DNA of 64,000 bases from an uncultured virus (IMG/VR IMGVR_UViG_3300021255_004486). Taxonomy: Duplodnaviria; Heunggongvirae; Uroviricota; Caudoviricetes. Under the pieces are notes generated by a model that did no database searches, was not told the origin of the DNA, and saw only the letters and a program-made list of their open reading frames with translations. Numbering within the stretch: the stretch's first letter is position 1; each line of letters opens with the position of its first letter. Shown here one piece after another: positions 1 to 64,000 of this stretch. A program made the translations under genes and the position numbers. Where the stretch lies: the IMG/VR virus record IMGVR_UViG_3300021255_004486; one strand, given 5' to 3'.

Positions 1-2
1 AT

Positions 3-1238
3 GCCCAGGCACTATGCAGTCGCATAAAGGAACTGGGTGGGAAAGGATGCGCCATTACGGATCACGGCGTATTGTCCTCTATCGAAGACTATCGACGAGT
101 GTTCGAGGCGAATGAGTTAAAACTCATTCCCGGAGTCGAGCTTTATGTAGACGGTGGAATACTTGGCAGACTGCATCTTGTAGTTTTAGCTAAGAACGAC
201 CACGGCTATAAAGGCATCTCAAAGATGGTCACAGAGTCAAACAAGACTCTCGATGGAGAATTCCCTGTAATCTCACAGGACACACTCTTTTCCATTATGA
301 AAGAGTACAAAGGCGATGTATTCGCGCTCTCTGCATGTATGCAGGGCGTTATATCGGCAATCTTTTTGCTTAATAACGTTGTACAGAAGAAGATGGATAA
401 GATAAGGGATAAGCAAAGTAAATACATTGCTCCCATGTCTGAACGTGAGATGGAAGGGGAGGCCGAGTTTGAAAAAGCCGGTCTTGAGCTTGACAGACTT
501 ACCCTCTTAAGGGATGAGACCAAGGCTAAAGCCGAGGCCAAGTTCGTACAAAGAGAAAAGGCTGTAGAGAAGCTCGAAAAAGCGTGCGATCCGTCCGCAG
601 CAGATGCTCGTGCAGAACTTGAATCTGACAAGATAGCATCAGAAGAGGCAAAAGCCAATCTTGATGGTATTAAGAAAGAGGTAGAGGCTGCAAAGAAGAG
701 GCTTTCAAAGGCCAAATCTGAGCTTAAGGACATCAACGAGTCTATAGAGAAGTATGTAGCCTTGGATGATGAGATGGCCGAGCTTAAGAAAGAGCTTAAA
801 TCAGACGAAGAGCTGATGGCGCTCGCAAGAAAGACCGCGGAGGCTTACGTATCCGCATTTGGCAAGCAGCATTTCCTTGCCGAGATTCAGTATCATGGCA
901 TACCCGAAGAAGCCGTGTGCTTCCCGAAGGTTGTCGAAGTCGCAAAGGAAATGGGATTACCGATCGTAGCAACCAACGATGTTCACATCTTGAACAATAC
1001 ACCCGAAGAACGCTTAAAGAGACAGCTTTTGCGCTCACTGCGATTCGGCGAGACGTTTGAAGAAGAAAACGTTGGTGATGGGGAATTATATCTTAAAGAC
1101 AACTACGAGCTGAAAGATGCTTTAGTCAAGATACTCCCCGAAGATTTGGTAGAAAACGCTATTAAGAATATCGATGTCGTTTTCAATGCTTGCAATGTGG
1201 AATTTGTCACCGGCAAGCATTATCCCAAGTTCAAATAA
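3..1238 (+). CDS. dnaE: DNA polymerase III alpha N-terminal part (PHP domain) with a long coiled-coil insertion; 5' end lies outside the window
   Basis: Frame is open from base 3 (AQALCSRIKELGGKGCAITDHGVLSSIED...). PHP motifs ITDHG, GVELY, LSAC, EIQYHG and TNDVH are present. It ends HYPKFK at the PHP/palm boundary. Confidence 0.85.
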   Translation, partial: AQALCSRIKELGGKGCAITDHGVLSSIEDYRRVFEANELKLIPGVELYVDGGILGRLHLVVLAKNDHGYKGISKMVTESNKTLDGEFPVISQDTLFSIMKEYKGDVFALSACMQGVISAIFLLNNVVQKKMDKIRDKQSKYIAPMSEREMEGEAEFEKAGLELDRLTLLRDETKAKAEAKFVQREKAVEKLEKACDPSAADARAELESDKIASEEAKANLDGIKKEVEAAKKRLSKAKSELKDINESIEKYVALDDEMAELKKELKSDEELMALARKTAEAYVSAFGKQHFLAEIQYHGIPEEAVCFPKVVEVAKEMGLPIVATNDVHILNNTPEERLKRQLLRSLRFGETFEEENVGDGELYLKDNYELKDALVKILPEDLVENAIKNIDVVFNACNVEFVTGKHYPKFK

Positions 1239-1253
1239 CTTGGAGGAATAAAA

Positions 1254-4028
1254 ATGGATAGCAACACAATTTTTGACCAGGCAATCGCGCGCGGAATATC
1301 TGAAAGATTTCCCGAAGGAATGCCGGAAGGTTACAAAGAAAGGCTTGATTATGAAGTAAATATAATCAAGTCTATGGGATACGTAGACTACCACCTGGTA
1401 GTAAAAGACTTCCTTGAGTATGGAAGACTTTTGGGATACGTTCCCAAAGACAAAATGGCAGAAGCCCCGCTTACCATCAAAGACCTTGAGGAATACATCA
1501 AGGTAAACGGATGGGAGAACGGTGGTATGCGTATCGGCCCCGGAAGAGGCTCCGCAGTTGGTTCACTTGCTTGCTACCTTCTTGGTATAACGGCACTTGA
1601 TCCAATCAAGTACAATCTGCTGTTTGAGAGGTTCTTGAACCCCGAACGTATATCGATGCCCGATATCGATTCCGATATGTCAGCTACAACTCGTGGCAAG
1701 GTGATCGAATACGTGAAGAATAAGTACGGCGAAGGTGCCGTATGTGGAATAATGACACTGACGACACAGGCTCCCAAAGGTGCTGTTCAGATGTGTGCAA
1801 AGTTCTACGGTTTAAGGACGTATAAAGAGCCCATGACAAGCCTCGGTGCAACGATATCTAAGGATATCCCCGCAGCTCCCGGTACATCTTTTGCAACAAA
1901 GATCGATAAGGAGTCGGGAAAGATCGATGCAGAGAGCGATCTTACGCTTTATGATTATCTTCTTAACAAGTATGCATCCAACAAAGATGCTGTTGAGATA
2001 ATCAAGTGGGCGAAGATAATGGAAGGCTCTTTTACGGCTTACGGTTCACATGCGGCCGGCATCGTTATATCCGATAATGATGATGTTTCAGAGTATCTGC
2101 CTCTTCGCTACAATAAGAGAGCAGGAATGTTCACAACCCAGTGCGATATGGTTGAGGTAGAGGATAACGGACTGCTTAAGTTCGACTTCCTTGGTCTTAA
2201 GACACTCGACATTATCACAGAAACACTGTTTATGGTTGAGAAGAACCACGGAATCATCATCGATCCGCTTAAGATCGACCTTGCAGATGCAAATGTCTAT
2301 AAGAATATCTTAAGTAAGGGTATAACAAACGCGGTATTCCAGTTTGAGTCATCGGGTATGAAAGCAATGCTCAAGAGGTTTTCCCCTCAGAGCTTTGAAG
2401 ACCTTATTATACTCGTATCGATGTTCAGACCTGGCCCGCTTCAGTACCTTGATGGTGTTATCGACGTAAAGAATGGCGTAAAACCCATTACTTACTTAAC
2501 ACCCGAGCTTGAGCCCATTCTTGGCAAGACCTATGGTGCCATCGTGTATCAGGAACAGGTTATGCAGATTTGTCAGTCTCTTGCAGGATTTACTCTTGGT
2601 CACGCTGACCAGGTTCGTAGATACATGAGTAAGAAGAAGGCTGATAAGTTGGCGCACGAGCGTGATGCATTCGTCACAGGCTGTGAGACAAACGGCATAA
2701 GTGCAGAAATTGCGAACACTCTGTTTGATCAGATGATGGATTTCGCATCTTATGCATTCAATAAGTCGCACGCCGCAGCTTATGCATTTAACGCATATAT
2801 AACCGCTTGGCTCAAATACTATTATCCCGCAGAGTTCTTTGCTTCAGCCCTTAATTGGGCGACACCCAAAAAGGTGCCCGGTCTTATGTATGAGGCAAAA
2901 TCAGCAGGGATAAAGGTTCTCGCTCCCAACATCAACACATCTTACAAGGAGTACAGTGCTACTTCCGACAGTATAAGTGTTGGATTATCTTCCATAGCTG
3001 GCGTAAAGACAGTTGCGGATAGTATAATTAAGGAGAGAGAGAACGGGGCTTTTACCTCTGTATCAGATTTCATCTACAGAGTAAATCCCAATACCACGGT
3101 TATGAATAATCTGATCCTTGCCGGTGCATTCGATAGTTTTTCTGATTCAAGACTCGGTATCCTTAAGGCATCAACAGAGCTTAAGGAAATAATCGCCGAG
3201 CTTAAGAAGAAAGAATCATTCGTAGCATCCGCAGAGTACGTTCTCACTTCGGTAGAGCGCTTAAGCGCAGAGGAGCTTATCAAAATGCAGCTTGAGAATG
3301 GCTACAAGGCTGAAATAAAAGAGCCTACCACAGTAGACAGACTTAATAAGCGCATTGAGAACGCAAAAAGTGCCATAGATAAGCTCAAGAAGGACATATC
3401 TCTTGTATCGATAGCAAATATCAGCGAGGATAAGACAGCGCGGCTCAATAAGGAAAAAGAGCTGTTGGGTATGTATGTTACGGATCATCCGGTAAACTAC
3501 TATCCAAACGCCGAGGACATTGACTGCGAGGTTATCGATTCCATCTCTGATGGAGAAGATAGCATCTACGGTGTCATCACAAACCTTCAGATCAAGAAGC
3601 GCAAGTCTGATGGCAAGGAAATGGCATTCTTCCAGTTGGAAGATAAGTCCGGCTCTATCGAGGTAGCGATGTTTACAGCCTCTTACGCTAAGAATAAAGC
3701 CCTTATCAATGAAGGCGCTGTTATCAAACTTAGCGGAAAATGCGAAACCGAGGAAGTAGAGATAGAGGACGAGATAATCACAAACAAGAAGTATTATGCT
3801 GACAAAGCAGAAGCCCTTACTCCCAAGAAGCCTGCGCTGTTCATATCAGTGCCTTCTTACGAGGAGTTTAAGGCAAGCTATGAGGATGCATTTACTTCAA
3901 AGTATCGTGATGACAACGGTTATGCACTGTATGTGTATAATAAGGAGACCGGCAAGGCCATTAAAGCTGATTACAAGGTATCCGAATCCGTTAAATCTCT
4001 TCCCGGTACAAAGGAAATGTTTATTTGA
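1254..4028 (+). CDS. dnaE: DNA polymerase III alpha catalytic part (palm, thumb, fingers, HhH, OB)
   Basis: GPGRGSA, LLFERFLNPERISMPDIDSD, HAAG, KFDFLGL, FNKSHAAAY and OB-fold MAFFQLED motifs; own GGAGG RBS. Confidence 0.95.
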   Translation: MDSNTIFDQAIARGISERFPEGMPEGYKERLDYEVNIIKSMGYVDYHLVVKDFLEYGRLLGYVPKDKMAEAPLTIKDLEEYIKVNGWENGGMRIGPGRGSAVGSLACYLLGITALDPIKYNLLFERFLNPERISMPDIDSDMSATTRGKVIEYVKNKYGEGAVCGIMTLTTQAPKGAVQMCAKFYGLRTYKEPMTSLGATISKDIPAAPGTSFATKIDKESGKIDAESDLTLYDYLLNKYASNKDAVEIIKWAKIMEGSFTAYGSHAAGIVISDNDDVSEYLPLRYNKRAGMFTTQCDMVEVEDNGLLKFDFLGLKTLDIITETLFMVEKNHGIIIDPLKIDLADANVYKNILSKGITNAVFQFESSGMKAMLKRFSPQSFEDLIILVSMFRPGPLQYLDGVIDVKNGVKPITYLTPELEPILGKTYGAIVYQEQVMQICQSLAGFTLGHADQVRRYMSKKKADKLAHERDAFVTGCETNGISAEIANTLFDQMMDFASYAFNKSHAAAYAFNAYITAWLKYYYPAEFFASALNWATPKKVPGLMYEAKSAGIKVLAPNINTSYKEYSATSDSISVGLSSIAGVKTVADSIIKERENGAFTSVSDFIYRVNPNTTVMNNLILAGAFDSFSDSRLGILKASTELKEIIAELKKKESFVASAEYVLTSVERLSAEELIKMQLENGYKAEIKEPTTVDRLNKRIENAKSAIDKLKKDISLVSIANISEDKTARLNKEKELLGMYVTDHPVNYYPNAEDIDCEVIDSISDGEDSIYGVITNLQIKKRKSDGKEMAFFQLEDKSGSIEVAMFTASYAKNKALINEGAVIKLSGKCETEEVEIEDEIITNKKYYADKAEALTPKKPALFISVPSYEEFKASYEDAFTSKYRDDNGYALYVYNKETGKAIKADYKVSESVKSLPGTKEMFI

Positions 4029-4034
4029 AAGATT

Positions 4035-4061
4035 ATCCCCATCTCATGATGGGGATTTTCT
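4035..4061 (+). terminator. Rho-independent terminator
   Basis: ATCCCCATC/GATGGGGAT stem followed by a T-run after dnaE. Confidence 0.7.
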
Positions 4062-4150
4062 TATGCAATTATTTTGCTCTACCCATATCTCATACTTATT
4101 ATAGAGTGTTCTTTTTACACAATAAGTTAATCGTGAACAGGAGAGTAATT

Positions 4151-5059
4151 ATGGGTAGACAAAACATCGCATTTTTATATGCAAGAGTCTCAAGAGCGCC
4201 CGTGATCTCAAGAAACGCAGAAACCGGAGAATACAACTATGGTATGGTGTATTTAGACACGGTAAGAAGCCTGCGTTCTGTTGGGGATGACATTAAATAT
4301 GTCAGACACGATCACCCGCTCGTCATGTCAAGAGAGAAGGAAATTCTTGACCAGATGGAAGATTGGAAGGAAAACGACATAGTCTTCATCAAAGGTGTTA
4401 TCACATCAAAGACCGTTATGAAGAGCTCGTTTTGCCCGCACTGCACGGACGGCGAAGGGAATGCCACGAGAAATACTTCAAAGGGTAATCTCGTGTATAT
4501 AACTCCCATCTACGTCCGCAAGGAAGCATCTTACGGTGATGATAAGAAGGCTGCAATAGAGGATATCGTCAATAACCGTGAGATATCCAATCAGATTTAC
4601 GTTATGGGTACACTTATCCGCGATCCGAAGATTATCACGACAAAGCGTGGTATACAGATAACCCAGTATCCCATAGCCATAAACAGAAAGTTCACCATAA
4701 GAACTGACGATCCGAATATTAAGACGGACTGGCCCATCGTTAAGTCATACGATGAAAAGGCGAGAGAAGACAAGATCTTCTTGAGATACCAGGCAGAAGT
4801 CATTATTGACGGCTTTTTGCAGGCACGCAATATCACTCGTAGAACGAAGTGCGAACATTGTAACGAAGAATACGAGTGGACGGATCATTGTATGGAACTC
4901 GTTCCTTATGATGTAGAGTATGTATCCGGGCACAGGTCGGAAGAGGAAGTTGAGGCTGAAGCACAGAAAAGCGTCGAAGAGCTTAAGCAGATGTTGTTTA
5001 GGCCCGAGAGCCAGGATGACCTTGATGATGACCTTAAATCCGATGACATAAAAGAATAG
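4151..5059 (+). CDS. Tandem OB-fold single-stranded DNA-binding-like protein with two CxxC knuckles
   Basis: AGGAG RBS before ATG 4151. SSB-like NQIYVMGTLIRDP..IAINRK..IIDGFLQAR plus an upstream similar half; CPHC and CEHC; acidic C-terminal tail. Confidence 0.65.
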   Translation: MGRQNIAFLYARVSRAPVISRNAETGEYNYGMVYLDTVRSLRSVGDDIKYVRHDHPLVMSREKEILDQMEDWKENDIVFIKGVITSKTVMKSSFCPHCTDGEGNATRNTSKGNLVYITPIYVRKEASYGDDKKAAIEDIVNNREISNQIYVMGTLIRDPKIITTKRGIQITQYPIAINRKFTIRTDDPNIKTDWPIVKSYDEKAREDKIFLRYQAEVIIDGFLQARNITRRTKCEHCNEEYEWTDHCMELVPYDVEYVSGHRSEEEVEAEAQKSVEELKQMLFRPESQDDLDDDLKSDDIKE

Positions 5060-5072
5060 CTGTTTATGCGTA

Positions 5073-5108
5073 GAGGAGTGGAATCGTTATGATTCCGCTC
5101 CTTTTTTT
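5073..5108 (+). terminator. Rho-independent terminator
   Basis: GAGGAGTGGAATC/GATTCCGCTCCTT stem followed by a T-run. Confidence 0.75.
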
Positions 5109-5167
5109 ACGTTTCAGCAAATCACACATACTTACTTTATCAAATATGTTTGAAGGGAGAAATAAAA

Positions 5168-5374
5168 ATGAATAGGCGGAGAAATCAGAGTTTGGAGCTG
5201 TTAAGGCTCCTGCAACCGTTTACCCAGGCGGGAATCTTAATGCCTGCAAAGGCAAAAAAGATTGTGGACGAATACGTTAGTGGCGACACAACGGAACTTA
5301 AGAATTTCGTCTACTCACCAGATATACCGGTTGCATATAACAGCGTCTTAAAGACGCTATTTCAATTTATTTAG
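5168..5374 (+). CDS. Hypothetical protein (68 aa)
   Basis: GGGAG RBS, CATACTT box upstream, tight spacing to the next gene. Confidence 0.6.
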   Translation: MNRRRNQSLELLRLLQPFTQAGILMPAKAKKIVDEYVSGDTTELKNFVYSPDIPVAYNSVLKTLFQFI

Positions 5375-5386
5375 GAGGAAAGAAAA

Positions 5387-6673
5387 ATGGATATGATTCT
5401 TAATGATCACTACAGAGAGACCGGCGCAGACTATGAGGTTTTCAAGTCAAAGGTCTCTGATATGGTCGGCATAACCAAGGATATCACAGTAAGAGGCGGC
5501 GATGTTGAGTTGCTGTCATACTGCGATATACCCGAAGTACAGGAAGAGGGAAAGCTTAAGTTCTATGTACTCTCTGACAGCTACATCCAGGACTTCTTAA
5601 GCGGTAAGCGCCTTGTAATCGGCGGTGTTCCGAAAGATGCGTTCCCGGAAGAGCTGATAGAAGAGATGATAGCAACTACAGGACTTGTTGCAGTCATCGG
5701 TAACGAGAAGTATCTCGTATCAGACCTTGCAATTCCCACGCTGTCACTTAGAGCTTCCGTATCGGGAGATAAGACCATAAACCGCCAGAACCTCATCAGA
5801 AACTTGCATTTCGCTGACGCGATAATCAGCAAGAATGACACGATACATTTCGTGTACAGAGAGGTTGACGGAGTAAAGAAGATATTTGCAGCACTGGGAA
5901 GTCAGTACAGCTACATCCCTCAGAGCGTCATTACAGACGCAGCAGATATCATTATGGTCGAAGAGAAAGTCGGAAAAGCAGAGGTTTGTCGCTATGAGAT
6001 CGATCACGATTTCACAACAATTACCTTGTCACTTCCCGAGCTCTCGGAGGCTGTAAAAGATGATTACGGTCTTCCGCACGCCATAACTCCTGGTATTTAT
6101 CTTGCCACATCAGACACCGGATCGAGTTCCATAACAGCAAGGAGTGTTTACTACTCCGGTCGCGGTATGGTAATTCTCGACGAAGTCATGATCAAGCACG
6201 TTGGTAAGATAACCGGTGAGATGATAGTAGAGAAGGTTAATGAGAGCCTTCTTGCCAATATCAGACTGCTCCCCGAGACGCTTTCAGAGCTCATCGGAAT
6301 ACCAATCATGGACTATAGCAAGGTTGACTTATCAACCGAGCGTGGTGCCCGCAAGAACATGGAGAAGATGTCTGCCATACTCTCAAAGAGTATGAGTAAG
6401 TATCTTAAAGGCACTATGGCCAAGAAGACACAGAAGGAGATCCTTACGTGTCTGATGGATGAACTGAACAGCAATGTTCAGTACACCCTGTATGACGTAG
6501 CCATCCTGTTTCTGGAGCTGTCTGCCCGAATCGAAGGCGTAAACGCACAGACTTTGTATGATATACAGAAGGCTTGTGCTGTAGTTCCCTTCAAGTTAAA
6601 AAAGGATATGGCATCCATCACATCGTCCAAGAAAGAAGAGGATGATGAAGAAGCATATTTGATACCCGCCTAA
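5387..6673 (+). CDS. Hypothetical protein, possibly DUF932-like
   Basis: 428-aa ORF with AGGAGG RBS. The segment GIYLATSDTGSSSI resembles the DUF932 NSxDGSS motif; family call is weak. Confidence 0.45.
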   Translation: MDMILNDHYRETGADYEVFKSKVSDMVGITKDITVRGGDVELLSYCDIPEVQEEGKLKFYVLSDSYIQDFLSGKRLVIGGVPKDAFPEELIEEMIATTGLVAVIGNEKYLVSDLAIPTLSLRASVSGDKTINRQNLIRNLHFADAIISKNDTIHFVYREVDGVKKIFAALGSQYSYIPQSVITDAADIIMVEEKVGKAEVCRYEIDHDFTTITLSLPELSEAVKDDYGLPHAITPGIYLATSDTGSSSITARSVYYSGRGMVILDEVMIKHVGKITGEMIVEKVNESLLANIRLLPETLSELIGIPIMDYSKVDLSTERGARKNMEKMSAILSKSMSKYLKGTMAKKTQKEILTCLMDELNSNVQYTLYDVAILFLELSARIEGVNAQTLYDIQKACAVVPFKLKKDMASITSSKKEEDDEEAYLIPA

Positions 6674-6773
6674 AAAGGAAGAGCACTGAGAGTAATCTCG
6701 GTGCTTTTTCTTATAACTTCTTTTATCTCACATACTTTATTTGTTACTAATAACCCCAAAAAGGAGGAAAAAC

Positions 6774-7547
6774 ATGGATACAAAATTTAGAAAACTCAGA
6801 GCTGACGAGATCGATGTCAGGGTTGGCAGTATCAATAAAGGTGGCGTATCGCTGCTCCTGTATAAGGATGCAAGATGTGATATGAACATCCTGGATGAGA
6901 CTGTCGGGCCCTTAAGATGGCAGAGACATCACAGCCGCGAGAACGCAAACTGCGTTGTCGCAATCTTCGATGATGAACTCAAGGAGTGGATCGAGAAGGA
7001 AGATACCGGTACAGAGTCCAATACCGAGAAGGAAAAAGGGCTTGCCTCAGATTCGTTCAAGCGTGCTTGTGTGAACTGGGGAATCGGCAGAGAGCTTTAT
7101 ACGGCTCCCGACATCTTCATTTCTAAGGATCGCCTTAAGGGATTCAAGGAAGAAGGTGACAAGAGAAAGTGCTACGACTCTTTCTCTGTTAAAGAGATCA
7201 CCTATGACGAAGATGCAATCAAGGATGTGACTATCGAGGTAAGCTACTATGGTACAGTCCACGGTACATACACATTCTCGAATAGCAAGGATTCTGCACC
7301 CGTACCCGCTGCTCCCGTTCTCAAGACTGTAACGAAAGCTCCTGCTCCCAAGGCAGAAGCGGTAAAAACTACCGGCCCGCTTACTGATGATGAAGTAATT
7401 CTCATCGGCAACTGCAAGGGTAAGAAGTATGGAGATGTCAAAGACTCTCCCGCGTTTGCTTCATTCCTTAACTGGGTGAAGACAAACAACACTTCTTACA
7501 ACAGCGAAGCACAGCAGGCACAGTACACACGCCTTAAGGCAATGTAG
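6774..7547 (+). CDS. Sak/Rad52-family single-strand annealing protein
   Basis: LLYKDARCDMNILDETVG..W..KEDTG..EKEKGLASDSFKRACVNWGIGRELY signature; AGGAGG RBS before ATG 6774. Confidence 0.85.
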   Translation: MDTKFRKLRADEIDVRVGSINKGGVSLLLYKDARCDMNILDETVGPLRWQRHHSRENANCVVAIFDDELKEWIEKEDTGTESNTEKEKGLASDSFKRACVNWGIGRELYTAPDIFISKDRLKGFKEEGDKRKCYDSFSVKEITYDEDAIKDVTIEVSYYGTVHGTYTFSNSKDSAPVPAAPVLKTVTKAPAPKAEAVKTTGPLTDDEVILIGNCKGKKYGDVKDSPAFASFLNWVKTNNTSYNSEAQQAQYTRLKAM

Positions 7548-7559
7548 AGGAGGTAGGCT

Positions 7560-8360
7560 ATGAGTTACAGAAATGAGGTAATAGCATTCAAGGAGACCGT
7601 TAAAGGCACTCACTTCTTTGTGTTCGACACAGAGACAACAGGCCTTTCAGCCTTGAATGATGATGTCATCGAATTCTCCGCTATAAAGGTAAATGTGAGC
7701 TCAGATGGGGATTATGAGGTATCAGATAAGCTTGATATCTTTATAAATCCCGGGTGTCCGATACCCGAAATCATCACCGAACTCACAGGGATCACACAGG
7801 AGAAGATTGATGCCGACGGAGTAGCACCGCAGGAAGCAGCAAAGCAGATCAAGGATTTCCTCGGAGATAATCCGATAGTTATGGGATATAACTCCATTTC
7901 CTTTGACACAGGCTTTGTAAATGCGCTTCTTGTAAAGAATGGCTGCGGTTCATTCAGCCCCCGCATGCATCTCGATGTCCTTAAAATGGCTCGGGAGAAG
8001 GTTGAGAAGCCTCACAAGCTGATCAACATGGCGGAGAGGTTCGGAGTAGATAAAGGTCTTTCATTCCATACAAGTATTGACGATGCAATGGCTACCTTCC
8101 TGGTATACCAGAACATCGCGCCGCTTTATGATGAAGAGCCTGTCTGCGAAGAGCTTACTATCACCAAGGTTGCACGTTGGAAGAAGAGCGAGTCCCTTGA
8201 CAGGATATATGTCAATAACTCGCAGTCAAAGACGATTTACTACGACGTGCCCAAGAGTGAGTGGGTTAATTTCTCTGATGTTGATGACAGAGAGGTTATC
8301 CGCCAGGTATATGAATATACCGGTGTCAGCTCTATTGATGAGCTACTTAAAATCTCATAG
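7560..8360 (+). CDS. DEDDh 3'-5' exonuclease (DnaQ/epsilon-like)
   Basis: FDTETTG (ExoI), GYNSISFD (ExoII), HTSIDDA (ExoIII). Confidence 0.9.
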   Translation: MSYRNEVIAFKETVKGTHFFVFDTETTGLSALNDDVIEFSAIKVNVSSDGDYEVSDKLDIFINPGCPIPEIITELTGITQEKIDADGVAPQEAAKQIKDFLGDNPIVMGYNSISFDTGFVNALLVKNGCGSFSPRMHLDVLKMAREKVEKPHKLINMAERFGVDKGLSFHTSIDDAMATFLVYQNIAPLYDEEPVCEELTITKVARWKKSESLDRIYVNNSQSKTIYYDVPKSEWVNFSDVDDREVIRQVYEYTGVSSIDELLKIS

Positions 8361-8468
8361 GTATCCAAAGTCAAATGAGAGCCCTACGTAACAGTAGGGT
8401 TCTTATTTTGAAAAGCAAAAATTTCATATTTATTACAGAGGAAATTCTTTTTACAAGGAGGAATAAGA

Positions 8469-8735
8469 ATGATGACAGAGAACGAGTTTTATGGAATGTG
8501 CGACGCTCTTGAGGATTCACCCAACTTAACAGATGGCTACTATCCGACGGTCGAAGAACTCAAGGAAAAGGGTGTCGAAGAAGACGTTGAGCGATATGCT
8601 CCAATCTTGCTGTATTTTTCATCTGATCCATTCACGAGAGAGAAGATCGATGGATATACCACCAATGAGTACAAGGAAATGGTGCAGTATTGCAAGGAAC
8701 TGGTCGGAAGAATCGAGCTTACAGAAACAGCTTAG
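8469..8735 (+). CDS. Hypothetical acidic protein
   Basis: AGGAGG RBS, CATATTT box upstream, 88 aa. Confidence 0.6.
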   Translation: MMTENEFYGMCDALEDSPNLTDGYYPTVEELKEKGVEEDVERYAPILLYFSSDPFTREKIDGYTTNEYKEMVQYCKELVGRIELTETA

Positions 8736-8803
8736 ATTATTTTCCGGTTTATCTTGCATATTTATTTTGTTCACGAAACATTTCACAAAAGGAGGAAAAA
8801 CAG

Positions 8804-9196
8804 ATGAACAAAGTTATTTTGAAAGGTCGGACGACCAAGGACACAGATCTCAGGTACACCGCAGGCGAGAATGCCAAGGCAGTTGCCCGCAATTCGATAG
8901 CAGTCGAGAGACGCTATAAGAAGGACGAAAGAACAGCAGATTTCTTTAATCTGGTAGCTTGGGGCAAGACCGCTGAGATCATGGGTGAGTATGTGAAGAA
9001 GGGAACCGAGATTCTGGTCGAGGGATACCTGGATACCAACTCATACACCAATAAGGAAGGGCAGAAGGTCAATACAACTGATGTTGTGATCGAGCGCCTG
9101 GAATTCTGTGGTAAGAGATCTGATGCTTCTACTTCAGCAACGGAGCCCGCTCCCGAGGAGGTTCCGGAGGTTGACGAGGCCCTGCCTTTCAACTGA
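8804..9196 (+). CDS. ssb: Single-stranded DNA-binding protein
   Basis: MNKVILKGR..ADFFNLVAWGKTAE..VEGYL, acidic tail ending LPFN; GGAGG RBS. Confidence 0.95.
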   Translation: MNKVILKGRTTKDTDLRYTAGENAKAVARNSIAVERRYKKDERTADFFNLVAWGKTAEIMGEYVKKGTEILVEGYLDTNSYTNKEGQKVNTTDVVIERLEFCGKRSDASTSATEPAPEEVPEVDEALPFN

Positions 9197-9211
9197 TCAA
9201 TCTGTAAAAAG

Positions 9212-9241
9212 AAGAGTCGGCACATTTGTGTCGGCTCTTTT
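9212..9241. terminator. Bidirectional terminator between convergent genes
   Basis: AAGAGTCGGCAC/GTGTCGGCTCTT stem with A- and T-runs on either side. Confidence 0.7.
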
Positions 9242-9255
9242 GCTTTGTATGGGGC

Positions 9256-9825
9256 TTAATAATAGATCATTTTGTCTATAAAATCGGAGAATTTGCTTGA
9301 TTTTTGGCGTTTCTTCTCGTATTCCTCATACCAGGAGAACATCATAAATCCCATCGGGCGCTCCTTAAGAGCTTCAAGAGCATCTTTTGTGCTGTTGCTA
9401 AAGTTATTTTTGGTATTACAAACCCACATCACAGCCCGAGGCTCGCTATTTAATATGTATTCTATATAATCAAACGGATCGGTATCGCATATTGAAAGTT
9501 CCAAAAGATAACCAAATATCTCCCGAGAAGTCTTTGTGTGCAGCCCCTTCCACACTCTGATGCAGAATGTATCTCTTGTCTCTGCATCCCATAACTGAGC
9601 ATTCCACTTACTTCCAAACTCGGCGATCATATTCATCAGACTTGCCGGAACTTCTGTATACGCAAATCCATTTATCGGAATCTTATGCTCAAGGCAGTAT
9701 TGAAGTATATCTTTCTGGTCTTTATTAAAGTCTAAAAGGAACTCACCGGTACTCGCATTTACGACTGCCTGCCCATCTAAGTTCTTTATTACTGTATCTT
9801 GTGGTATTTTGTCTTTATTTCTCAT
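9256..9825 (-). CDS. Hypothetical protein
   Basis: AGGGAG RBS before ATG 9825; preceded by the bipartite promoter motif. Confidence 0.6.
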   Translation of the reverse strand: MRNKDKIPQDTVIKNLDGQAVVNASTGEFLLDFNKDQKDILQYCLEHKIPINGFAYTEVPASLMNMIAEFGSKWNAQLWDAETRDTFCIRVWKGLHTKTSREIFGYLLELSICDTDPFDYIEYILNSEPRAVMWVCNTKNNFSNSTKDALEALKERPMGFMMFSWYEEYEKKRQKSSKFSDFIDKMIYY

Positions 9826-9865
9826 ATCTGTACTCCCTTTTCTGTACAGTGATTTTTTTTCTTCT

Positions 9866-9912
9866 ATATATAGTGTGTAAGAAAACGGTTTTATGTTGGT
9901 TTTCTGTACACG
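9866..9912 (-). promoter_or_regulatory. Bipartite motif copy (CGTGTACAGA-N25-CACACTA)
   Basis: Minus strand reads cgtgtacagaaaaccaacataaaaccgttttcttacacactatatat. Confidence 0.75.
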
Positions 9913-10010
9913 AAATTTTATCAAATTCCAGATCCGCGCACATATCGCATCTTTAACTTTGTAAATCCACCATATTTAATATAGAGGTTTTCACACAAGG
10001 AGGTAATGAT

Positions 10011-11381
10011 ATGGCCGGAATTGCAGAGCAAAACTATCATAGCACAATGGGTGTATTCAAGAAAGTATTAGAAGTTCTTGAAAAGTGGTTCAAGGACTTT
10101 GCTGAGTATCTGGAGAAGAATGCAGAATGGGCACCATATAAGAAACTGGCAAAGCAGATGTCAAAGAGTGGTGGCCAGGTATACAACATACAGTTCCCAT
10201 CAGAATATGATAAACACTATAGCTGCGAAGAGTTCAAGAGAGAGCTCGCAAAACACGGAATCCCATTCTTTGCCACAAGCGAAGAGAATAGGATAATCAT
10301 TGGGGCTGACCAGTTCGATAAGATCAAAGAGTTAAACCGAACACTCTTGGTTGCAAAATGTAACTATTTCCAGGAAGTCGATACCGTGGAGATGGAAGAT
10401 GCCATTGCAAAGATCGAAGGCATCAAAGATAAGGAAATGCTGACATTCCACGGCCTTTCAGACTATGAGTGCGAAGTTTTTAAGAATAAGTGTAACGCCA
10501 TAACCAAAGGATTTATGGTCGGCATAGTTCCAAATCCCGACAATCCCGAGAGATACGACGTTACTGTACACGCAGCAGATGTCTTAAAAAGTAAGCCTGG
10601 AGCATATTCGATAGACGTATGCCGTGCTTATGTTGAGTCTATGTTCAGCCTTTATGGTCTTAATTCCCTTACCAAAGTAAATCAGATAGATGCTGATAGA
10701 GAGATAAACAGAGAAATCAAGGCTTTGATGGATACAGGCGAGGTTTTCTATGTGGTAGACGCAAAAAACCCCGGGGTATTCATGGAAATAAATGCAAACG
10801 GCCTTGAGTTCTACACTACAGTCATGGACGACGATGGAAAACGCCACGATAACCAGGTTGCCCATATAGCCAAAAATGATCCCAACTATGAGTACGAGAT
10901 GAGGAAATACCTTGATTCTATGAAGAACAAGGCAATTCTTTCAAGTTCCGAGGAATTAAGCAAGCACTTAATGACTAAGACCGTCAATATAGACTACCTC
11001 CGCCCCGATAAGACACCCGAAGAAGAGAAGATATCTATGGCGGAAGACAAGATTACCCTGGGCATAGACACAATGATCAAAGAAAAGTTCGCTGAACGCA
11101 ACTTTGATTCCTGTATAGATAAATTTAATGCATACCAGAGTGAAGTAAAAGAAATAATGAACGCTCTTATTGAAGATAGAGAGCCCGAAGGATATCCGGG
11201 CGGACACGATATTTTCAGCGAGATAAGAGACACCATTAAGACATCCGGTATGAATATCGGAGTATATGCAAACGCATTAAAGAGAAGCGAGAGCATTCAG
11301 ATAGAAAGCCATAAGGCGAAAGAGAAATCAAAGACAATCGTACAGGAAAGGAGAGATGATTATGGCATCTCCAATAGATAA
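10011..11381 (+). CDS. Hypothetical protein, first gene of the transfer operon
   Basis: 456 aa, AGGAGG RBS, overlaps the virD4 start. Confidence 0.65.
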   Translation: MAGIAEQNYHSTMGVFKKVLEVLEKWFKDFAEYLEKNAEWAPYKKLAKQMSKSGGQVYNIQFPSEYDKHYSCEEFKRELAKHGIPFFATSEENRIIIGADQFDKIKELNRTLLVAKCNYFQEVDTVEMEDAIAKIEGIKDKEMLTFHGLSDYECEVFKNKCNAITKGFMVGIVPNPDNPERYDVTVHAADVLKSKPGAYSIDVCRAYVESMFSLYGLNSLTKVNQIDADREINREIKALMDTGEVFYVVDAKNPGVFMEINANGLEFYTTVMDDDGKRHDNQVAHIAKNDPNYEYEMRKYLDSMKNKAILSSSEELSKHLMTKTVNIDYLRPDKTPEEEKISMAEDKITLGIDTMIKEKFAERNFDSCIDKFNAYQSEVKEIMNALIEDREPEGYPGGHDIFSEIRDTIKTSGMNIGVYANALKRSESIQIESHKAKEKSKTIVQERRDDYGISNR

Positions 11382-13824
11382 GGAACGGAATAAGCGGAAA
11401 CTTAATAAGACATATTTGATAATCGGCATTGTCTTATATGTGATAATCGCGCTTGCATTTCTTCACTTTTCCGTTATTAAACAGGATAATCCGCGCCTAA
11501 CATTCTCAGAAGCGTCGAATCTTGCCTTACTTCATATCATTATCGCTCCGTTTGAGATATTTAAGGCAAAAGGAAACACATATCTGTTGCTCTTTTTATT
11601 CTCAATCCTTGCATTGACCGCTATCGTAATGCTCGCATCGGAGAGAGCGTTAAAGAAGCATGATAATCCCGAAACGGTAAACGGTGAAGCACATCTTATG
11701 AATGAAGATGAGCTTAAAGCGTACAATCTCAAGTTTTCCGCTCCGCTCGGGAAGGCTGAAAACGACGGCCCGAACAACATGATAATCTCTAAGGACTTAA
11801 GACTGGCCATCGATAACAGAGGAACACGAAGAAACTGCAACATCTTGGTATTCGGTGGCTCCGGTGCCGGTAAATCGAGATTCTTTGCAGCACCCAACAT
11901 CTTACAGTATAACTGTAATTTCGTTATCACAGACCCCTCGGGAGAGCTGCTTCGTGATTATGGTAAAGCGCTTGAAGACCACGGATACGCGGTTAAGGTG
12001 TTCAATCTTACGGATGTATCAAGAAGTAACAGATACAATCCTTTCCATTATATAAGAGAAGAGAAGGACGTATTCATCCTCGTAAACACTCTTATAAAGA
12101 ACACTAACCCATCAGACGGTCATGGTGGTGATCCATTTTGGGAGAATTCTGAGAAGCTGCTACTTACGGCACTTATGCTTTATCTTTGGCATAAATGTCC
12201 CGAAAAAGACCAGACGTTTACGAACGTTCTTACATTGTTATCTTATGCCGAAGTGGATGAGAACGATGCAAACGCACAGTCAGACCTTGATTTACTGTTT
12301 GAAGACTTCAAGAAAGAAGATCCCGAGAACCTGGCTGTTAAGCAGTACGACAAATTCAAGCTCGGTGCAGGAAAGACGCTTAAGTCAATCCTTATCTCCG
12401 TTGGTGTACGTTTACAGGCATTTGACCTTGCAAACATCAAGTATCTGACAAATTCCGATGACTTTTACTTCGAGTCTTTCTCAGATACAAAGCAGGCGCT
12501 CTTTGTAATCCTGCCCACCGGTGATACCACATTTAACTTCCTTGCATCGCTGTTATATTCACAGCTATTTACTTCCCTTTATGAATATGCAGAGACAAGA
12601 GCCGAATTTGGTTGGAAAGTAAGCCTTGATCCCATCACAAACATCAAGGTTGAGCAGGCGCATAACAAAGCAGATTCAGAAAACGCCAAGAAACGCGCCC
12701 AAAAACTCGTTCACGAGATAAAGACCGAAGGTGTTAAGTCTGTTTTTGATAAGGAACGGAAGATATTTAACGTCTATACAAAGCAATCCAACACGCTTAT
12801 CGGTTGGCGAGGTACAAAGGCACTGACCGCAGAATTTGTTAAGTCATTGTCGAATTTGAAGGTTGAACCTTGCGGGCCCCGTTGTCCGATCCATGTAAGA
12901 CTGATACTGGACGAGTTCGCAAATATCGGTCAGATACCCGACTTTGATACCAAGCTCGCAACTATGCGTAAATACGAGATATCCTGTTCAATCATCTTGC
13001 AGGCCTTGTCACAGCTTAAGGATATCTATAAAGATAAGTGGAATACGCTCGTCGGTAACTGCGATACCAAACTGTTCCTTGGTTCCGATGATGGGGAAAC
13101 AATCGAATGGATGCTTAAGATGCTCGGTAAGAAGACCACGACCGTTGAAAATACATCCTGGCAGGCAAATGGCAATGGCTCAACTTCTTACAATAAATCA
13201 TCACTCGACCTACTTACCGTGGATCAGATAACGATGATGCAGGACGATGAGTGCGTAGTACGTATCAGAGGCGTAAGACCATATTACGGCAAGAAGTTCG
13301 AGCTGACAGAACATCCAAACTATAGCTATGCACAGCAAACCAATGGTGCTTTCGTCATTCCGTTATGTAAGGACGCAAAAGAGCTTAACGAGAGCGCAAC
13401 TCCATATAGGCTACGCCACAAGACTGACGCGGCGGAGAATATGGCGCAGAACGCAGAGGGTGGAGAGAGTACCGCTAAAGAAGCGCCCGCGGATAATGTT
13501 CCCGATAAGCAAGGCGATAGCCCCGCACCCGCAGAAAATACAAAAATTCCTGTACAGAAAAAGCAAGAGGAATCACCATTCCCCAACAGAAAGTCCGAAA
13601 ATGCTGCCCGCAAAGAGAAATCAAAAGAGGCAGAAAAGGCACTTAAGGACTTCGATGACGCATTTACTGCGGAGGCAGAAGCAATGCAGGCGCAGGCATT
13701 CCTTGAGCAGGTACACGTTTCTCCCAATGCTACTCCTGCACAGATTAAAGAATCTGTGGAGAGTTATATAGAACTTATGCAAGTGCCCGACGGCGATATT
13801 GTATATGGTTCGACCAATAAATAA
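11356..13824 (+). CDS. virD4: VirD4/TraG-family type IV coupling protein
   Basis: N-terminal TM helices, Walker A GGSGAGKS, TDPSGEL, DPFW, LILDEFANIG, ILQALSQL, GNCDT. Confidence 0.93.
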   Translation: MIMASPIDKERNKRKLNKTYLIIGIVLYVIIALAFLHFSVIKQDNPRLTFSEASNLALLHIIIAPFEIFKAKGNTYLLLFLFSILALTAIVMLASERALKKHDNPETVNGEAHLMNEDELKAYNLKFSAPLGKAENDGPNNMIISKDLRLAIDNRGTRRNCNILVFGGSGAGKSRFFAAPNILQYNCNFVITDPSGELLRDYGKALEDHGYAVKVFNLTDVSRSNRYNPFHYIREEKDVFILVNTLIKNTNPSDGHGGDPFWENSEKLLLTALMLYLWHKCPEKDQTFTNVLTLLSYAEVDENDANAQSDLDLLFEDFKKEDPENLAVKQYDKFKLGAGKTLKSILISVGVRLQAFDLANIKYLTNSDDFYFESFSDTKQALFVILPTGDTTFNFLASLLYSQLFTSLYEYAETRAEFGWKVSLDPITNIKVEQAHNKADSENAKKRAQKLVHEIKTEGVKSVFDKERKIFNVYTKQSNTLIGWRGTKALTAEFVKSLSNLKVEPCGPRCPIHVRLILDEFANIGQIPDFDTKLATMRKYEISCSIILQALSQLKDIYKDKWNTLVGNCDTKLFLGSDDGETIEWMLKMLGKKTTTVENTSWQANGNGSTSYNKSSLDLLTVDQITMMQDDECVVRIRGVRPYYGKKFELTEHPNYSYAQQTNGAFVIPLCKDAKELNESATPYRLRHKTDAAENMAQNAEGGESTAKEAPADNVPDKQGDSPAPAENTKIPVQKKQEESPFPNRKSENAARKEKSKEAEKALKDFDDAFTAEAEAMQAQAFLEQVHVSPNATPAQIKESVESYIELMQVPDGDIVYGSTNK

Positions 13825-13912
13825 TTTTGAATGCTTGATATTCCATACTTATTTTAGGAGTGCAATCAAGCACTGATTCAAAATGAAATGTTTCAAGAAA
13901 GGACAGACGAAA

Positions 13913-14269
13913 ATGAAAGCAAAAGCAATACGCAGTAAGGTGAATGGTTTTCTTGAAGAAAAGGCTATTCCCGCAGGTTCAATGTTGATCTCAACCGGAA
14001 TCATGATGACACAGACACTCGTGCGTGCGGACGCAGCTTCCGAGCTTATGACCACAATAATCGATATTCTGTGCAAGCTGATCATAGTTCTCGGTGCGGT
14101 TCTGGCTCTGATGGGTGTTATCCATTACGCATCAGCCAATTCAGAGGGTGATGGCCCTGCAAAGCATAAAGCCATAATGCAGCTCGCAGCCGGACTTATG
14201 CTCGTTGTACTCGCAGCGGTTCTCAACACTCAGAAAGACGCGTTCGTATCTATCATCTCATCAGACTGA
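13913..14269 (+). CDS. VirB2/pilin-like membrane protein
   Basis: Leader plus two hydrophobic helices separated by SEGDGPAKHKA; position between virD4 and the VirB6-like gene. Confidence 0.6.
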   Translation: MKAKAIRSKVNGFLEEKAIPAGSMLISTGIMMTQTLVRADAASELMTTIIDILCKLIIVLGAVLALMGVIHYASANSEGDGPAKHKAIMQLAAGLMLVVLAAVLNTQKDAFVSIISSD

Positions 14270-14326
14270 TCGGACAACTACACGGGGGCGTGTATATCGC
14301 ACGCCCCTTTATTTTAGGAGTACGAA

Positions 14327-15259
14327 ATGGAAATAGCGAGAGAAAGAAGAAAGATAAATCTGTTTTGTGCAATAGCAATCATTATCGGGTTCTTTGTAAT
14401 GTTTATTCTGCCTGTAGCATACGCAGAGAAGAATCCCGCTGTACACGCTATGGCTGATAAGGTTGCTAATGCCGGCATTGGCATCATAAATGAAGCAATA
14501 TCCAACGGTGGTGAGTTTAGTGGACTGTTAAACGCCTGTACAAGTGATCTTGAAGGATGGCTACTTACCGCTTACAACTCACTTAAGATTATTGGCGCTA
14601 TGCTTGCCGTTGCCATTGCAATCAGCCATATCTTTCAGAATATAGATAGAAACCAAGATCCCGTCGAAGCGGTCTTTAAGTCTATTATCGAACTTATCAT
14701 CAGCCTTTTGTTCATAGTAAACCTCGGAGATATCCTTGCAGCCATTGTTAAAGGCGGTTTGGCGATAATCGATTACTTTAAGTTTACACCAACAGATACA
14801 ACCTCAAACGCAGGCGATGAACTGTTGATGGCACTGACAAACGATACTTCGGGTGGTTTCAGTTGGGCTATCAAGGCAACCGCATGGCTACTCATACCGT
14901 GGGTTATGTCTATCTTCATAGATATCGCCGCAAGATTTGTAATCATTCAGATTATGTTTGAGATCATAATCCGTCGTATGTTTGCTCCGCTTGCAGTAGT
15001 GGACATATATCACGAAGGTTTCAGAAGCCCCGGAGCAAGATACTTAAAGAAACTGCTCGCGACATTTATCAAACTGGCAATATGCGCTCTTGTAGCAAGA
15101 TTTGCCGCTGAACAGGCACTTCCCGGACTCGCAGCATCATTCTCGGGCGGAGCAGGAGACGTATTCGACGCTATTTTTGCTATGGTAGCACTTAACTTCG
15201 CCTGCATCGGTCTGATGCTTAAGGGCGGAGAGTATGCGAATGATATAGTAGGAGCTTAA
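14327..15259 (+). CDS. VirB6-like polytopic T4SS membrane protein
   Basis: 5-6 TM segments, EIIIRRMFAPLAV..ARYLKK pattern, operon context. Confidence 0.7.
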   Translation: MEIARERRKINLFCAIAIIIGFFVMFILPVAYAEKNPAVHAMADKVANAGIGIINEAISNGGEFSGLLNACTSDLEGWLLTAYNSLKIIGAMLAVAIAISHIFQNIDRNQDPVEAVFKSIIELIISLLFIVNLGDILAAIVKGGLAIIDYFKFTPTDTTSNAGDELLMALTNDTSGGFSWAIKATAWLLIPWVMSIFIDIAARFVIIQIMFEIIIRRMFAPLAVVDIYHEGFRSPGARYLKKLLATFIKLAICALVARFAAEQALPGLAASFSGGAGDVFDAIFAMVALNFACIGLMLKGGEYANDIVGA

Positions 15260-15260
15260 T

Positions 15261-15707
15261 ATGATCGATGTAGAAATGTCGGATGATATCCGCAAATATG
15301 AAACAAAGACATTGGGGATGTTCACGACTCGTCAGCTTATCTGTGCTTTTGTCGGTCTTGGATATTCACTCCCCATAGGATTACTTATACCAACATCGGC
15401 AAGCAATAAGATTCTAATTATCGGCATCTTGATGATTCCCGCAATCTTGTGTGGCTTTGTAAAGATGGATGGAACGCATTTTGAGGTTTTTGCAATGAGA
15501 TTCCTCTATCTATATGTGCTTACACCGGCACGCAGAAAAATGATCAGAAAGAATTCGTATAAAGAATCTCTTGATAAGCAAAGAGCTCGGGAAGAGAAAA
15601 TAAAACTCTCGAAGATGCCCGAAAGTAAACGTAAATCATATCAACGCGCAAAGGAACACAAGATGGTTAAGTACACCAATAAGCGCGAATACAAAGTATA
15701 CAAGTAG
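15261..15707 (+). CDS. prgI: PrgI-family (VirB3-like) protein
   Basis: DIRKYETK..FTTRQLIC, two TM helices, GFVKMDG; directly upstream of virB4. Confidence 0.85.
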   Translation: MIDVEMSDDIRKYETKTLGMFTTRQLICAFVGLGYSLPIGLLIPTSASNKILIIGILMIPAILCGFVKMDGTHFEVFAMRFLYLYVLTPARRKMIRKNSYKESLDKQRAREEKIKLSKMPESKRKSYQRAKEHKMVKYTNKREYKVYK

Positions 15708-15717
15708 GAGACTCGTT

Positions 15718-18351
15718 ATGGCAACAAAACAAACACAAGCCAAAAGACCAACCAGTCCTCAACCCGCAAGAAAACCCAATACAGCAAAGCCGGCCACACC
15801 GAAGCCCGGGCAGAAGCCTGCAAAGGCAACCGGACAGAAGCCCATCAAGAATGCGTCAAAGCCCGCAGGAAGCACACATACTGCAAAGGCAAAGTCTGTC
15901 GGAACCGCTGTACAGGGAAAACAGAGTCTTACGAGTAAAGGGCTTTCCCTGGTTAAGCGTATCGCGAAGATAGATAATCTTCCGAAGAATGTCCGTGACT
16001 CCATTCCTTTTAAGGGAATTATGCAGAACGGCATTATCGAGACTTATCCCGGTACATTTACCAAGACATATAAACTCGATGACGTGAACTTTGATATCGC
16101 TCCCGATGAAGAGCAGATGTCCATATTCAGAGCATTTATGGACTTGCTTAACTCTTTCAATGAGAAAGTTAAGTGGGAGTTTACTATATTCAATCATGAG
16201 ATCGATAAACGTAAGACTATCGAGGATATCCGTATCATTCCTCAGAGAGACGGCTTAAATAAGTATCGCCAGGAAATGAACGGAATCCTGCTTGACAACT
16301 TAAAAACCGGGAACAACTCCATTCAGCAGGAGAAACTTCTTACCGTTGCAATAGAAGATAGTAGCGCAGAGCACGCAGCCATCGCTCTTAAGCGTATGGA
16401 TAGCGAGATATCAAAGAAGATCCGCAGGATCAGCAAGGACGATACAAAGCCCCTTACATCGCAGGAGCGCCTTGAACTTCTTTATAAGATATACAACCAG
16501 GATTCTGATTACAGATTCGCGACAGGTATATTTGACAAGAAGGAAGCCGAGACATTTGACCTCGCATTTATCGAGCGTCACGGTCTCAGCGTAAAAGACG
16601 TAGTCGGCCCGTCCTCGTTTGACTTCTCAAACGGCTCAACATTTATGGTAGGCGACACATACGCACATGGAATGTATCTTGAGAGAGTACCTTCATTCTT
16701 AAGTACATCATTCCTGTCAGATTTGTCTGATTTACAGTGCAACATGCTCATAAGTGTTACATCTGAGGCAGTAAACCAGGAAGAGGCGATCAAACTGGTC
16801 AAGAATAAGCTCGCATCTATCGAGGCAAGAGCAACAAGCGTTTCAAAGCGTAACCTCGATGATGGTGTTATCGCACAGTTGCCACCGGATCTTGAGCGTT
16901 CACAGAATAACGCAAGAACCCTGCTTAACGACCTTACCGCAAGAGACCAAAACCTCTTCTTTATATCATTCTCGGTCATTGTATTTGCAAGAACAAAAGA
17001 CCAGTTGGAAGAGAATATAAGGCTTGTCAAGGAAATCGGCGGAAAACACCTTTGTCCGATCAAACCGCTTAAGTTTCAGCAGGAGTTCATCTTTAACACG
17101 GCACTTCCTCTTTGTAGGAACGACATTTTCACAGAACTTCTGTACACGACAGAAAATGCAGCGGTATTCATTCCGTATAATTCGCAGGAGATCATACAGA
17201 AGAACGCCATATTCTATGGTCTTAATCAGACAACAAAGAGTATGGTCTTATATGACAGAACAACCGGCTCCAACTACAATGGTCTGATATTCGGATATTC
17301 GGGCTCGGGTAAATCATTTACCGCAAAGTTGGAGATGCTTGCGGTGCTCCTTAGTAAGACAGATGCCCAGGTATTCGTAGTAGACCCGCAGGGTGAGTAT
17401 TACCCGCTCGCACACGCGCTTAAGGGACAGGAAATCATACTTGCACCGGGCTCAAAGGTATATATCAATCCTCTTGATATGGATATATCACAGGATAATG
17501 ACTCTGAAAGTGATCCTATCACTATGAAGTCAGACTTTATTATGAGTATGCTTTCCATAATCATAGGAAAGAACAGAAGCCTTGATCCTGTACATACATC
17601 ACTTATCGATAAGTGTGTACGAAAGATATACAGACCGTATATCGAGGAGCTTAACAGAACCGGTATGACTTGCGACTTATCAAAGTGCCCGACACTGTCA
17701 GACCTTTACCAGGAGCTTATGCTCCTTAAGTCTGAAAGATATGAAGCCGGTCAGCTTGCAGATATGCTGTTCCAGTATGCGGTTGGTTCATTTGACACAT
17801 TTGCGCATAGAACAAATGTCGAGACAAACGCCAAATTCGTTGTATACAATACGAAGAACCTCGGAACCGGTATGCGTGAGCTTGGTCTTCACATCTGCAT
17901 AAACGATATCTGGAATCGTATGATCGCAAACTCGAAGAAGAACATCTACACATGGTTCTACATCGACGAGTTCCATATCTTGCTTGAATCTGATGGTACA
18001 ACGAGTTTCTTGAGACGTATATGGAAGATGGCTCGTAAGTGGCTTGGTGTTCCTACCGGCATCATGCAGAACACAGAGGACTTGCTCCGCAACTCCGAAA
18101 CACGCGCGATCATCAATAATACATCAATGGTCATCATGCTTAAAGAGCCACTGATGGATAGACAAAACCTTGCAGAACTGTTCCATTTAAGCCCTGCACA
18201 GCTTGAATACATAACGGATTCCGATCCGGGGCATGGACTGTTTTATAACGGTAAAGTCACAATCCCGTTCGGATTTGACTTCCCGAGAGACACAGAACTG
18301 TACAAACTCATCACAACATCCCACGATGTTGAGAACTCGCAATTCGTATAA
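15718..18351 (+). CDS. virB4: VirB4-family conjugation ATPase
   Basis: Walker A GYSGSGKS, VDPQGEY, INPLD, YIDEFH, KMARKW, PGHGL. Confidence 0.93.
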   Translation: MATKQTQAKRPTSPQPARKPNTAKPATPKPGQKPAKATGQKPIKNASKPAGSTHTAKAKSVGTAVQGKQSLTSKGLSLVKRIAKIDNLPKNVRDSIPFKGIMQNGIIETYPGTFTKTYKLDDVNFDIAPDEEQMSIFRAFMDLLNSFNEKVKWEFTIFNHEIDKRKTIEDIRIIPQRDGLNKYRQEMNGILLDNLKTGNNSIQQEKLLTVAIEDSSAEHAAIALKRMDSEISKKIRRISKDDTKPLTSQERLELLYKIYNQDSDYRFATGIFDKKEAETFDLAFIERHGLSVKDVVGPSSFDFSNGSTFMVGDTYAHGMYLERVPSFLSTSFLSDLSDLQCNMLISVTSEAVNQEEAIKLVKNKLASIEARATSVSKRNLDDGVIAQLPPDLERSQNNARTLLNDLTARDQNLFFISFSVIVFARTKDQLEENIRLVKEIGGKHLCPIKPLKFQQEFIFNTALPLCRNDIFTELLYTTENAAVFIPYNSQEIIQKNAIFYGLNQTTKSMVLYDRTTGSNYNGLIFGYSGSGKSFTAKLEMLAVLLSKTDAQVFVVDPQGEYYPLAHALKGQEIILAPGSKVYINPLDMDISQDNDSESDPITMKSDFIMSMLSIIIGKNRSLDPVHTSLIDKCVRKIYRPYIEELNRTGMTCDLSKCPTLSDLYQELMLLKSERYEAGQLADMLFQYAVGSFDTFAHRTNVETNAKFVVYNTKNLGTGMRELGLHICINDIWNRMIANSKKNIYTWFYIDEFHILLESDGTTSFLRRIWKMARKWLGVPTGIMQNTEDLLRNSETRAIINNTSMVIMLKEPLMDRQNLAELFHLSPAQLEYITDSDPGHGLFYNGKVTIPFGFDFPRDTELYKLITTSHDVENSQFV

Positions 18352-18357
18352 GGAGGG

Positions 18358-18615
18358 ATGTATATGTTCTCAAGCGGAATGACAATCCAGTTGGTCATAG
18401 ATATCGTACTTGTTGTTCTTCTTCTTATTACATACTTAATATATAAGGCAATTAAGAAGAACCACATGCGCGATCCCGAATATCTGAAACGCGAGAGCGA
18501 GAAGATAGCTGAAAGACAGCGAGAAGAGCGCAGGCTTGCAAAGGAAGATGAATATTTCCAGTCTTACGCAAGCGAGTACGAAGAGGGATATGACGACGAA
18601 GGCTATGATGAATAG
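18358..18615 (+). CDS. Small single-pass membrane protein
   Basis: N-terminal TM helix, charged then acidic tail; AGGAGG RBS. Confidence 0.65.
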   Translation: MYMFSSGMTIQLVIDIVLVVLLLITYLIYKAIKKNHMRDPEYLKRESEKIAERQREERRLAKEDEYFQSYASEYEEGYDDEGYDE

Positions 18616-18620
18616 CAATG

Positions 18621-18650
18621 AGCCGAGCCTTATAAAGGGCTCGGCTTTTT
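18621..18650 (+). terminator. Rho-independent terminator
   Basis: AGCCGAGCCT/GGGCTCGGCT stem followed by a T-run. Confidence 0.75.
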
Positions 18651-18663
18651 AAGGAGATTAACT

Positions 18664-21600
18664 ATGCCTATGTTTGACGAACCCGGTGTTGGTGGCCCTA
18701 CTCCCGATGCCTCACAAACTGCACAGACAGCATTAGATGCGGCAAAGAAAACCGCTATGATCGTTGATGCGGCGGTAGAAAAGGCCACAACCGCAGTAGA
18801 TGATAAATATCAGTTTGGATACAATGCCCCGTCGATGCAATTCGGGGACAGACACCATAATAATACAACCGAAAACCAGACATCCTCTGGTAAAAATCCC
18901 ATTAACGGAAACAGAGGACAGAATAAAGCCATGTTTAACGACGGCAAAGCCGAAGGCTTTAGCTCTGTTGTTGACAGAAGTAGTGGCTCTTATTCAGTTG
19001 GAGAGGGGAATGATGGCAATATCTCCGTAAATGGCCACTATAATTCCCGCAAAAAACTTGATCTAAACCCCGTTGCCGAAAGAACGTATGACGCAGCAAA
19101 ACAGCAATATGAGGAAACCGATTCAAGCCAGGGTAAGCAGGAGCTTAACAGACGTGGAAAGACCTTTGGTGTTGGATCTATGGGAAGGAAGATGGATAAG
19201 GTATCCATTCAGCATTCCATGTATGATCGCGCCAATAAGGTCAGTGCTGAACAGGCAGAACAGATGCGTTCGCTGTTTGGAGCAGGATACATTACCGGTA
19301 CTACTGCCGGAGAGCGTAGGCTCACAAATGTAGTGGCTGATTATCAATCAAATCTTTCGGGCGTATACAGTTATCTTGAAAAACAGCGCATCAACGCAAA
19401 GAATTTAAGCGAAAGAGAGATAAAAAAGGCCCTTGAGCAGGGTGAATTGAAAGGCTTTTGGCATCACGGAGACACAATCTCACTTACCAAAAGCCCCTCT
19501 AACCCCGAAGCTGATAATATCCGCTTTGCCTTGGAAGAGCTTAAGAATCTGCGACAGACCGGCAGGATGGTGGAAGATTACAAAAACCATGCCGGCGGCA
19601 TCAAGAATACAGTCAAATCCTGGATGTACGAAACATCTGACGGTACAGATGTGGCATCCGGTTATAAAGTCGTAAAGACTGGACAAGGACTTGCAAAAGT
19701 CGGTGTCAGAATTGGCAAGGCAGGGCTTGCGACAGGTATAAATGCGGGTATAGGCGTTGTCGGAAAAGCAAAACAAGTCAATGCTATAAAGAACACCCTT
19801 AAAGCTAAATATATGGTAAAACACGCTTCTGATGCGGCGGCTAAATCAAAGTATATGGTTCATCTTGCCGAAGCAAAGGAGCAGTCCGTAATAATCCGTC
19901 AGAAGACCAGGGAATATAAGCATAGTGTCCGTTCTTTTACCAATAAGACCTTAAAACAGCACGTAAATGAGCTTGCCCCGGTTAAATCTGTGCGCTCAAC
20001 GATAAGACAAAAGGTCATAAACCCTATAACAAGGCCTTTTAAGGCGGTGTCTGACAGATTACGCAATACTGTTATTGCAAAGGCTCACACAAAGTTCAAA
20101 CTGTTCACCGGCAATCTCAAAAAGTGGATTCTTATAGGCGGAGCAGGATTCTTCCTTGCTATCATCGTTTTGGATGTCATACTCCTTTGTGGCTCTGCAA
20201 AGACGGAAACCGCTGATTATGACTATGAAAAAGGTGAGACCGTACAGGATTCCGTCGCTCAAAAGCTCATAAATCACCTTTATTCATATCAGTATGCCTA
20301 CAGTATAAACGGAACAACTTGTGATCCGTCCAATATCGACGCAGAGGGGAATCTCCTTATAGAAAAGAGGCTTCCTATGTCGTGGTTTGAACAGATTAAA
20401 GCTGTAGACTATGATATCGATAACCAGGAAGAGAAGGGTGTAGCGGTCTTTTGGGATGGTTCGATAGCAGGATATAACTTTAAGAAGTATTGGGGACAAA
20501 GGGCTGATAAGAGCGGAATGCCTCCCGGACTCGACTCTTTTGAAAACGACAACTATTATAAAGCCGAAGTTGCAGTGTGGGATGGTACTTATGATGAAGA
20601 GCTGCAATACGTGTACAACTATGAGACCGGAACATCAGACTGGGAGGTTGTAGAGGTTGAACACATGGAGACAGTTCCTATATATCTTTACGGATATGCA
20701 GGAATGAAAGACGATGCAAACGATAAGTTCGATGAGAACTACTACATCGGCAACTATATCACAAAGCTCAATTTTTACGATGATATGTTTAAGTACAACA
20801 TATCTCACGATAGTGTAGCGTATGAAAACTGGCTCGAAAGGGAAAATCCCGATGTCACCATACGATATCACTATTTTGGTTCGAAATACTGCTTCGATTA
20901 TACAGGAAATAAGGAATCGAAATTCAGAGACCTTGAGGGAACTTGGCATTATTATAATGTGGATGAGCTATACAAGAGCATCCTTACAGTCACAATGGCG
21001 CTTACGAATAACTCCGGCGCATCTGAGATGGAAACTTTGTATAACAACGCTGAAATCGTGTTTGATAACTACGATTTTGTGAAATTATACGCCAAAAACC
21101 TATTTGATCTCGTAATGGATAACGCCACGGTAACGCTTGAAACAAAATATGAAGAGAATCCCGAGGATGTGCTTACCTGGACATTCTACGACGAAGCACT
21201 TGATGCATATACTCCACTTGAGGCGGTCGGATACAGATGTCACGTTACGCTTGATATAGACATTACAGACTGTGGAATAATGGATATGATGGTGCTTGAC
21301 TCCATAGATATCCCCGAACACGGACTTTACGGTGTACACGGAGAAGAGGGTAACGCCTGGGTACATGAGAACGGCTCTACAGGTATATACAGCATACAAG
21401 ATCCGTCAGATGTTGATTATAAGCAGTGGCTCACCACACCCCGATTTGAAGGCGAAAAGCCTATGCTTCCACTGTGGGGACAAAGCGGGGACGAAGACAT
21501 TGGCGATATAACAAAGAATAACTTTATGGGATTCCAACATTTGCCTTATACAAACTATACCGATGCGATGGCAAGTGCCATTGAGCAGGACAGTTTCACA

Positions 21601-22314
21601 ATAGAAGACTGGCACGATATGATCGAAGGCATACAGTTCCCGTCCGAGATACCATTTATGGTAGAAGATGAAGTATGGCAACGAATGAAAAAGATGGGCG
21701 GTATGTTCGACGAAGAACGCTTGGAAGAGCTGTTTGGTGACGACTGGGAGAACATTGATTGGGAAAATGTTGATTGGGAGCATTTCTCTACCGGCGATCA
21801 GTCACTTGATAACTTCCTTATATATGCCGTACAGCAGGGACTCCTTACAAGAGCAACGGGTGTAGGCAATCTATGTTGCTACTCATCGTATATGATGGTT
21901 GCGATGTTCTTAAATCCCGACCAGGCTGCTGACCTATACAACAACCTCGCAAGTAACGTGTTTAACTACTGTAGAGCGAGTGATGGTCTATTCCAGACCG
22001 GCACATTCCTCTCGGATATGGGACTGACACAGCAACCGCAGAAGACATATACCTATACACCGACAATGAGAGATGAGATGAAAGGTCATTTGGACTCGGG
22101 AAAACCCTTCATACTCCAGGTTAAAGGCTCGTGGGAGACTACAAACGGAACACAGCATACCAATTCTCAGCACTTTATAGTGGGATACGGCTATGATGAG
22201 ACCGGTATATACATCTGCGATCCGGCTCACGGAAACTACACAATGCCTTGGCAGGAAGTGTATAAGCAGTGTTCGGGCAATAACGGAACCGGTGTAAGAT
22301 ATATTTCAAATTAA
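18664..22314 (+). CDS. Large bitopic transfer-associated protein with C-terminal C39-like (papain-fold) peptidase domain
   Basis: Basic N-half, TM (WILIGGAGFFLAIIVLDVILLC), acidic C-half; putative triad LCCYSSYMMV / SQHFIVGYGYD / ICDP. Confidence 0.65.
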   Translation: MPMFDEPGVGGPTPDASQTAQTALDAAKKTAMIVDAAVEKATTAVDDKYQFGYNAPSMQFGDRHHNNTTENQTSSGKNPINGNRGQNKAMFNDGKAEGFSSVVDRSSGSYSVGEGNDGNISVNGHYNSRKKLDLNPVAERTYDAAKQQYEETDSSQGKQELNRRGKTFGVGSMGRKMDKVSIQHSMYDRANKVSAEQAEQMRSLFGAGYITGTTAGERRLTNVVADYQSNLSGVYSYLEKQRINAKNLSEREIKKALEQGELKGFWHHGDTISLTKSPSNPEADNIRFALEELKNLRQTGRMVEDYKNHAGGIKNTVKSWMYETSDGTDVASGYKVVKTGQGLAKVGVRIGKAGLATGINAGIGVVGKAKQVNAIKNTLKAKYMVKHASDAAAKSKYMVHLAEAKEQSVIIRQKTREYKHSVRSFTNKTLKQHVNELAPVKSVRSTIRQKVINPITRPFKAVSDRLRNTVIAKAHTKFKLFTGNLKKWILIGGAGFFLAIIVLDVILLCGSAKTETADYDYEKGETVQDSVAQKLINHLYSYQYAYSINGTTCDPSNIDAEGNLLIEKRLPMSWFEQIKAVDYDIDNQEEKGVAVFWDGSIAGYNFKKYWGQRADKSGMPPGLDSFENDNYYKAEVAVWDGTYDEELQYVYNYETGTSDWEVVEVEHMETVPIYLYGYAGMKDDANDKFDENYYIGNYITKLNFYDDMFKYNISHDSVAYENWLERENPDVTIRYHYFGSKYCFDYTGNKESKFRDLEGTWHYYNVDELYKSILTVTMALTNNSGASEMETLYNNAEIVFDNYDFVKLYAKNLFDLVMDNATVTLETKYEENPEDVLTWTFYDEALDAYTPLEAVGYRCHVTLDIDITDCGIMDMMVLDSIDIPEHGLYGVHGEEGNAWVHENGSTGIYSIQDPSDVDYKQWLTTPRFEGEKPMLPLWGQSGDEDIGDITKNNFMGFQHLPYTNYTDAMASAIEQDSFTIEDWHDMIEGIQFPSEIPFMVEDEVWQRMKKMGGMFDEERLEELFGDDWENIDWENVDWEHFSTGDQSLDNFLIYAVQQGLLTRATGVGNLCCYSSYMMVAMFLNPDQAADLYNNLASNVFNYCRASDGLFQTGTFLSDMGLTQQPQKTYTYTPTMRDEMKGHLDSGKPFILQVKGSWETTNGTQHTNSQHFIVGYGYDETGIYICDPAHGNYTMPWQEVYKQCSGNNGTGVRYISN

Positions 22315-22326
22315 GGAATAGCAATT

Positions 22327-22355
22327 AAGGGCGAGACTTAGTTCTCGCTCTTTTT
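22327..22355 (+). terminator. Rho-independent terminator
   Basis: AGGGCGAGA/TCTCGCTCT stem followed by a T-run. Confidence 0.7.
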
Positions 22356-22458
22356 GCGTGTACAGAAAACTTCCCAAAACTCTTTTAATAACAACAGTTG
22401 TGTATTCAGAATATATCACTTTTATTATAGGAAGTTATGCAAAATACAAGGATAACAG

Positions 22459-23058
22459 ATGAAAAACAGCAATTTACTTCATGAAAAGGCCCGATTGTGC
22501 GTGGCGAAAGATATGTCGGAAGGATATATCGCATCATTACTTAATAAATTATTACTTTATGATAGAAGTATATATGATCATTCTATCAATGTTGCTTATC
22601 TTGCATCACAAGTCCTCATTTTACGTGGAGTAGATAGGTATGAAGCAAGAGAAGTAATACGCGGAGCACTCTTACACGATATAGGGGAAATGTATGTCCC
22701 AAAGTCAATTATCACAAAAGAGGGCAGCTTGACGGACGAAGAATACGAGCTGATAAAGCAACACCCCGTCTTAGGCTTGAATATTATATTGGGCAACTGT
22801 CCAACAATACTTACGGACATTATGCAAGATATAATCCTGCACCACCACGAAAAGCGTGACGGAAGCGGATACCCCGACCATATAACAACGTTAAATCCAT
22901 ATACAGAACTGATTGAAGTATTGGATATCTATGACTCCATGACCGCAAAAACCTTTTATTCAGATCCCTGTGATGACTCGTATGTCATCAATTATCTAAT
23001 AGAAGATGGTTACACACTTGATATCCTGGAAAAACTTAAAAGCATCGAGGCAAGGTAA
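22459..23058 (+). CDS. HD-GYP domain protein (putative cyclic di-GMP phosphodiesterase)
   Basis: HSINVA, ALLHDIG, HP, HHHEKRDGSGYP, DIYDSM. Confidence 0.88.
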   Translation: MKNSNLLHEKARLCVAKDMSEGYIASLLNKLLLYDRSIYDHSINVAYLASQVLILRGVDRYEAREVIRGALLHDIGEMYVPKSIITKEGSLTDEEYELIKQHPVLGLNIILGNCPTILTDIMQDIILHHHEKRDGSGYPDHITTLNPYTELIEVLDIYDSMTAKTFYSDPCDDSYVINYLIEDGYTLDILEKLKSIEAR

Positions 23059-23735
23059 TGGATAGAGAAGCTTACAATATATTCACAATGGGTGAATTTT
23101 ATCTCATAATGTCAACTCTGACCGGTAAGCCGTATATCGATCAGAATTACGATGCATACATGTTTGAAACCAAATCTGACGCGTCAGCCTTTTGTTCTTC
23201 TATAGAGGGTACAGAAGTAAAGAATGCAGAGCATTATCGTATTAAGGAACACTGCACGGAGTTTTATAACTACGGCATACAGAATATCAATATAAAACGT
23301 GTAAATGACGAAATCGTCAAAGTTCCTATGCTTAAAAGCGATGTAAAGGAGCAGCGTTATTATAACCCTATTGCGAATGGGAATATCTTACGCTTAAAAC
23401 AGACACTTAAGAAGCAGTATTTAAGGAATCTTAAGGAAGCAGTATTTCTTGCCCCGGTAAACATCGAAATCAGATACAAGAAACAGTTCCCCCGCGTCAA
23501 TTACAGCTATGCATCATTTACAAATGGCGAGCAATTCTTCATTCTCTTCACCGACTTAATAGAGTTTGAGAAATGGAATGAAAGCCAAAACAATATATGG
23601 AAACCAATGGAACTCGATCTGCGTAGATTCGGAAGAATCCGTAAAGAGCACGCCGTTCTTATAAACCCGCTCTCTGACAAGCTGATACTTTCAAATAAAC
23701 AGATCAAAATAGCACTCGAAAAGGAGAAATTATGA
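23058..23735 (+). CDS. SseB-like protein
   Basis: FLAPV..FILFTDLIEFEKW..VLINP pattern; coupled to the HD-GYP gene. Confidence 0.6.
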   Translation: MDREAYNIFTMGEFYLIMSTLTGKPYIDQNYDAYMFETKSDASAFCSSIEGTEVKNAEHYRIKEHCTEFYNYGIQNINIKRVNDEIVKVPMLKSDVKEQRYYNPIANGNILRLKQTLKKQYLRNLKEAVFLAPVNIEIRYKKQFPRVNYSYASFTNGEQFFILFTDLIEFEKWNESQNNIWKPMELDLRRFGRIRKEHAVLINPLSDKLILSNKQIKIALEKEKL

Positions 23736-24133
23736 ATTCATTAAAGAAGTTCGTGTATAAGTACATTAAGAAGCCATATTACTATGTCCCACCTTGTCCT
23801 GTATGCGGCAGTAAGGTGACCGGAAGGATCGTATCGGGCAACCACAGGGCGACCGAACGTAACTGGATGATAAATGAGGCTCTCCGAAATGGGGAACTTG
23901 TTTTACCCAAAATCGATGTAGAAGAGCAGAACTGCTTTTGTAATGACTGCGGAGCTGCCTGGGAACAAACCGTAGAGCTTAAGTTTTTATCTCTTGATGA
24001 AATAGCCGAACAAAAAAGAATACGGCATACATCGGAAATCCTTGAAGAACGGTACAACGAGATTGAAAAGGAAAAAGCAGAAGCTCCGGGCGGAGTTGTT
24101 GGATTGTTTGCAGGATTTATCGGTAAACTCTAA
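23732..24133 (+). CDS. Putative zinc-binding protein
   Basis: CPVC and CNDC pairs; ATGA overlap with the upstream gene. Confidence 0.6.
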   Translation: MNSLKKFVYKYIKKPYYYVPPCPVCGSKVTGRIVSGNHRATERNWMINEALRNGELVLPKIDVEEQNCFCNDCGAAWEQTVELKFLSLDEIAEQKRIRHTSEILEERYNEIEKEKAEAPGGVVGLFAGFIGKL

Positions 24134-24289
24134 ATAACCCACCAAAATCACACATACAACAAAGCATCCATATCTATATAAGATTTGGGTGCTTTTAATT
24201 TGTGTAAAACCTCGCATTTTTCCTTATTTCTCCGGCCAAAATACATACTTTTATTACGAAGTTTGTATTCAAAAAGGAGGAAAAATAAA

Positions 24290-25873
24290 ATGATAGAGTT
24301 TGGAAAGTTACTTTACGGTTCAACCTCGAAAGTCAACTGTATCGATAAAAAGGTTGGCTCGACAGGACTCGCAGGCCTTGGAATGAGCGAACACCGTCAC
24401 GGTGTTATGGGCGCTCCAAAGGTCAGCACTGTGGCACTTCTTTTCGATTTGCTTTATGACGCACCTAAATCGGCTGCAATATATGCATCCGCAGACGGTG
24501 TATGTCTCGAAGTAGACGGAGAAGTATGTTATGCGACAGAAGAATGTATCGCATACACACCGGAGTGGGATAAGCCAAAGTATTCGTTAATCGCAGATGC
24601 GCTTGTTTCAACGCGCGATAACCTCGAACTCTCTAAGAGCTTAGCGGAATCAATATCTGCACTTAACGCCGGCGACACCACCGCAGCAACACAGTCGATT
24701 CTTACTTTCTGCGATAGTTACTATTATGGAAATGCAAAGAACTCGACAAAAACGGAGACCACAATCTCCAAAGACGAGATCACAGCCGGTCTTCGCTCTG
24801 GATTCTTTCAGAATGGTTTTGGGCCTATACCCGATTCCAAGCTTGGAAAATCCGTACTTGGCGAGCTTAAGAAAGAAAAGGCTCCCAAGAAGGTGAAGAA
24901 AGATGGCAAATCTTTCATACAGGAATGCAAGGAAGGAAAGTACATTGTACCTTACTCCTGGCCCGAATGCATGAAGAGATTCATAAAGCCTGCAAGCTTC
25001 CTTGATACTTTCGAATCAACTCCCGAGTTTGAAGAGATTGTAAAGAAGATCGCTTTCAGAGCAAAGAAAATCCTCGAAAGGCTCGACATGGGCATGTCTG
25101 AGGAGGAAGCCATCGGACGAGATGCACTTAACATCATGCTTCTCGGTAAACCCGGCACCGGCAAGACAACTCTTGCATACGCATTATCCGCAGCAACAGG
25201 CATGCCTGTTTGCACAACTGCCTGGAATAAGCACAGTGATGAAGACGAAGTAGAAGGCAAGACCAAGATAGTAGATGGTAAGCCTCAGTTCGTTGAAACA
25301 AACTCACTGTTGTTCCACCAGTTCGGCGGCATAGACGTAAACGAGGAGATCAACCTTGCTGATCCGTCTGTAACAATGGGTTCTCTTGGTCAGAAGCTTG
25401 AGTATCCGTATATCGTTAAGAGAAACGGTTATGAAGACATTAAGAGACACCCGCTCAATGTAATAATCGCCACAATGAACGTGGGTACGAATGGTTCAAA
25501 CCCTCTAAACCAGGCTCTTGCCAACAGGTTTAGAACTCCATACATCCTTGATGATCCCACCCGTGAGACCTTTATCAATATCATTGAAAAGGCATCCGGG
25601 AAGGGCAGAGATGTATGTGAGTGGGTTTATGAAGCATACGAGGCTACATGCCAGTATCTTCGCGATCCAGACGTGAACGAGGAGGAAATCTGCCAGAACC
25701 TTTCCATTCGTACCTGTCTTGGTGCGATTGAGAATATGGAAGAAGGTCAGTCGCCCATTAGAGCACTGATCAACTCCATCGTCGGCGCTGTTGCGGTTGT
25801 CGATGTGGAAGTGGCAAGAAACCTCCAGAGGGAGAAGATCGAATGTCTCCCGAACCCCGCGTTCGAGTTCTAA
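24290..25873 (+). CDS. MoxR/CbbQ-like AAA+ ATPase with N-terminal extension
   Basis: Walker A GKPGTGKT, atypical Walker B IDVNEEIN, IATMN, LNQALANRF, SIR; AGGAGG RBS before ATG 24290. Confidence 0.85.
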   Translation: MIEFGKLLYGSTSKVNCIDKKVGSTGLAGLGMSEHRHGVMGAPKVSTVALLFDLLYDAPKSAAIYASADGVCLEVDGEVCYATEECIAYTPEWDKPKYSLIADALVSTRDNLELSKSLAESISALNAGDTTAATQSILTFCDSYYYGNAKNSTKTETTISKDEITAGLRSGFFQNGFGPIPDSKLGKSVLGELKKEKAPKKVKKDGKSFIQECKEGKYIVPYSWPECMKRFIKPASFLDTFESTPEFEEIVKKIAFRAKKILERLDMGMSEEEAIGRDALNIMLLGKPGTGKTTLAYALSAATGMPVCTTAWNKHSDEDEVEGKTKIVDGKPQFVETNSLLFHQFGGIDVNEEINLADPSVTMGSLGQKLEYPYIVKRNGYEDIKRHPLNVIIATMNVGTNGSNPLNQALANRFRTPYILDDPTRETFINIIEKASGKGRDVCEWVYEAYEATCQYLRDPDVNEEEICQNLSIRTCLGAIENMEEGQSPIRALINSIVGAVAVVDVEVARNLQREKIECLPNPAFEF

Positions 25874-25882
25874 GGAGGAACC

Positions 25883-27952
25883 ATGAAGAACGAGGAAATC
25901 AGAAAGCGGGCAGAGGCACAATCTCTGTCCCGCACAGGCACAGCTATCTTAAAAGGCGTAAAGTTGGGAGTCGAATGGCTCCCACTTGAGTCTAATCAAC
26001 TCGGTTATACCTCTGGTTCAATACATCCGACAGTCCACGTTGCGTGGTACAATAAGGAGTTTTTTGATCCGATAGAGGAAACCGAGCGTACAATGCTTCG
26101 AATGGGCGTGTTTGCACATGAGACACTTCATCAGTGCTTTACGGCATTTAAGGAGACAAATCTCATGTGTGAGAAGATGACAAGAGCTGAAGCAAGCATC
26201 TTTATGAAGTTTGCGAATACTCTTGAAGACCCCGCAATCGAGTATTTTGCCCCCCGAGTAATGGGCGGCAGACTGCTTGATGCGCTTCACTTCTCGATCA
26301 AACACATCTATCGCATGTCGCCTGCAATAGACGATTCCCCTTCAGCCTTTGCACAGCTTATTAACGCTCTCATCCACTTCGGTGATATGGGCGTTATTAA
26401 AGGACACTTCACATTCCCCGAAGCAAAAGAGTATTTCGAGAAAGTAGCTCCTATCTACAACAAAGGTATTGTATGCCCGGTTGCAGTAGAGCGACTTAAA
26501 TACGCTAAAGAGTGTATGGAAATTACTCGTCCGCTATGGGAAGAAGAAGTAAAGAATGAAGAGGCACTCCGCAAACTCCTTGAAGAATTGATGGAAGCCC
26601 TCGAAAAGAGTGGTTTGCATCTCTTTGAAGATAGAGAAGAGGAGATAGAGGGTGATGAAGACAGCGAAGTCTCTGAAAGAAGAGACAAGGCTGTAAAGTC
26701 TATGGGTGGTATGCCTAAAGACAGCGAAAAAAGCGAAGATAAGTCAGAATCGGGCAAGGGCAAAGGCCAAAAGGCCGAAGATGAGGCAGAAGATGATGGC
26801 AAATCAATGGGTTCTTCATCGGGAAGTGATTCCTCAGAAGACTCATCTGATTCGGATTCAGATTCGGATTCAGAATCATCAAGTGCCGACTCGGGTTCAA
26901 GTTCTGACAAAACTGGCGACAACACATCCACCGGTAAAGCATCAGAGAAATCGTCTTACGAGAGTTCGGAAGATGAAGCCAATGAACTTGCCGATGAGTC
27001 CTACGAGATCGACGATGCCACTCTCGATAAGATTGAGGCGATGATCAAGGAGGAAGAGGATAGAATCGAGAGAGCTGATAAGGAAAATGGCTTATCAAAC
27101 GATGGTAATTTACCGGAGTTTACCATTAACTCTACTGCTTTCAAGAAAGCATCTTGCGCAAACAAGTATGCACAGAATATCCCCAATGCCAGAGTATCTG
27201 AGCTTTACGCCCAGGCAACTGCAAAGTATAGTAGGGAGATCAAAAACCTCTCCAAATCACTTGAAGAACTCTTCAAGTCAGATATGGAACAGGAGAATCG
27301 AACTACGAGCGGCTCATATAACATCATGCGCGGTTCCATCGGGACAACAGCAAGAATGTTTGATAAGAGACGCGATCCTGCTAACCTCAAGGACGCTGAA
27401 ATCTGCCTTTGCGTTGACCTTTCGGGTTCAATGTCCTGTGCAGACAGAATCGGACAGGCGAGAAAGGCAGCAATAATCTTTGCCGAAGCATTGACCAAAA
27501 ACAAGATCCCTTACTATGTAATGGGATTTTCGGCTGACAGAGGCGCAGATGCCGTCCATACTCACTTCGTTGACTGGACAAACAAAAAGCATCAGCGTGA
27601 AAGTCTGATCACAATGCAGGCAGGAGGTAACAACTTCGACGGATATTCAATACGTTATGCGGCTGAATTGCTTAAGAGCAAACCCGCGTCAAACAAGGTT
27701 TTATTTGTTATATCCGATGGAGAGCCTGCTTGCTGTACATACTCAAGCTATGATGATGGTATCTCTGATACCGTCAATGCCATTAAAGAGGCCCGCAAAG
27801 CGGGAATCACGGTTTTCGGAATAGCTGTAGGAAGCGGGTGCTCGCCCAATGTCTTACAGTCTATGTATGGAAGAGATTTCATACATACATCCGAAGCAGG
27901 GCTGACACAGCTTTTGGGTAAGAAGCTCAAAAAGACTCTGAAAAGAGACTAA
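25883..27952 (+). CDS. HExxH metallopeptidase-like plus vWA (CobT-like) protein
   Basis: AHETLH..LED, Ser/Asp-rich linker, MIDAS DLSGSM, VISDGEP. Confidence 0.85.
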   Translation: MKNEEIRKRAEAQSLSRTGTAILKGVKLGVEWLPLESNQLGYTSGSIHPTVHVAWYNKEFFDPIEETERTMLRMGVFAHETLHQCFTAFKETNLMCEKMTRAEASIFMKFANTLEDPAIEYFAPRVMGGRLLDALHFSIKHIYRMSPAIDDSPSAFAQLINALIHFGDMGVIKGHFTFPEAKEYFEKVAPIYNKGIVCPVAVERLKYAKECMEITRPLWEEEVKNEEALRKLLEELMEALEKSGLHLFEDREEEIEGDEDSEVSERRDKAVKSMGGMPKDSEKSEDKSESGKGKGQKAEDEAEDDGKSMGSSSGSDSSEDSSDSDSDSDSESSSADSGSSSDKTGDNTSTGKASEKSSYESSEDEANELADESYEIDDATLDKIEAMIKEEEDRIERADKENGLSNDGNLPEFTINSTAFKKASCANKYAQNIPNARVSELYAQATAKYSREIKNLSKSLEELFKSDMEQENRTTSGSYNIMRGSIGTTARMFDKRRDPANLKDAEICLCVDLSGSMSCADRIGQARKAAIIFAEALTKNKIPYYVMGFSADRGADAVHTHFVDWTNKKHQRESLITMQAGGNNFDGYSIRYAAELLKSKPASNKVLFVISDGEPACCTYSSYDDGISDTVNAIKEARKAGITVFGIAVGSGCSPNVLQSMYGRDFIHTSEAGLTQLLGKKLKKTLKRD

Positions 27953-27975
27953 CAACTGAATATCATTTTATTAAC

Positions 27976-27999
27976 AAAGGCCGCTATATGCGGCCTTTT
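27976..27999. terminator. Bidirectional terminator
   Basis: AAAGGCCGC/GCGGCCTTT stem between convergent genes. Confidence 0.7.
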
Positions 28000-28002
28000 G
28001 CT

Positions 28003-28716
28003 TTACTCTTTATTATTATTTACGCATTCACGTCGAATACGGTGATTAAAGTATTCGATCTTATTCTGCCTGCTTAATGGAAGAGCGTAATGCAAGTATT
28101 CAAGCGGGGATTCGTACACAATAGTTATTGGTTCACCAAGCTCCTTGTTTATCAGCCACTCCTTTGCAGCGCGTTCATCAGCGAAGAAATCATAAAGTTC
28201 CTGGGTGCTCATATCACCCATGTATTGATTTATCACATACCGAAGCACGATATTGGAATTCTCGATTCCGTCCTCGCCGGTGAAAAACTTCTTGGGGTAT
28301 CTGTATTCCGTCTTATCTCCAACCCACTTGCCTAAATGCACCTTTCTCTGATAAGCAGCGATAGCACGGGCTCTCTTGTCAAACTTTATCTCATCCGGGA
28401 AGGCGTATTGTAGGATGAACTGGTAATTCCCTGCATACATTTTCTTCTTTTTATAGCCAATCTTTGTGAGAACCTTATTTAATTTCAGTTTCTCAACGAT
28501 CTCGGTGGTCATATACTTCTCAGCAGTCTTTGCGTCCCACTTAAGAAGATGAGTAATAGCGTATCGCCATATTACACCGGCGATCTTAAAATCTCGCTCT
28601 GTAACAACCTGGCCAACCCCAAGAAAAGTCACATCAAAGTCCTTTTTATTCCCGAGCAGGATCTCCTCGTACTCATAAATGTACAGATTATCAGATACAC
28701 CAAATGATGAAGCCAT
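28003..28716 (-). CDS. Hypothetical protein, DUF4046-like
   Basis: AGGAGG RBS before ATG 28716; YEEILLG..RYAITHLLKW and repeated RYVIN..YALP units; family call is weak. Confidence 0.5.
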   Translation of the reverse strand: MASSFGVSDNLYIYEYEEILLGNKKDFDVTFLGVGQVVTERDFKIAGVIWRYAITHLLKWDAKTAEKYMTTEIVEKLKLNKVLTKIGYKKKKMYAGNYQFILQYAFPDEIKFDKRARAIAAYQRKVHLGKWVGDKTEYRYPKKFFTGEDGIENSNIVLRYVINQYMGDMSTQELYDFFADERAAKEWLINKELGEPITIVYESPLEYLHYALPLSRQNKIEYFNHRIRRECVNNNKE

Positions 28717-28745
28717 AGAATTACCTCCTAAATATAGTCTTACTG

Positions 28746-28791
28746 ATATAAGTATGTAAGATTCATTTTTTAAGTTGATTTTCTGTACACG
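28746..28791 (-). promoter_or_regulatory. Bipartite motif copy (CGTGTACAGA-N25-CATACTT)
   Basis: Minus strand reads cgtgtacagaaaatcaacttaaaaaatgaatcttacatacttatat. Confidence 0.8.
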
Positions 28792-28908
28792 CATTTTTTG
28801 AAATTTCTCCAAAGCACGACAAATACCCCTTAAACCCTTATATCCCTTAGTTTCTCACACACTTATATAACAAACAGTTGTCAAATGGAGACAAAAAGGA
28901 GGTAAATA

Positions 28909-29523
28909 ATGGAAACTGAATTCACAAACGAGATTGAGGATGAAGAACTTGACTTTGGTATATCCTCACCAATCAGATTCCATAATATAACGCACGATGA
29001 CATGAAGAATGGCACCGGGCTACGCGTTGTATTGTGGGTTGCAGGATGTTCACATCACTGCAAAGAATGTCACAACCCGATAACCTGGGATGAAAAAGGC
29101 GGAATGCCTTTCACTCCTTGGGAAGAAGCCGAGTTTTACGACTGGCTTTCGCGGGACTGGACAGAAGGGGCAACATTCTCCGGTGGTGATCCACTTCATT
29201 GTGCCAATAGAAAGTATATTGGGCAGATGATAAGGAACATCAAGAAGAATTACCCCACAAAGAACATTTGGGTATACACAGGCTACAGCCTTAAATACTC
29301 AGATGAAGACGGTTGGTATTTCGAGGATGCACTCGGCAATACCTTTATCTATGAGGAACTTTCTCTGATAGATGTCATTGTAGACGGCAGATTTGAGTGT
29401 GAAACTCGCAAACTTGACATTGCCGCCGGCAAGGAAGTCCTTTGGAGAGGTTCATCAAACCAAAGGATAATAGACGTTCAGAAAAGCCTCACATCTAACA
29501 AAATTGTTGAATTGGAGGAATAA
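28909..29523 (+). CDS. nrdG: Anaerobic ribonucleotide reductase activase
   Basis: Radical-SAM CSHHCKECH, GLRVVLWVAG, SGGDP, DGRF, RGSSNQR. Confidence 0.95.
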   Translation: METEFTNEIEDEELDFGISSPIRFHNITHDDMKNGTGLRVVLWVAGCSHHCKECHNPITWDEKGGMPFTPWEEAEFYDWLSRDWTEGATFSGGDPLHCANRKYIGQMIRNIKKNYPTKNIWVYTGYSLKYSDEDGWYFEDALGNTFIYEELSLIDVIVDGRFECETRKLDIAAGKEVLWRGSSNQRIIDVQKSLTSNKIVELEE

Positions 29524-29526
29524 AAA

Positions 29527-31656
29527 ATGAAGATTAACATTCAGAAAAAAGATGGTCGTCTCCAGGCTTGGAATCCCGAGAAGATCATAGCAGCAGTCGC
29601 AAAGTCCGCTGCAAGAGTAGGGTATCACTTCTCTGATGCAGAGAATAAAGAGATCGTAGATTTCGTAGTTCGACGCATAGAGGCTTCCGAAAAGGAAGTT
29701 GTTGATATCACCGTTCTCCACACCTACGTGGAGATGGCACTTTCAGCCGTTAATCCCCAGGTAGCTCAGAGCTACAAGGATTATCGCAACTGGAAGTTAC
29801 AGTATGGCAAGGACTTCGATGAACTGTACCGCTTTGCAAACTCTATCCGTTTCCGCGGAGATAAGGAGAATGCAAACAAGGATACATCACTTGTATCCGT
29901 TCAGCAGGCGGTCATTCGTGGTCAGCTTGGAAGAACAATGTACAAGCGTACATTCCTTTCATCAGCCGAAATAGAAGCAGTAGAGGATGGTTACATTTAC
30001 ATCCATGATACCGATTTTCGTCTGGACACAATGAACTGCTGTCTGTTCAATATCCGCGAGGTACTTACCGGTGGATTTGAGATGGCTAATATGTGGTATA
30101 ACGAGCCCAAACGGCTTAGTACCGCATTCGAAGTCATCGGGGATGTCGTTCTTTCGGCAGCTCCACAACAGTATGGTGGTTTTACACTTCCGGAGATCGA
30201 TAAGGTTCTTGTTCCCTACGCAAAGAAGTCTTATGACAAATATATTCGTATGTTTGTTGAAGAGTGCGGAATGGAGCAGGAGGCAGCAGAGAAGCTCGCA
30301 TGGAAGAAGACTGTAAAAGAAGCCGAGCAGGGTTTCCAGGGATGGGAGTATAAGTTTAACACCGTTGGTTCATCCCGCGGTGATTATCCTTTCATCACCA
30401 TCTCATTCGGACTGTCAACAGATCGCTTCGGCAAGATGCTCTCCAAGGCAGCACTTACAGTAAGAGCACAGGGCCAGGGTGCAGATGGGCATAAAAAGCC
30501 CGTTCTTTTCCCGAAGCTCGTATTCTTATATGATGAGAAACTGCACGGAGCAGGCTGTGAGCTTGAGGACGTGTTCGAAGCAGGAGTTTACTGCTCATCC
30601 AAATCCATGTATCCCGACTGGCTCTCAATGAGCGGTGAAGGCTACATCGCTTCCATGTATAAGGAGTATGGAAAGGCAATATCCCCGATGGGATGTAGAG
30701 CCTTCCTGTCACCTTACTGGGAGAAGGGTGGTTTCTACAAGGCTGACGAGAGTGATACCCCGGTATTTGAAGGTAGATTCAATATCGGCGCGATATCACT
30801 TAATCTGCCCATGATTCTTGCCAAGGCTCAGCACGAGAGTAAGGACTTCTATGAAGTTCTTGATTTCTACCTTGAGATGATCAGAGGACTCCACAAGAGA
30901 ACTTATGATTATCTTGGCGAGATGAAGGCTTCAACCAACCCGCTTGGTTACTGCCAGGGTGGATTCCTCGGCGGACATCTTAAGCCGGACGATAAGATCG
31001 CTCCGATCCTTGATTCGGCAACAGCATCCTTCGGTATTACGGCTCTTAACGAGCTTCAGAGGCTCTACAATGAGAAATCTCTGGCCGAGGATGGCGAGTT
31101 TGCCCTTGAGGTTATGAGATACATAAATGATTATGTAGCTCGCATCAAGGAAGAGGATCATCACCTGTACGCAATCTACGGAACACCTGCGGAATCGCTT
31201 TGCGGTAAGCAGGTAAAGCAGTTCAGAAAGAAGTACGGTATTGTACCTAATGTCTCTGACAGAGAGTACGTATCCAACTCTTTCCACTGCCATGTTACCG
31301 AGGATATCACTCCTACAGAGAAGCAGGATCTCGAAAAGAGATTTTGGGAGCTTTGCAACGGCGGTAAGATTCAGTATGTAAGATACCCTGTATCCTACAA
31401 CACTAACGCTATCAAGGCACTTATCCGCCGCGCTATGGCAATGGGATTCTACGAAGGAGTCAACATGAGCCTTTCCTACTGCGATGACTGTGGTCACGAA
31501 GAGTTGGAGATGGGCGATTGTTGTCCGAAGTGTGGTTCCAAGAACCTCACGAAGATCGACCGCATGAACGGCTATCTTGCATTCAGCCGAGTTAAGGGAG
31601 ACACAAGACTTAACGAAGCAAAGATGGAAGAGATTGCCGACAGGAAATCGATGTAA
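29527..31656 (+). CDS. nrdD: Class III ribonucleoside-triphosphate reductase with ATP-cone
   Basis: KKDGR cone, IYIHD, NCC, QYGG, MGCR, TPAES, CxxC..CxxC, glycyl-radical loop RMNGYL. Confidence 0.96.
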   Translation: MKINIQKKDGRLQAWNPEKIIAAVAKSAARVGYHFSDAENKEIVDFVVRRIEASEKEVVDITVLHTYVEMALSAVNPQVAQSYKDYRNWKLQYGKDFDELYRFANSIRFRGDKENANKDTSLVSVQQAVIRGQLGRTMYKRTFLSSAEIEAVEDGYIYIHDTDFRLDTMNCCLFNIREVLTGGFEMANMWYNEPKRLSTAFEVIGDVVLSAAPQQYGGFTLPEIDKVLVPYAKKSYDKYIRMFVEECGMEQEAAEKLAWKKTVKEAEQGFQGWEYKFNTVGSSRGDYPFITISFGLSTDRFGKMLSKAALTVRAQGQGADGHKKPVLFPKLVFLYDEKLHGAGCELEDVFEAGVYCSSKSMYPDWLSMSGEGYIASMYKEYGKAISPMGCRAFLSPYWEKGGFYKADESDTPVFEGRFNIGAISLNLPMILAKAQHESKDFYEVLDFYLEMIRGLHKRTYDYLGEMKASTNPLGYCQGGFLGGHLKPDDKIAPILDSATASFGITALNELQRLYNEKSLAEDGEFALEVMRYINDYVARIKEEDHHLYAIYGTPAESLCGKQVKQFRKKYGIVPNVSDREYVSNSFHCHVTEDITPTEKQDLEKRFWELCNGGKIQYVRYPVSYNTNAIKALIRRAMAMGFYEGVNMSLSYCDDCGHEELEMGDCCPKCGSKNLTKIDRMNGYLAFSRVKGDTRLNEAKMEEIADRKSM

Positions 31657-31680
31657 TAAGGTTTTACCACCTTTTAAGAG

Positions 31681-31711
31681 AGGGCTCACGGTTTATTCCG
31701 TGGGCTCTTTT
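31681..31711 (+). terminator. Rho-independent terminator
   Basis: AGGGCTCACGG/CCGTGGGCTCT stem followed by a T-run. Confidence 0.75.
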
Positions 31712-31747
31712 CTTGATTACCGGCGAGAAGAATAATACAATATTTTT

Positions 31748-31795
31748 CGTGTACAGAAAATGCACATAAAACAGTTTTCTTACATACTTTATATA
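31748..31795 (+). promoter_or_regulatory. Bipartite motif copy (CGTGTACAGA-N25-CATACTT)
   Basis: cgtgtacagaaaatgcacataaaacagttttcttacatactttatata. Confidence 0.8.
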
Positions 31796-31836
31796 GAGGT
31801 TAAGATAAATCCATCCCAAACAGGAGGCAATATATA

Positions 31837-33816
31837 ATGAAGAGAAAGTTCAAAATAGTAGCAATAATCGCATTACTGGCAATCGTCCTGGTTGCTCTAA
31901 ACAGAGGCGGAGTATTTAAGAAAATATTCCACAAGAATACCGTTGTTCTTAATAATGGAGCAGAGCACGATATCGCCGGTTATATGGAGTCGCTTAAAAC
32001 CACCGATTCCGATATCGAGGGTATGAGCGTCTATGACAAGATACAGGCAGGACTTAATCCCGAGGACGGCGCTGACACCGACAACGACGGTCTTACAGAT
32101 AAGGAAGAGATAGAAACCTATAACTCCGATCCGTTAAAGGCTTCGACCGCAGACGACCTTTATACCGATGGTTATAAGATAGAGAACGGAATGGATGTAA
32201 ATACCCACTACGATTCCGATGAAACCGCATCTTTTCCCAATAATAAGTGCTCGGAAGTCACATTAAACGCCGAGACAGTAACAGACCTTAATGCAAAGGT
32301 TGACAACTACATAGTGGACTCGATAAACGGATATGACGTATACGACTCATATATCATCGAGGGCTATACCGGAGAGTTGAGCATAGATGTTTCAGATTTT
32401 GAGACCAAGGATTTATGTGTTCTTCTCACGAACTGGTATGGTGGAGACGCAAAGAAGATCAGTTACAGCCTTGACGGAAGTGAACTTACACCTAAATACT
32501 CATTTGCACATGATGAATCTAAGGTGTTAGTGCTCGCAAAGAAGAACGAGTCATTCTTCTTCGGCAATGCAAATGTAGATATCACAAGAAGAAGCGCAGA
32601 GTATAAGGCATTCGGTCTTGTGTCTTACACATTCACATCATTCGGGGCTTACACTCCTACAATATACTACACCGCATCTGACGATATGGAATCAGAGTCC
32701 AAGGCACTTTACGAGTTACAGAAATACCTCGTAAGAGACCTGGTGGACGCAGCATCACTCTTCTCTAAGGATTATCCTTACGAACCCGAAGAAGTGGTTA
32801 TGAAGTGCGTATCTGAGGCTGAATACTATACCAAACTCAACACATACAAAGCAATGCCGTTCTGTGCAGAAACCGCAGAAAGGTGCGATGAGTTCGGAAC
32901 TCACGGCATGTTTTTACAGGTGGTTCCATATAGCGACTTCCTTAAGGCATCGCAGAATACCGAATATGTCGATAACAAGGCGAACATAGACTTTAATGTA
33001 GCAGAAGACACCCTGCCGTTTAACAATTTTGCATCCGAATATATCAGTGTAGGCAACTGTGTAGGTATATCACATCTTACATCTACGCTGTATAACACCG
33101 GAAGAGCAGCAGATAACGGCTCATACACCAGTAGAAAGACTGGAAATAAGCTATCGTGGAACATATCGGGTGATCCCGAAAACCTCACGCTCACAGACCG
33201 TGGACTTTCAGACTATAAGGATGCAGGCTTTACCGAGCGTCACTTATCAGCAAAGACCTTCACTAACAGCCAGGGCAGCTACACAATAGATGTCCTCAAT
33301 GCAGGCTTGACCGATGGTGAGCAGGAGTTTGTTAAGATGCTCGGAGCCTACTCACAGGAAGGCAATAGGAGATTAGACGCATTCTTCATCGCGGAGCAGG
33401 GCTTTAAGACACAGATAAGATACTCCGGTGTAACCGCATACGATTACAGCCTTGTAGAGAATATGATCAAACGGTTCGACAATGGCGAGATACTCGATGC
33501 GCAGTTCGTATATACAGACGCAGAGGGAAACTGCTTTGGTCATACATTCAACCTTGTCGGATACACAACCAAAGATGAGTATGAAGATACAATCATAATC
33601 TACACATACGATAACTCATTCCCCGGCAATCTGTGTGACGGTGAAGAGATCAGACCTTACATGCTGATCAAGAAGAATGAAGACAATACATTCTCATACT
33701 ACTACAACCCTTGTGATGATCCCAACTACATCTTCACATCCGAAAGGGGCGATCAGACACCTTATGCAATGGTAGTGTATGACAACAACTGGAATGTACT
33801 CAACGACATGTCGTAA
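31837..33816 (+). CDS. Exported or membrane-anchored protein with TSP3-like Ca-binding repeats and possible papain-fold C-terminus
   Basis: Signal anchor; DTDNDGLTDKEE..DPLKASTADDLYTDGYK repeats; GNCVGIS..GHTF..YDNSFPG. Confidence 0.6.
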   Translation: MKRKFKIVAIIALLAIVLVALNRGGVFKKIFHKNTVVLNNGAEHDIAGYMESLKTTDSDIEGMSVYDKIQAGLNPEDGADTDNDGLTDKEEIETYNSDPLKASTADDLYTDGYKIENGMDVNTHYDSDETASFPNNKCSEVTLNAETVTDLNAKVDNYIVDSINGYDVYDSYIIEGYTGELSIDVSDFETKDLCVLLTNWYGGDAKKISYSLDGSELTPKYSFAHDESKVLVLAKKNESFFFGNANVDITRRSAEYKAFGLVSYTFTSFGAYTPTIYYTASDDMESESKALYELQKYLVRDLVDAASLFSKDYPYEPEEVVMKCVSEAEYYTKLNTYKAMPFCAETAERCDEFGTHGMFLQVVPYSDFLKASQNTEYVDNKANIDFNVAEDTLPFNNFASEYISVGNCVGISHLTSTLYNTGRAADNGSYTSRKTGNKLSWNISGDPENLTLTDRGLSDYKDAGFTERHLSAKTFTNSQGSYTIDVLNAGLTDGEQEFVKMLGAYSQEGNRRLDAFFIAEQGFKTQIRYSGVTAYDYSLVENMIKRFDNGEILDAQFVYTDAEGNCFGHTFNLVGYTTKDEYEDTIIIYTYDNSFPGNLCDGEEIRPYMLIKKNEDNTFSYYYNPCDDPNYIFTSERGDQTPYAMVVYDNNWNVLNDMS

Positions 33817-33833
33817 GAGGAGAGGAGAAACAA

Positions 33834-34610
33834 ATGGCTAAAAAGGTACTCATAGCAACACTTTCAGACTATTTATCATCAAACAATACCGATGGATACG
33901 ATCTGATCGAACTGATTTACCCCGAGGGGCAGGGAACCATTCCGGTCACTTCAATGGATAAGTTCCTTAATAAACCCATAAATCTTCACACGCTACATAA
34001 AGGCACATCCGTAGACAGTGCAATATCATACCTTGCAGGCTTGTATACCGGTAAAAATACAGATGTGTATATGTATGGCACAGCTTGTGCAGCTGTTCAC
34101 GCTATGATAACCAGTTCTTTTGAATGTAAAGCAGAACTGTTAACAAAGGCAAAGAAGAAGAGAGCAGTAGCAGAAAAGCCCAAGGCTGAAACAAAACAGT
34201 TCACACCCGAAGATGTAATGCCCAAACCTGTGCAGACACGCAAACCGCGCGCAAAGAAAGCTGATGTAGAAGTAAAAGAAGATCCGGCACCCGAAAAGGA
34301 AGAGGTAAAGAAACCCAAGACCACACCCAAGACTGCGTCCGAGGATGCTCCTGTACAGAAAAAATCTGCAAAGAATAAGGTTTCAGCCGATGAAATCCGG
34401 TCTTTCTTTAAGAAATACGACACAGCGGACTTTAAGGTCAGCGACCAGGGTATGAGTATTTACATTGGGATCAAGAACCATCTGACCAATAAGACAGACT
34501 TAAGAGAGTCATTAAAATCCATACTTATATTAGATGAAACCGTAGACAAGGTGCTTGCCATTATAAAAGGCGAGCCCGCCATTATGAAGTACGTTAAATC
34601 AACACTATGA
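33834..34610 (+). CDS. Hypothetical protein with K/P/E-rich linker
   Basis: 258-aa ORF with RBS, in operon. Confidence 0.6.
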   Translation: MAKKVLIATLSDYLSSNNTDGYDLIELIYPEGQGTIPVTSMDKFLNKPINLHTLHKGTSVDSAISYLAGLYTGKNTDVYMYGTACAAVHAMITSSFECKAELLTKAKKKRAVAEKPKAETKQFTPEDVMPKPVQTRKPRAKKADVEVKEDPAPEKEEVKKPKTTPKTASEDAPVQKKSAKNKVSADEIRSFFKKYDTADFKVSDQGMSIYIGIKNHLTNKTDLRESLKSILILDETVDKVLAIIKGEPAIMKYVKSTL

Positions 34611-34852
34611 GCTACAAAGCACCCGAAAGAACTGAATATCTAAGCGAATTCTTCTCGCGTTTGGTGGACTTTAACCTAATATCCGGGAATTTATTGTCCG
34701 CCAAAACCGACGAGGAGTTTGAGTTGTGGTTCGAGAAACTCGAACTCATAGATAAGCGGTATCTGTATCTGTTTATCAAGAAGAACCACAAAAAGATTCC
34801 GATTCGCAGGCTCAAGCTGATAAGAGACCGGTTCGACTATCGATTTATCTGA
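34607..34852 (+). CDS. Small hypothetical protein (candidate partner of the nucleotidyltransferase)
   Basis: ATGA overlap with the upstream gene, 81 aa. Confidence 0.55.
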   Translation: MSYKAPERTEYLSEFFSRLVDFNLISGNLLSAKTDEEFELWFEKLELIDKRYLYLFIKKNHKKIPIRRLKLIRDRFDYRFI

Positions 34853-34865
34853 GAAAGGAGAGGGC

Positions 34866-35588
34866 ATGGATATCTACGAATACAAGGAACTACCGTTATT
34901 TAAGGCACTTATAGAGCTAAACAATGCCCTTGTAGAGCAGAATGCGCCACACATTACACTTAATGCTGTTGGTGGCTTTGCACTTATGGTCAATGATGTA
35001 AGAGATAAGTCGGAACTGACCGATATCGACTATGTCGGGGAAGATTTACCGGATCTGGTATCAAAAATCTCCGATAAAATCGGTATACAGAACAATTTGG
35101 GCCGTGGGTGGATAAATAACGACATTATGCTTTCGGGAATGTCTATGGAGGATTTCGAACTGGCAACCGGAAAACTCCATTTTCTCGAAGCATTTAACCT
35201 TGATAAGATAACCGTGAACATTCTCACAACCGAGGATATCCTCAAACTCAAAGTAATCGCCGTTGACACGGCCTTATCAGCAATAGATAATGGCGGGGAC
35301 TTTACGAGAATGAAAGACTTCAAGGATGTATTAACCCTTACCAACAAGCTCGGGATCGAATTAGACAGCCTTTCAGATATGTTCAAAGACCAGATCGTCA
35401 ATATCAACACCGTGGCAGCGATTAAGACGTATAAGGAACTCGGAGCCAAAGGTGTTACAGATATGGTTGATCGCATACAGTACGAGTTTCAGAAGAATAA
35501 ATTCGAGAACAACAAGGACTACACGCGTTCATCGTTTATAGATAATATCATAAATAATGCGATGGCCCGGGCTCAATCAAGCAGATAA
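34866..35588 (+). CDS. Pol-beta superfamily nucleotidyltransferase (DUF6036/AbiEii-like)
   Basis: VGGFAL..TDID..WIN..LKLK..KDFKD. Confidence 0.7.
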   Translation: MDIYEYKELPLFKALIELNNALVEQNAPHITLNAVGGFALMVNDVRDKSELTDIDYVGEDLPDLVSKISDKIGIQNNLGRGWINNDIMLSGMSMEDFELATGKLHFLEAFNLDKITVNILTTEDILKLKVIAVDTALSAIDNGGDFTRMKDFKDVLTLTNKLGIELDSLSDMFKDQIVNINTVAAIKTYKELGAKGVTDMVDRIQYEFQKNKFENNKDYTRSSFIDNIINNAMARAQSSR

Positions 35589-35784
35589 TCCACAGAATCT
35601 ATAATGTGTTATACAGTACATTATATTATTTGATACATAATAACTTCGCAAAAGAAGTGTTGTGCGAAGTGATATGAGGCGGTATAATATATGTGGTAGC
35701 GCGACTTTGTATAAACTTTCGTGTTAATACACATATATTCCACTCTCCCATATATCACACTTATATTTGGAGGATTCAAGGAAT

Positions 35785-37530
35785 ATGGATAAGTACACCA
35801 AGTTTGCAGACAAGGCATATAGTGAAGCAGAAAAACTGTATACAAAGATTAAGCCGATATTACGCGGAGATTACAACGACGAGGCTGCGGTTGACAGGCT
35901 TCCGAACCGCGAAGAGATATACGAGCTACTTGATGCCTGGGAAAACCGATTTGGCGACAATGACACCCTCACACGTATAGTCAGTGTTGGTCATGCTCCA
36001 TACAGACTGCATATAAGGATAGTCTCTGAGGACTACTCCGCTGAACGATTTAATATCATATTAACCCTCAAAACTCGCGGTGATGTACTTATCAAAGATC
36101 GCGTCACGTCTCTTGATAAAACCGCATTTATGAGTGCTCTCCTTGCACTGTTTGATGAAGAGGATTTGAAAACCTACTTTAAGATGTCGCATGCGGAGAT
36201 AAAAGAACTGCTTCACGCTGTAAAAAAGCCGGTCTCAGTAAAAGTAAAGCCTAAAGTGGCACTCTCACTCTCCTCTCCCACCAAGGCATCTGCAAACACG
36301 ATGAACAGCGCCACATCCTCCGCCGTATCTTCTTCTTTCCTCGGCCTTACAACCGACACAGAGAATGAATATGCCTCAGACAAGGGAATGCTTGATTACC
36401 TTGAGGATGCAGGATTTGACTATCTTCTGCCCCAGGAAGACGTTAAGGATATCTATAACGTCGATCCGGCGAATACGATCATCAATAACATCTATGATGG
36501 CAACTACGATGATGAAGAAGACGGAGAAAGAAGCTTCTATAATGACATATACAGTATGGAATCTGAGCCTTACGAATACAAGGACGAAGAGTCCGATGAT
36601 GATATCGATAATATAAGCTATTATCGGTTAAAAGAGATATTTTCGTGTACAGAGCTTTCAGACGATGAGTTCCTTAAGAGTACGCCCTGGGGGCTGATGG
36701 GAATTACCGCACATCAGTTTCACAAAATCTCCGCTGCAAACTTTACAGAGCTCAATTTTGACATATTTGTCGAGCGTATGACAAATCAGTTTATCATTGA
36801 GACTATCCCCGATGTGGATAATCGCATCCGGTATGCTACTCTCTTTGCAAACTCTAATATGAACTACGCGAATTACCACTTTAACAATACGGACGATGCT
36901 CTGTATATCCTTAAATTGGGAAGCGGGCGTACACTTAACGAGGCGATTATGCTCACTCAGTTATATGTTGATTATGTACTCTCCCGCCATAATGCCCAGG
37001 AATACAACGATGAGTTTATACTCGGCGCAGATAACCCCGAACATCCTTACTACACTTATCCACTCTATCCAAAGCCGAGTGCCATAAAGGACTTACATGA
37101 TAAAGCCACAAGGGATGCCGTAACATACTCCGATAAAAAGAGCGAGTTAGAGCGTGAAAAACTCAACGAACTGATCACAGAGTATATAAATACTCCCGAA
37201 TATAGGAAATTCTTATACAGAGGAAAAGACTACTCTGTTATAGAGGCTAAGAGCGTTGAAGACCTAAAGGAAGAAGGCAAAGCCTTGAATCACTGTATTG
37301 GCACGTATGGGAATAAGTTTGCATCCCGCCAGTGTGCGATATATTTCGTGAGACGGAATAAAGAGATAGATACACCCTTCTACAGCGCTGAAATCCTCAT
37401 AAAGGACGGTCATAATGAACTGTCGCAGCTTTACACATACGCTGATAGCACAGATAAGACTGATGACTTCCGTGCTTTTGTCGAGGAATGGTGCAGAGTA
37501 AAGAAATTGTATGTCACTTGCGCTCTGTAG
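35785..37530 (+). CDS. PcfJ-domain protein
   Basis: YPKPSAIKDLHD..DLKEEGKALNHCIGTY..IYFVRR..PFYSAE. Confidence 0.8.
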   Translation: MDKYTKFADKAYSEAEKLYTKIKPILRGDYNDEAAVDRLPNREEIYELLDAWENRFGDNDTLTRIVSVGHAPYRLHIRIVSEDYSAERFNIILTLKTRGDVLIKDRVTSLDKTAFMSALLALFDEEDLKTYFKMSHAEIKELLHAVKKPVSVKVKPKVALSLSSPTKASANTMNSATSSAVSSSFLGLTTDTENEYASDKGMLDYLEDAGFDYLLPQEDVKDIYNVDPANTIINNIYDGNYDDEEDGERSFYNDIYSMESEPYEYKDEESDDDIDNISYYRLKEIFSCTELSDDEFLKSTPWGLMGITAHQFHKISAANFTELNFDIFVERMTNQFIIETIPDVDNRIRYATLFANSNMNYANYHFNNTDDALYILKLGSGRTLNEAIMLTQLYVDYVLSRHNAQEYNDEFILGADNPEHPYYTYPLYPKPSAIKDLHDKATRDAVTYSDKKSELEREKLNELITEYINTPEYRKFLYRGKDYSVIEAKSVEDLKEEGKALNHCIGTYGNKFASRQCAIYFVRRNKEIDTPFYSAEILIKDGHNELSQLYTYADSTDKTDDFRAFVEEWCRVKKLYVTCAL

Positions 37531-37545
37531 CATGCGAGGTTAACA

Positions 37546-38655
37546 ATGATTACTGATTACAATACCATCTCATTCAAAGAAAAACGTGCAGATGCCTGTC
37601 AAAGGCGTATAGATGACCTATTGGAGGTCTTGCCCGAGTTTTGCACGCAATATGAGGCATTTATGCACTCAAAGACGGTCATTAAGACACGGATGGAGTA
37701 TTTGCAGGACATCAATACGTTCTTTAGATATTTATGTCAAAAGAACCCGCTCATCAAAGTCATCCGAACAGATATCACCCCACAGCTCCTTGAAAAGCTC
37801 AATGGGTTTGATTTTGATGATTATAATATCTGGCTGTCGAATTACACCTTAAATGATAAGGATGAGCCCATCCATAACTCAAATGTTACGATCAGACGTA
37901 AATACGCCGGCCTTAAATCACTCTTCCATTACCTCTATATACGAGAAATCATCAGTTGCAATCCAACGGAAAAGGCTGTCATGCCGACTGTTAGGCAGAA
38001 GAAACGTAAAGATATCCGCATTTTAGAGGATGATGAATATCATTTATTCCTCAACACGATAGAAAATGCGTATACAGAAAGTATAGAACGCTCAAAGCTG
38101 CCGGACGCATCAGAACGTGACAGAGTCCGCCCTTCACTTATATTAAGGGATAAGGCTATCATCTACTTATTCCTTGGAACCGGACTGCGTGTATCAGAGC
38201 TGTGCGCTATAGATTGTAGTAATATATCTTTTCAGCTTGGATATATCAATGTCATCAGAAAGGAAGATTCCGATGATGCTACAACCACGGATCGGGTTTA
38301 TATGAATCCGCAAGTGGCTACTCTCCTATCCGACTATATCAATACTGCAAGAGACATAATTGGCCCGGGGATGGATAATTATGATGCGCTCTTTATAAGC
38401 AGCAAGCATACCAGGATCACTCCGCGCGCGGTTGAGTTAATAATAAAAGATTATGCAGATAAAGCTCTTGGAACCGGCAATGGGATCACTCCACATAAGC
38501 TCCGTGCCACTTTTGGCACCAGATATCAACGTGAATTTGGCGATATCTCCGCCACACAGTCGGTGATGAATCACTCAGACGTATCCGTTACCGCAAAGTA
38601 TTACTTACAGGAAGATAAAGAAGCGAAGGAACGCGTGCGAGATATGAAGATATGA
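37546..38655 (+). CDS. XerC/XerS-like tyrosine recombinase
   Basis: RD..GTGLRVSEL, ITPHKLRATF, NHSD, TAKYY catalytic set. Confidence 0.92.
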   Translation: MITDYNTISFKEKRADACQRRIDDLLEVLPEFCTQYEAFMHSKTVIKTRMEYLQDINTFFRYLCQKNPLIKVIRTDITPQLLEKLNGFDFDDYNIWLSNYTLNDKDEPIHNSNVTIRRKYAGLKSLFHYLYIREIISCNPTEKAVMPTVRQKKRKDIRILEDDEYHLFLNTIENAYTESIERSKLPDASERDRVRPSLILRDKAIIYLFLGTGLRVSELCAIDCSNISFQLGYINVIRKEDSDDATTTDRVYMNPQVATLLSDYINTARDIIGPGMDNYDALFISSKHTRITPRAVELIIKDYADKALGTGNGITPHKLRATFGTRYQREFGDISATQSVMNHSDVSVTAKYYLQEDKEAKERVRDMKI

Positions 38656-38720
38656 CTTCGGTACAACCGAATATACATGTTTTCGGCGAAATTACAAAAT
38701 GGATCACTCTGATTGATTAG

Positions 38721-39884
38721 TTACCTATTCCCCTTGGCTCTATTATGCGTTTTGCATAGCATCTGACAATTACTTGCGTCCGTGGCTCCGCCATTACTCC
38801 AGGCGGTGACATGGTCAGCATCCATCTCATTGAGCTTATATATGCGGTTTTTGTTACTGTCGTGTCCTATGGCACAAAGCGGGCAGTTGGATGTGCCATC
38901 CCTTTCAGCCTTGTCTGTCTGTTTTTTATAAACGGATCTCTTGGTTGGATCATCAAAGATACGTATATCAAGGAGCTCCGGCTCATTACACCCACCCAAA
39001 ATATATTCAAATACGCCTTTTCGGTCTTTTACATAGTAGTCGGCATACAATTCCTGTAATTTTTGGTGTACAGAGATCGGATCGTAGGCATTTTGGTGAT
39101 ACTTTTCGTAATACTCTCCCCACGGTCTACCGCGCATCTCACTTTCCACATCAGTAAATACGGACGATATCCAGTCAATGACCGAGGTAAAGTAGGTCTT
39201 AAGCTCCGTGATATTATCATCGTAACGATGCATGCTCATATATGCGTCAATGTTGCCCTTAGACACCCAATTAAGAGCCTCTCGAAGATAATCCTGGCGT
39301 TTTACATCGCCTTTTATATACGCGCTCCATTTCTGTACAAGAGAATTTTGCGAATTTGAGAATTCCTCTTTCGCCTTGGTTACAAAGGGGCCGGAATGGA
39401 TCGCATTTGCTACTTCCTGCTCGTTAAGTGGCATTCCAACGATATTGATAGTCTTAAACCACTCCTTAATCTCCGATTCAGTACCCTCACAGATATATAT
39501 GGTCAGCTTTGCATCAGATATCATCTTCTTTTGATCATCCGCAAGGCCATCATAGTACCTGGGAGTGTCATTTTGGTCAAATACCGAGAATTTCCCTGTG
39601 AGATATCGACCAAAGCTCGTAATACGCTGCTGACCGTCTAAAACCTCATACTTATCATCTGCTACCTTCACAAAGTACAACAATCCGAGCGGATATCCCT
39701 TTAATAAGCTGTCAATAACTGCCACATCGTGCTTCCCATCAGCATAGATGTAGTTACGCTGATATTCGGGCTGAATAACGAGCTTTCCGCCCCAACCGTA
39801 GAGTCCACGGCCCTCGTATTCGTTATAGACAAAGCCATTACAGATGTCTTCTACTGTGAGATCAGTTAAAAGTGTTGTTTCCAT
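38721..39884 (-). CDS. DUF262 (GmrS/ParB-like) plus HNH endonuclease
   Basis: PEYQRNY, LDGQQR, F..IN..G..L; C-terminal [23 protein letters not shown]. Confidence 0.88.
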
Positions 39885-39887
39885 AGG

Positions 39888-41093
39888 CTACACCCTCTTT
39901 TGAATAAAAATCCTCGCATAAGTTGAATATACTTCCTCATCCCCTAAGATGAAATAATTGCCTTTCGCAGGCTTACCTTTTAACACGGGATTACCATTGA
40001 TTTTCCCACCGGAAGCGCCTGTTTTCTCCCCAGTTTGGCGTACCTCAGTAAATGGCCGGTAATCTCGGGTTGTTTTTATATCTACTAAATCATCTTTACC
40101 GTTAGCAAGACCAACAATCTTGAACTGATCCGGGCAATATCTTGCCAAAAAGGTGATCGGGACACCCATTACGCCGTCATAATCAGACGGGATAGCGTCT
40201 ACATAGGAGACTTCTATTGCGTCATAATTATCATACTGTTGATAACCCATCTCTTTGATAGAGGCATGTTTTGAGAATTTCAGATTATCCTGTAAAGTCA
40301 TAAGCTTGATAGGCTGATGTCTATGTCCGTGCTCTAAATTGGTAAACCAACACGCATTTCCCAAACGGGTATAATTCCCTTTATATCCGAGTTTCTCAGC
40401 CTTTTCCTTGTCTTTGGGAGCGACTTCTGCACCTTCCGGGACACTGAAAACCATGTCTTGACCGTTATTAGTTGCTCCCAACCAAAGAAGATTGTTTTTG
40501 AGATACGGAAAGATCTCCTTGTAGGTTATAGCATTTTGATTGCCAATAATGAGCATCTTTTTGTTCGCAGATAGAGCCCATGAAACAAAGTTACGGAAGA
40601 GCGAAAAAGGTGGATTCGTTACAATGATATCTGCTTCATCACGGAGCTTTGTAACTTCGTCAGAGGAATAATCGCCATCCCCATCAAGATATGCCCATTC
40701 GATATCATCTATGTCTATGTGCCCGGAGTTATTACTATCTTTATCCAATATAAAGATTTTCCCTTTTGTTTCAGCTTTTACAGGGTCATATTGAGGAAAA
40801 TCCTCTTCGAATAGACTTAATTGGTGGAATTGTGTATATTTTGAGCGCTTTGATTCAATCGAATAACTGGTACTTATAAGCTTCTTAAGCCCCAGTGTCC
40901 CAAAGTTTTGCGCGAAAAATCTTGTAAAATTACTCCATTCGGGATCATCACACGGACAAAGAACGATTTTATCCCGGAACGTATTGGAGTCATACTCCAA
41001 GTATGCATTTATTTCTTTTTGAATATAATCATAAACCGTATAAAACTCGTCATTTCGTGCTGTTTTGGCCTTCAATAGGGTTTCTTTTGCCAT
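39888..41093 (-). CDS. Adenine-specific DNA methyltransferase, EcoRI-methylase family (copy 2)
   Basis: NDEFYT, CPCDDPEWSNF, GD, DIIVTNPPFSLF, MGVPITFL. Confidence 0.9.
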   Translation of the reverse strand: MAKETLLKAKTARNDEFYTVYDYIQKEINAYLEYDSNTFRDKIVLCPCDDPEWSNFTRFFAQNFGTLGLKKLISTSYSIESKRSKYTQFHQLSLFEEDFPQYDPVKAETKGKIFILDKDSNNSGHIDIDDIEWAYLDGDGDYSSDEVTKLRDEADIIVTNPPFSLFRNFVSWALSANKKMLIIGNQNAITYKEIFPYLKNNLLWLGATNNGQDMVFSVPEGAEVAPKDKEKAEKLGYKGNYTRLGNACWFTNLEHGHRHQPIKLMTLQDNLKFSKHASIKEMGYQQYDNYDAIEVSYVDAIPSDYDGVMGVPITFLARYCPDQFKIVGLANGKDDLVDIKTTRDYRPFTEVRQTGEKTGASGGKINGNPVLKGKPAKGNYFILGDEEVYSTYARIFIQKRV

Positions 41094-42323
41094 TTACGCC
41101 TCCTTATTACCACTTGAGTCATTGGTAAAATCCTCGGGATGGGATTTTATCCACTCATCCGTGTATCGAATAAGGATTCGTGAGAACGGAATCTTAGCCT
41201 CGCCGTCGGAATTATAAAGGCACAGCATTTTCATTCCCTTTGTATAATGGCCTCTACCGCCTTGTTCCCGGTATGTCTTAAGAAATTCCTCTGGTAGCGT
41301 TTCAATTCCAACCTGGATCACATCATCGTCACGCTCATATCCAAGAATCTCAAATTGCTCGCTGCAATAAAAGTCCATAAAGGACTTTGGAACGCCCATT
41401 ACGCCGTTATAGTCTTTTGGAATACAATCGTAATACGGGATATCTATGGCATCATAGGTTTCATACTTTGCGTATTCTTTCCCTATCACGTCCTTATGCT
41501 TGCTGTATCTTATATTGTCGTGCATTGTCATAAGGCGTAAGGGTTGATGCCGCCTGCCATGTTCAAGGTTTGTAAACCATCTAACACCTTTAACACGAAT
41601 GAACTTATTACCGTGTTCATCAATTCTACAACCACTTGCGTTTAACGGATATGAATCGGGAACCCTAAACTCCCTGTCACCACTATGGATAGATGGCCCT
41701 AACCAGACCTTATTTTCTTTTATAAGGTAAAATACATCCTTATAAGTTATGGAGTTCTGATTCCCGATAATTAAAAATTGTTTATTTCCGTCCAACACCC
41801 ACTTAAGAAACTCCGGGAAGAGAGAAAATGGCGGATTTGTTACGATTATATCCGCCTCGTCACGCAATCTTGTGACTTCTTCTGAGGCAAAATCGCCATC
41901 TCCGTCTAAATAGTCCCATTCTAAGTCATCGATATCTATTCTGCCGGAGTTGTTATTATCATGTGTAAGGGTGAAGATCTTGCCGTGAGAGTTTGTTTTA
42001 TTCTCATCAAACCGTTCACTTTCACATTCAAACAGCGTGATTTGATGGAAATACTCCTGTTTTCCATATTTTCTAAACTTGCTGTCAGAAGCATAACTTG
42101 TACTAATAAGCTTTTTTAACCCCAAAAGTTCAAAGTTCTGGGCGAAAAACTTAGTAAAGTTGCTCCATTCGGGATCATCACAGGGTAATAAGACTATTTT
42201 GTCTTTGAATGTATCTGCGTTATATTCGAGATACATGTTGATTTCTTTTTGAATGTCGTCATATTGAGTATAGAACTCGTCTTTTTTGGCATTTTTTGCC
42301 GAAGCGAGCTTGTCATTGGCCAT
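41094..42323 (-). CDS. Adenine-specific DNA methyltransferase, EcoRI-methylase family (copy 1)
   Basis: KDEFYT, PCDDPEWSNF, GDF, DIIVTNPPFSLF, MGVP; paralogue of the adjacent gene. Confidence 0.9.
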   Translation of the reverse strand: MANDKLASAKNAKKDEFYTQYDDIQKEINMYLEYNADTFKDKIVLLPCDDPEWSNFTKFFAQNFELLGLKKLISTSYASDSKFRKYGKQEYFHQITLFECESERFDENKTNSHGKIFTLTHDNNNSGRIDIDDLEWDYLDGDGDFASEEVTRLRDEADIIVTNPPFSLFPEFLKWVLDGNKQFLIIGNQNSITYKDVFYLIKENKVWLGPSIHSGDREFRVPDSYPLNASGCRIDEHGNKFIRVKGVRWFTNLEHGRRHQPLRLMTMHDNIRYSKHKDVIGKEYAKYETYDAIDIPYYDCIPKDYNGVMGVPKSFMDFYCSEQFEILGYERDDDVIQVGIETLPEEFLKTYREQGGRGHYTKGMKMLCLYNSDGEAKIPFSRILIRYTDEWIKSHPEDFTNDSSGNKEA

Positions 42324-42408
42324 TATTCTGATTCCTTAATTAGTTGCTCTTATAGAGCAGATACAGATTCCACCGGATCTAAATAGATCCATATCAATAT
42401 ATCAGTTG

Positions 42409-43575
42409 TTAATTCTTTATGAGTTTTTTCTCTAACTCATCAAAATCATATGTGTTTTGAGGGTATTGATTAAATTGATTGACTTTGCCCGAGGGTTTAT
42501 ATCCTTTCTGAATTGCATCAATTATATACCCAACCGGTCTATTGACTGTAGCACGATCAGCTTTTTTGTACACCTCAAATGCTTGTTTGCATTTGTCCAT
42601 ATCATACTCACTCGCTTCTGCTATTGCGCGAAGCTCTTTTGCACCAAATTCCCCCATAAGTTCCCGAAGTTCAAAGATAAAATCGATTTTCTCATCATCC
42701 GATAGCGAACTCTTGCTTCCGGGAGACTTCTTTTGTCCGATAACGTCTTTCTTCGTAACGGTGAATATCACGCTTTTAACCTTGCCACCAACACCGCCTC
42801 TGACCGGCATGTATTCGACATTTATGTCAGTCTTCTCGTTAAGTTCATCTATCGCCTTAATCAAGACCTGTTTCTTAAATGTTGACCAGTCCAAAAGAGA
42901 CTTCTTCTTATCACTGGCTACCTCGACAGCCTTTTCAAAGTCGGGGTTTTTGTTGCCACCTAAGACTTTCTTTACCTTGTCATCATCAGAATTGACCACG
43001 CCCAAAAAGATGTACAGCTCTGACAGATTACACTCAATTATCCATTGATTGTTCGTATCTCTCTTGTCCCGGTTAAAGGTCTTGCTACGCAAAAACTCAT
43101 ACAGCTTAAAGGATGAATTATGCGTAAGTGAAAGCATTACTGTCGTATTAAGCAGGGTAAAGTTCTCTGTGAGATCCTTGATATACTGAGACAAATCTGA
43201 ATTGAATGTGATTCTAAGCTCTGAATTGTCGTAGATCGCAGTCTGGATTATCTGATAATAGGCAAATGTCTTTGTCTCATCAGATATGATACCTATCTGC
43301 CTATTGTTCATAGCCTGGGCTGTCTTTTTTAAGTCTCTGTAAAACGAGCCGGCATTACCGCCCATAGCAAGTTTTATCTCGCTTGCGGGAATTGTTACTC
43401 GTATTGTCTCCCCACCATCTGATACAATAAACCTGGATGGATCACATAAGGCCAAACATAAGATTTTGTTCTCCCACAGACTTGCGTGCGTTTTGGCACT
43501 GATAAGAACATTACTCTTGGGATAATCGATATTCTTTATGACTGCCGGTTTTCTGTCCGCCATATCCTCTACCAT
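42409..43575 (-). CDS. Rep_3 (RepB-type) plasmid replication initiator
   Basis: KSNVLISA, FYRDLK, ENFT, SFKLYEFL, FKKQVLIKAIDELNEKTDI; adjacent iteron field. Confidence 0.88.
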   Translation of the reverse strand: MVEDMADRKPAVIKNIDYPKSNVLISAKTHASLWENKILCLALCDPSRFIVSDGGETIRVTIPASEIKLAMGGNAGSFYRDLKKTAQAMNNRQIGIISDETKTFAYYQIIQTAIYDNSELRITFNSDLSQYIKDLTENFTLLNTTVMLSLTHNSSFKLYEFLRSKTFNRDKRDTNNQWIIECNLSELYIFLGVVNSDDDKVKKVLGGNKNPDFEKAVEVASDKKKSLLDWSTFKKQVLIKAIDELNEKTDINVEYMPVRGGVGGKVKSVIFTVTKKDVIGQKKSPGSKSSLSDDEKIDFIFELRELMGEFGAKELRAIAEASEYDMDKCKQAFEVYKKADRATVNRPVGYIIDAIQKGYKPSGKVNQFNQYPQNTYDFDELEKKLIKN

Positions 43576-44172
43576 TTGAATCCGAAGTCGATATGACTTC
43601 TACCATTTGTATCCGACTTTGATTATAAACAAATCTTCAAAGATTTGTCTACTAAAAATACAATATATTGGTATTATATTCAAAATGGAACGCAAGATAT
43701 AGTTTTTGTGGTAGTAAGTTCGGTAGTTTTTGGTAGAACTGGATGTTTTAGCCATCTACCAAAAGGATACCGACCGAACTTCAGTAAGAAATGGTAGTTT
43801 TAAGAAAAATACTGTACAGAATATATAACTTCGGTAGTTTTTGGTAGAACTCTGACAACAAAAATGTATGAACTTAAGCATATAATCAGCCCGCAAAACC
43901 CTTATTTTTCAATGGGTTTATACTGTCTACCAAAAATCTGTGAACTTGTATTGGTGATGATATTCTACCATTTTGTACATAAAATCTACCATAAATTTCC
44001 GAAGTCTCTTCCAGAAATCTATGAACTCACTACCGAATAAGGCGGTCAATAAGGTAATTTATGTCTACCACTGTTTTAGGAACTTACTTCCTGTATTTAT
44101 CAGACTTTCTACCATTTTGACCTGGATAGTCTACCATTTTGATCCGAATAAAATCTGTATTATGTCTACATT
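43568..44172. repeat. Putative oriV: iteron field with core TCTACCA in both orientations
   Basis: More than a dozen CTACC(A)/(T)GGTAG cores; exact 22-bp duplicate TTCGGTAGTTTTTGGTAGAACT at 43719-43740 and 43830-43851; immediately upstream of rep. Confidence 0.8.
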
Positions 44173-44269
44173 AGTGCGTTTTGCCTTTATCTAAATAAAA
44201 AAAAGAAATGTGTTGTTATAAAGATAATAAACAAACACATTCCTTGATTGAGTCTATATATTGTAAGTC

Positions 44270-44839
44270 TTATGGATAGATCACGCCCAGGACTTTCCCT
44301 GTATCTGTGCCATCCTGTGTACAAATGATTACTGAACCCAATGGGACATCATCCATCTTCATCGTGGGTGGGACGATCTTGTAGGCCTGTTTCGTCTTTA
44401 CAAGAGCCATCTTCGTTGTCTTTGATTCTATAGCTTTAGCGATTATATCATATATATTTGCAACTCCGAAGCCTTTCTTTGAAATGACCACGATATCATT
44501 GACTTTGAGTTTAACCATCTTCTTTAAGACATCGCCACACTTATCAGAATCAAGGCAAGTAGCCATTGTGACCGACTTTAAGTGCTTCTTTACCACATCA
44601 CCCTTCATCTTAAGGGATTCAGTGTACGCCCTTAAGAACGCAATCTGATTATCAGAAATGTTTAGGAATCCAGGATCATTCTGATGACTTAAGTAGTTAC
44701 GCATCTGCCGGCACATACGGAGTCTGTTGGCGGTCATATCATCCACCTTTTCCTCATGGTCTTTTGGTTCGATCCCCTGGTCACGGATAAATGACTCATA
44801 TTCTCTGTACACGGAAAGAAATTCATTTTCACTCTTCAT
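44270..44839 (-). CDS. HEPN (Swt1-like) domain plus degenerate CBS-like protein
   Basis: FLSVYREYE..LRMCRQMRNYLSH (Rx4H); C-terminal CBS-like pattern ending GKVLGVI. Confidence 0.6.
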   Translation of the reverse strand: MKSENEFLSVYREYESFIRDQGIEPKDHEEKVDDMTANRLRMCRQMRNYLSHQNDPGFLNISDNQIAFLRAYTESLKMKGDVVKKHLKSVTMATCLDSDKCGDVLKKMVKLKVNDIVVISKKGFGVANIYDIIAKAIESKTTKMALVKTKQAYKIVPPTMKMDDVPLGSVIICTQDGTDTGKVLGVIYP

Positions 44840-44851
44840 AACCGCTCTCCT

Positions 44852-45043
44852 TTACGCATTCTTGAGCATTCCCGCCGCTTTGAGCGCTGAATACTGACCA
44901 TAAGACATACCACGCTTTTCTGCCTGGATCGAGTCATATACGAGCTCGGGATTTCTCACATTATGCGCTCTTAACTGGTCGAGAGTCATATTCTGATAGT
45001 CATATCCGGCTTTTTTCATCGCTGCTATAATTGATGCATTCAT
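44852..45043 (-). CDS. Small hypothetical protein (63 aa)
   Basis: GAGG RBS overlapping the kinase stop; AEKRGMSYGQY motif. Confidence 0.55.
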   Translation of the reverse strand: MNASIIAAMKKAGYDYQNMTLDQLRAHNVRNPELVYDSIQAEKRGMSYGQYSALKAAGMLKNA

Positions 45044-45047
45044 ATTT

Positions 45048-46163
45048 TTACCTCTCCATATCAAGATTCTTGTTTTTACGCTTAAGTCTGGCGTTCCTGT
45101 TTTTGATAGCTTCAATCAGATTTGCCTTTTTCTCATCTGTTATTCCGGGATACATAGAGATAAGTTCTTCAAAGCCTGCCATGTTGAGCGCACTCTCTAA
45201 ATCACACTTACCCTTAAGAGTCTTAAAGATAGATGCCTCTACATCCCCGAATAACTTACTCTTTACGGCATCATTTATATTCTTGGTGCTCCAATAGGCG
45301 TTACCCGAATCGTAAAGAGGAGCAGGCCCGATAAACTTCATAGTCTTAATATCTCTGATAAATCCGATATTATTAAGGTTCCGGTCTTCATTTCCTGTGA
45401 GATTATCAATAAATATCATCCAATCGATAAACTCTTTTGCGCCCGGGATCTCATATACATCACAAGCTCTGATCAAATGCGCGTAAACACTCTCGTTTTC
45501 ATCCTTCGGTACAGATTCGTATATCATATATGCGGGTACGAGTTCGGTGTTTTCTGTGATGAAGTTGTCGCATTTGGAGCAGATTGTTACACCTTCAACC
45601 CATAGATCGTATTTAACACATGGGATAACATCTAACTTCTCTGCTAAAACAGATACCAAAACCTCACTCAAAGGCTCTTGGTGTGCCTGTATAGAGCCCG
45701 CTTTAACAAGGTATGAGGTCATATCAGAGTTTTGTCCCCAACGCTTTCTTAAGACTCCACCGGTTGTTATATCGGGAGTGTCATTACTGTATTTTCTCTG
45801 TACAGGGACTTTCCAAGGAGAAAAGAACATATCTCCGACTGATTTATCATATATCCGAGTAAAGAAGTTTATTTTCTTCCATACCTCGGTTCTTTTCTTT
45901 ATCCAATACTGATCCGATAAGGACGCAAGGTTTTTACCCTCAAACCAGGTTTGACCAAAACGGTCAGTAACCTCGCCCAAACCCTCTCTTACCATAGGCA
46001 TTCTGCGCCTGTCGAGCCACTTTCTCAGTTCTTCCATCGTGCAATTATCCTTAAGACAAACAGGAAGGAGTTCCGGCGCATCGACACGCTGTATCTCCGC
46101 AGGGACTCCCTCCACATCTTTAAGGGTAAGCACTTTATCATCTTTCAGATAAAGTTCGGACAT
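45048..46163 (-). CDS. HipA/CtkA-like Ser/Thr kinase
   Basis: SLSDQYW, TTGGVLRKRW, YLVK, SEVLVS, DNLTGNEDRNLNNIG, APLYDSG. Confidence 0.75.
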   Translation of the reverse strand: MSELYLKDDKVLTLKDVEGVPAEIQRVDAPELLPVCLKDNCTMEELRKWLDRRRMPMVREGLGEVTDRFGQTWFEGKNLASLSDQYWIKKRTEVWKKINFFTRIYDKSVGDMFFSPWKVPVQRKYSNDTPDITTGGVLRKRWGQNSDMTSYLVKAGSIQAHQEPLSEVLVSVLAEKLDVIPCVKYDLWVEGVTICSKCDNFITENTELVPAYMIYESVPKDENESVYAHLIRACDVYEIPGAKEFIDWMIFIDNLTGNEDRNLNNIGFIRDIKTMKFIGPAPLYDSGNAYWSTKNINDAVKSKLFGDVEASIFKTLKGKCDLESALNMAGFEELISMYPGITDEKKANLIEAIKNRNARLKRKNKNLDMER

Positions 46164-46173
46164 GTCTTACCTC

Positions 46174-48339
46174 TTACGTTAACTGGTTCTTCATGTATTC
46201 CATAACCATCTCGTTCATATTGACTTCTTCGGTTCCGGTGCTGACCGGTGCGGGCGCTGCCTCTTCTTCGTCGTTAGACATCGAATACATGCTCTGCCCT
46301 GCCGACTGAACTGATACGCTCTGTCTCTTCATCTGATTCATAGCGCTTTCAGCCTTTTCAAGCATCTCTCCGTGGCTGTCGCACTCATTACCGGGAACGA
46401 TACCGTATGCGATGCCGATATTCTCATTGAAGAGTGCCTGCTGTATATCAAGTATCTGATTTCTGATATCGGTAAAGATGGCATCTTCGAGACAAATAAC
46501 GAACTGGTCGCCCATTATTCTGTACACGTTCTTTTCGCCATACATCTTGATCAGCTTGTCAGACACGATACCGATTACTCTGTCACCGGTACTTCTGCCG
46601 TGCATAGCATTTATTGCCTTGATATCACGGATGCCGAGCATTACAAGAACGGAACCCTTGATATTCTTCTCGGGGAAGTCTCTGTTGAATGCGTTAAGGT
46701 TCATAACCCCAACCTTTTCATCAAAGTAGGCAAGATGCTCGATCTTGGCACACTTCTCTTCTACCTCTGCCTTTGCCTTCTTCAAATCCTCAATCTGCTT
46801 ATTGAGGTTGGCAATGTTGTTCTTTGCAGTATCAAGGTCAGAAGCGATCCGGTCTCTGTCGGAGTTTGCTCTGTCCCTTTCAGATGCAGCCTTGTCACGC
46901 TCGGAATTGGCTTTATCTCTCTCAGAAGTAAGAGTGTTTATCTTGGACTGCATATCGGCAGTTTTCTTTGCATCCTGCTCGATTGTCTTATCCTTTTCAG
47001 CGATCTTCTCCTTGAGTGAGGTATTCTCGTCGCTTAATGCCTTTTCCGTATCGCGAGCCTTTGCTCTGATCGAATCCATCTCACTTGTGGCAGCGTTCTT
47101 GGCTTTCATAAGCCTATCTTCTGTCTCAGCCTTGAGTTTCTTGACATTTTCTTCTGCTTCCGATAAGAGCTTCTTACGGAGAGAATCAAGGTCTTCGCCG
47201 GCACGCTTTGTGAGTTCATCGCACTTAGCCGAATTGCGTCTGTTAAGCTCCTCAACTTCGGCATTCCTCTTCTGATTAAGGTTCTTTGTAAGTTCCTCAA
47301 TCTCGGCGGCTTTGCGCTTGGTGAGCTCTTCGATCTCTATAGACTTACGCTTGTTGCACTGCTCAATATCGGCTGCGGCCTGCTTTTTGATGTTCTCCAG
47401 TTCGATCTTGGACTGCTCAAGTTCAGCCTTGATTGCTTCAAGCTGCTTGAGAATTGAGTTCTTCTCATCACGCAGGGAATCATAGGATCTGCTCTTGTCG
47501 CTTAACTCCTTGGTGACACGAGTAAGACGTTCCTCTTTACCCTCGATAATCTTGGTTTTTTCCTGTACAGAAAGTTCAAGTTCACAAATCTTCTCCTGGT
47601 ACTGCTCAATCTCTTCATCGAGAGACTTAAGGAGTTCATCGTTCTGAGCCTTATCTGTAGCCATTGCCTCGTCTTTTTCCTTGACGATACGCTTTATCTC
47701 ATCATATTTCTGTCTGATGACACTGACAGTCTCCTGCGCTGCATCCCGCTCTTTCTCCAGAAGAAGTATCTTCTTGTGGAATGAAGTCAGATCATCGAGA
47801 ATATCTGAATCGTTATCATTCTTAACGGGAGCGGTTCTTACCGTGGAATTGACTTCCGGCATGGGAGCTGCCATATTACCCATAAACGGTGCAAAGATTG
47901 AAGTTAAGAACGCCCCAAACGGATTGCTCATCATCTGTGCGGGATACTCGTTCGGATAGGGGTTAGTGACCTTGCCAGTCTCTTCAACCTCGGACTCACT
48001 CTCAAAATCATCATCGTTCAGATCCTTGTCGAGTTCATCAAGCGGGAACAGCACATTCCACTGCTTATCTCCGACTTTATCGAAAATCTCTTTTCTCGGG
48101 ATGTCGTAATCGTCATTATCGATGTAGATAGTGACCATATCATCCGTCAGCAGTCGGTCAATACCCAACTTCAACAGCTCAACAGCCGTGGAAAGATATT
48201 GATTGGATACCGATGTGTACTCGGAAATCATATCCGGTCTAAAGTTTGCTTCCATAGCCCGCTTCTTTTCGTACAGTTCTTTGAACGATGCGACTGTTCC
48301 CAAGAAGTACGGGTTACTTCCATGCGGTGCGTTTGTCAT
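46174..48339 (-). CDS. Long coiled-coil protein with degenerate C-terminal GGDEF domain
   Basis: About 350 aa of heptad coil, then LAYFDEKVGVMNLNAF..IKAINAMHG..GD..YRIMGDQF; RBS favours ATG 48339. Confidence 0.75.
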   Translation of the reverse strand: MTNAPHGSNPYFLGTVASFKELYEKKRAMEANFRPDMISEYTSVSNQYLSTAVELLKLGIDRLLTDDMVTIYIDNDDYDIPRKEIFDKVGDKQWNVLFPLDELDKDLNDDDFESESEVEETGKVTNPYPNEYPAQMMSNPFGAFLTSIFAPFMGNMAAPMPEVNSTVRTAPVKNDNDSDILDDLTSFHKKILLLEKERDAAQETVSVIRQKYDEIKRIVKEKDEAMATDKAQNDELLKSLDEEIEQYQEKICELELSVQEKTKIIEGKEERLTRVTKELSDKSRSYDSLRDEKNSILKQLEAIKAELEQSKIELENIKKQAAADIEQCNKRKSIEIEELTKRKAAEIEELTKNLNQKRNAEVEELNRRNSAKCDELTKRAGEDLDSLRKKLLSEAEENVKKLKAETEDRLMKAKNAATSEMDSIRAKARDTEKALSDENTSLKEKIAEKDKTIEQDAKKTADMQSKINTLTSERDKANSERDKAASERDRANSDRDRIASDLDTAKNNIANLNKQIEDLKKAKAEVEEKCAKIEHLAYFDEKVGVMNLNAFNRDFPEKNIKGSVLVMLGIRDIKAINAMHGRSTGDRVIGIVSDKLIKMYGEKNVYRIMGDQFVICLEDAIFTDIRNQILDIQQALFNENIGIAYGIVPGNECDSHGEMLEKAESAMNQMKRQSVSVQSAGQSMYSMSNDEEEAAPAPVSTGTEEVNMNEMVMEYMKNQLT

Positions 48340-48403
48340 CTTCACATTCTCCTTTCGTGACTTAACTACCCTATATTAAGTATGATAGATAAAGAAATCA
48401 GAT

Positions 48404-48862
48404 TTACTGCATGACAGAGTTAACCAAATCGGTCAGCTCTTCATATTCATAAAGTGAGGTCACTTTAATCTTCGCAACATCCTCAATAGTCATGTTATTG
48501 GACTCTGCAACGACTTGGTTATCAATTCCAAGGCACCGGATATCAAGGAGCATATTGATCCAGTGCTGTGTAATGATCGTCAGCATATAGAATGCTTTTT
48601 GGATATCCTCGGTTTCCAAATTCTTGTGACCGGGATAGTCAAGATGAAGCGTAGTACCCTCTTCGTCCTCTTTTATGGGAACCGAGACGTATATAGGCTC
48701 TGCCTTGATCTCTTTATCAGCAAACCGTAGCTTAACTACAAATCCATCATCAGTTCTTCGCGCAAATACGGAGTTATCATAGGAATCCTTATATTTGCAC
48801 ACTCCCGATGAACAGAAGTCATTACGAGTAATCTCGATGCCGTGCTCTGATAATTTCATCAC
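48404..48862 (-). CDS. Hypothetical protein
   Basis: Overlaps the topB stop; 152 aa. Confidence 0.6.
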   Translation of the reverse strand: MMKLSEHGIEITRNDFCSSGVCKYKDSYDNSVFARRTDDGFVVKLRFADKEIKAEPIYVSVPIKEDEEGTTLHLDYPGHKNLETEDIQKAFYMLTIITQHWINMLLDIRCLGIDNQVVAESNNMTIEDVAKIKVTSLYEYEELTDLVNSVMQ

Positions 48863-51282
48863 TTCTTCTCCTCGAATTTGAACTTTGTACCTTTCTTATC
48901 ATCGCTTAAGACAATCTCAGCGTTAAATGACTTACCCGATTTGCCCTTGAGACCGCGTATGAGCCCCGTAGAGCCACTATTAAAGAATTTTCCGATCTGT
49001 TCCTCGGTTAATGTCTTTCCGCACGTTGTCTTCCAAAATACGAAGCCACAAGCATCATCACATTTAAGTGTCCGTCCGGTATCAGCAAGTAGCTTTCCGC
49101 ACTTAGGGCAAGTGTACTCGGTAGATCTTGCCTCGGCTTTGACAAAATCAAACTTATGCTCCGCGAAATTGTACTTAAGCTCCTGCTCCCAGGTAGTAGA
49201 ACCTTTCTTGAGCATCTTCTTTATCGTTGCCCCGGTAAGCATTGTGGCGAACTCTTCATCAGTGATGGTGCTGTCGCATATCATCTTGTATGCGCCTATC
49301 CCGCAACCTTTCTCCTTATAGCCCGAGCAATAAAAGCCTTTGGGGCCCGATATGATGTCCATGCCACACTCGGGACATTTGGCTACTGTTGCAAACTTCT
49401 TACTCTCAAGCGGTGTCATTTTGGCATCCTTCATATCGGAGAGAAGACGATTTACATGGGATATCATTCCTTCTTCCAAGGCTGAAAGGGTAAGCTCACC
49501 GCGTCTTACAGCCTCTAACTTCTCCTCCCACTCACCGGTAAGATCTACCTTGCAGATGTCACAGTCTTTGATATTCTCATATATCCGCATACCTGCATCT
49601 GTAGGAACAATGTATTCAGTCTTCTTCTCTTTTGTTCTTTGAAGGTACTTGTCTCTCTTTATGAGTTCCTCTATGATAGAAGCCCTGGTCGCAGGAGTTC
49701 CTATCTTGAGATTCTTTCCAAGAGCCTTGTATTTACTGTCTTCAAGATATTTTGCCGGAGATTCACACATCTCAATAAGTGATGCATCCGTAAATCTCTT
49801 CGGGCACGTCGTGGTCTTTGACGTGATCTCGAAATCATCAACACTCAAAACATCACCGACACTATGCTCGGGAATGACCATATCGGTAAATTTGGTGCCG
49901 AATATCTCGCTAAACCCGGGCGAAACAAGAGTCTTTCCGGTACTCTTGAAATATTCTCCCGAAATATCGCACATCATCAGAGTCTTATCCTGCACAAGCG
50001 GAGGTAAGAAGATTGCGATAAACTGCCTACATACAAGCGTATATATCTTCTGTTCATCTTCCGACAGCTTGGTAAAATCGGGTTTTACAGCGGTGGGAAC
50101 AAGCGCAGAGTGGCCCGACTCGGTAAGAGCCTTATCGTTAACCCACTTCTTTGTGGATTTAACCTTACCTATGACCGCAGGATCAATTTTTGATATGAAT
50201 GGAGCAAGTTCGGGTACACACGATGCGGATTCTATCATCTTTGATAAGTTTTCACCGCTTGAAAGATACTCACAGTCTGTACGAGGATAAGACATATATC
50301 CCTTATCATAGAGAGACTGGATTATCGACAGAGTTTCGGATGCGTTATATCCCAATTTACCCGCTGCAATCTGCGCTGTAGCGAGCTTAAACAACTTCGG
50401 TGCAAGTGTCTCTACTCTCTTGGCCTTATAATCAGACACTCTTGCAGAGTTTGTGAGCTTGTCTCTGAATGCCTTTGCATCAGATTCATTGTCGAACCAC
50501 ACGATGCCGGCGGATTCATTGTCTTTGCCATCTTCATCAGCCTCTACAACTGTAGAGATATCGTAAAGATTGCCGCTAAAGCCCTCACTATAGTTCGCCT
50601 TTACCCCATAACAGGTAGACGGCTTAAAGTTCTCTATCTCCTTTTCACGCTTGCAGACAATGCTCATAATGGGCGTTTTAACACGTCCGCAAGCAACTCT
50701 TGAATTCATCTTAAGAGATGCAGCGCGAGAAAGATTCATACCGAATCTGTAGTCAGAATGCTGTCTGCCATAAGCCGCAGCCAACAGATTAACGAGCATC
50801 GGATCGTGTTCATCATCACGCAGATTCTTGAATGCATCGAGAACCTTGGCTTCCGTTGTATCATTAGACCAATAACGCTTTATCGGCAGTTTTGTGCCAA
50901 GAGCCGATAGAACTATCCTTATGAGTAGTTCACCCTCCTGGTCGGGATCACCCGCGTTGATGATAAAATCATAACCGCCACTCTTTAACTCATCACGAAT
51001 AGCGTAGAAGCGCTCTTTGGATGTTAAGAACGTCCCGGTCTTCTTCTCTTCTATTACCTTATACTTCCAACCGCCGTGCTCTTCGGGATGGATAGGAAGT
51101 GTATCCCAACTCCAATCCTTTAACTCTTCATCGAGCTCATCCGGGGACTTTAATGTAAGAAGATGTCCGCGCTGATCCATAAACGTTACAGAATACGGTA
51201 TCTCGGACTTATGCTTGTTATACACATCTTCAAGCGTTCTCCTTAAACTGGGTTTCTCTGCTATCAGCAATGCTTTCTCCAT
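48859..51282 (-). CDS. topB: Type IA DNA topoisomerase III
   Basis: IAEKPS, GH, DPDQEGE, GRVKTP, SYPRTD, GTPATR, C-terminal Zn ribbons and KSGKSF repeat. Confidence 0.93.
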   Translation of the reverse strand: MEKALLIAEKPSLRRTLEDVYNKHKSEIPYSVTFMDQRGHLLTLKSPDELDEELKDWSWDTLPIHPEEHGGWKYKVIEEKKTGTFLTSKERFYAIRDELKSGGYDFIINAGDPDQEGELLIRIVLSALGTKLPIKRYWSNDTTEAKVLDAFKNLRDDEHDPMLVNLLAAAYGRQHSDYRFGMNLSRAASLKMNSRVACGRVKTPIMSIVCKREKEIENFKPSTCYGVKANYSEGFSGNLYDISTVVEADEDGKDNESAGIVWFDNESDAKAFRDKLTNSARVSDYKAKRVETLAPKLFKLATAQIAAGKLGYNASETLSIIQSLYDKGYMSYPRTDCEYLSSGENLSKMIESASCVPELAPFISKIDPAVIGKVKSTKKWVNDKALTESGHSALVPTAVKPDFTKLSEDEQKIYTLVCRQFIAIFLPPLVQDKTLMMCDISGEYFKSTGKTLVSPGFSEIFGTKFTDMVIPEHSVGDVLSVDDFEITSKTTTCPKRFTDASLIEMCESPAKYLEDSKYKALGKNLKIGTPATRASIIEELIKRDKYLQRTKEKKTEYIVPTDAGMRIYENIKDCDICKVDLTGEWEEKLEAVRRGELTLSALEEGMISHVNRLLSDMKDAKMTPLESKKFATVAKCPECGMDIISGPKGFYCSGYKEKGCGIGAYKMICDSTITDEEFATMLTGATIKKMLKKGSTTWEQELKYNFAEHKFDFVKAEARSTEYTCPKCGKLLADTGRTLKCDDACGFVFWKTTCGKTLTEEQIGKFFNSGSTGLIRGLKGKSGKSFNAEIVLSDDKKGTKFKFEEKK

Positions 51283-51295
51283 AATCTTCCTCTCT

Positions 51296-51586
51296 TTATG
51301 CCTGCATATCGAAGTATGAGCCTACGGCGCGCAGTATTTCATCGTTTGTGGCGGAGCCATCTATATCGAGATGAACACCGTATGCGCGACAAAGCACGCA
51401 TAATGTCGAATACAAGTCAAACCCACCGGTTCCGTCTGTATCGCAATCTGTTGCCAGATTTGCCCAGGCATCCTTAAATGACTTGAATTCGCCTATTAAC
51501 TCGTACATCTCATTCTCATCATCTTCTCTTAAACGTCTGGAAGCACAGCGGATACCGCCATCGATCTGATTTGAGTAAATAAACAT
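51296..51586 (-). CDS. Hypothetical protein (96 aa)
   Basis: AGGAG RBS before ATG 51586; first gene behind a bipartite motif. Confidence 0.6.
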   Translation of the reverse strand: MFIYSNQIDGGIRCASRRLREDDENEMYELIGEFKSFKDAWANLATDCDTDGTGGFDLYSTLCVLCRAYGVHLDIDGSATNDEILRAVGSYFDMQA

Positions 51587-51608
51587 AGCTCTCTCCTTTA
51601 AGTTCTTT

Positions 51609-51655
51609 AATATAAGAGTGTAAGATTGCAGTTTTACGTGTGTTTTCTGTACACG
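51609..51655 (-). promoter_or_regulatory. Bipartite motif copy (CGTGTACAGA-N25-CACTCTT)
   Basis: Minus strand reads cgtgtacagaaaacacacgtaaaactgcaatcttacactcttatatt. Confidence 0.75.
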
Positions 51656-51768
51656 CAAATTCATAAAATCTGAATCTCTATATTAAATATGGTAGTTAAC
51701 GTCTCTTAAATTCCCATAAATCTAACATCCTTAATACAACTAATGTGTTTCGTATAGGAGGAGATATT

Positions 51769-53442
51769 ATGCGGTGGATTAAAAGAGGAGCAGAGACTAC
51801 GATTAAAGAAGTAGTCCTGCGAAACATGGGCGTAAGCTCGACTGATGATATAAATGCCTGGTTTAAGAAGTCTATCGATAATGACTATAAGATCAAGGGA
51901 TTAAAAGAAGCGGTTGAGTATGCACTCAGTTTCAAAGATAAAAAGGTTACCATTTGCGGCGATTATGACGCAGATGGTGTAACGTCTACATCTATCTTGT
52001 ATATCGCTCTTAAGAGAGCAGGTTTTACCGATGTTCATTTCCGTATCCCGAAGAGATTCTCAGAAGGTTTCGGAATTAACACCACAATGATAGATGAAGC
52101 GGGTGAAGGGCTTATTATCACTTGTGACAATGGTGTGGCACAGCCCGATGTCATAAACTATGCCGTAGATAAAGGGCTTGCCGTTATAGTTACTGATCAC
52201 CACGAACCACTCGTAGTTGATGATGAAGTTGTTCTACCCAATGTAGAGCACATCATCGATCCGAACGCGATTGAGGGACAGGCAGACTTTAACGGATACT
52301 GTGGAGCAGGCATCGCCTATAAGTTCTCAATCGAACTTTTGGGAAAGAAATGCTCTGACTTACTCGCCCTTGCAGCTATTGGTACGGTTGCTGACGTAAT
52401 GCAGCTTCGGGAAGAAAACTACGTAATCGTTAGAAATGGTCTTAACGCCATATCTGAACGCAAGGTTTGTCCCGGTCTTGGTTGCCTCTTATCGGCATTG
52501 AGCATCAAGAAGTGCTATGCTCACGATATCGGATTTGGTATCGGCCCCGTTATCAATGCGTCGTCCAGACTTAACGATGATGGCGCAAAAGATGTTGTAA
52601 ACCTTTTTATCAGCAACGACTCTTACGCATTTAATGAGGCTGAACGTCTTGTTAACTTAAACACAAAGCGTAAAGAGTTAGGAAGAAATGGTCTTAAGAT
52701 GGCTAAAGCAGCGATCGAGGAGGAATGCCTCTTTGGAGATGTTCCGCTTACCGTATATGTACCGGGAGTACCCGAAGGCATAATTGGTATTATAGCGGGA
52801 AATCTTTGCGAGGAATACAAAGTTCCTGCGATTGTTGTAACGGATTCTGATGATGATACTCTTAAAGGCTCCGCAAGAAGCCCCGAGGGTTTTAACATCA
52901 AAGAGGCACTCGATAATGTAAGTGAACTGCTCATTAAGCACGGTGGTCATGCCGGTGCAGCGGGGTTATCGCTTAAAAAGAGTGACTTCTATAGTTTCCG
53001 CGAGGCTATCAAGGTAGATGATTACGAACCCGAGAGCGAAAATATCACGGACGTATATTATGACCTTGAAATTGACGCAAAAGACATTTCTTCTGCTCTT
53101 AAAGAATTGGAGAAGTACGAGCCCTTCGGCGAAGGAAACTCGGCACCCGTCTTTAAGATCAACGCTTTCTCCACGAGCCCGAGATATGGCAGCGTGAAGA
53201 AGCTCCAGGGTGAGAACCATATCAAACTCTACGGAGCATCTGCTACTGCTATAGGGTTTGGACTCTACGATAAGATTAAGGGTGAACCCAAATCACTCGA
53301 TCTTATTGGAAAGCTCTCATACAACTGCTTCAACGGCAATGTTGACGAGCAAGTTGAGTTTGTTGATTTTAATATCAACACGGTTGAAGGCGTTGTCACC
53401 CCTCTCGCATCCCGCTTGCGAGAACTCGCAACTGCAAAATGA
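51769..53442 (+). CDS. recJ: Single-stranded-DNA-specific exonuclease RecJ
   Basis: GDYDADG, EGFG, TCDNG, TDHH, GTVAD, GSARS, GGHAGAAG, EPFGEGN. Confidence 0.95.
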   Translation: MRWIKRGAETTIKEVVLRNMGVSSTDDINAWFKKSIDNDYKIKGLKEAVEYALSFKDKKVTICGDYDADGVTSTSILYIALKRAGFTDVHFRIPKRFSEGFGINTTMIDEAGEGLIITCDNGVAQPDVINYAVDKGLAVIVTDHHEPLVVDDEVVLPNVEHIIDPNAIEGQADFNGYCGAGIAYKFSIELLGKKCSDLLALAAIGTVADVMQLREENYVIVRNGLNAISERKVCPGLGCLLSALSIKKCYAHDIGFGIGPVINASSRLNDDGAKDVVNLFISNDSYAFNEAERLVNLNTKRKELGRNGLKMAKAAIEEECLFGDVPLTVYVPGVPEGIIGIIAGNLCEEYKVPAIVVTDSDDDTLKGSARSPEGFNIKEALDNVSELLIKHGGHAGAAGLSLKKSDFYSFREAIKVDDYEPESENITDVYYDLEIDAKDISSALKELEKYEPFGEGNSAPVFKINAFSTSPRYGSVKKLQGENHIKLYGASATAIGFGLYDKIKGEPKSLDLIGKLSYNCFNGNVDEQVEFVDFNINTVEGVVTPLASRLRELATAK

Positions 53443-53479
53443 AAAGAATTGAGGCTCTCGGGCCTCTTTTCTTTGCGCT

Positions 53480-53782
53480 TTAATATAGTAATACAATAAT
53501 AAAGTAATAATATATAATAACGTAATAATTTATGAACATCGTAAAATACTATAATAGTATCCTCATTATTTAATACGGTAATACAGTAATAACGTAATAA
53601 CATAGTATATAAATACGATAATAAAGTAATACATCAATAAAATAATAAAGGGATAAAATAATAGAATACTACGATATCAGAATAATAAATTATTAAAATA
53701 CGCTTGTAATAATAAAATAATTTATTATAATAGGATATAGGTTACATAATGTAGTAAAGTAATAACGTAGTAATTTATTAAA
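53480..53782. repeat. AT-rich degenerate repeat array, putative type Ib centromere/par operator
   Basis: Many (A/C)GTAATA and TAATAC units in both orientations, e.g. TAATAACGTAATAA twice, directly upstream of parA. Confidence 0.65.
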
Positions 53783-53794
53783 AGGAGAATTCAA

Positions 53795-54571
53795 ATGGCA
53801 AAAGAAGGAAAGGTAATAACCTTTATCAACGAGAAAGGCGGTATCGGTAAGAGTAGTAGTTGCTTTAACGTGGCTTGGGAGATGTCGAAGCGTAAAAAGA
53901 TACTTCTTATCGATCTGGACGGTCAGAAGGCAAATCTCACATTCTTTACAGGCGTTGAGAAGACAGGTGGCATGATAACGATGGTAAACGTCTTATCGGA
54001 AGACAGAGATGTACACGATGCCATAAAAGAGGTTAAAAAGAATCTCTACATCGTCCCGGCAAACACAAGCGTTACCGATTTATCTCAGAAGATAAGAATT
54101 ACCAAAATGAAGCACGTTGTAGAGACTCTTAAGAGCGAATATGACTACATATTCATCGACGTAAACCCGACTCCGAACTGGTCTCACGTACTTTCATTAA
54201 GTGGAAGCGACTACGCCATTATCCCAATGTTGCCGGATATCGCTTCGTTAGAGGCAAATAAGGGTATAGCAGAGAGTATCGAAGAAGTACAGATGACCAC
54301 AAACTCAAAGCTTAAAACCCTGGGTATTCTGTTTAATAAGAATACAAACAGAACAAATTTGTCAAAACAAGTTAAGGCAGTCGCCGACAAGGTCGCAGCT
54401 CAGCTTGGCACAACAGTGTTTGAGACAAAAATCCGTGATGCCGTTGCATTGAGCGAGAATATCGGTTTACACATGGGAGTAACCGAATATAACCCCAAAT
54501 CCGCTGTTGCGGGCGATATCGTAGAGTTATGCAAAGAGATTGAGAGGAGGATTAAGAAATATGAAGTATAA
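53795..54571 (+). CDS. parA: ParA/Soj partition ATPase
   Basis: NEKGGIGKS, IDLDGQ, YDYIFID, KIRDAVALSE. Confidence 0.93.
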   Translation: MAKEGKVITFINEKGGIGKSSSCFNVAWEMSKRKKILLIDLDGQKANLTFFTGVEKTGGMITMVNVLSEDRDVHDAIKEVKKNLYIVPANTSVTDLSQKIRITKMKHVVETLKSEYDYIFIDVNPTPNWSHVLSLSGSDYAIIPMLPDIASLEANKGIAESIEEVQMTTNSKLKTLGILFNKNTNRTNLSKQVKAVADKVAAQLGTTVFETKIRDAVALSENIGLHMGVTEYNPKSAVAGDIVELCKEIERRIKKYEV

Positions 54572-54902
54572 CATAGCAGAAGAAGACTACGAGATCAATC
54601 AGACACCCAAAGAGCTAAAACCAAAGGCTGCAACAACTGAGCCCGCAAAGGATGAAGCTCCTGCCCCGGCACCCAAATCTGCACCCACACCCGCTCCACA
54701 GAAAGAATCACGCGTAGGCCGTCCGTCAAAGAACGCATTTAGGACATCTATAGCAGTCGAAGGAGATCTGCTTGGCGTTATAGACGCAGGCGCAGGATGC
54801 AAGTACAAGGGTAATAAATCCGCTTATATTAACGCTCTTATCAGAAAAGACTATGAAGAAAACAAGAGCATCTACGATGAATTCATCAAACTGATGCGAT
54901 AA
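54561..54902 (+). CDS. Type Ib centromere-binding adaptor (ribbon-helix-helix-like)
   Basis: Overlaps parA; flexible P/A-rich N-terminus, GRP, RTSIAV strand and KSAYINALIRKD helix. Confidence 0.7.
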   Translation: MKYNIAEEDYEINQTPKELKPKAATTEPAKDEAPAPAPKSAPTPAPQKESRVGRPSKNAFRTSIAVEGDLLGVIDAGAGCKYKGNKSAYINALIRKDYEENKSIYDEFIKLMR

Positions 54903-55106
54903 GCAGGCTTATATAAGCATATCTATAAATACCTTTTGTCTATTATTTAGGCAGAAGGTATTTTTATGTCCAAAACCGCATAAAATGGGCACTTGTGACA
55001 AACACATATTAAATTGCCGTGTACAGAGACTCCGTGAAAGAAAATTTTAAGAAATTCTAACTATCATACTTATTTTATAAGAAGTTTTCACAAAAGGAGA
55101 ACGACA

Positions 55107-56327
55107 ATGAATACGAAAAATCTTACTAAAAAGGCAATCATCACTGCAATGGCTTGCATTTTACTGTTAACCGGATGCGGATCAAGCAGTAGCGCGTCTC
55201 CATCCTCATCGTCAAACACGACAGAGACAGCCACATCTTATGCGTCAATCTTAAAAGATGGCGTATATTACGTGCGGTCGCAGGCGGATATGTCCTGTAC
55301 ACCGGTTTATTTCGGTAAGGCCACATTTGAGCCCGATACCGTCCCGAATTCATCAAATCCCGAGCACGTTATGTGGTTTAAGGATGATTTTGATGCAATC
55401 CCGACTCTTTATTCGGGTGACTCACTCATTTATTACACCGAGGGTGAACTGGATGAGAAGATGGTATTTGAGAGATTCGAAGATTACGGCTATACCGTAG
55501 GATTATGCGGTCTCGAACGTCTTAAATCCGGCAGATACAAGATATCGACAGATGTGAAAGATAAATGCACGTATCCCGATGGAGATACTGATGAGATCAT
55601 AAAATACACAAACGGCGAGATTATACTGGACTACGTAAATACTCTCGCAATCCGTGCAGATGTCGAAAATAAGGATAATCCCGATCCTTATCTATCAGCA
55701 AGTGGTACGCTTATAATGCTCGCAAAGGATAAATACTATCCATTTTATCTGTATGAAGGCACTATCGAGCACGAATGCACTTTCCAGGCTTGTGTCAGAG
55801 CTATGGGCTCTATGGATTTAACCACATCTTATGACTATGAATTCACTCACGACGGGATCATAGAGATTAAGATACCCGAGTGGTTCAACACCGGTTATTA
55901 CGTAATTAACGGAACCGGAATGTTCAGATATGTCAAAGGTTCACACTGGGATGAAGATACAAACTTCAATATTCCCAACAAAGATCCCAACAAAAAGACC
56001 AATGATGGACAGGTAGAAGTACCCGTTGAAGACTCAACTGCTGCTGTTACGCCAACAGTCGATCCGATAAAAGAGACTGAGAAGACTGAGAATACATTCC
56101 AGGTCAATACTGTAGGCGAAGTTACTGTTGATGTGTCTTTTACAAGCAAAACAGAAACAGACCACAGCACTGTAGTTGGTATCATCCACACACCATCCGG
56201 CGGCAATATATCGCTTATATATGACGGAAATAACGGCTTAACAAAGACATTTAACGCAGAAGCCGGCACATATTCGATCACATACTTTGATTTAGGCGAC
56301 AGAACACCCAATGTCACACTCAGATAA
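55107..56327 (+). CDS. Lipoprotein
   Basis: Lipobox LTGC followed by a Ser-rich linker. Confidence 0.8.
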   Translation: MNTKNLTKKAIITAMACILLLTGCGSSSSASPSSSSNTTETATSYASILKDGVYYVRSQADMSCTPVYFGKATFEPDTVPNSSNPEHVMWFKDDFDAIPTLYSGDSLIYYTEGELDEKMVFERFEDYGYTVGLCGLERLKSGRYKISTDVKDKCTYPDGDTDEIIKYTNGEIILDYVNTLAIRADVENKDNPDPYLSASGTLIMLAKDKYYPFYLYEGTIEHECTFQACVRAMGSMDLTTSYDYEFTHDGIIEIKIPEWFNTGYYVINGTGMFRYVKGSHWDEDTNFNIPNKDPNKKTNDGQVEVPVEDSTAAVTPTVDPIKETEKTENTFQVNTVGEVTVDVSFTSKTETDHSTVVGIIHTPSGGNISLIYDGNNGLTKTFNAEAGTYSITYFDLGDRTPNVTLR

Positions 56328-56337
56328 AGGAGAGATT

Positions 56338-58191
56338 ATGGATATTGAACAAACACTGCTTGATAGCAAGAAAATCAACATTAAAATCCTCAAGGTGACC
56401 GAAGCCGAAGGCCTTAAACAGATCGAGGCTGAACGTCCATCTGTAGACAATTCCATAGAAATAATGCCCTGGGCGGTCGGAACGCCCTATAAAGAAGTCG
56501 CAGAGACCGTTATCCCGGATAAGAATGCGCCGTGGAGTGCTCCGCTGTTTTATTCGACAAGCATGCATAAAACCACGGTCGGCATCAGAAACGTCTGTAT
56601 AATGGCCCAGGAGTACCTTGAAGAGATGAAGAAGGATACTCCACTGGACGTATTGTCAATTAACGCTTGTATGGAAGACAATCGCGTTATCCTGCGTATA
56701 CTTGTTAGACAGTATATGGGCACATTCAACTTTACAGGGTTCTTTAACTATATCGATGATGACATTATCGAGGATATAGAGCCCGAAGAGCAGATAAGCA
56801 CCGGAAATCTTGTCATTCCCGACGAGATTGCATCTTTCAGTTATACAGAAGAGGAAGAGAAACAGCACGATATAGCCTTTAATAAACAACTCAAGGCATA
56901 CAATGAAGCGTCAAAAGAGCTTCCCTTCCTTAATCGCATTAAGGAGTATGTTCCCGAGGTTATGCGGACACCCGCAGACTCAATAGACTTGATATACGAC
57001 CTTAAGACAAGCGATATGAAGGTTGACACTATCGCCGATTATGAGCATTTCACCAAGATATTCCAGGAGATTATGACGTACGTAAACGGCGTTGAGTATT
57101 ACCACTACGTTAACGTAATCCTTGGAGAAGAGTCTGAGAACTCATTCATGGAGTTCCTTGAAGACTACGTCAATCAGACATACGTTAAAACATCACGACT
57201 CGACAGCGAAGATGTTCCGGCGATGATGAAGAAGCTCTACAGGGCTTTATTCCAACTCTACGTTATCCAGGATTTAATTGACGATCCACAGGTCACCGAT
57301 ATCAAGATTACCGCTCCAAACGCCATAAGAGCAAGGATAGATGGTAAGGCATACATCTCAAATATCGAATTTATCGATGTAAACGACTATTTGAGGTTCG
57401 TCAACAGTATAGCCATAAGAAACGGTATCAGACAGACTATCCCCGAGCAAACATTTACAGATACACGCGATGAGAACTATATTTTACGTTTCTCCATCAC
57501 CGCAGCATACGTAAACTCCGTTCCCTGGCCGTATCTGCACATCCGTAAGATAGACAGACAGAAGCCGTTATCAGCCGATCTTATAAAAGCAGGCATGTTT
57601 GATGAAAAGATACGCGATTATCTGCTTGATTGCGGACGTACAAGCCGTGGAGTGGTATTTGCAGGGCCTCCCGGATCTGGTAAGACGGTTTGCCTTAACT
57701 GGTTTCTTGAGGAAGCATACGAGCAATCAGCGGAAATCCTTGTTATACAGGAAAACGACGAGTTGTTCGCATACAGAAAAGGCGTTATGTTCCAACACGT
57801 AGTTAATTACTCCGCTCGTGATGAGATGCCTGTAAATCTCGAACAGCTCGGACAGCTCGCACTGGTAGCCGGTGCCAACGTATTCATCATAGGTGAGGCA
57901 AAAGGCGCGGAAATATGCTCTGCTATCACGCTTTCCAACTCGGGATGCCGTACAGCGATCACCATTCACAGTCCTTCGTCTACGGAAACCATTGACAAAA
58001 TGGCAGACTTGGCACTCAGAGGATATGCAAACGATATAGACCAGGCAAAGCGTATGCTTAAGTCGTTCCAGACTATCGTGTATCTTGAAGGATTTAAGAT
58101 AAGAGAGATATCCGAGATTACCGGATACAACGAAGAAAGACACGAGATGGAATATCGATACATATACCGCCGGGGTGCAGATTCAGAGTAA
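56338..58191 (+). CDS. CpaF/TadA/VirB11-family secretion ATPase with long N-terminal extension
   Basis: DPQVTDI, IRK, Walker A GPPGSGKT, QENDEL, IIGEAKGAE, TIHS. Confidence 0.85.
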   Translation: MDIEQTLLDSKKINIKILKVTEAEGLKQIEAERPSVDNSIEIMPWAVGTPYKEVAETVIPDKNAPWSAPLFYSTSMHKTTVGIRNVCIMAQEYLEEMKKDTPLDVLSINACMEDNRVILRILVRQYMGTFNFTGFFNYIDDDIIEDIEPEEQISTGNLVIPDEIASFSYTEEEEKQHDIAFNKQLKAYNEASKELPFLNRIKEYVPEVMRTPADSIDLIYDLKTSDMKVDTIADYEHFTKIFQEIMTYVNGVEYYHYVNVILGEESENSFMEFLEDYVNQTYVKTSRLDSEDVPAMMKKLYRALFQLYVIQDLIDDPQVTDIKITAPNAIRARIDGKAYISNIEFIDVNDYLRFVNSIAIRNGIRQTIPEQTFTDTRDENYILRFSITAAYVNSVPWPYLHIRKIDRQKPLSADLIKAGMFDEKIRDYLLDCGRTSRGVVFAGPPGSGKTVCLNWFLEEAYEQSAEILVIQENDELFAYRKGVMFQHVVNYSARDEMPVNLEQLGQLALVAGANVFIIGEAKGAEICSAITLSNSGCRTAITIHSPSSTETIDKMADLALRGYANDIDQAKRMLKSFQTIVYLEGFKIREISEITGYNEERHEMEYRYIYRRGADSE

Positions 58192-58200
58192 ATCACCAAG

Positions 58201-58225
58201 AGGGCTTGTGTAATGCAAGCCCTTT
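58201..58225 (+). terminator. Stem-loop, possible terminator
   Basis: AGGGCTTG/CAAGCCCT stem followed by TT. Confidence 0.5.
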
Positions 58226-58244
58226 AATTTAAGGAGATGATAAT

Positions 58245-59390
58245 ATGAAGGTAGTAAACATCAACGCCCGGATCGATAAATCGGGCAAACACAATGACAG
58301 AAACTTTAATACCGAGAATGTAAAGCACATCGACGACTCTCGCTCTTCTCAGAATATATATTACACATACAACGGGGATACAGAGCATACCTTCGCAGAG
58401 ATTGAGGAGATGTTCTATGAAGAACACTTTGCCGAAAAACTCGCAGCACAGAATGCCCGGAATAAGGCAACAGGACACCCCGAGAGAAATATGACCGCTC
58501 GGGAGTATTGTCACAGCAAACTATCACGCCCCGAAGATAAGATACTCCAAATAGGCGATATGCGTGAGCATGCCACCGGAGAGGAACTGTGGGAATGCGC
58601 TCTCGAATATAAAGATAGATTCAATGAGCTGTACGGAGATCACTGTGTAATACTTGATATGGCGCTGCATTTGGATGAGGCCACACCCCATGTTCATGTA
58701 AGGCGCGTGTGGCTTGCCGAAGACGAGAACGGGATGGAAATGGTAAACCAGACCAAAGCGCTTGAACAGTTGGGAGTACCAAGACCTAACGGAGATGAGC
58801 CACCCAATAGACTCAACAACGCCAAGATAACATTCACCTATGCAGATCTTGAGCTGTTCAGAAATATATGCATAGAGAAAGGCCTTGATATTGACGCGCC
58901 AAACCCTCAAAAGGCGGTACATTTGGATACTCTGACATTCAAAAAGAAGAAGATATCCGAAGAGATTGAAGAGTTAGAAGAGCGTCTATCCACTCTAAAG
59001 AAGCAGATCGGCGATGTAGACAAGGCAGAAGAAGTCTCCGAAGAGCTTCAGAGCACAATGGATAAAGTTATTGATTACTTCAACAACGAGCCTTTCTTCC
59101 TGGATACATTTGGAGATGAGATAGAAGAAGCAAAGAAGAAAGCAACCCGAGCCGAACAGTTTGAGGCACTGGCCAATCTCTACAAGAAAGCGATGGAAAA
59201 CCAAATAGAGAGTACAGAGTCCATCGAGGTTACAGTAGCAAAGACCAAGGCACAAAGGGAAATAAATACGCTCAAGCGCTTCATTAAAGCAGAGGGATTG
59301 ATGGAAAAGTATATGTCTTTTGCCCAGGACGAGCAAACAAAACCACAATCAAACGAGCGTGAATTTGCACCGCAAAGAAGTTTCTTCTGA
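58245..59390 (+). CDS. MOBV (Mob/Pre) family relaxase
   Basis: HNDR motif I, ID..RS..N, and LHLDEATPHVH (HxDExxPHxH); coiled-coil C-terminus. Confidence 0.88.
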   Translation: MKVVNINARIDKSGKHNDRNFNTENVKHIDDSRSSQNIYYTYNGDTEHTFAEIEEMFYEEHFAEKLAAQNARNKATGHPERNMTAREYCHSKLSRPEDKILQIGDMREHATGEELWECALEYKDRFNELYGDHCVILDMALHLDEATPHVHVRRVWLAEDENGMEMVNQTKALEQLGVPRPNGDEPPNRLNNAKITFTYADLELFRNICIEKGLDIDAPNPQKAVHLDTLTFKKKKISEEIEELEERLSTLKKQIGDVDKAEEVSEELQSTMDKVIDYFNNEPFFLDTFGDEIEEAKKKATRAEQFEALANLYKKAMENQIESTESIEVTVAKTKAQREINTLKRFIKAEGLMEKYMSFAQDEQTKPQSNEREFAPQRSFF

Positions 59391-59410
59391 CAATAACCAT
59401 CATATCAAAC

Positions 59411-59440
59411 AAGGACATCGGAGCAATCCGGTGTCTTTTT
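59411..59440 (+). terminator. Rho-independent terminator
   Basis: AAGGACATCGGA/TCCGGTGTCTTT stem followed by Ts. Confidence 0.7.
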
Positions 59441-59444
59441 ATGT

Positions 59445-59589
59445 GTGGCAACATAGAAGCCACGCATAGCATAATTGTACGTTGTCAATATAATGACAAT
59501 GTATACTGTGGCAATATAGAAGCCACGTTACCCAAAATTAGGGTGTGGCACTATAATGACAACGTGATACGTGGCAATATAGAAGCCAC
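59445..59589. repeat. Phased palindromic array 1 (63-bp period)
   Basis: GTGGCAAYATAGAAGCCAC at 59445, 59508, 59571; interleaved KTGKCA-N6-TGACAA at 59482 and 59545. Confidence 0.85.
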
Positions 59590-60161
59590 ACTATATTTAT
59601 ACCAAACATCCGTATATCCGGGGTAGTAGAGTAATATCAGCACGATAATATGCGCATACATTCACAGCCGATCGTATGGAATATCATATACGAAATTTAC
59701 CCCGACCGGCGGAAGATACTTTTCAGCTTTTGATGTAAAATACATACCACATATCGGCAGATTGCATACCGTGTTTTTATGCCGAACGATTATTCATAAT
59801 ATCTCGATTGTAACCCTGGTTTATATCATCAAAATATGCCCGATTTTCGATTCAAAATTTGGGTTATCGGCAATCTCGTAATGAGTTATGACTCTGCCGA
59901 TTCTTTTTCCCCATCATACCCTCTACTCCATTTACACCATTCGATAAACAATATCACATCTACCCACCCGATTGATTATCCGGTTTCCCCATTCGAAATA
60001 TCCTTATCCGTTTCCCCATACCATCCAGATACCCATTGTCATCATCCGTCACAATATCATCTCCATACTCCCCATCCGTTCATTTTCTCCATGCACCATC
60101 CATGGTCTCCGCTTACGTCTCCATATCCTCGCATTCCTCGTCCCCAAAATCGCATAATCGA

Positions 60162-60272
60162 ACGTTGTCAATGTAGAAGCCACCATATAAACGTTGTCAA
60201 TATAGTTGCCACGCCAAAAACGTTGTCATCGTAGATGCCACATGCCTTATACGTTGTCAATGTAGAAGCCAC
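60162..60272. repeat. Phased array 2 (29-31 bp period)
   Basis: ACGTTGTCA-N8-GCCAC at 60162, 60191, 60220, 60251. Confidence 0.85.
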
Positions 60273-60336
60273 CATATATTATGCCTACGTTCAATGCCAT
60301 AGCCACGTCTTTACACCTAACATTCAATGCCACGAT

Positions 60337-60770
60337 AAGCAAACCGTTATTAACAGACAGAGAATACATAGTGAGCGAAGCGAGTGTATTGCGCCCCTTT
60401 AGCGAGAAGCGCTTTGCGCAGCGAGCTTGGCGCAACGAGTGAAGCGACCGCCCCTTATATAGCGGCACTATGTATTCGATGGATGATAATAGGTGAAGCG
60501 TACTATCGGGAAATGATAGACAATAATATAGATGCCACCATGCACGACATTTACATTCAATGCCACTCGTATGTATCCGACATCCGATGACAAGGCAAGC
60601 AAACCGTTATTAACAGACACGAAAATACGGAGTAAGCAAGTGAGCGCATAACGGCTTATCCGTTGCGAACGAGCGACCGCTTCTAAGCCCGGGCGGTACT
60701 CCGTATTTGAGTGGATGATAATAGGTGAAGCGTTCCCCGGGGAAACAGTAAACAATAAAATACACCCGCA
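60337..60770 (+). other. Duplicated covarying stem-loop element (candidate single-strand origin, ssDNA promoter or ncRNA)
   Basis: Two copies 260 bp apart share 23-nt and 22-nt identical blocks and flank perfect 12-bp stems with compensatory changes. Confidence 0.6.
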
Positions 60771-60815
60771 TCAAATCGGGTGTACGTGTAAATGTCATAT
60801 ATTGCATCAATGGGG

Positions 60816-61277
60816 TTAACCGCGTTGCTCTTCGAATGTAGCGAAGTACGGTTTCTTCCTGTACTCATCCATCTCACTTCTAAATCTTTCTTCAATAGGT
60901 AGAGAGGATATAGCCTTATCGTACTTCTTTGCCCTGCTCTTATCCATGCTCTTCTGTAACTCGTATGATGCACTGTCCGTATCAAACAGATTAAACAAGA
61001 CTCCTTTAACCACTTTCTTAACTACGATATGAATTATAACAGCAAGGATCACACAAAAAGCTATAAATAGAAGAGTAGTGCTCGCATGATACTTAAACAA
61101 CAGCGGAATGTTATGGATGTTAAAATCCGTTATGTCAAAGTTTTTGTAGTAAGCAAAGGCAAGTCCCACGAACGGGCTTACTATTATAAGCAACCTTGTC
61201 GCTACCCCAAGGATAAACCCGATCACATCCTTTATAAACCCTATGCCTTTGACTATTCCGTATAGTGCTTTCTTCAT
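60816..61277 (-). CDS. Membrane protein (2 TM)
   Basis: AAGGAG RBS; two hydrophobic helices. Confidence 0.7.
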   Translation of the reverse strand: MKKALYGIVKGIGFIKDVIGFILGVATRLLIIVSPFVGLAFAYYKNFDITDFNIHNIPLLFKYHASTTLLFIAFCVILAVIIHIVVKKVVKGVLFNLFDTDSASYELQKSMDKSRAKKYDKAISSLPIEERFRSEMDEYRKKPYFATFEEQRG

Positions 61278-61287
61278 ATATACTCCT

Positions 61288-61488
61288 TTACCCTGCCACC
61301 TTTAAGCGTGGCTCTATAAGTGTACCACATTTATCGCATCTTTTGGTTGCCTTGGATACTATATCCTTTGTAGACAGTCCATAATCATCTGTTACCGCAA
61401 GGAGATTATCATCGCTATCTATGAGCCACTCCTGGGGAACGTTTACTGATACTATGAAGGTATCGTTATTACATAAAGGACAATGCAT
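61288..61488 (-). CDS. Small zinc-ribbon protein
   Basis: CPLC..CDKC; AAGGAG RBS; behind a bipartite motif. Confidence 0.65.
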   Translation of the reverse strand: MHCPLCNNDTFIVSVNVPQEWLIDSDDNLLAVTDDYGLSTKDIVSKATKRCDKCGTLIEPRLKVAG

Positions 61489-61530
61489 GTGTTTTACTCC
61501 TTATATGGGTTTGGGTTTACTTGTATCTCT

Positions 61531-61577
61531 AATATAAGTATGTAAGATACGTGATTTTAGGTGGATTTCTGTACACG
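61531..61577 (-). promoter_or_regulatory. Bipartite motif copy (CGTGTACAGA-N25-CATACTT)
   Basis: Minus strand reads cgtgtacagaaatccacctaaaatcacgtatcttacatacttatatt. Confidence 0.8.
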
Positions 61578-61654
61578 CATTTTTAAGGCTGAAAGACCTG
61601 GCCCGCGCCCGAGTTCATATTCCCTGCCACCACGTTTACACATAGCGCTCGTTC

Positions 61655-61986
61655 GTGCGTAGATTATTTTAAGCAACAGAAGAGCACTGTCGAGTTGTAA
61701 GCCGTAGGCAACCCGGACAACGAGACAAGCCACCCCTAATCTAAGTGGCGCGTGCTCGATGTTGTGAGAAATAAGCAGCACATACAGTAAACGACATTGA
61801 AAGTATCTGGATAACCAGGTAACCATAGGTTCTTACCTACATTCCACCAAAGACTACATTGTGCGTAGCTTACTTTCGTCGAGATAAGAGCATCTGTTTG
61901 GCGTGATCAGCCAAATCTGTGCTCAAATCGAGTAAGAAATAAGCAGCACCCCATTCGCGTATCATACGTCGTCATCGCAGATGACC
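61655..61986 (+). other. Highly structured non-coding element with two related long hairpins (candidate ncRNA or ssDNA signal)
   Basis: Units 61655-61781 and 61861-61949 both read GTGCGTAG..GAGCA[variable]TGCTC..AGAAATAAGCAGCAC. Confidence 0.55.
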
Positions 61987-61994
61987 CAATAATA

Positions 61995-62022
61995 AAAGCC
62001 CCGCCTAAAAGACGGAGCTCTT
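61995..62022 (-). terminator. Rho-independent terminator
   Basis: Minus strand GAGCTCCGTC/GGCGGGGCTT stem followed by Ts after 62033. Confidence 0.7.
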
Positions 62023-62032
62023 ACTGACACAT

Positions 62033-62503
62033 TTATGCTTCCGATTTATTGAGTAATCTTCCACAGAAAGGACAATACTTGATCTTAACATCAGCCGAGA
62101 CGATATTGGTTACTTCTGATTCCCAATAATAGCCACGATCAAGCTGTACACTCAAGTTACCCTCATCTGTTACAAAGAGTTCCAATGTACGCATTCCCAT
62201 TACACCACAATCAACAGGAAAGAAGTGCACCATCCATGCATTATCCTTATCCTCGTCCATAGCATCGGGATCACAGTATGGACACCCCTCGCCATCATAG
62301 AAGAATCTTACATCCTCACAGTCGATCTCAAGAACCCGGATCAAAGCCGCGAGTTCTTCGCTTGTAAACTTCCCGACACCGGTAAATGCATTTTCTATCA
62401 TCCCTGCATCAATTCCGGTCTTTGCGGATAAACTCCGGCTGTCCCACCCTTTTTCATTTGCATACTTGATAATAAGTTCAAGTAGCTTCTTGTACTTTAC
62501 CAT
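62033..62503 (-). CDS. XRE-like HTH protein with C-terminal zinc-binding domain
   Basis: KGWDSRSLSAKTGI..ELAALIRVLEI; CPYC and IKYCPFCGR. Confidence 0.6.
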   Translation of the reverse strand: MVKYKKLLELIIKYANEKGWDSRSLSAKTGIDAGMIENAFTGVGKFTSEELAALIRVLEIDCEDVRFFYDGEGCPYCDPDAMDEDKDNAWMVHFFPVDCGVMGMRTLELFVTDEGNLSVQLDRGYYWESEVTNIVSADVKIKYCPFCGRLLNKSEA

Positions 62504-62513
62504 ACTCTACTCC

Positions 62514-62795
62514 TTACCATTTAGTATGAACGGCTATACCATATTCCTCTGAGTTAAGCGCGATCTTGTTGCCCGCCTCAAGTGTTATATAATAGTCAAC
62601 CATTCTGACTCCGCCTATCTCGCAAACAACCTTTTCCACATTTGCGACCGGATACATCTGGCCACCGAGCAGTATCGGATCATCATAGTCGTCATTAAGG
62701 ACATCATTTGCCCGGTAGACATTTCCGTTACGATCGATATACCCGCCCATGTGTAGAGCTGTATCTGCAAGTAGCCCCGGTTCAAATACCAACAT
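62514..62795 (-). CDS. Hypothetical protein
   Basis: GAGGAGG RBS, 93 aa. Confidence 0.6.
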   Translation of the reverse strand: MLVFEPGLLADTALHMGGYIDRNGNVYRANDVLNDDYDDPILLGGQMYPVANVEKVVCEIGGVRMVDYYITLEAGNKIALNSEEYGIAVHTKW

Positions 62796-62825
62796 ATCTA
62801 TGCCTCCTCTCCACCGCGATAGTTC

Positions 62826-63002
62826 TTAGAGTATGTCTTTATATGTTTTACTCGTTTCGATCGCATCAAGTCGCTTACGCATTTCCTTGAGCTCATCAAG
62901 GGACTGTGTATCAAGATCAAGAATTTCTACTTCAACATTCTTGTTTCTCGTGTAAACGCCTGTTACCATACCGTCTTCAATAACTACAATCACTTTCGTC
63001 AT
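62826..63002 (-). CDS. Small hypothetical protein (58 aa, below the ORF-track cutoff)
   Basis: MTKVIVVIEDGMVTGVYTRNKNVEVEILDLD...; AAGGAG RBS; behind a bipartite motif. Confidence 0.65.
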   Translation of the reverse strand: MTKVIVVIEDGMVTGVYTRNKNVEVEILDLDTQSLDELKEMRKRLDAIETSKTYKDIL

Positions 63003-63036
63003 GTTTATTTCTCCTTATAGAAATTGGTTTCCCTTT

Positions 63037-63083
63037 AATATAAGTATGTAAGATTTTTGTTTTTGACCGACTTTCTGTACACG
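63037..63083 (-). promoter_or_regulatory. Bipartite motif copy (CGTGTACAGA-N25-CATACTT)
   Basis: Minus strand reads cgtgtacagaaagtcggtcaaaaacaaaaatcttacatacttatatt. Confidence 0.8.
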
Positions 63084-63270
63084 CATTTTTATGTATTTTC
63101 AAGACTCACTCTCCACGTTTAGTAAATAATATATACCTTCGTTTTTTGAGTACGGGCTCCGAGTGCAGAGGCACATAAATCGCTCATTTTTGCATATCTT
63201 TTGTCATTTTTAATCTCCCACATTTAACTTAAGATGCTATACACACTTATTTATAAATGGAGGTATTAGT

Positions 63271-64000
63271 ATGAATACTACAATTACTATCGACAGAGCC
63301 TATACGGTACTCGTATTTTTGGTCGGATTCCTTATCGCGTCTACTCTGATGCTGATACGGATTGCAATCAGCAAACCAAAGGAAGTGATCAAGCACGATG
63401 ACGACAACGATGACACGGAATTCACCAGAGAGGCCGTCAAAGAGACCAACATTAAGAAGATACAGGGAAGAATAAGAACAACCGATGTGACCGGGCTATC
63501 TAAGTGGGAGAGAAGACGTGCTTTCTACGGATACAATGACCACTACTGCGAATTTAAGGCCGTTCAATGTATGGACTTTGAGACCAGGAACAGTATCCTC
63601 GCATCCATTCTGAGTGCATCTACACGATTTGAGGATTTGATCAAAAAGCCTTCCGATACAGAAGTAGATGATGAACACAACTATTACCAGGACGTAGTAG
63701 ATATAGCAGAAGCAATAGTACCTCCTGGAGAAAAAGCTATACTTACCTCTGCTGCAAAGAGACTTATCGAGGCTTGTATTGTGTATATAGACCTCACATG
63801 TAACAAAGATTACGATAAGAGACTCGACAATGTGCTTGATATGCTTATGTTGACAAAGGTTGATGAGGATGATCGTTCTGCATTTACTCCGCTCGATCTG
63901 TTATTTGACGCATTCGAGAAGGATTACCCCAAGAATCTTGCGGTACTACTGTATAACGAGTATAGACTCTTACATCCCATAGATAGAAGCGCAGCGGCAT
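63271..64000 (+). CDS. Membrane-anchored protein containing a VirD4 all-alpha-domain homologue; runs off the window
   Basis: GGAGG RBS, open frame to the window end (243 codons), N-terminal TM, segment NVLDMLMLTKVDEDDRSAFTPLDLLFDAFEKDYPKNLAV similar to VirD4. Confidence 0.7.
   Translation, partial: MNTTITIDRAYTVLVFLVGFLIASTLMLIRIAISKPKEVIKHDDDNDDTEFTREAVKETNIKKIQGRIRTTDVTGLSKWERRRAFYGYNDHYCEFKAVQCMDFETRNSILASILSASTRFEDLIKKPSDTEVDDEHNYYQDVVDIAEAIVPPGEKAILTSAAKRLIEACIVYIDLTCNKDYDKRLDNVLDMLMLTKVDEDDRSAFTPLDLLFDAFEKDYPKNLAVLLYNEYRLLHPIDRSAAA

Follow-up and report, generated by a model that had tools for sequence, protein, structure and literature searches.

A duplicated structured element whose stems carry compensated base changes lies on the + strand between positions 60337 and 60733 of the window, i.e., the whole 64,000-nucleotide stretch of DNA that was analysed, and its reality is confirmed by the analysis described here. 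The element is a real, constrained and strand-specific fold within a non-coding module associated with a relaxase gene. Judging from gene content and relatives, the window is part of a large Rep_3 conjugative plasmid of rumen or gut Lachnospiraceae. Regarding function, we tentatively favour, with somewhat less than even confidence, an sso/ssi-like priming signal on the transferred strand. The main and serious rival is a non-coding RNA, while a part of oriT, a repeat without function and a promoter of the Frpo type are less likely. The parts of the element are as follows.

60337..60501, + strand: copy 1 of the structured element (165 nt; 198 bits with the covariance model)
60339..60361, + strand: 5' arm of the outer stem P1 of copy 1, partner 60478-60499 (from the fold and the pair table)
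60362..60373, + strand: 5' arm of the inner stem P2 of copy 1, partner 60466-60477
60448..60465, + strand: CCGC...GCGG hairpin P4 of copy 1 (from the fold and the pair table)
60466..60499, + strand: 3' arms of copy 1 (P2 60466-60477, P1 60478-60499)
60502..60596, + strand: spacer between the copies, with two GCCAC-type array sites (60529-60538; 60553-60566) and part of a repeat unit of roughly 260 bp
60597..60733, + strand: copy 2 of the structured element (137 nt; 163 bits with the covariance model)
60599..60622, + strand: 5' arm of P1 of copy 2, containing the extra C60620, partner G60711
60623..60634, + strand: 5' arm of P2 of copy 2, partner 60697-60708
60677..60696, + strand: CCGC...GCGG hairpin P4 of copy 2 (from the fold and the pair table)
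60697..60731, + strand: 3' arms of P2 and P1 of copy 2 (from the fold and the pair table)

The left (23 nt) and right (22 nt) flanks of the two copies are 100% identical over 45 nt, and each flank occurs exactly twice in the 64-kb window at up to 3 mismatches, with 0 occurrences expected from 100 shuffles. Enclosed by these flanks are the perfect 12-bp inner stems, formed by 60362-60373 with 60466-60477 in copy 1 and by 60623-60634 with 60697-60708 in copy 2. Four pairs differ between these stems, all of them altered on both sides, and the number of one-sided changes is 0. Likewise, a one-pair insertion in copy 2 is compensated, the extra C60620 pairing with the extra G60711. Over the 31 named pairs of P1, P2 and P4, Watson-Crick pairing was found in 61 of 61 paired cells, whereas only 22-43% of the cells pair in a control in which the 3' partner was slid by 1-3 columns. 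A shuffle control of the pairing gave 32 of 500, which adds little, since the floor of this control is about 1/16 with two sequences. Our own combinatorial estimate puts at 2.5e-5 the chance of four changes in one arm having partners that fit in both position and base. Moreover, the whole window contains just three perfect stems that reach 11 bp or more with arms 30-140 nt apart, and the P2 stems of the copies account for two of these. The heads differ by 31 nt in length and are difficult to align, and the covariation is based on the two copies plus two variant positions. An earlier sequence-only reading had quoted the repeated strings with their positions, all of which were located there, and its description of a duplicated element with identical pairing flanks, perfect 12-bp stems differing by four compensated pairs and a CCGC..GCGG hairpin in both copies (60448-60465 and 60677-60696) proved accurate in every part. 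Its claim of constraint on a single-stranded fold is backed by the duplication, the conserved pairing flanks and the compensated changes.

Each copy features a closing stem (P1 plus P2), a GC-rich branched head and a three-way junction. P1 is built from the conserved flanks and shows the same imperfections in both copies, namely a GT bulge, an A x A mismatch and two tandem G.A/A.G mismatches, which in copy 1 are located at 60356-57 x 60482-83 and at 60360-61 x 60478-79, one of them abutting P2. On the - strand these tandem mismatches would read T.C/C.T. Both heads are able to form GC-rich hairpins, with homology being claimed for no head helix except P4. With RNA parameters, the folds of copies 1 and 2 reach -57.5 and -47.9 kcal/mol on the + strand (z -3.9 and -3.3) vs -48.6 and -40.4 kcal/mol on the - strand (z -2.8 and -2.5). 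With DNA parameters, the corresponding values are -26.5 and -24.4 on the + strand vs -25.3 and -21.9 on the - strand, with z of -2.4 and -3.0 (+) and of -2.1 and -2.7 (-). The structured strand is the + strand, as indicated by the conserved tandem G.A mismatches, the more stable folds and the A>G variants described below, which yield G.T. The arms are 62-92 nt apart, a separation too great for cruciform extrusion in duplex DNA, and thus the fold must act in single-stranded DNA or RNA. Pairs of the G.T type number 0 among the 61 paired cells; several G.U pairs would be expected in an RNA of such size, by estimate rather than by test. A heptamer of copy 1 only (60375-60381), which we take to be a DNA mini-hairpin of unusual stability, is given little weight.

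Contigs of four public runs, compared with 58200-61600, revealed natural variants in sister plasmids. In run X2, the plasmid is about 90-95% identical, and in a contig of it 60336 is followed at once by 60597; it thus features a single copy by a precise 260-nt skip, the spacer being missing along with copy 1 and the same upstream region being joined straight to the remaining copy. The junction falls in the left flank, where ordinary homologous recombination would be expected to place it. Since a plasmid with one copy exists in nature, the duplicated state is dispensable. In run X3 both copies are present, and copy 2 differs by 2 changes in 137 nt, A60603>G (partner T60726) and A60623>G (partner T60708). 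Both changes are common to X2 and X3 and are found at paired A-T positions, resulting in G.T on the + strand and C.A on the - strand. The non-coding flanks of copy 2 in X3 show 11 changes in 156 nt plus a 27-nt insertion, and the neighbouring gene shows 4 in 184 nt. This comparison of copy 2 with its non-coding flanks (Fisher P = 0.023, or 0.059 if the remaining difference sits in the element, 17 of the 18 differences of this contig being among those listed) shows that copy 2 changed less than these flanks, which speaks for constraint. The variant evidence is thin, the copy-1 differences of X3 and most of the X2 differences being outside those listed. The spacer of X3 carries 6 changes and the 27-nt insertion (at 60558), which adds another GCCAC array site. 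A contig of run X5 follows the window through the initial 8 nt of the left flank and departs from it after 60344; the 30 letters that come next bear a faint resemblance, judged by eye, to the beginning of the inner-stem region of copy 2.

The element is located inside a 1.4-kb non-coding region (59391-60815) after an ATPase-MobV operon, together with the following features.

56311..58191, + strand: gene of a T2SSE-type (VirB11-like) ATPase (626 aa)
58245..59390, + strand: gene of a MobV/Pre-type relaxase (mob; 381 aa; Pfam Mob_Pre 32.5 bits vs a cut-off of 25.5)
59411..59438, + strand: terminator-like hairpin after mob
59445..59589, + strand: array cluster 1, comprising three GTGGCAA.ATAGAAGCCAC sites spaced at 63 bp, with TGTCA/TGACA palindromes in between
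60161..60272, + strand: array cluster 2, comprising four sites, each about 22 bp long (ACGTTGTCA...GCCAC) and spaced at 29-31 bp
60254..60282, + strand: promoter-like site TTGTCA-17-TATTAT (10 of 12 matches), 55 nt upstream of copy 1, its -35 being part of the fourth array site
60760..60785, - strand: terminator-like hairpin with a T-run for the convergent - strand gene 60816-61277, without a T-run on the + strand

The conjugation genes of the plasmid comprise a VirD4-type coupling protein, PrgI, a VirB4-like ATPase and MobV, and a Rep_3 (theta) initiator is encoded at 42409-43575. The relaxase gene ends at 59390, which bears out the plasmid and relaxase context proposed in the sequence-only reading. 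Its product scores 26.7 bits with the NCBIfam MobV model, under the cut-off of 100, and residues H142, D144, E145, P148, H149, V150 and H151 are invariant in 29 sequences. The relatives of this relaxase belong to Lachnospiraceae (Butyrivibrio, Candidatus Weimeria, Lachnospira), the best one being 98% and the next 56% identical. In 20 of the 28 loci holding a relaxase relative, an ATPase gene ends within 300 nt upstream of mob; the gap amounts to 6-146 nt in most relatives, and conservation is higher for the ATPase (up to 82% identity) than for the relaxase. Further array sites are found immediately before copy 1 (60290-60333). In at least 10 relatives, mob is followed by a terminator and then by an array of TGTCA-N6-8-TGACA/TGCCAC sites, frequently as two clusters that are separated by 600-1000 bp and lie in 0.9-2.5 kb of non-coding DNA, and the window shows the same layout. 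Related loci with arrays just after mob include L004, L005, L010, L011, L012, L018, L019, L021, and L023. The array sites measure 16-22 bp, and the 18-nt palindrome-like site at 59483-59500 has exact matches of 16-18 nt in six relatives. The arrays look like putative binding sites of a dimeric DNA-binding protein, e.g., a relaxosome accessory protein, a partition protein or a repressor, and the ATPase-MobV-array module appears, from comparison of these loci, to be a conserved and uncharacterised mobilisation unit. Between the two array clusters, the + strand carries a G-poor tract (59900-60100) with 6% G in two consecutive 100-nt bins and repeated CCCCAT-type motifs, which would be nearly unable to fold. 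Genes converge on the zone of the element, with small genes pointing toward it from one side and mob, the ATPase, ParA and RecJ-like genes (all +) from the other. The orientation of the small genes had been read correctly before; nevertheless, the accompanying suggestion that they point toward the zone as leading-region genes do was not upheld, since the genes on the other side point toward the element as well and a leading region can therefore not be told from gene orientation. Comparison of the neighbouring small proteins with PHROGs and NCBIfam yielded no informative name.

Searches for homologues were directed at families, plasmids, phages, metagenomes and the related loci. At gathering score, Rfam families had 0 matches in the window, and even at E up to 10 nothing fell inside the element, so that a hit to a known family, which the sequence-only reading had allowed for, did not turn up. 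Exact 19- and 20-mers of both flanks had 0 matches in viral contigs, and the exact 19-mer of the left flank had 0 in metagenome contigs. By blastn, no match was obtained with 59400-60900 or 60300-60800 against PLSDB, with 60300-60800 at word size 11 against PLSDB (none at E up to 0.01) or with 60300-60800 against phages, and blastn-short of the copies against 51 loci returned only matches of 13-14 nt with E of at least 0.2. A covariance model (R1) was built from the two copies and, overall, applied to 59 loci and 156 Lachnospiraceae genomes. In the window and the 51 loci it found 2 matches, both being the copies themselves, and in a set of 5 genomes it found none. Two of 151 Lachnospiraceae genomes gave R1 matches (E 0.011 and 0.22), in which the stems are largely deleted, and these were read as chance. 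Allowing up to 2 mismatches, the left 19-mer occurs in 21 of 401 genomes vs about 40 for a reversed control pattern, i.e., at chance level, and R1 gave 0 matches on 8 of the 22 places found by this mismatch-tolerant scan. The relatives keep arrays, and the structured element was found in none of them; sliding-window folding of the regions downstream of mob in 15 relatives gave no clear positional analogue. Thus, the search for homologues with covariation among plasmids by a covariance model, which had been proposed as a check, yielded none, and as far as seen the element appears to be an orphan confined to one plasmid lineage. Long perfect hairpins with non-array-like arms are found 8 times in the 27.0 kb that lie up to 1.5 kb past mob vs 15 times in 141.3 kb elsewhere (Poisson P 0.009), a difference that is confounded by the non-coding AT-rich composition, includes some hits to other repeat arrays and is not counted as support. 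This comparison covered 23 of 29 loci and left out L001 and L002 (distant PLSDB hits), L020 (frame stops early), L024 (duplicate of L023) as well as L008 and L026 (atypical length). ARAGORN predicted 0 tRNA or tmRNA genes in 58000-64000. A MITE was rejected by inspection, with no target duplication and with homology extending past the flanks, and integron attC sites, IS200/IS605 ends and a hammerhead were likewise rejected by inspection.

Among the known systems acting on single-stranded DNA, the element was compared with ssoA, sso1 and Frpo. The ssoA signal comprises about 160 nt with an extensive fold and works on one strand only (excerpt of PMC5703833), and the element resembles it by an extensive fold in the range of about 150-250 nt (137-165 nt; z -2.4 and -3.0; 61 of 61 cells). 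Unlike ssoA and ssoU of the pMV158 and pT181 families, it belongs to a Rep_3 theta replicon rather than a rolling-circle one, and it shows no sequence similarity to any PLSDB plasmid. The CS-6 of ssoA sits in a terminal loop; the TAGCGA at 60400 is found in copy 1 only and mostly inside a stem of the minimum-energy fold, and TAGCGW occurs 30 times in the window vs 56 expected by chance. The ssoA RSB 15-mer, as printed in an excerpt of PMC6395029, is missing from both strands of the window even when 3 mismatches are allowed (0 matches). Accordingly, the argument made earlier from a CS-6-like hexamer loses its force, the 6-mer being confined to one copy and no commoner than chance and the companion RSB being absent. 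The ssos of pMV158 are needed for conjugal transfer. In that plasmid, the two ssos flank the MobV mobilisation cassette (excerpt of PMC5737340), unlike the two copies described here, which stand in tandem on one side of mob.

The sso1 of ICEBs1 is found directly downstream of nicK, comprises about 200 nt with three stem-loops and is orientation-specific; it is important for acquisition by recipients, and its authors hold that structure counts more than sequence (excerpt of PMC4595007). The element is likewise folded, located on a conjugative element downstream of the relaxase gene and on the relaxase-sense strand. Nevertheless, about 950 nt of repeat arrays and G-poor tract intervene here, and the closing stem with a three-way junction is a further difference from sso1. 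No similarity to the sso of pTA1060 or pBAA1 was obtained by blastn against PLSDB, the presence of both plasmids in that collection being unchecked. Frpo are long folded single-stranded DNA promoters in leading regions (excerpt of PMC11541004), and a priming role is indicated by the title of a paper by Masai and Arai in the reference list of the same source. As a long folded element on a conjugative plasmid, the element is similar to Frpo or ssi, but its host is a Firmicute, unlike those of the F-like plasmids. Neither strand of 60337-60733 contains a pair of -35/-10 hexamers, and whichever strand serves as template, the element has no ORF downstream. In size and degree of folding the element also resembles the small structured RNAs of Rfam, yet without a family match. 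It should thus not be filed under ssoA or Frpo and may still work like an sso.

The favoured reading of the element as an sso/ssi-like priming signal would involve the following steps. The two copies would act when the + strand is single-stranded, i.e., as the strand displaced and transferred in conjugation. The stable fold would stay free of SSB and could be recognised by a priming enzyme, e.g., host RNA polymerase, a primase or a PriA-type primosome, and the complementary strand would thereby be started in the recipient. We infer that the + strand is the transferred one, that DNA and not RNA adopts the fold and that its activity is priming; a use of the two diverged heads by different hosts or enzymes is speculation. 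Single-stranded DNA is favoured because of the conjugative plasmid, the location downstream of the relaxase gene and on the sense strand of the latter (947 nt past the stop codon of mob), the sso-like size (137-165 nt, fitting an ssoA of roughly 160 nt), the all-Watson-Crick pairing and the lack of an intrinsic terminator on the + strand after either copy. Against this reading, a single-stranded DNA promoter of the RNA-polymerase type is not visible, the arms containing no -35/-10 pair. As the plasmid relies on a Rep_3 (theta) initiator for replication, transfer would be the only stage that yields single-stranded DNA. A primase was sought by PDB sequence search among three unknown ORFs and none was found, the window being only part of the plasmid. 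A short nick-site motif has 6 matches vs 6.4 expected, which is chance level, and was not used.

The most serious competitor, which we consider possible but on the unlikely side, is a + strand non-coding RNA of one or two three-way-junction copies, transcribed from the promoter-like site at 60254-60282, possibly controlled by the array-binding protein, and with candidate functions that would include regulation of transfer or establishment, or protein sequestration. This site lies 55 nt upstream of copy 1 on the right strand, and in X2 the same upstream region directly abuts the single copy; promoter-like sites occur at chance rate in the region, however (6 vs 6.1 expected), and the repeat itself provides the TTGTCA. 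Preference for the + strand and tandem G.A motifs suit RNA equally well, z is stronger with RNA parameters (-3.9 and -3.3) and the A>G variants would yield G.U. Against these points stand the missing + strand terminator after either copy, the lack of an Rfam match inside the element even at E up to 10, the absence of wobble pairs in 61 cells and the lack of a + strand gene downstream before 63271. Contigs of one RNA run (X8) contained nothing that matched the stretch, and no RNA data set was among the public runs listed with parts of it. A more specific version, in which an undescribed RNA with three-way junctions closed by tandem G.A pairs has its level set by array occupancy and acts in transfer or establishment, is rather doubtful. 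Frpo-like promoter activity, i.e., leading-region genes being expressed early in the recipient, had been proposed by the sequence-only reading, and a conjugative plasmid, a long hairpin and adjacent small genes pointing toward the region agree with it. It is nevertheless very improbable, as the element contains no -35/-10 pair on either strand and lies downstream rather than upstream of the small genes whichever strand is transferred. A + template would result in leftward transcription into non-coding DNA, antisense to mob, and a - template in transcription antisense to the small genes. In addition, blastn gave no similarity to PLSDB plasmids, among which F-like plasmids are presumed to be included.

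Two further explanations are both improbable. The element could be part of oriT, with the MobV relaxase recognising the folded + strand hairpins, either to nick the DNA or to terminate and recircularise it, as two tandem nic-proximal structures. Since 20 of 28 relatives have the end of an ATPase gene no more than 300 nt upstream of mob, little room is left there for an upstream oriT, and the long non-coding region after mob is therefore a likely oriT. The flanks with their conserved single-stranded tails, identical in both copies, and the precise one-unit deletion found in nature fit such a role. Known MobV oriT hairpins, however, have 7- to 12-bp stems, with a 4-nt loop for the longest, and are found upstream of mobM (excerpt of PMC5863519); they are small rather than 140-nt three-way junctions. 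Moreover, the relatives keep arrays without a copy of the element, and the X2 junction lies in the left flank, as expected from ordinary homologous recombination. Alternatively, the element may lack a function and represent a locally duplicated inverted repeat, its complementarity being kept by template switching or hairpin-templated repair. Template switching is able to create compensated changes in a single event, and the limitation to two copies without homologues found as well as the existence of one-copy variants agree with this explanation. It is opposed by flanks that stayed 100% identical over 45 nt while the heads diverged (31-nt length difference), by the conserved non-Watson-Crick G.A pairs, which a palindrome-perfecting mechanism would remove, and by copy 2 having changed less than its flanks in X3.

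To our knowledge, conversion of the transferred strand to duplex is known for ICEBs1 sso1 and small rolling-circle plasmids, and with regard to large Gram-positive conjugative plasmids it is known for very few elements. If the copies are priming signals, they would represent a new type of sso for megaplasmids of rumen and gut Lachnospiraceae and offer a test case with two diverged versions side by side and natural one-copy variants. If they are instead RNA, an orphan plasmid RNA would be tied to the conserved, uncharacterised ATPase-MobV-array module.

Apart from the element, the window contains several other features. The third long perfect hairpin of the window (43838-43936; 11-bp arms 77 nt apart) is found beside the Rep_3 gene and folds no better than shuffles (z -1.1). 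On the other side of the Rep_3 initiator gene, two adjacent genes of the EcoRI-methylase family and a GmrSD/HNH endonuclease gene (38721-42323, - strand) likely form a restriction or anti-restriction cluster, judging from their family assignments. The plasmid encodes its own replication kit (3-9196), comprising a PHP-domain protein, a DNA polymerase III alpha subunit, two SSB-domain proteins, one of which (344 aa) bears a long N-terminal extension, as well as an RNase T-like exonuclease. Also encoded are NrdD/NrdG (28909-31656), topoisomerase III (48859-51282), a RecJ-like protein (51745-53442) and ParA. Beside topoisomerase III, 46174-48345 (- strand) encodes a 723-aa protein with a coiled-coil-like middle and a weak C-terminal GGDEF-like domain (Pfam E 5e-8; PDB diguanylate cyclases E 1.8e-5). 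The first VirD4-type gene is located at 11356-13824, and 63271-63999 (+ strand, running off the end) encodes the N-terminal part of a second VirD4-like protein, which scores 25.8 bits with the NCBIfam CD1115-family model, far under the cut-off.
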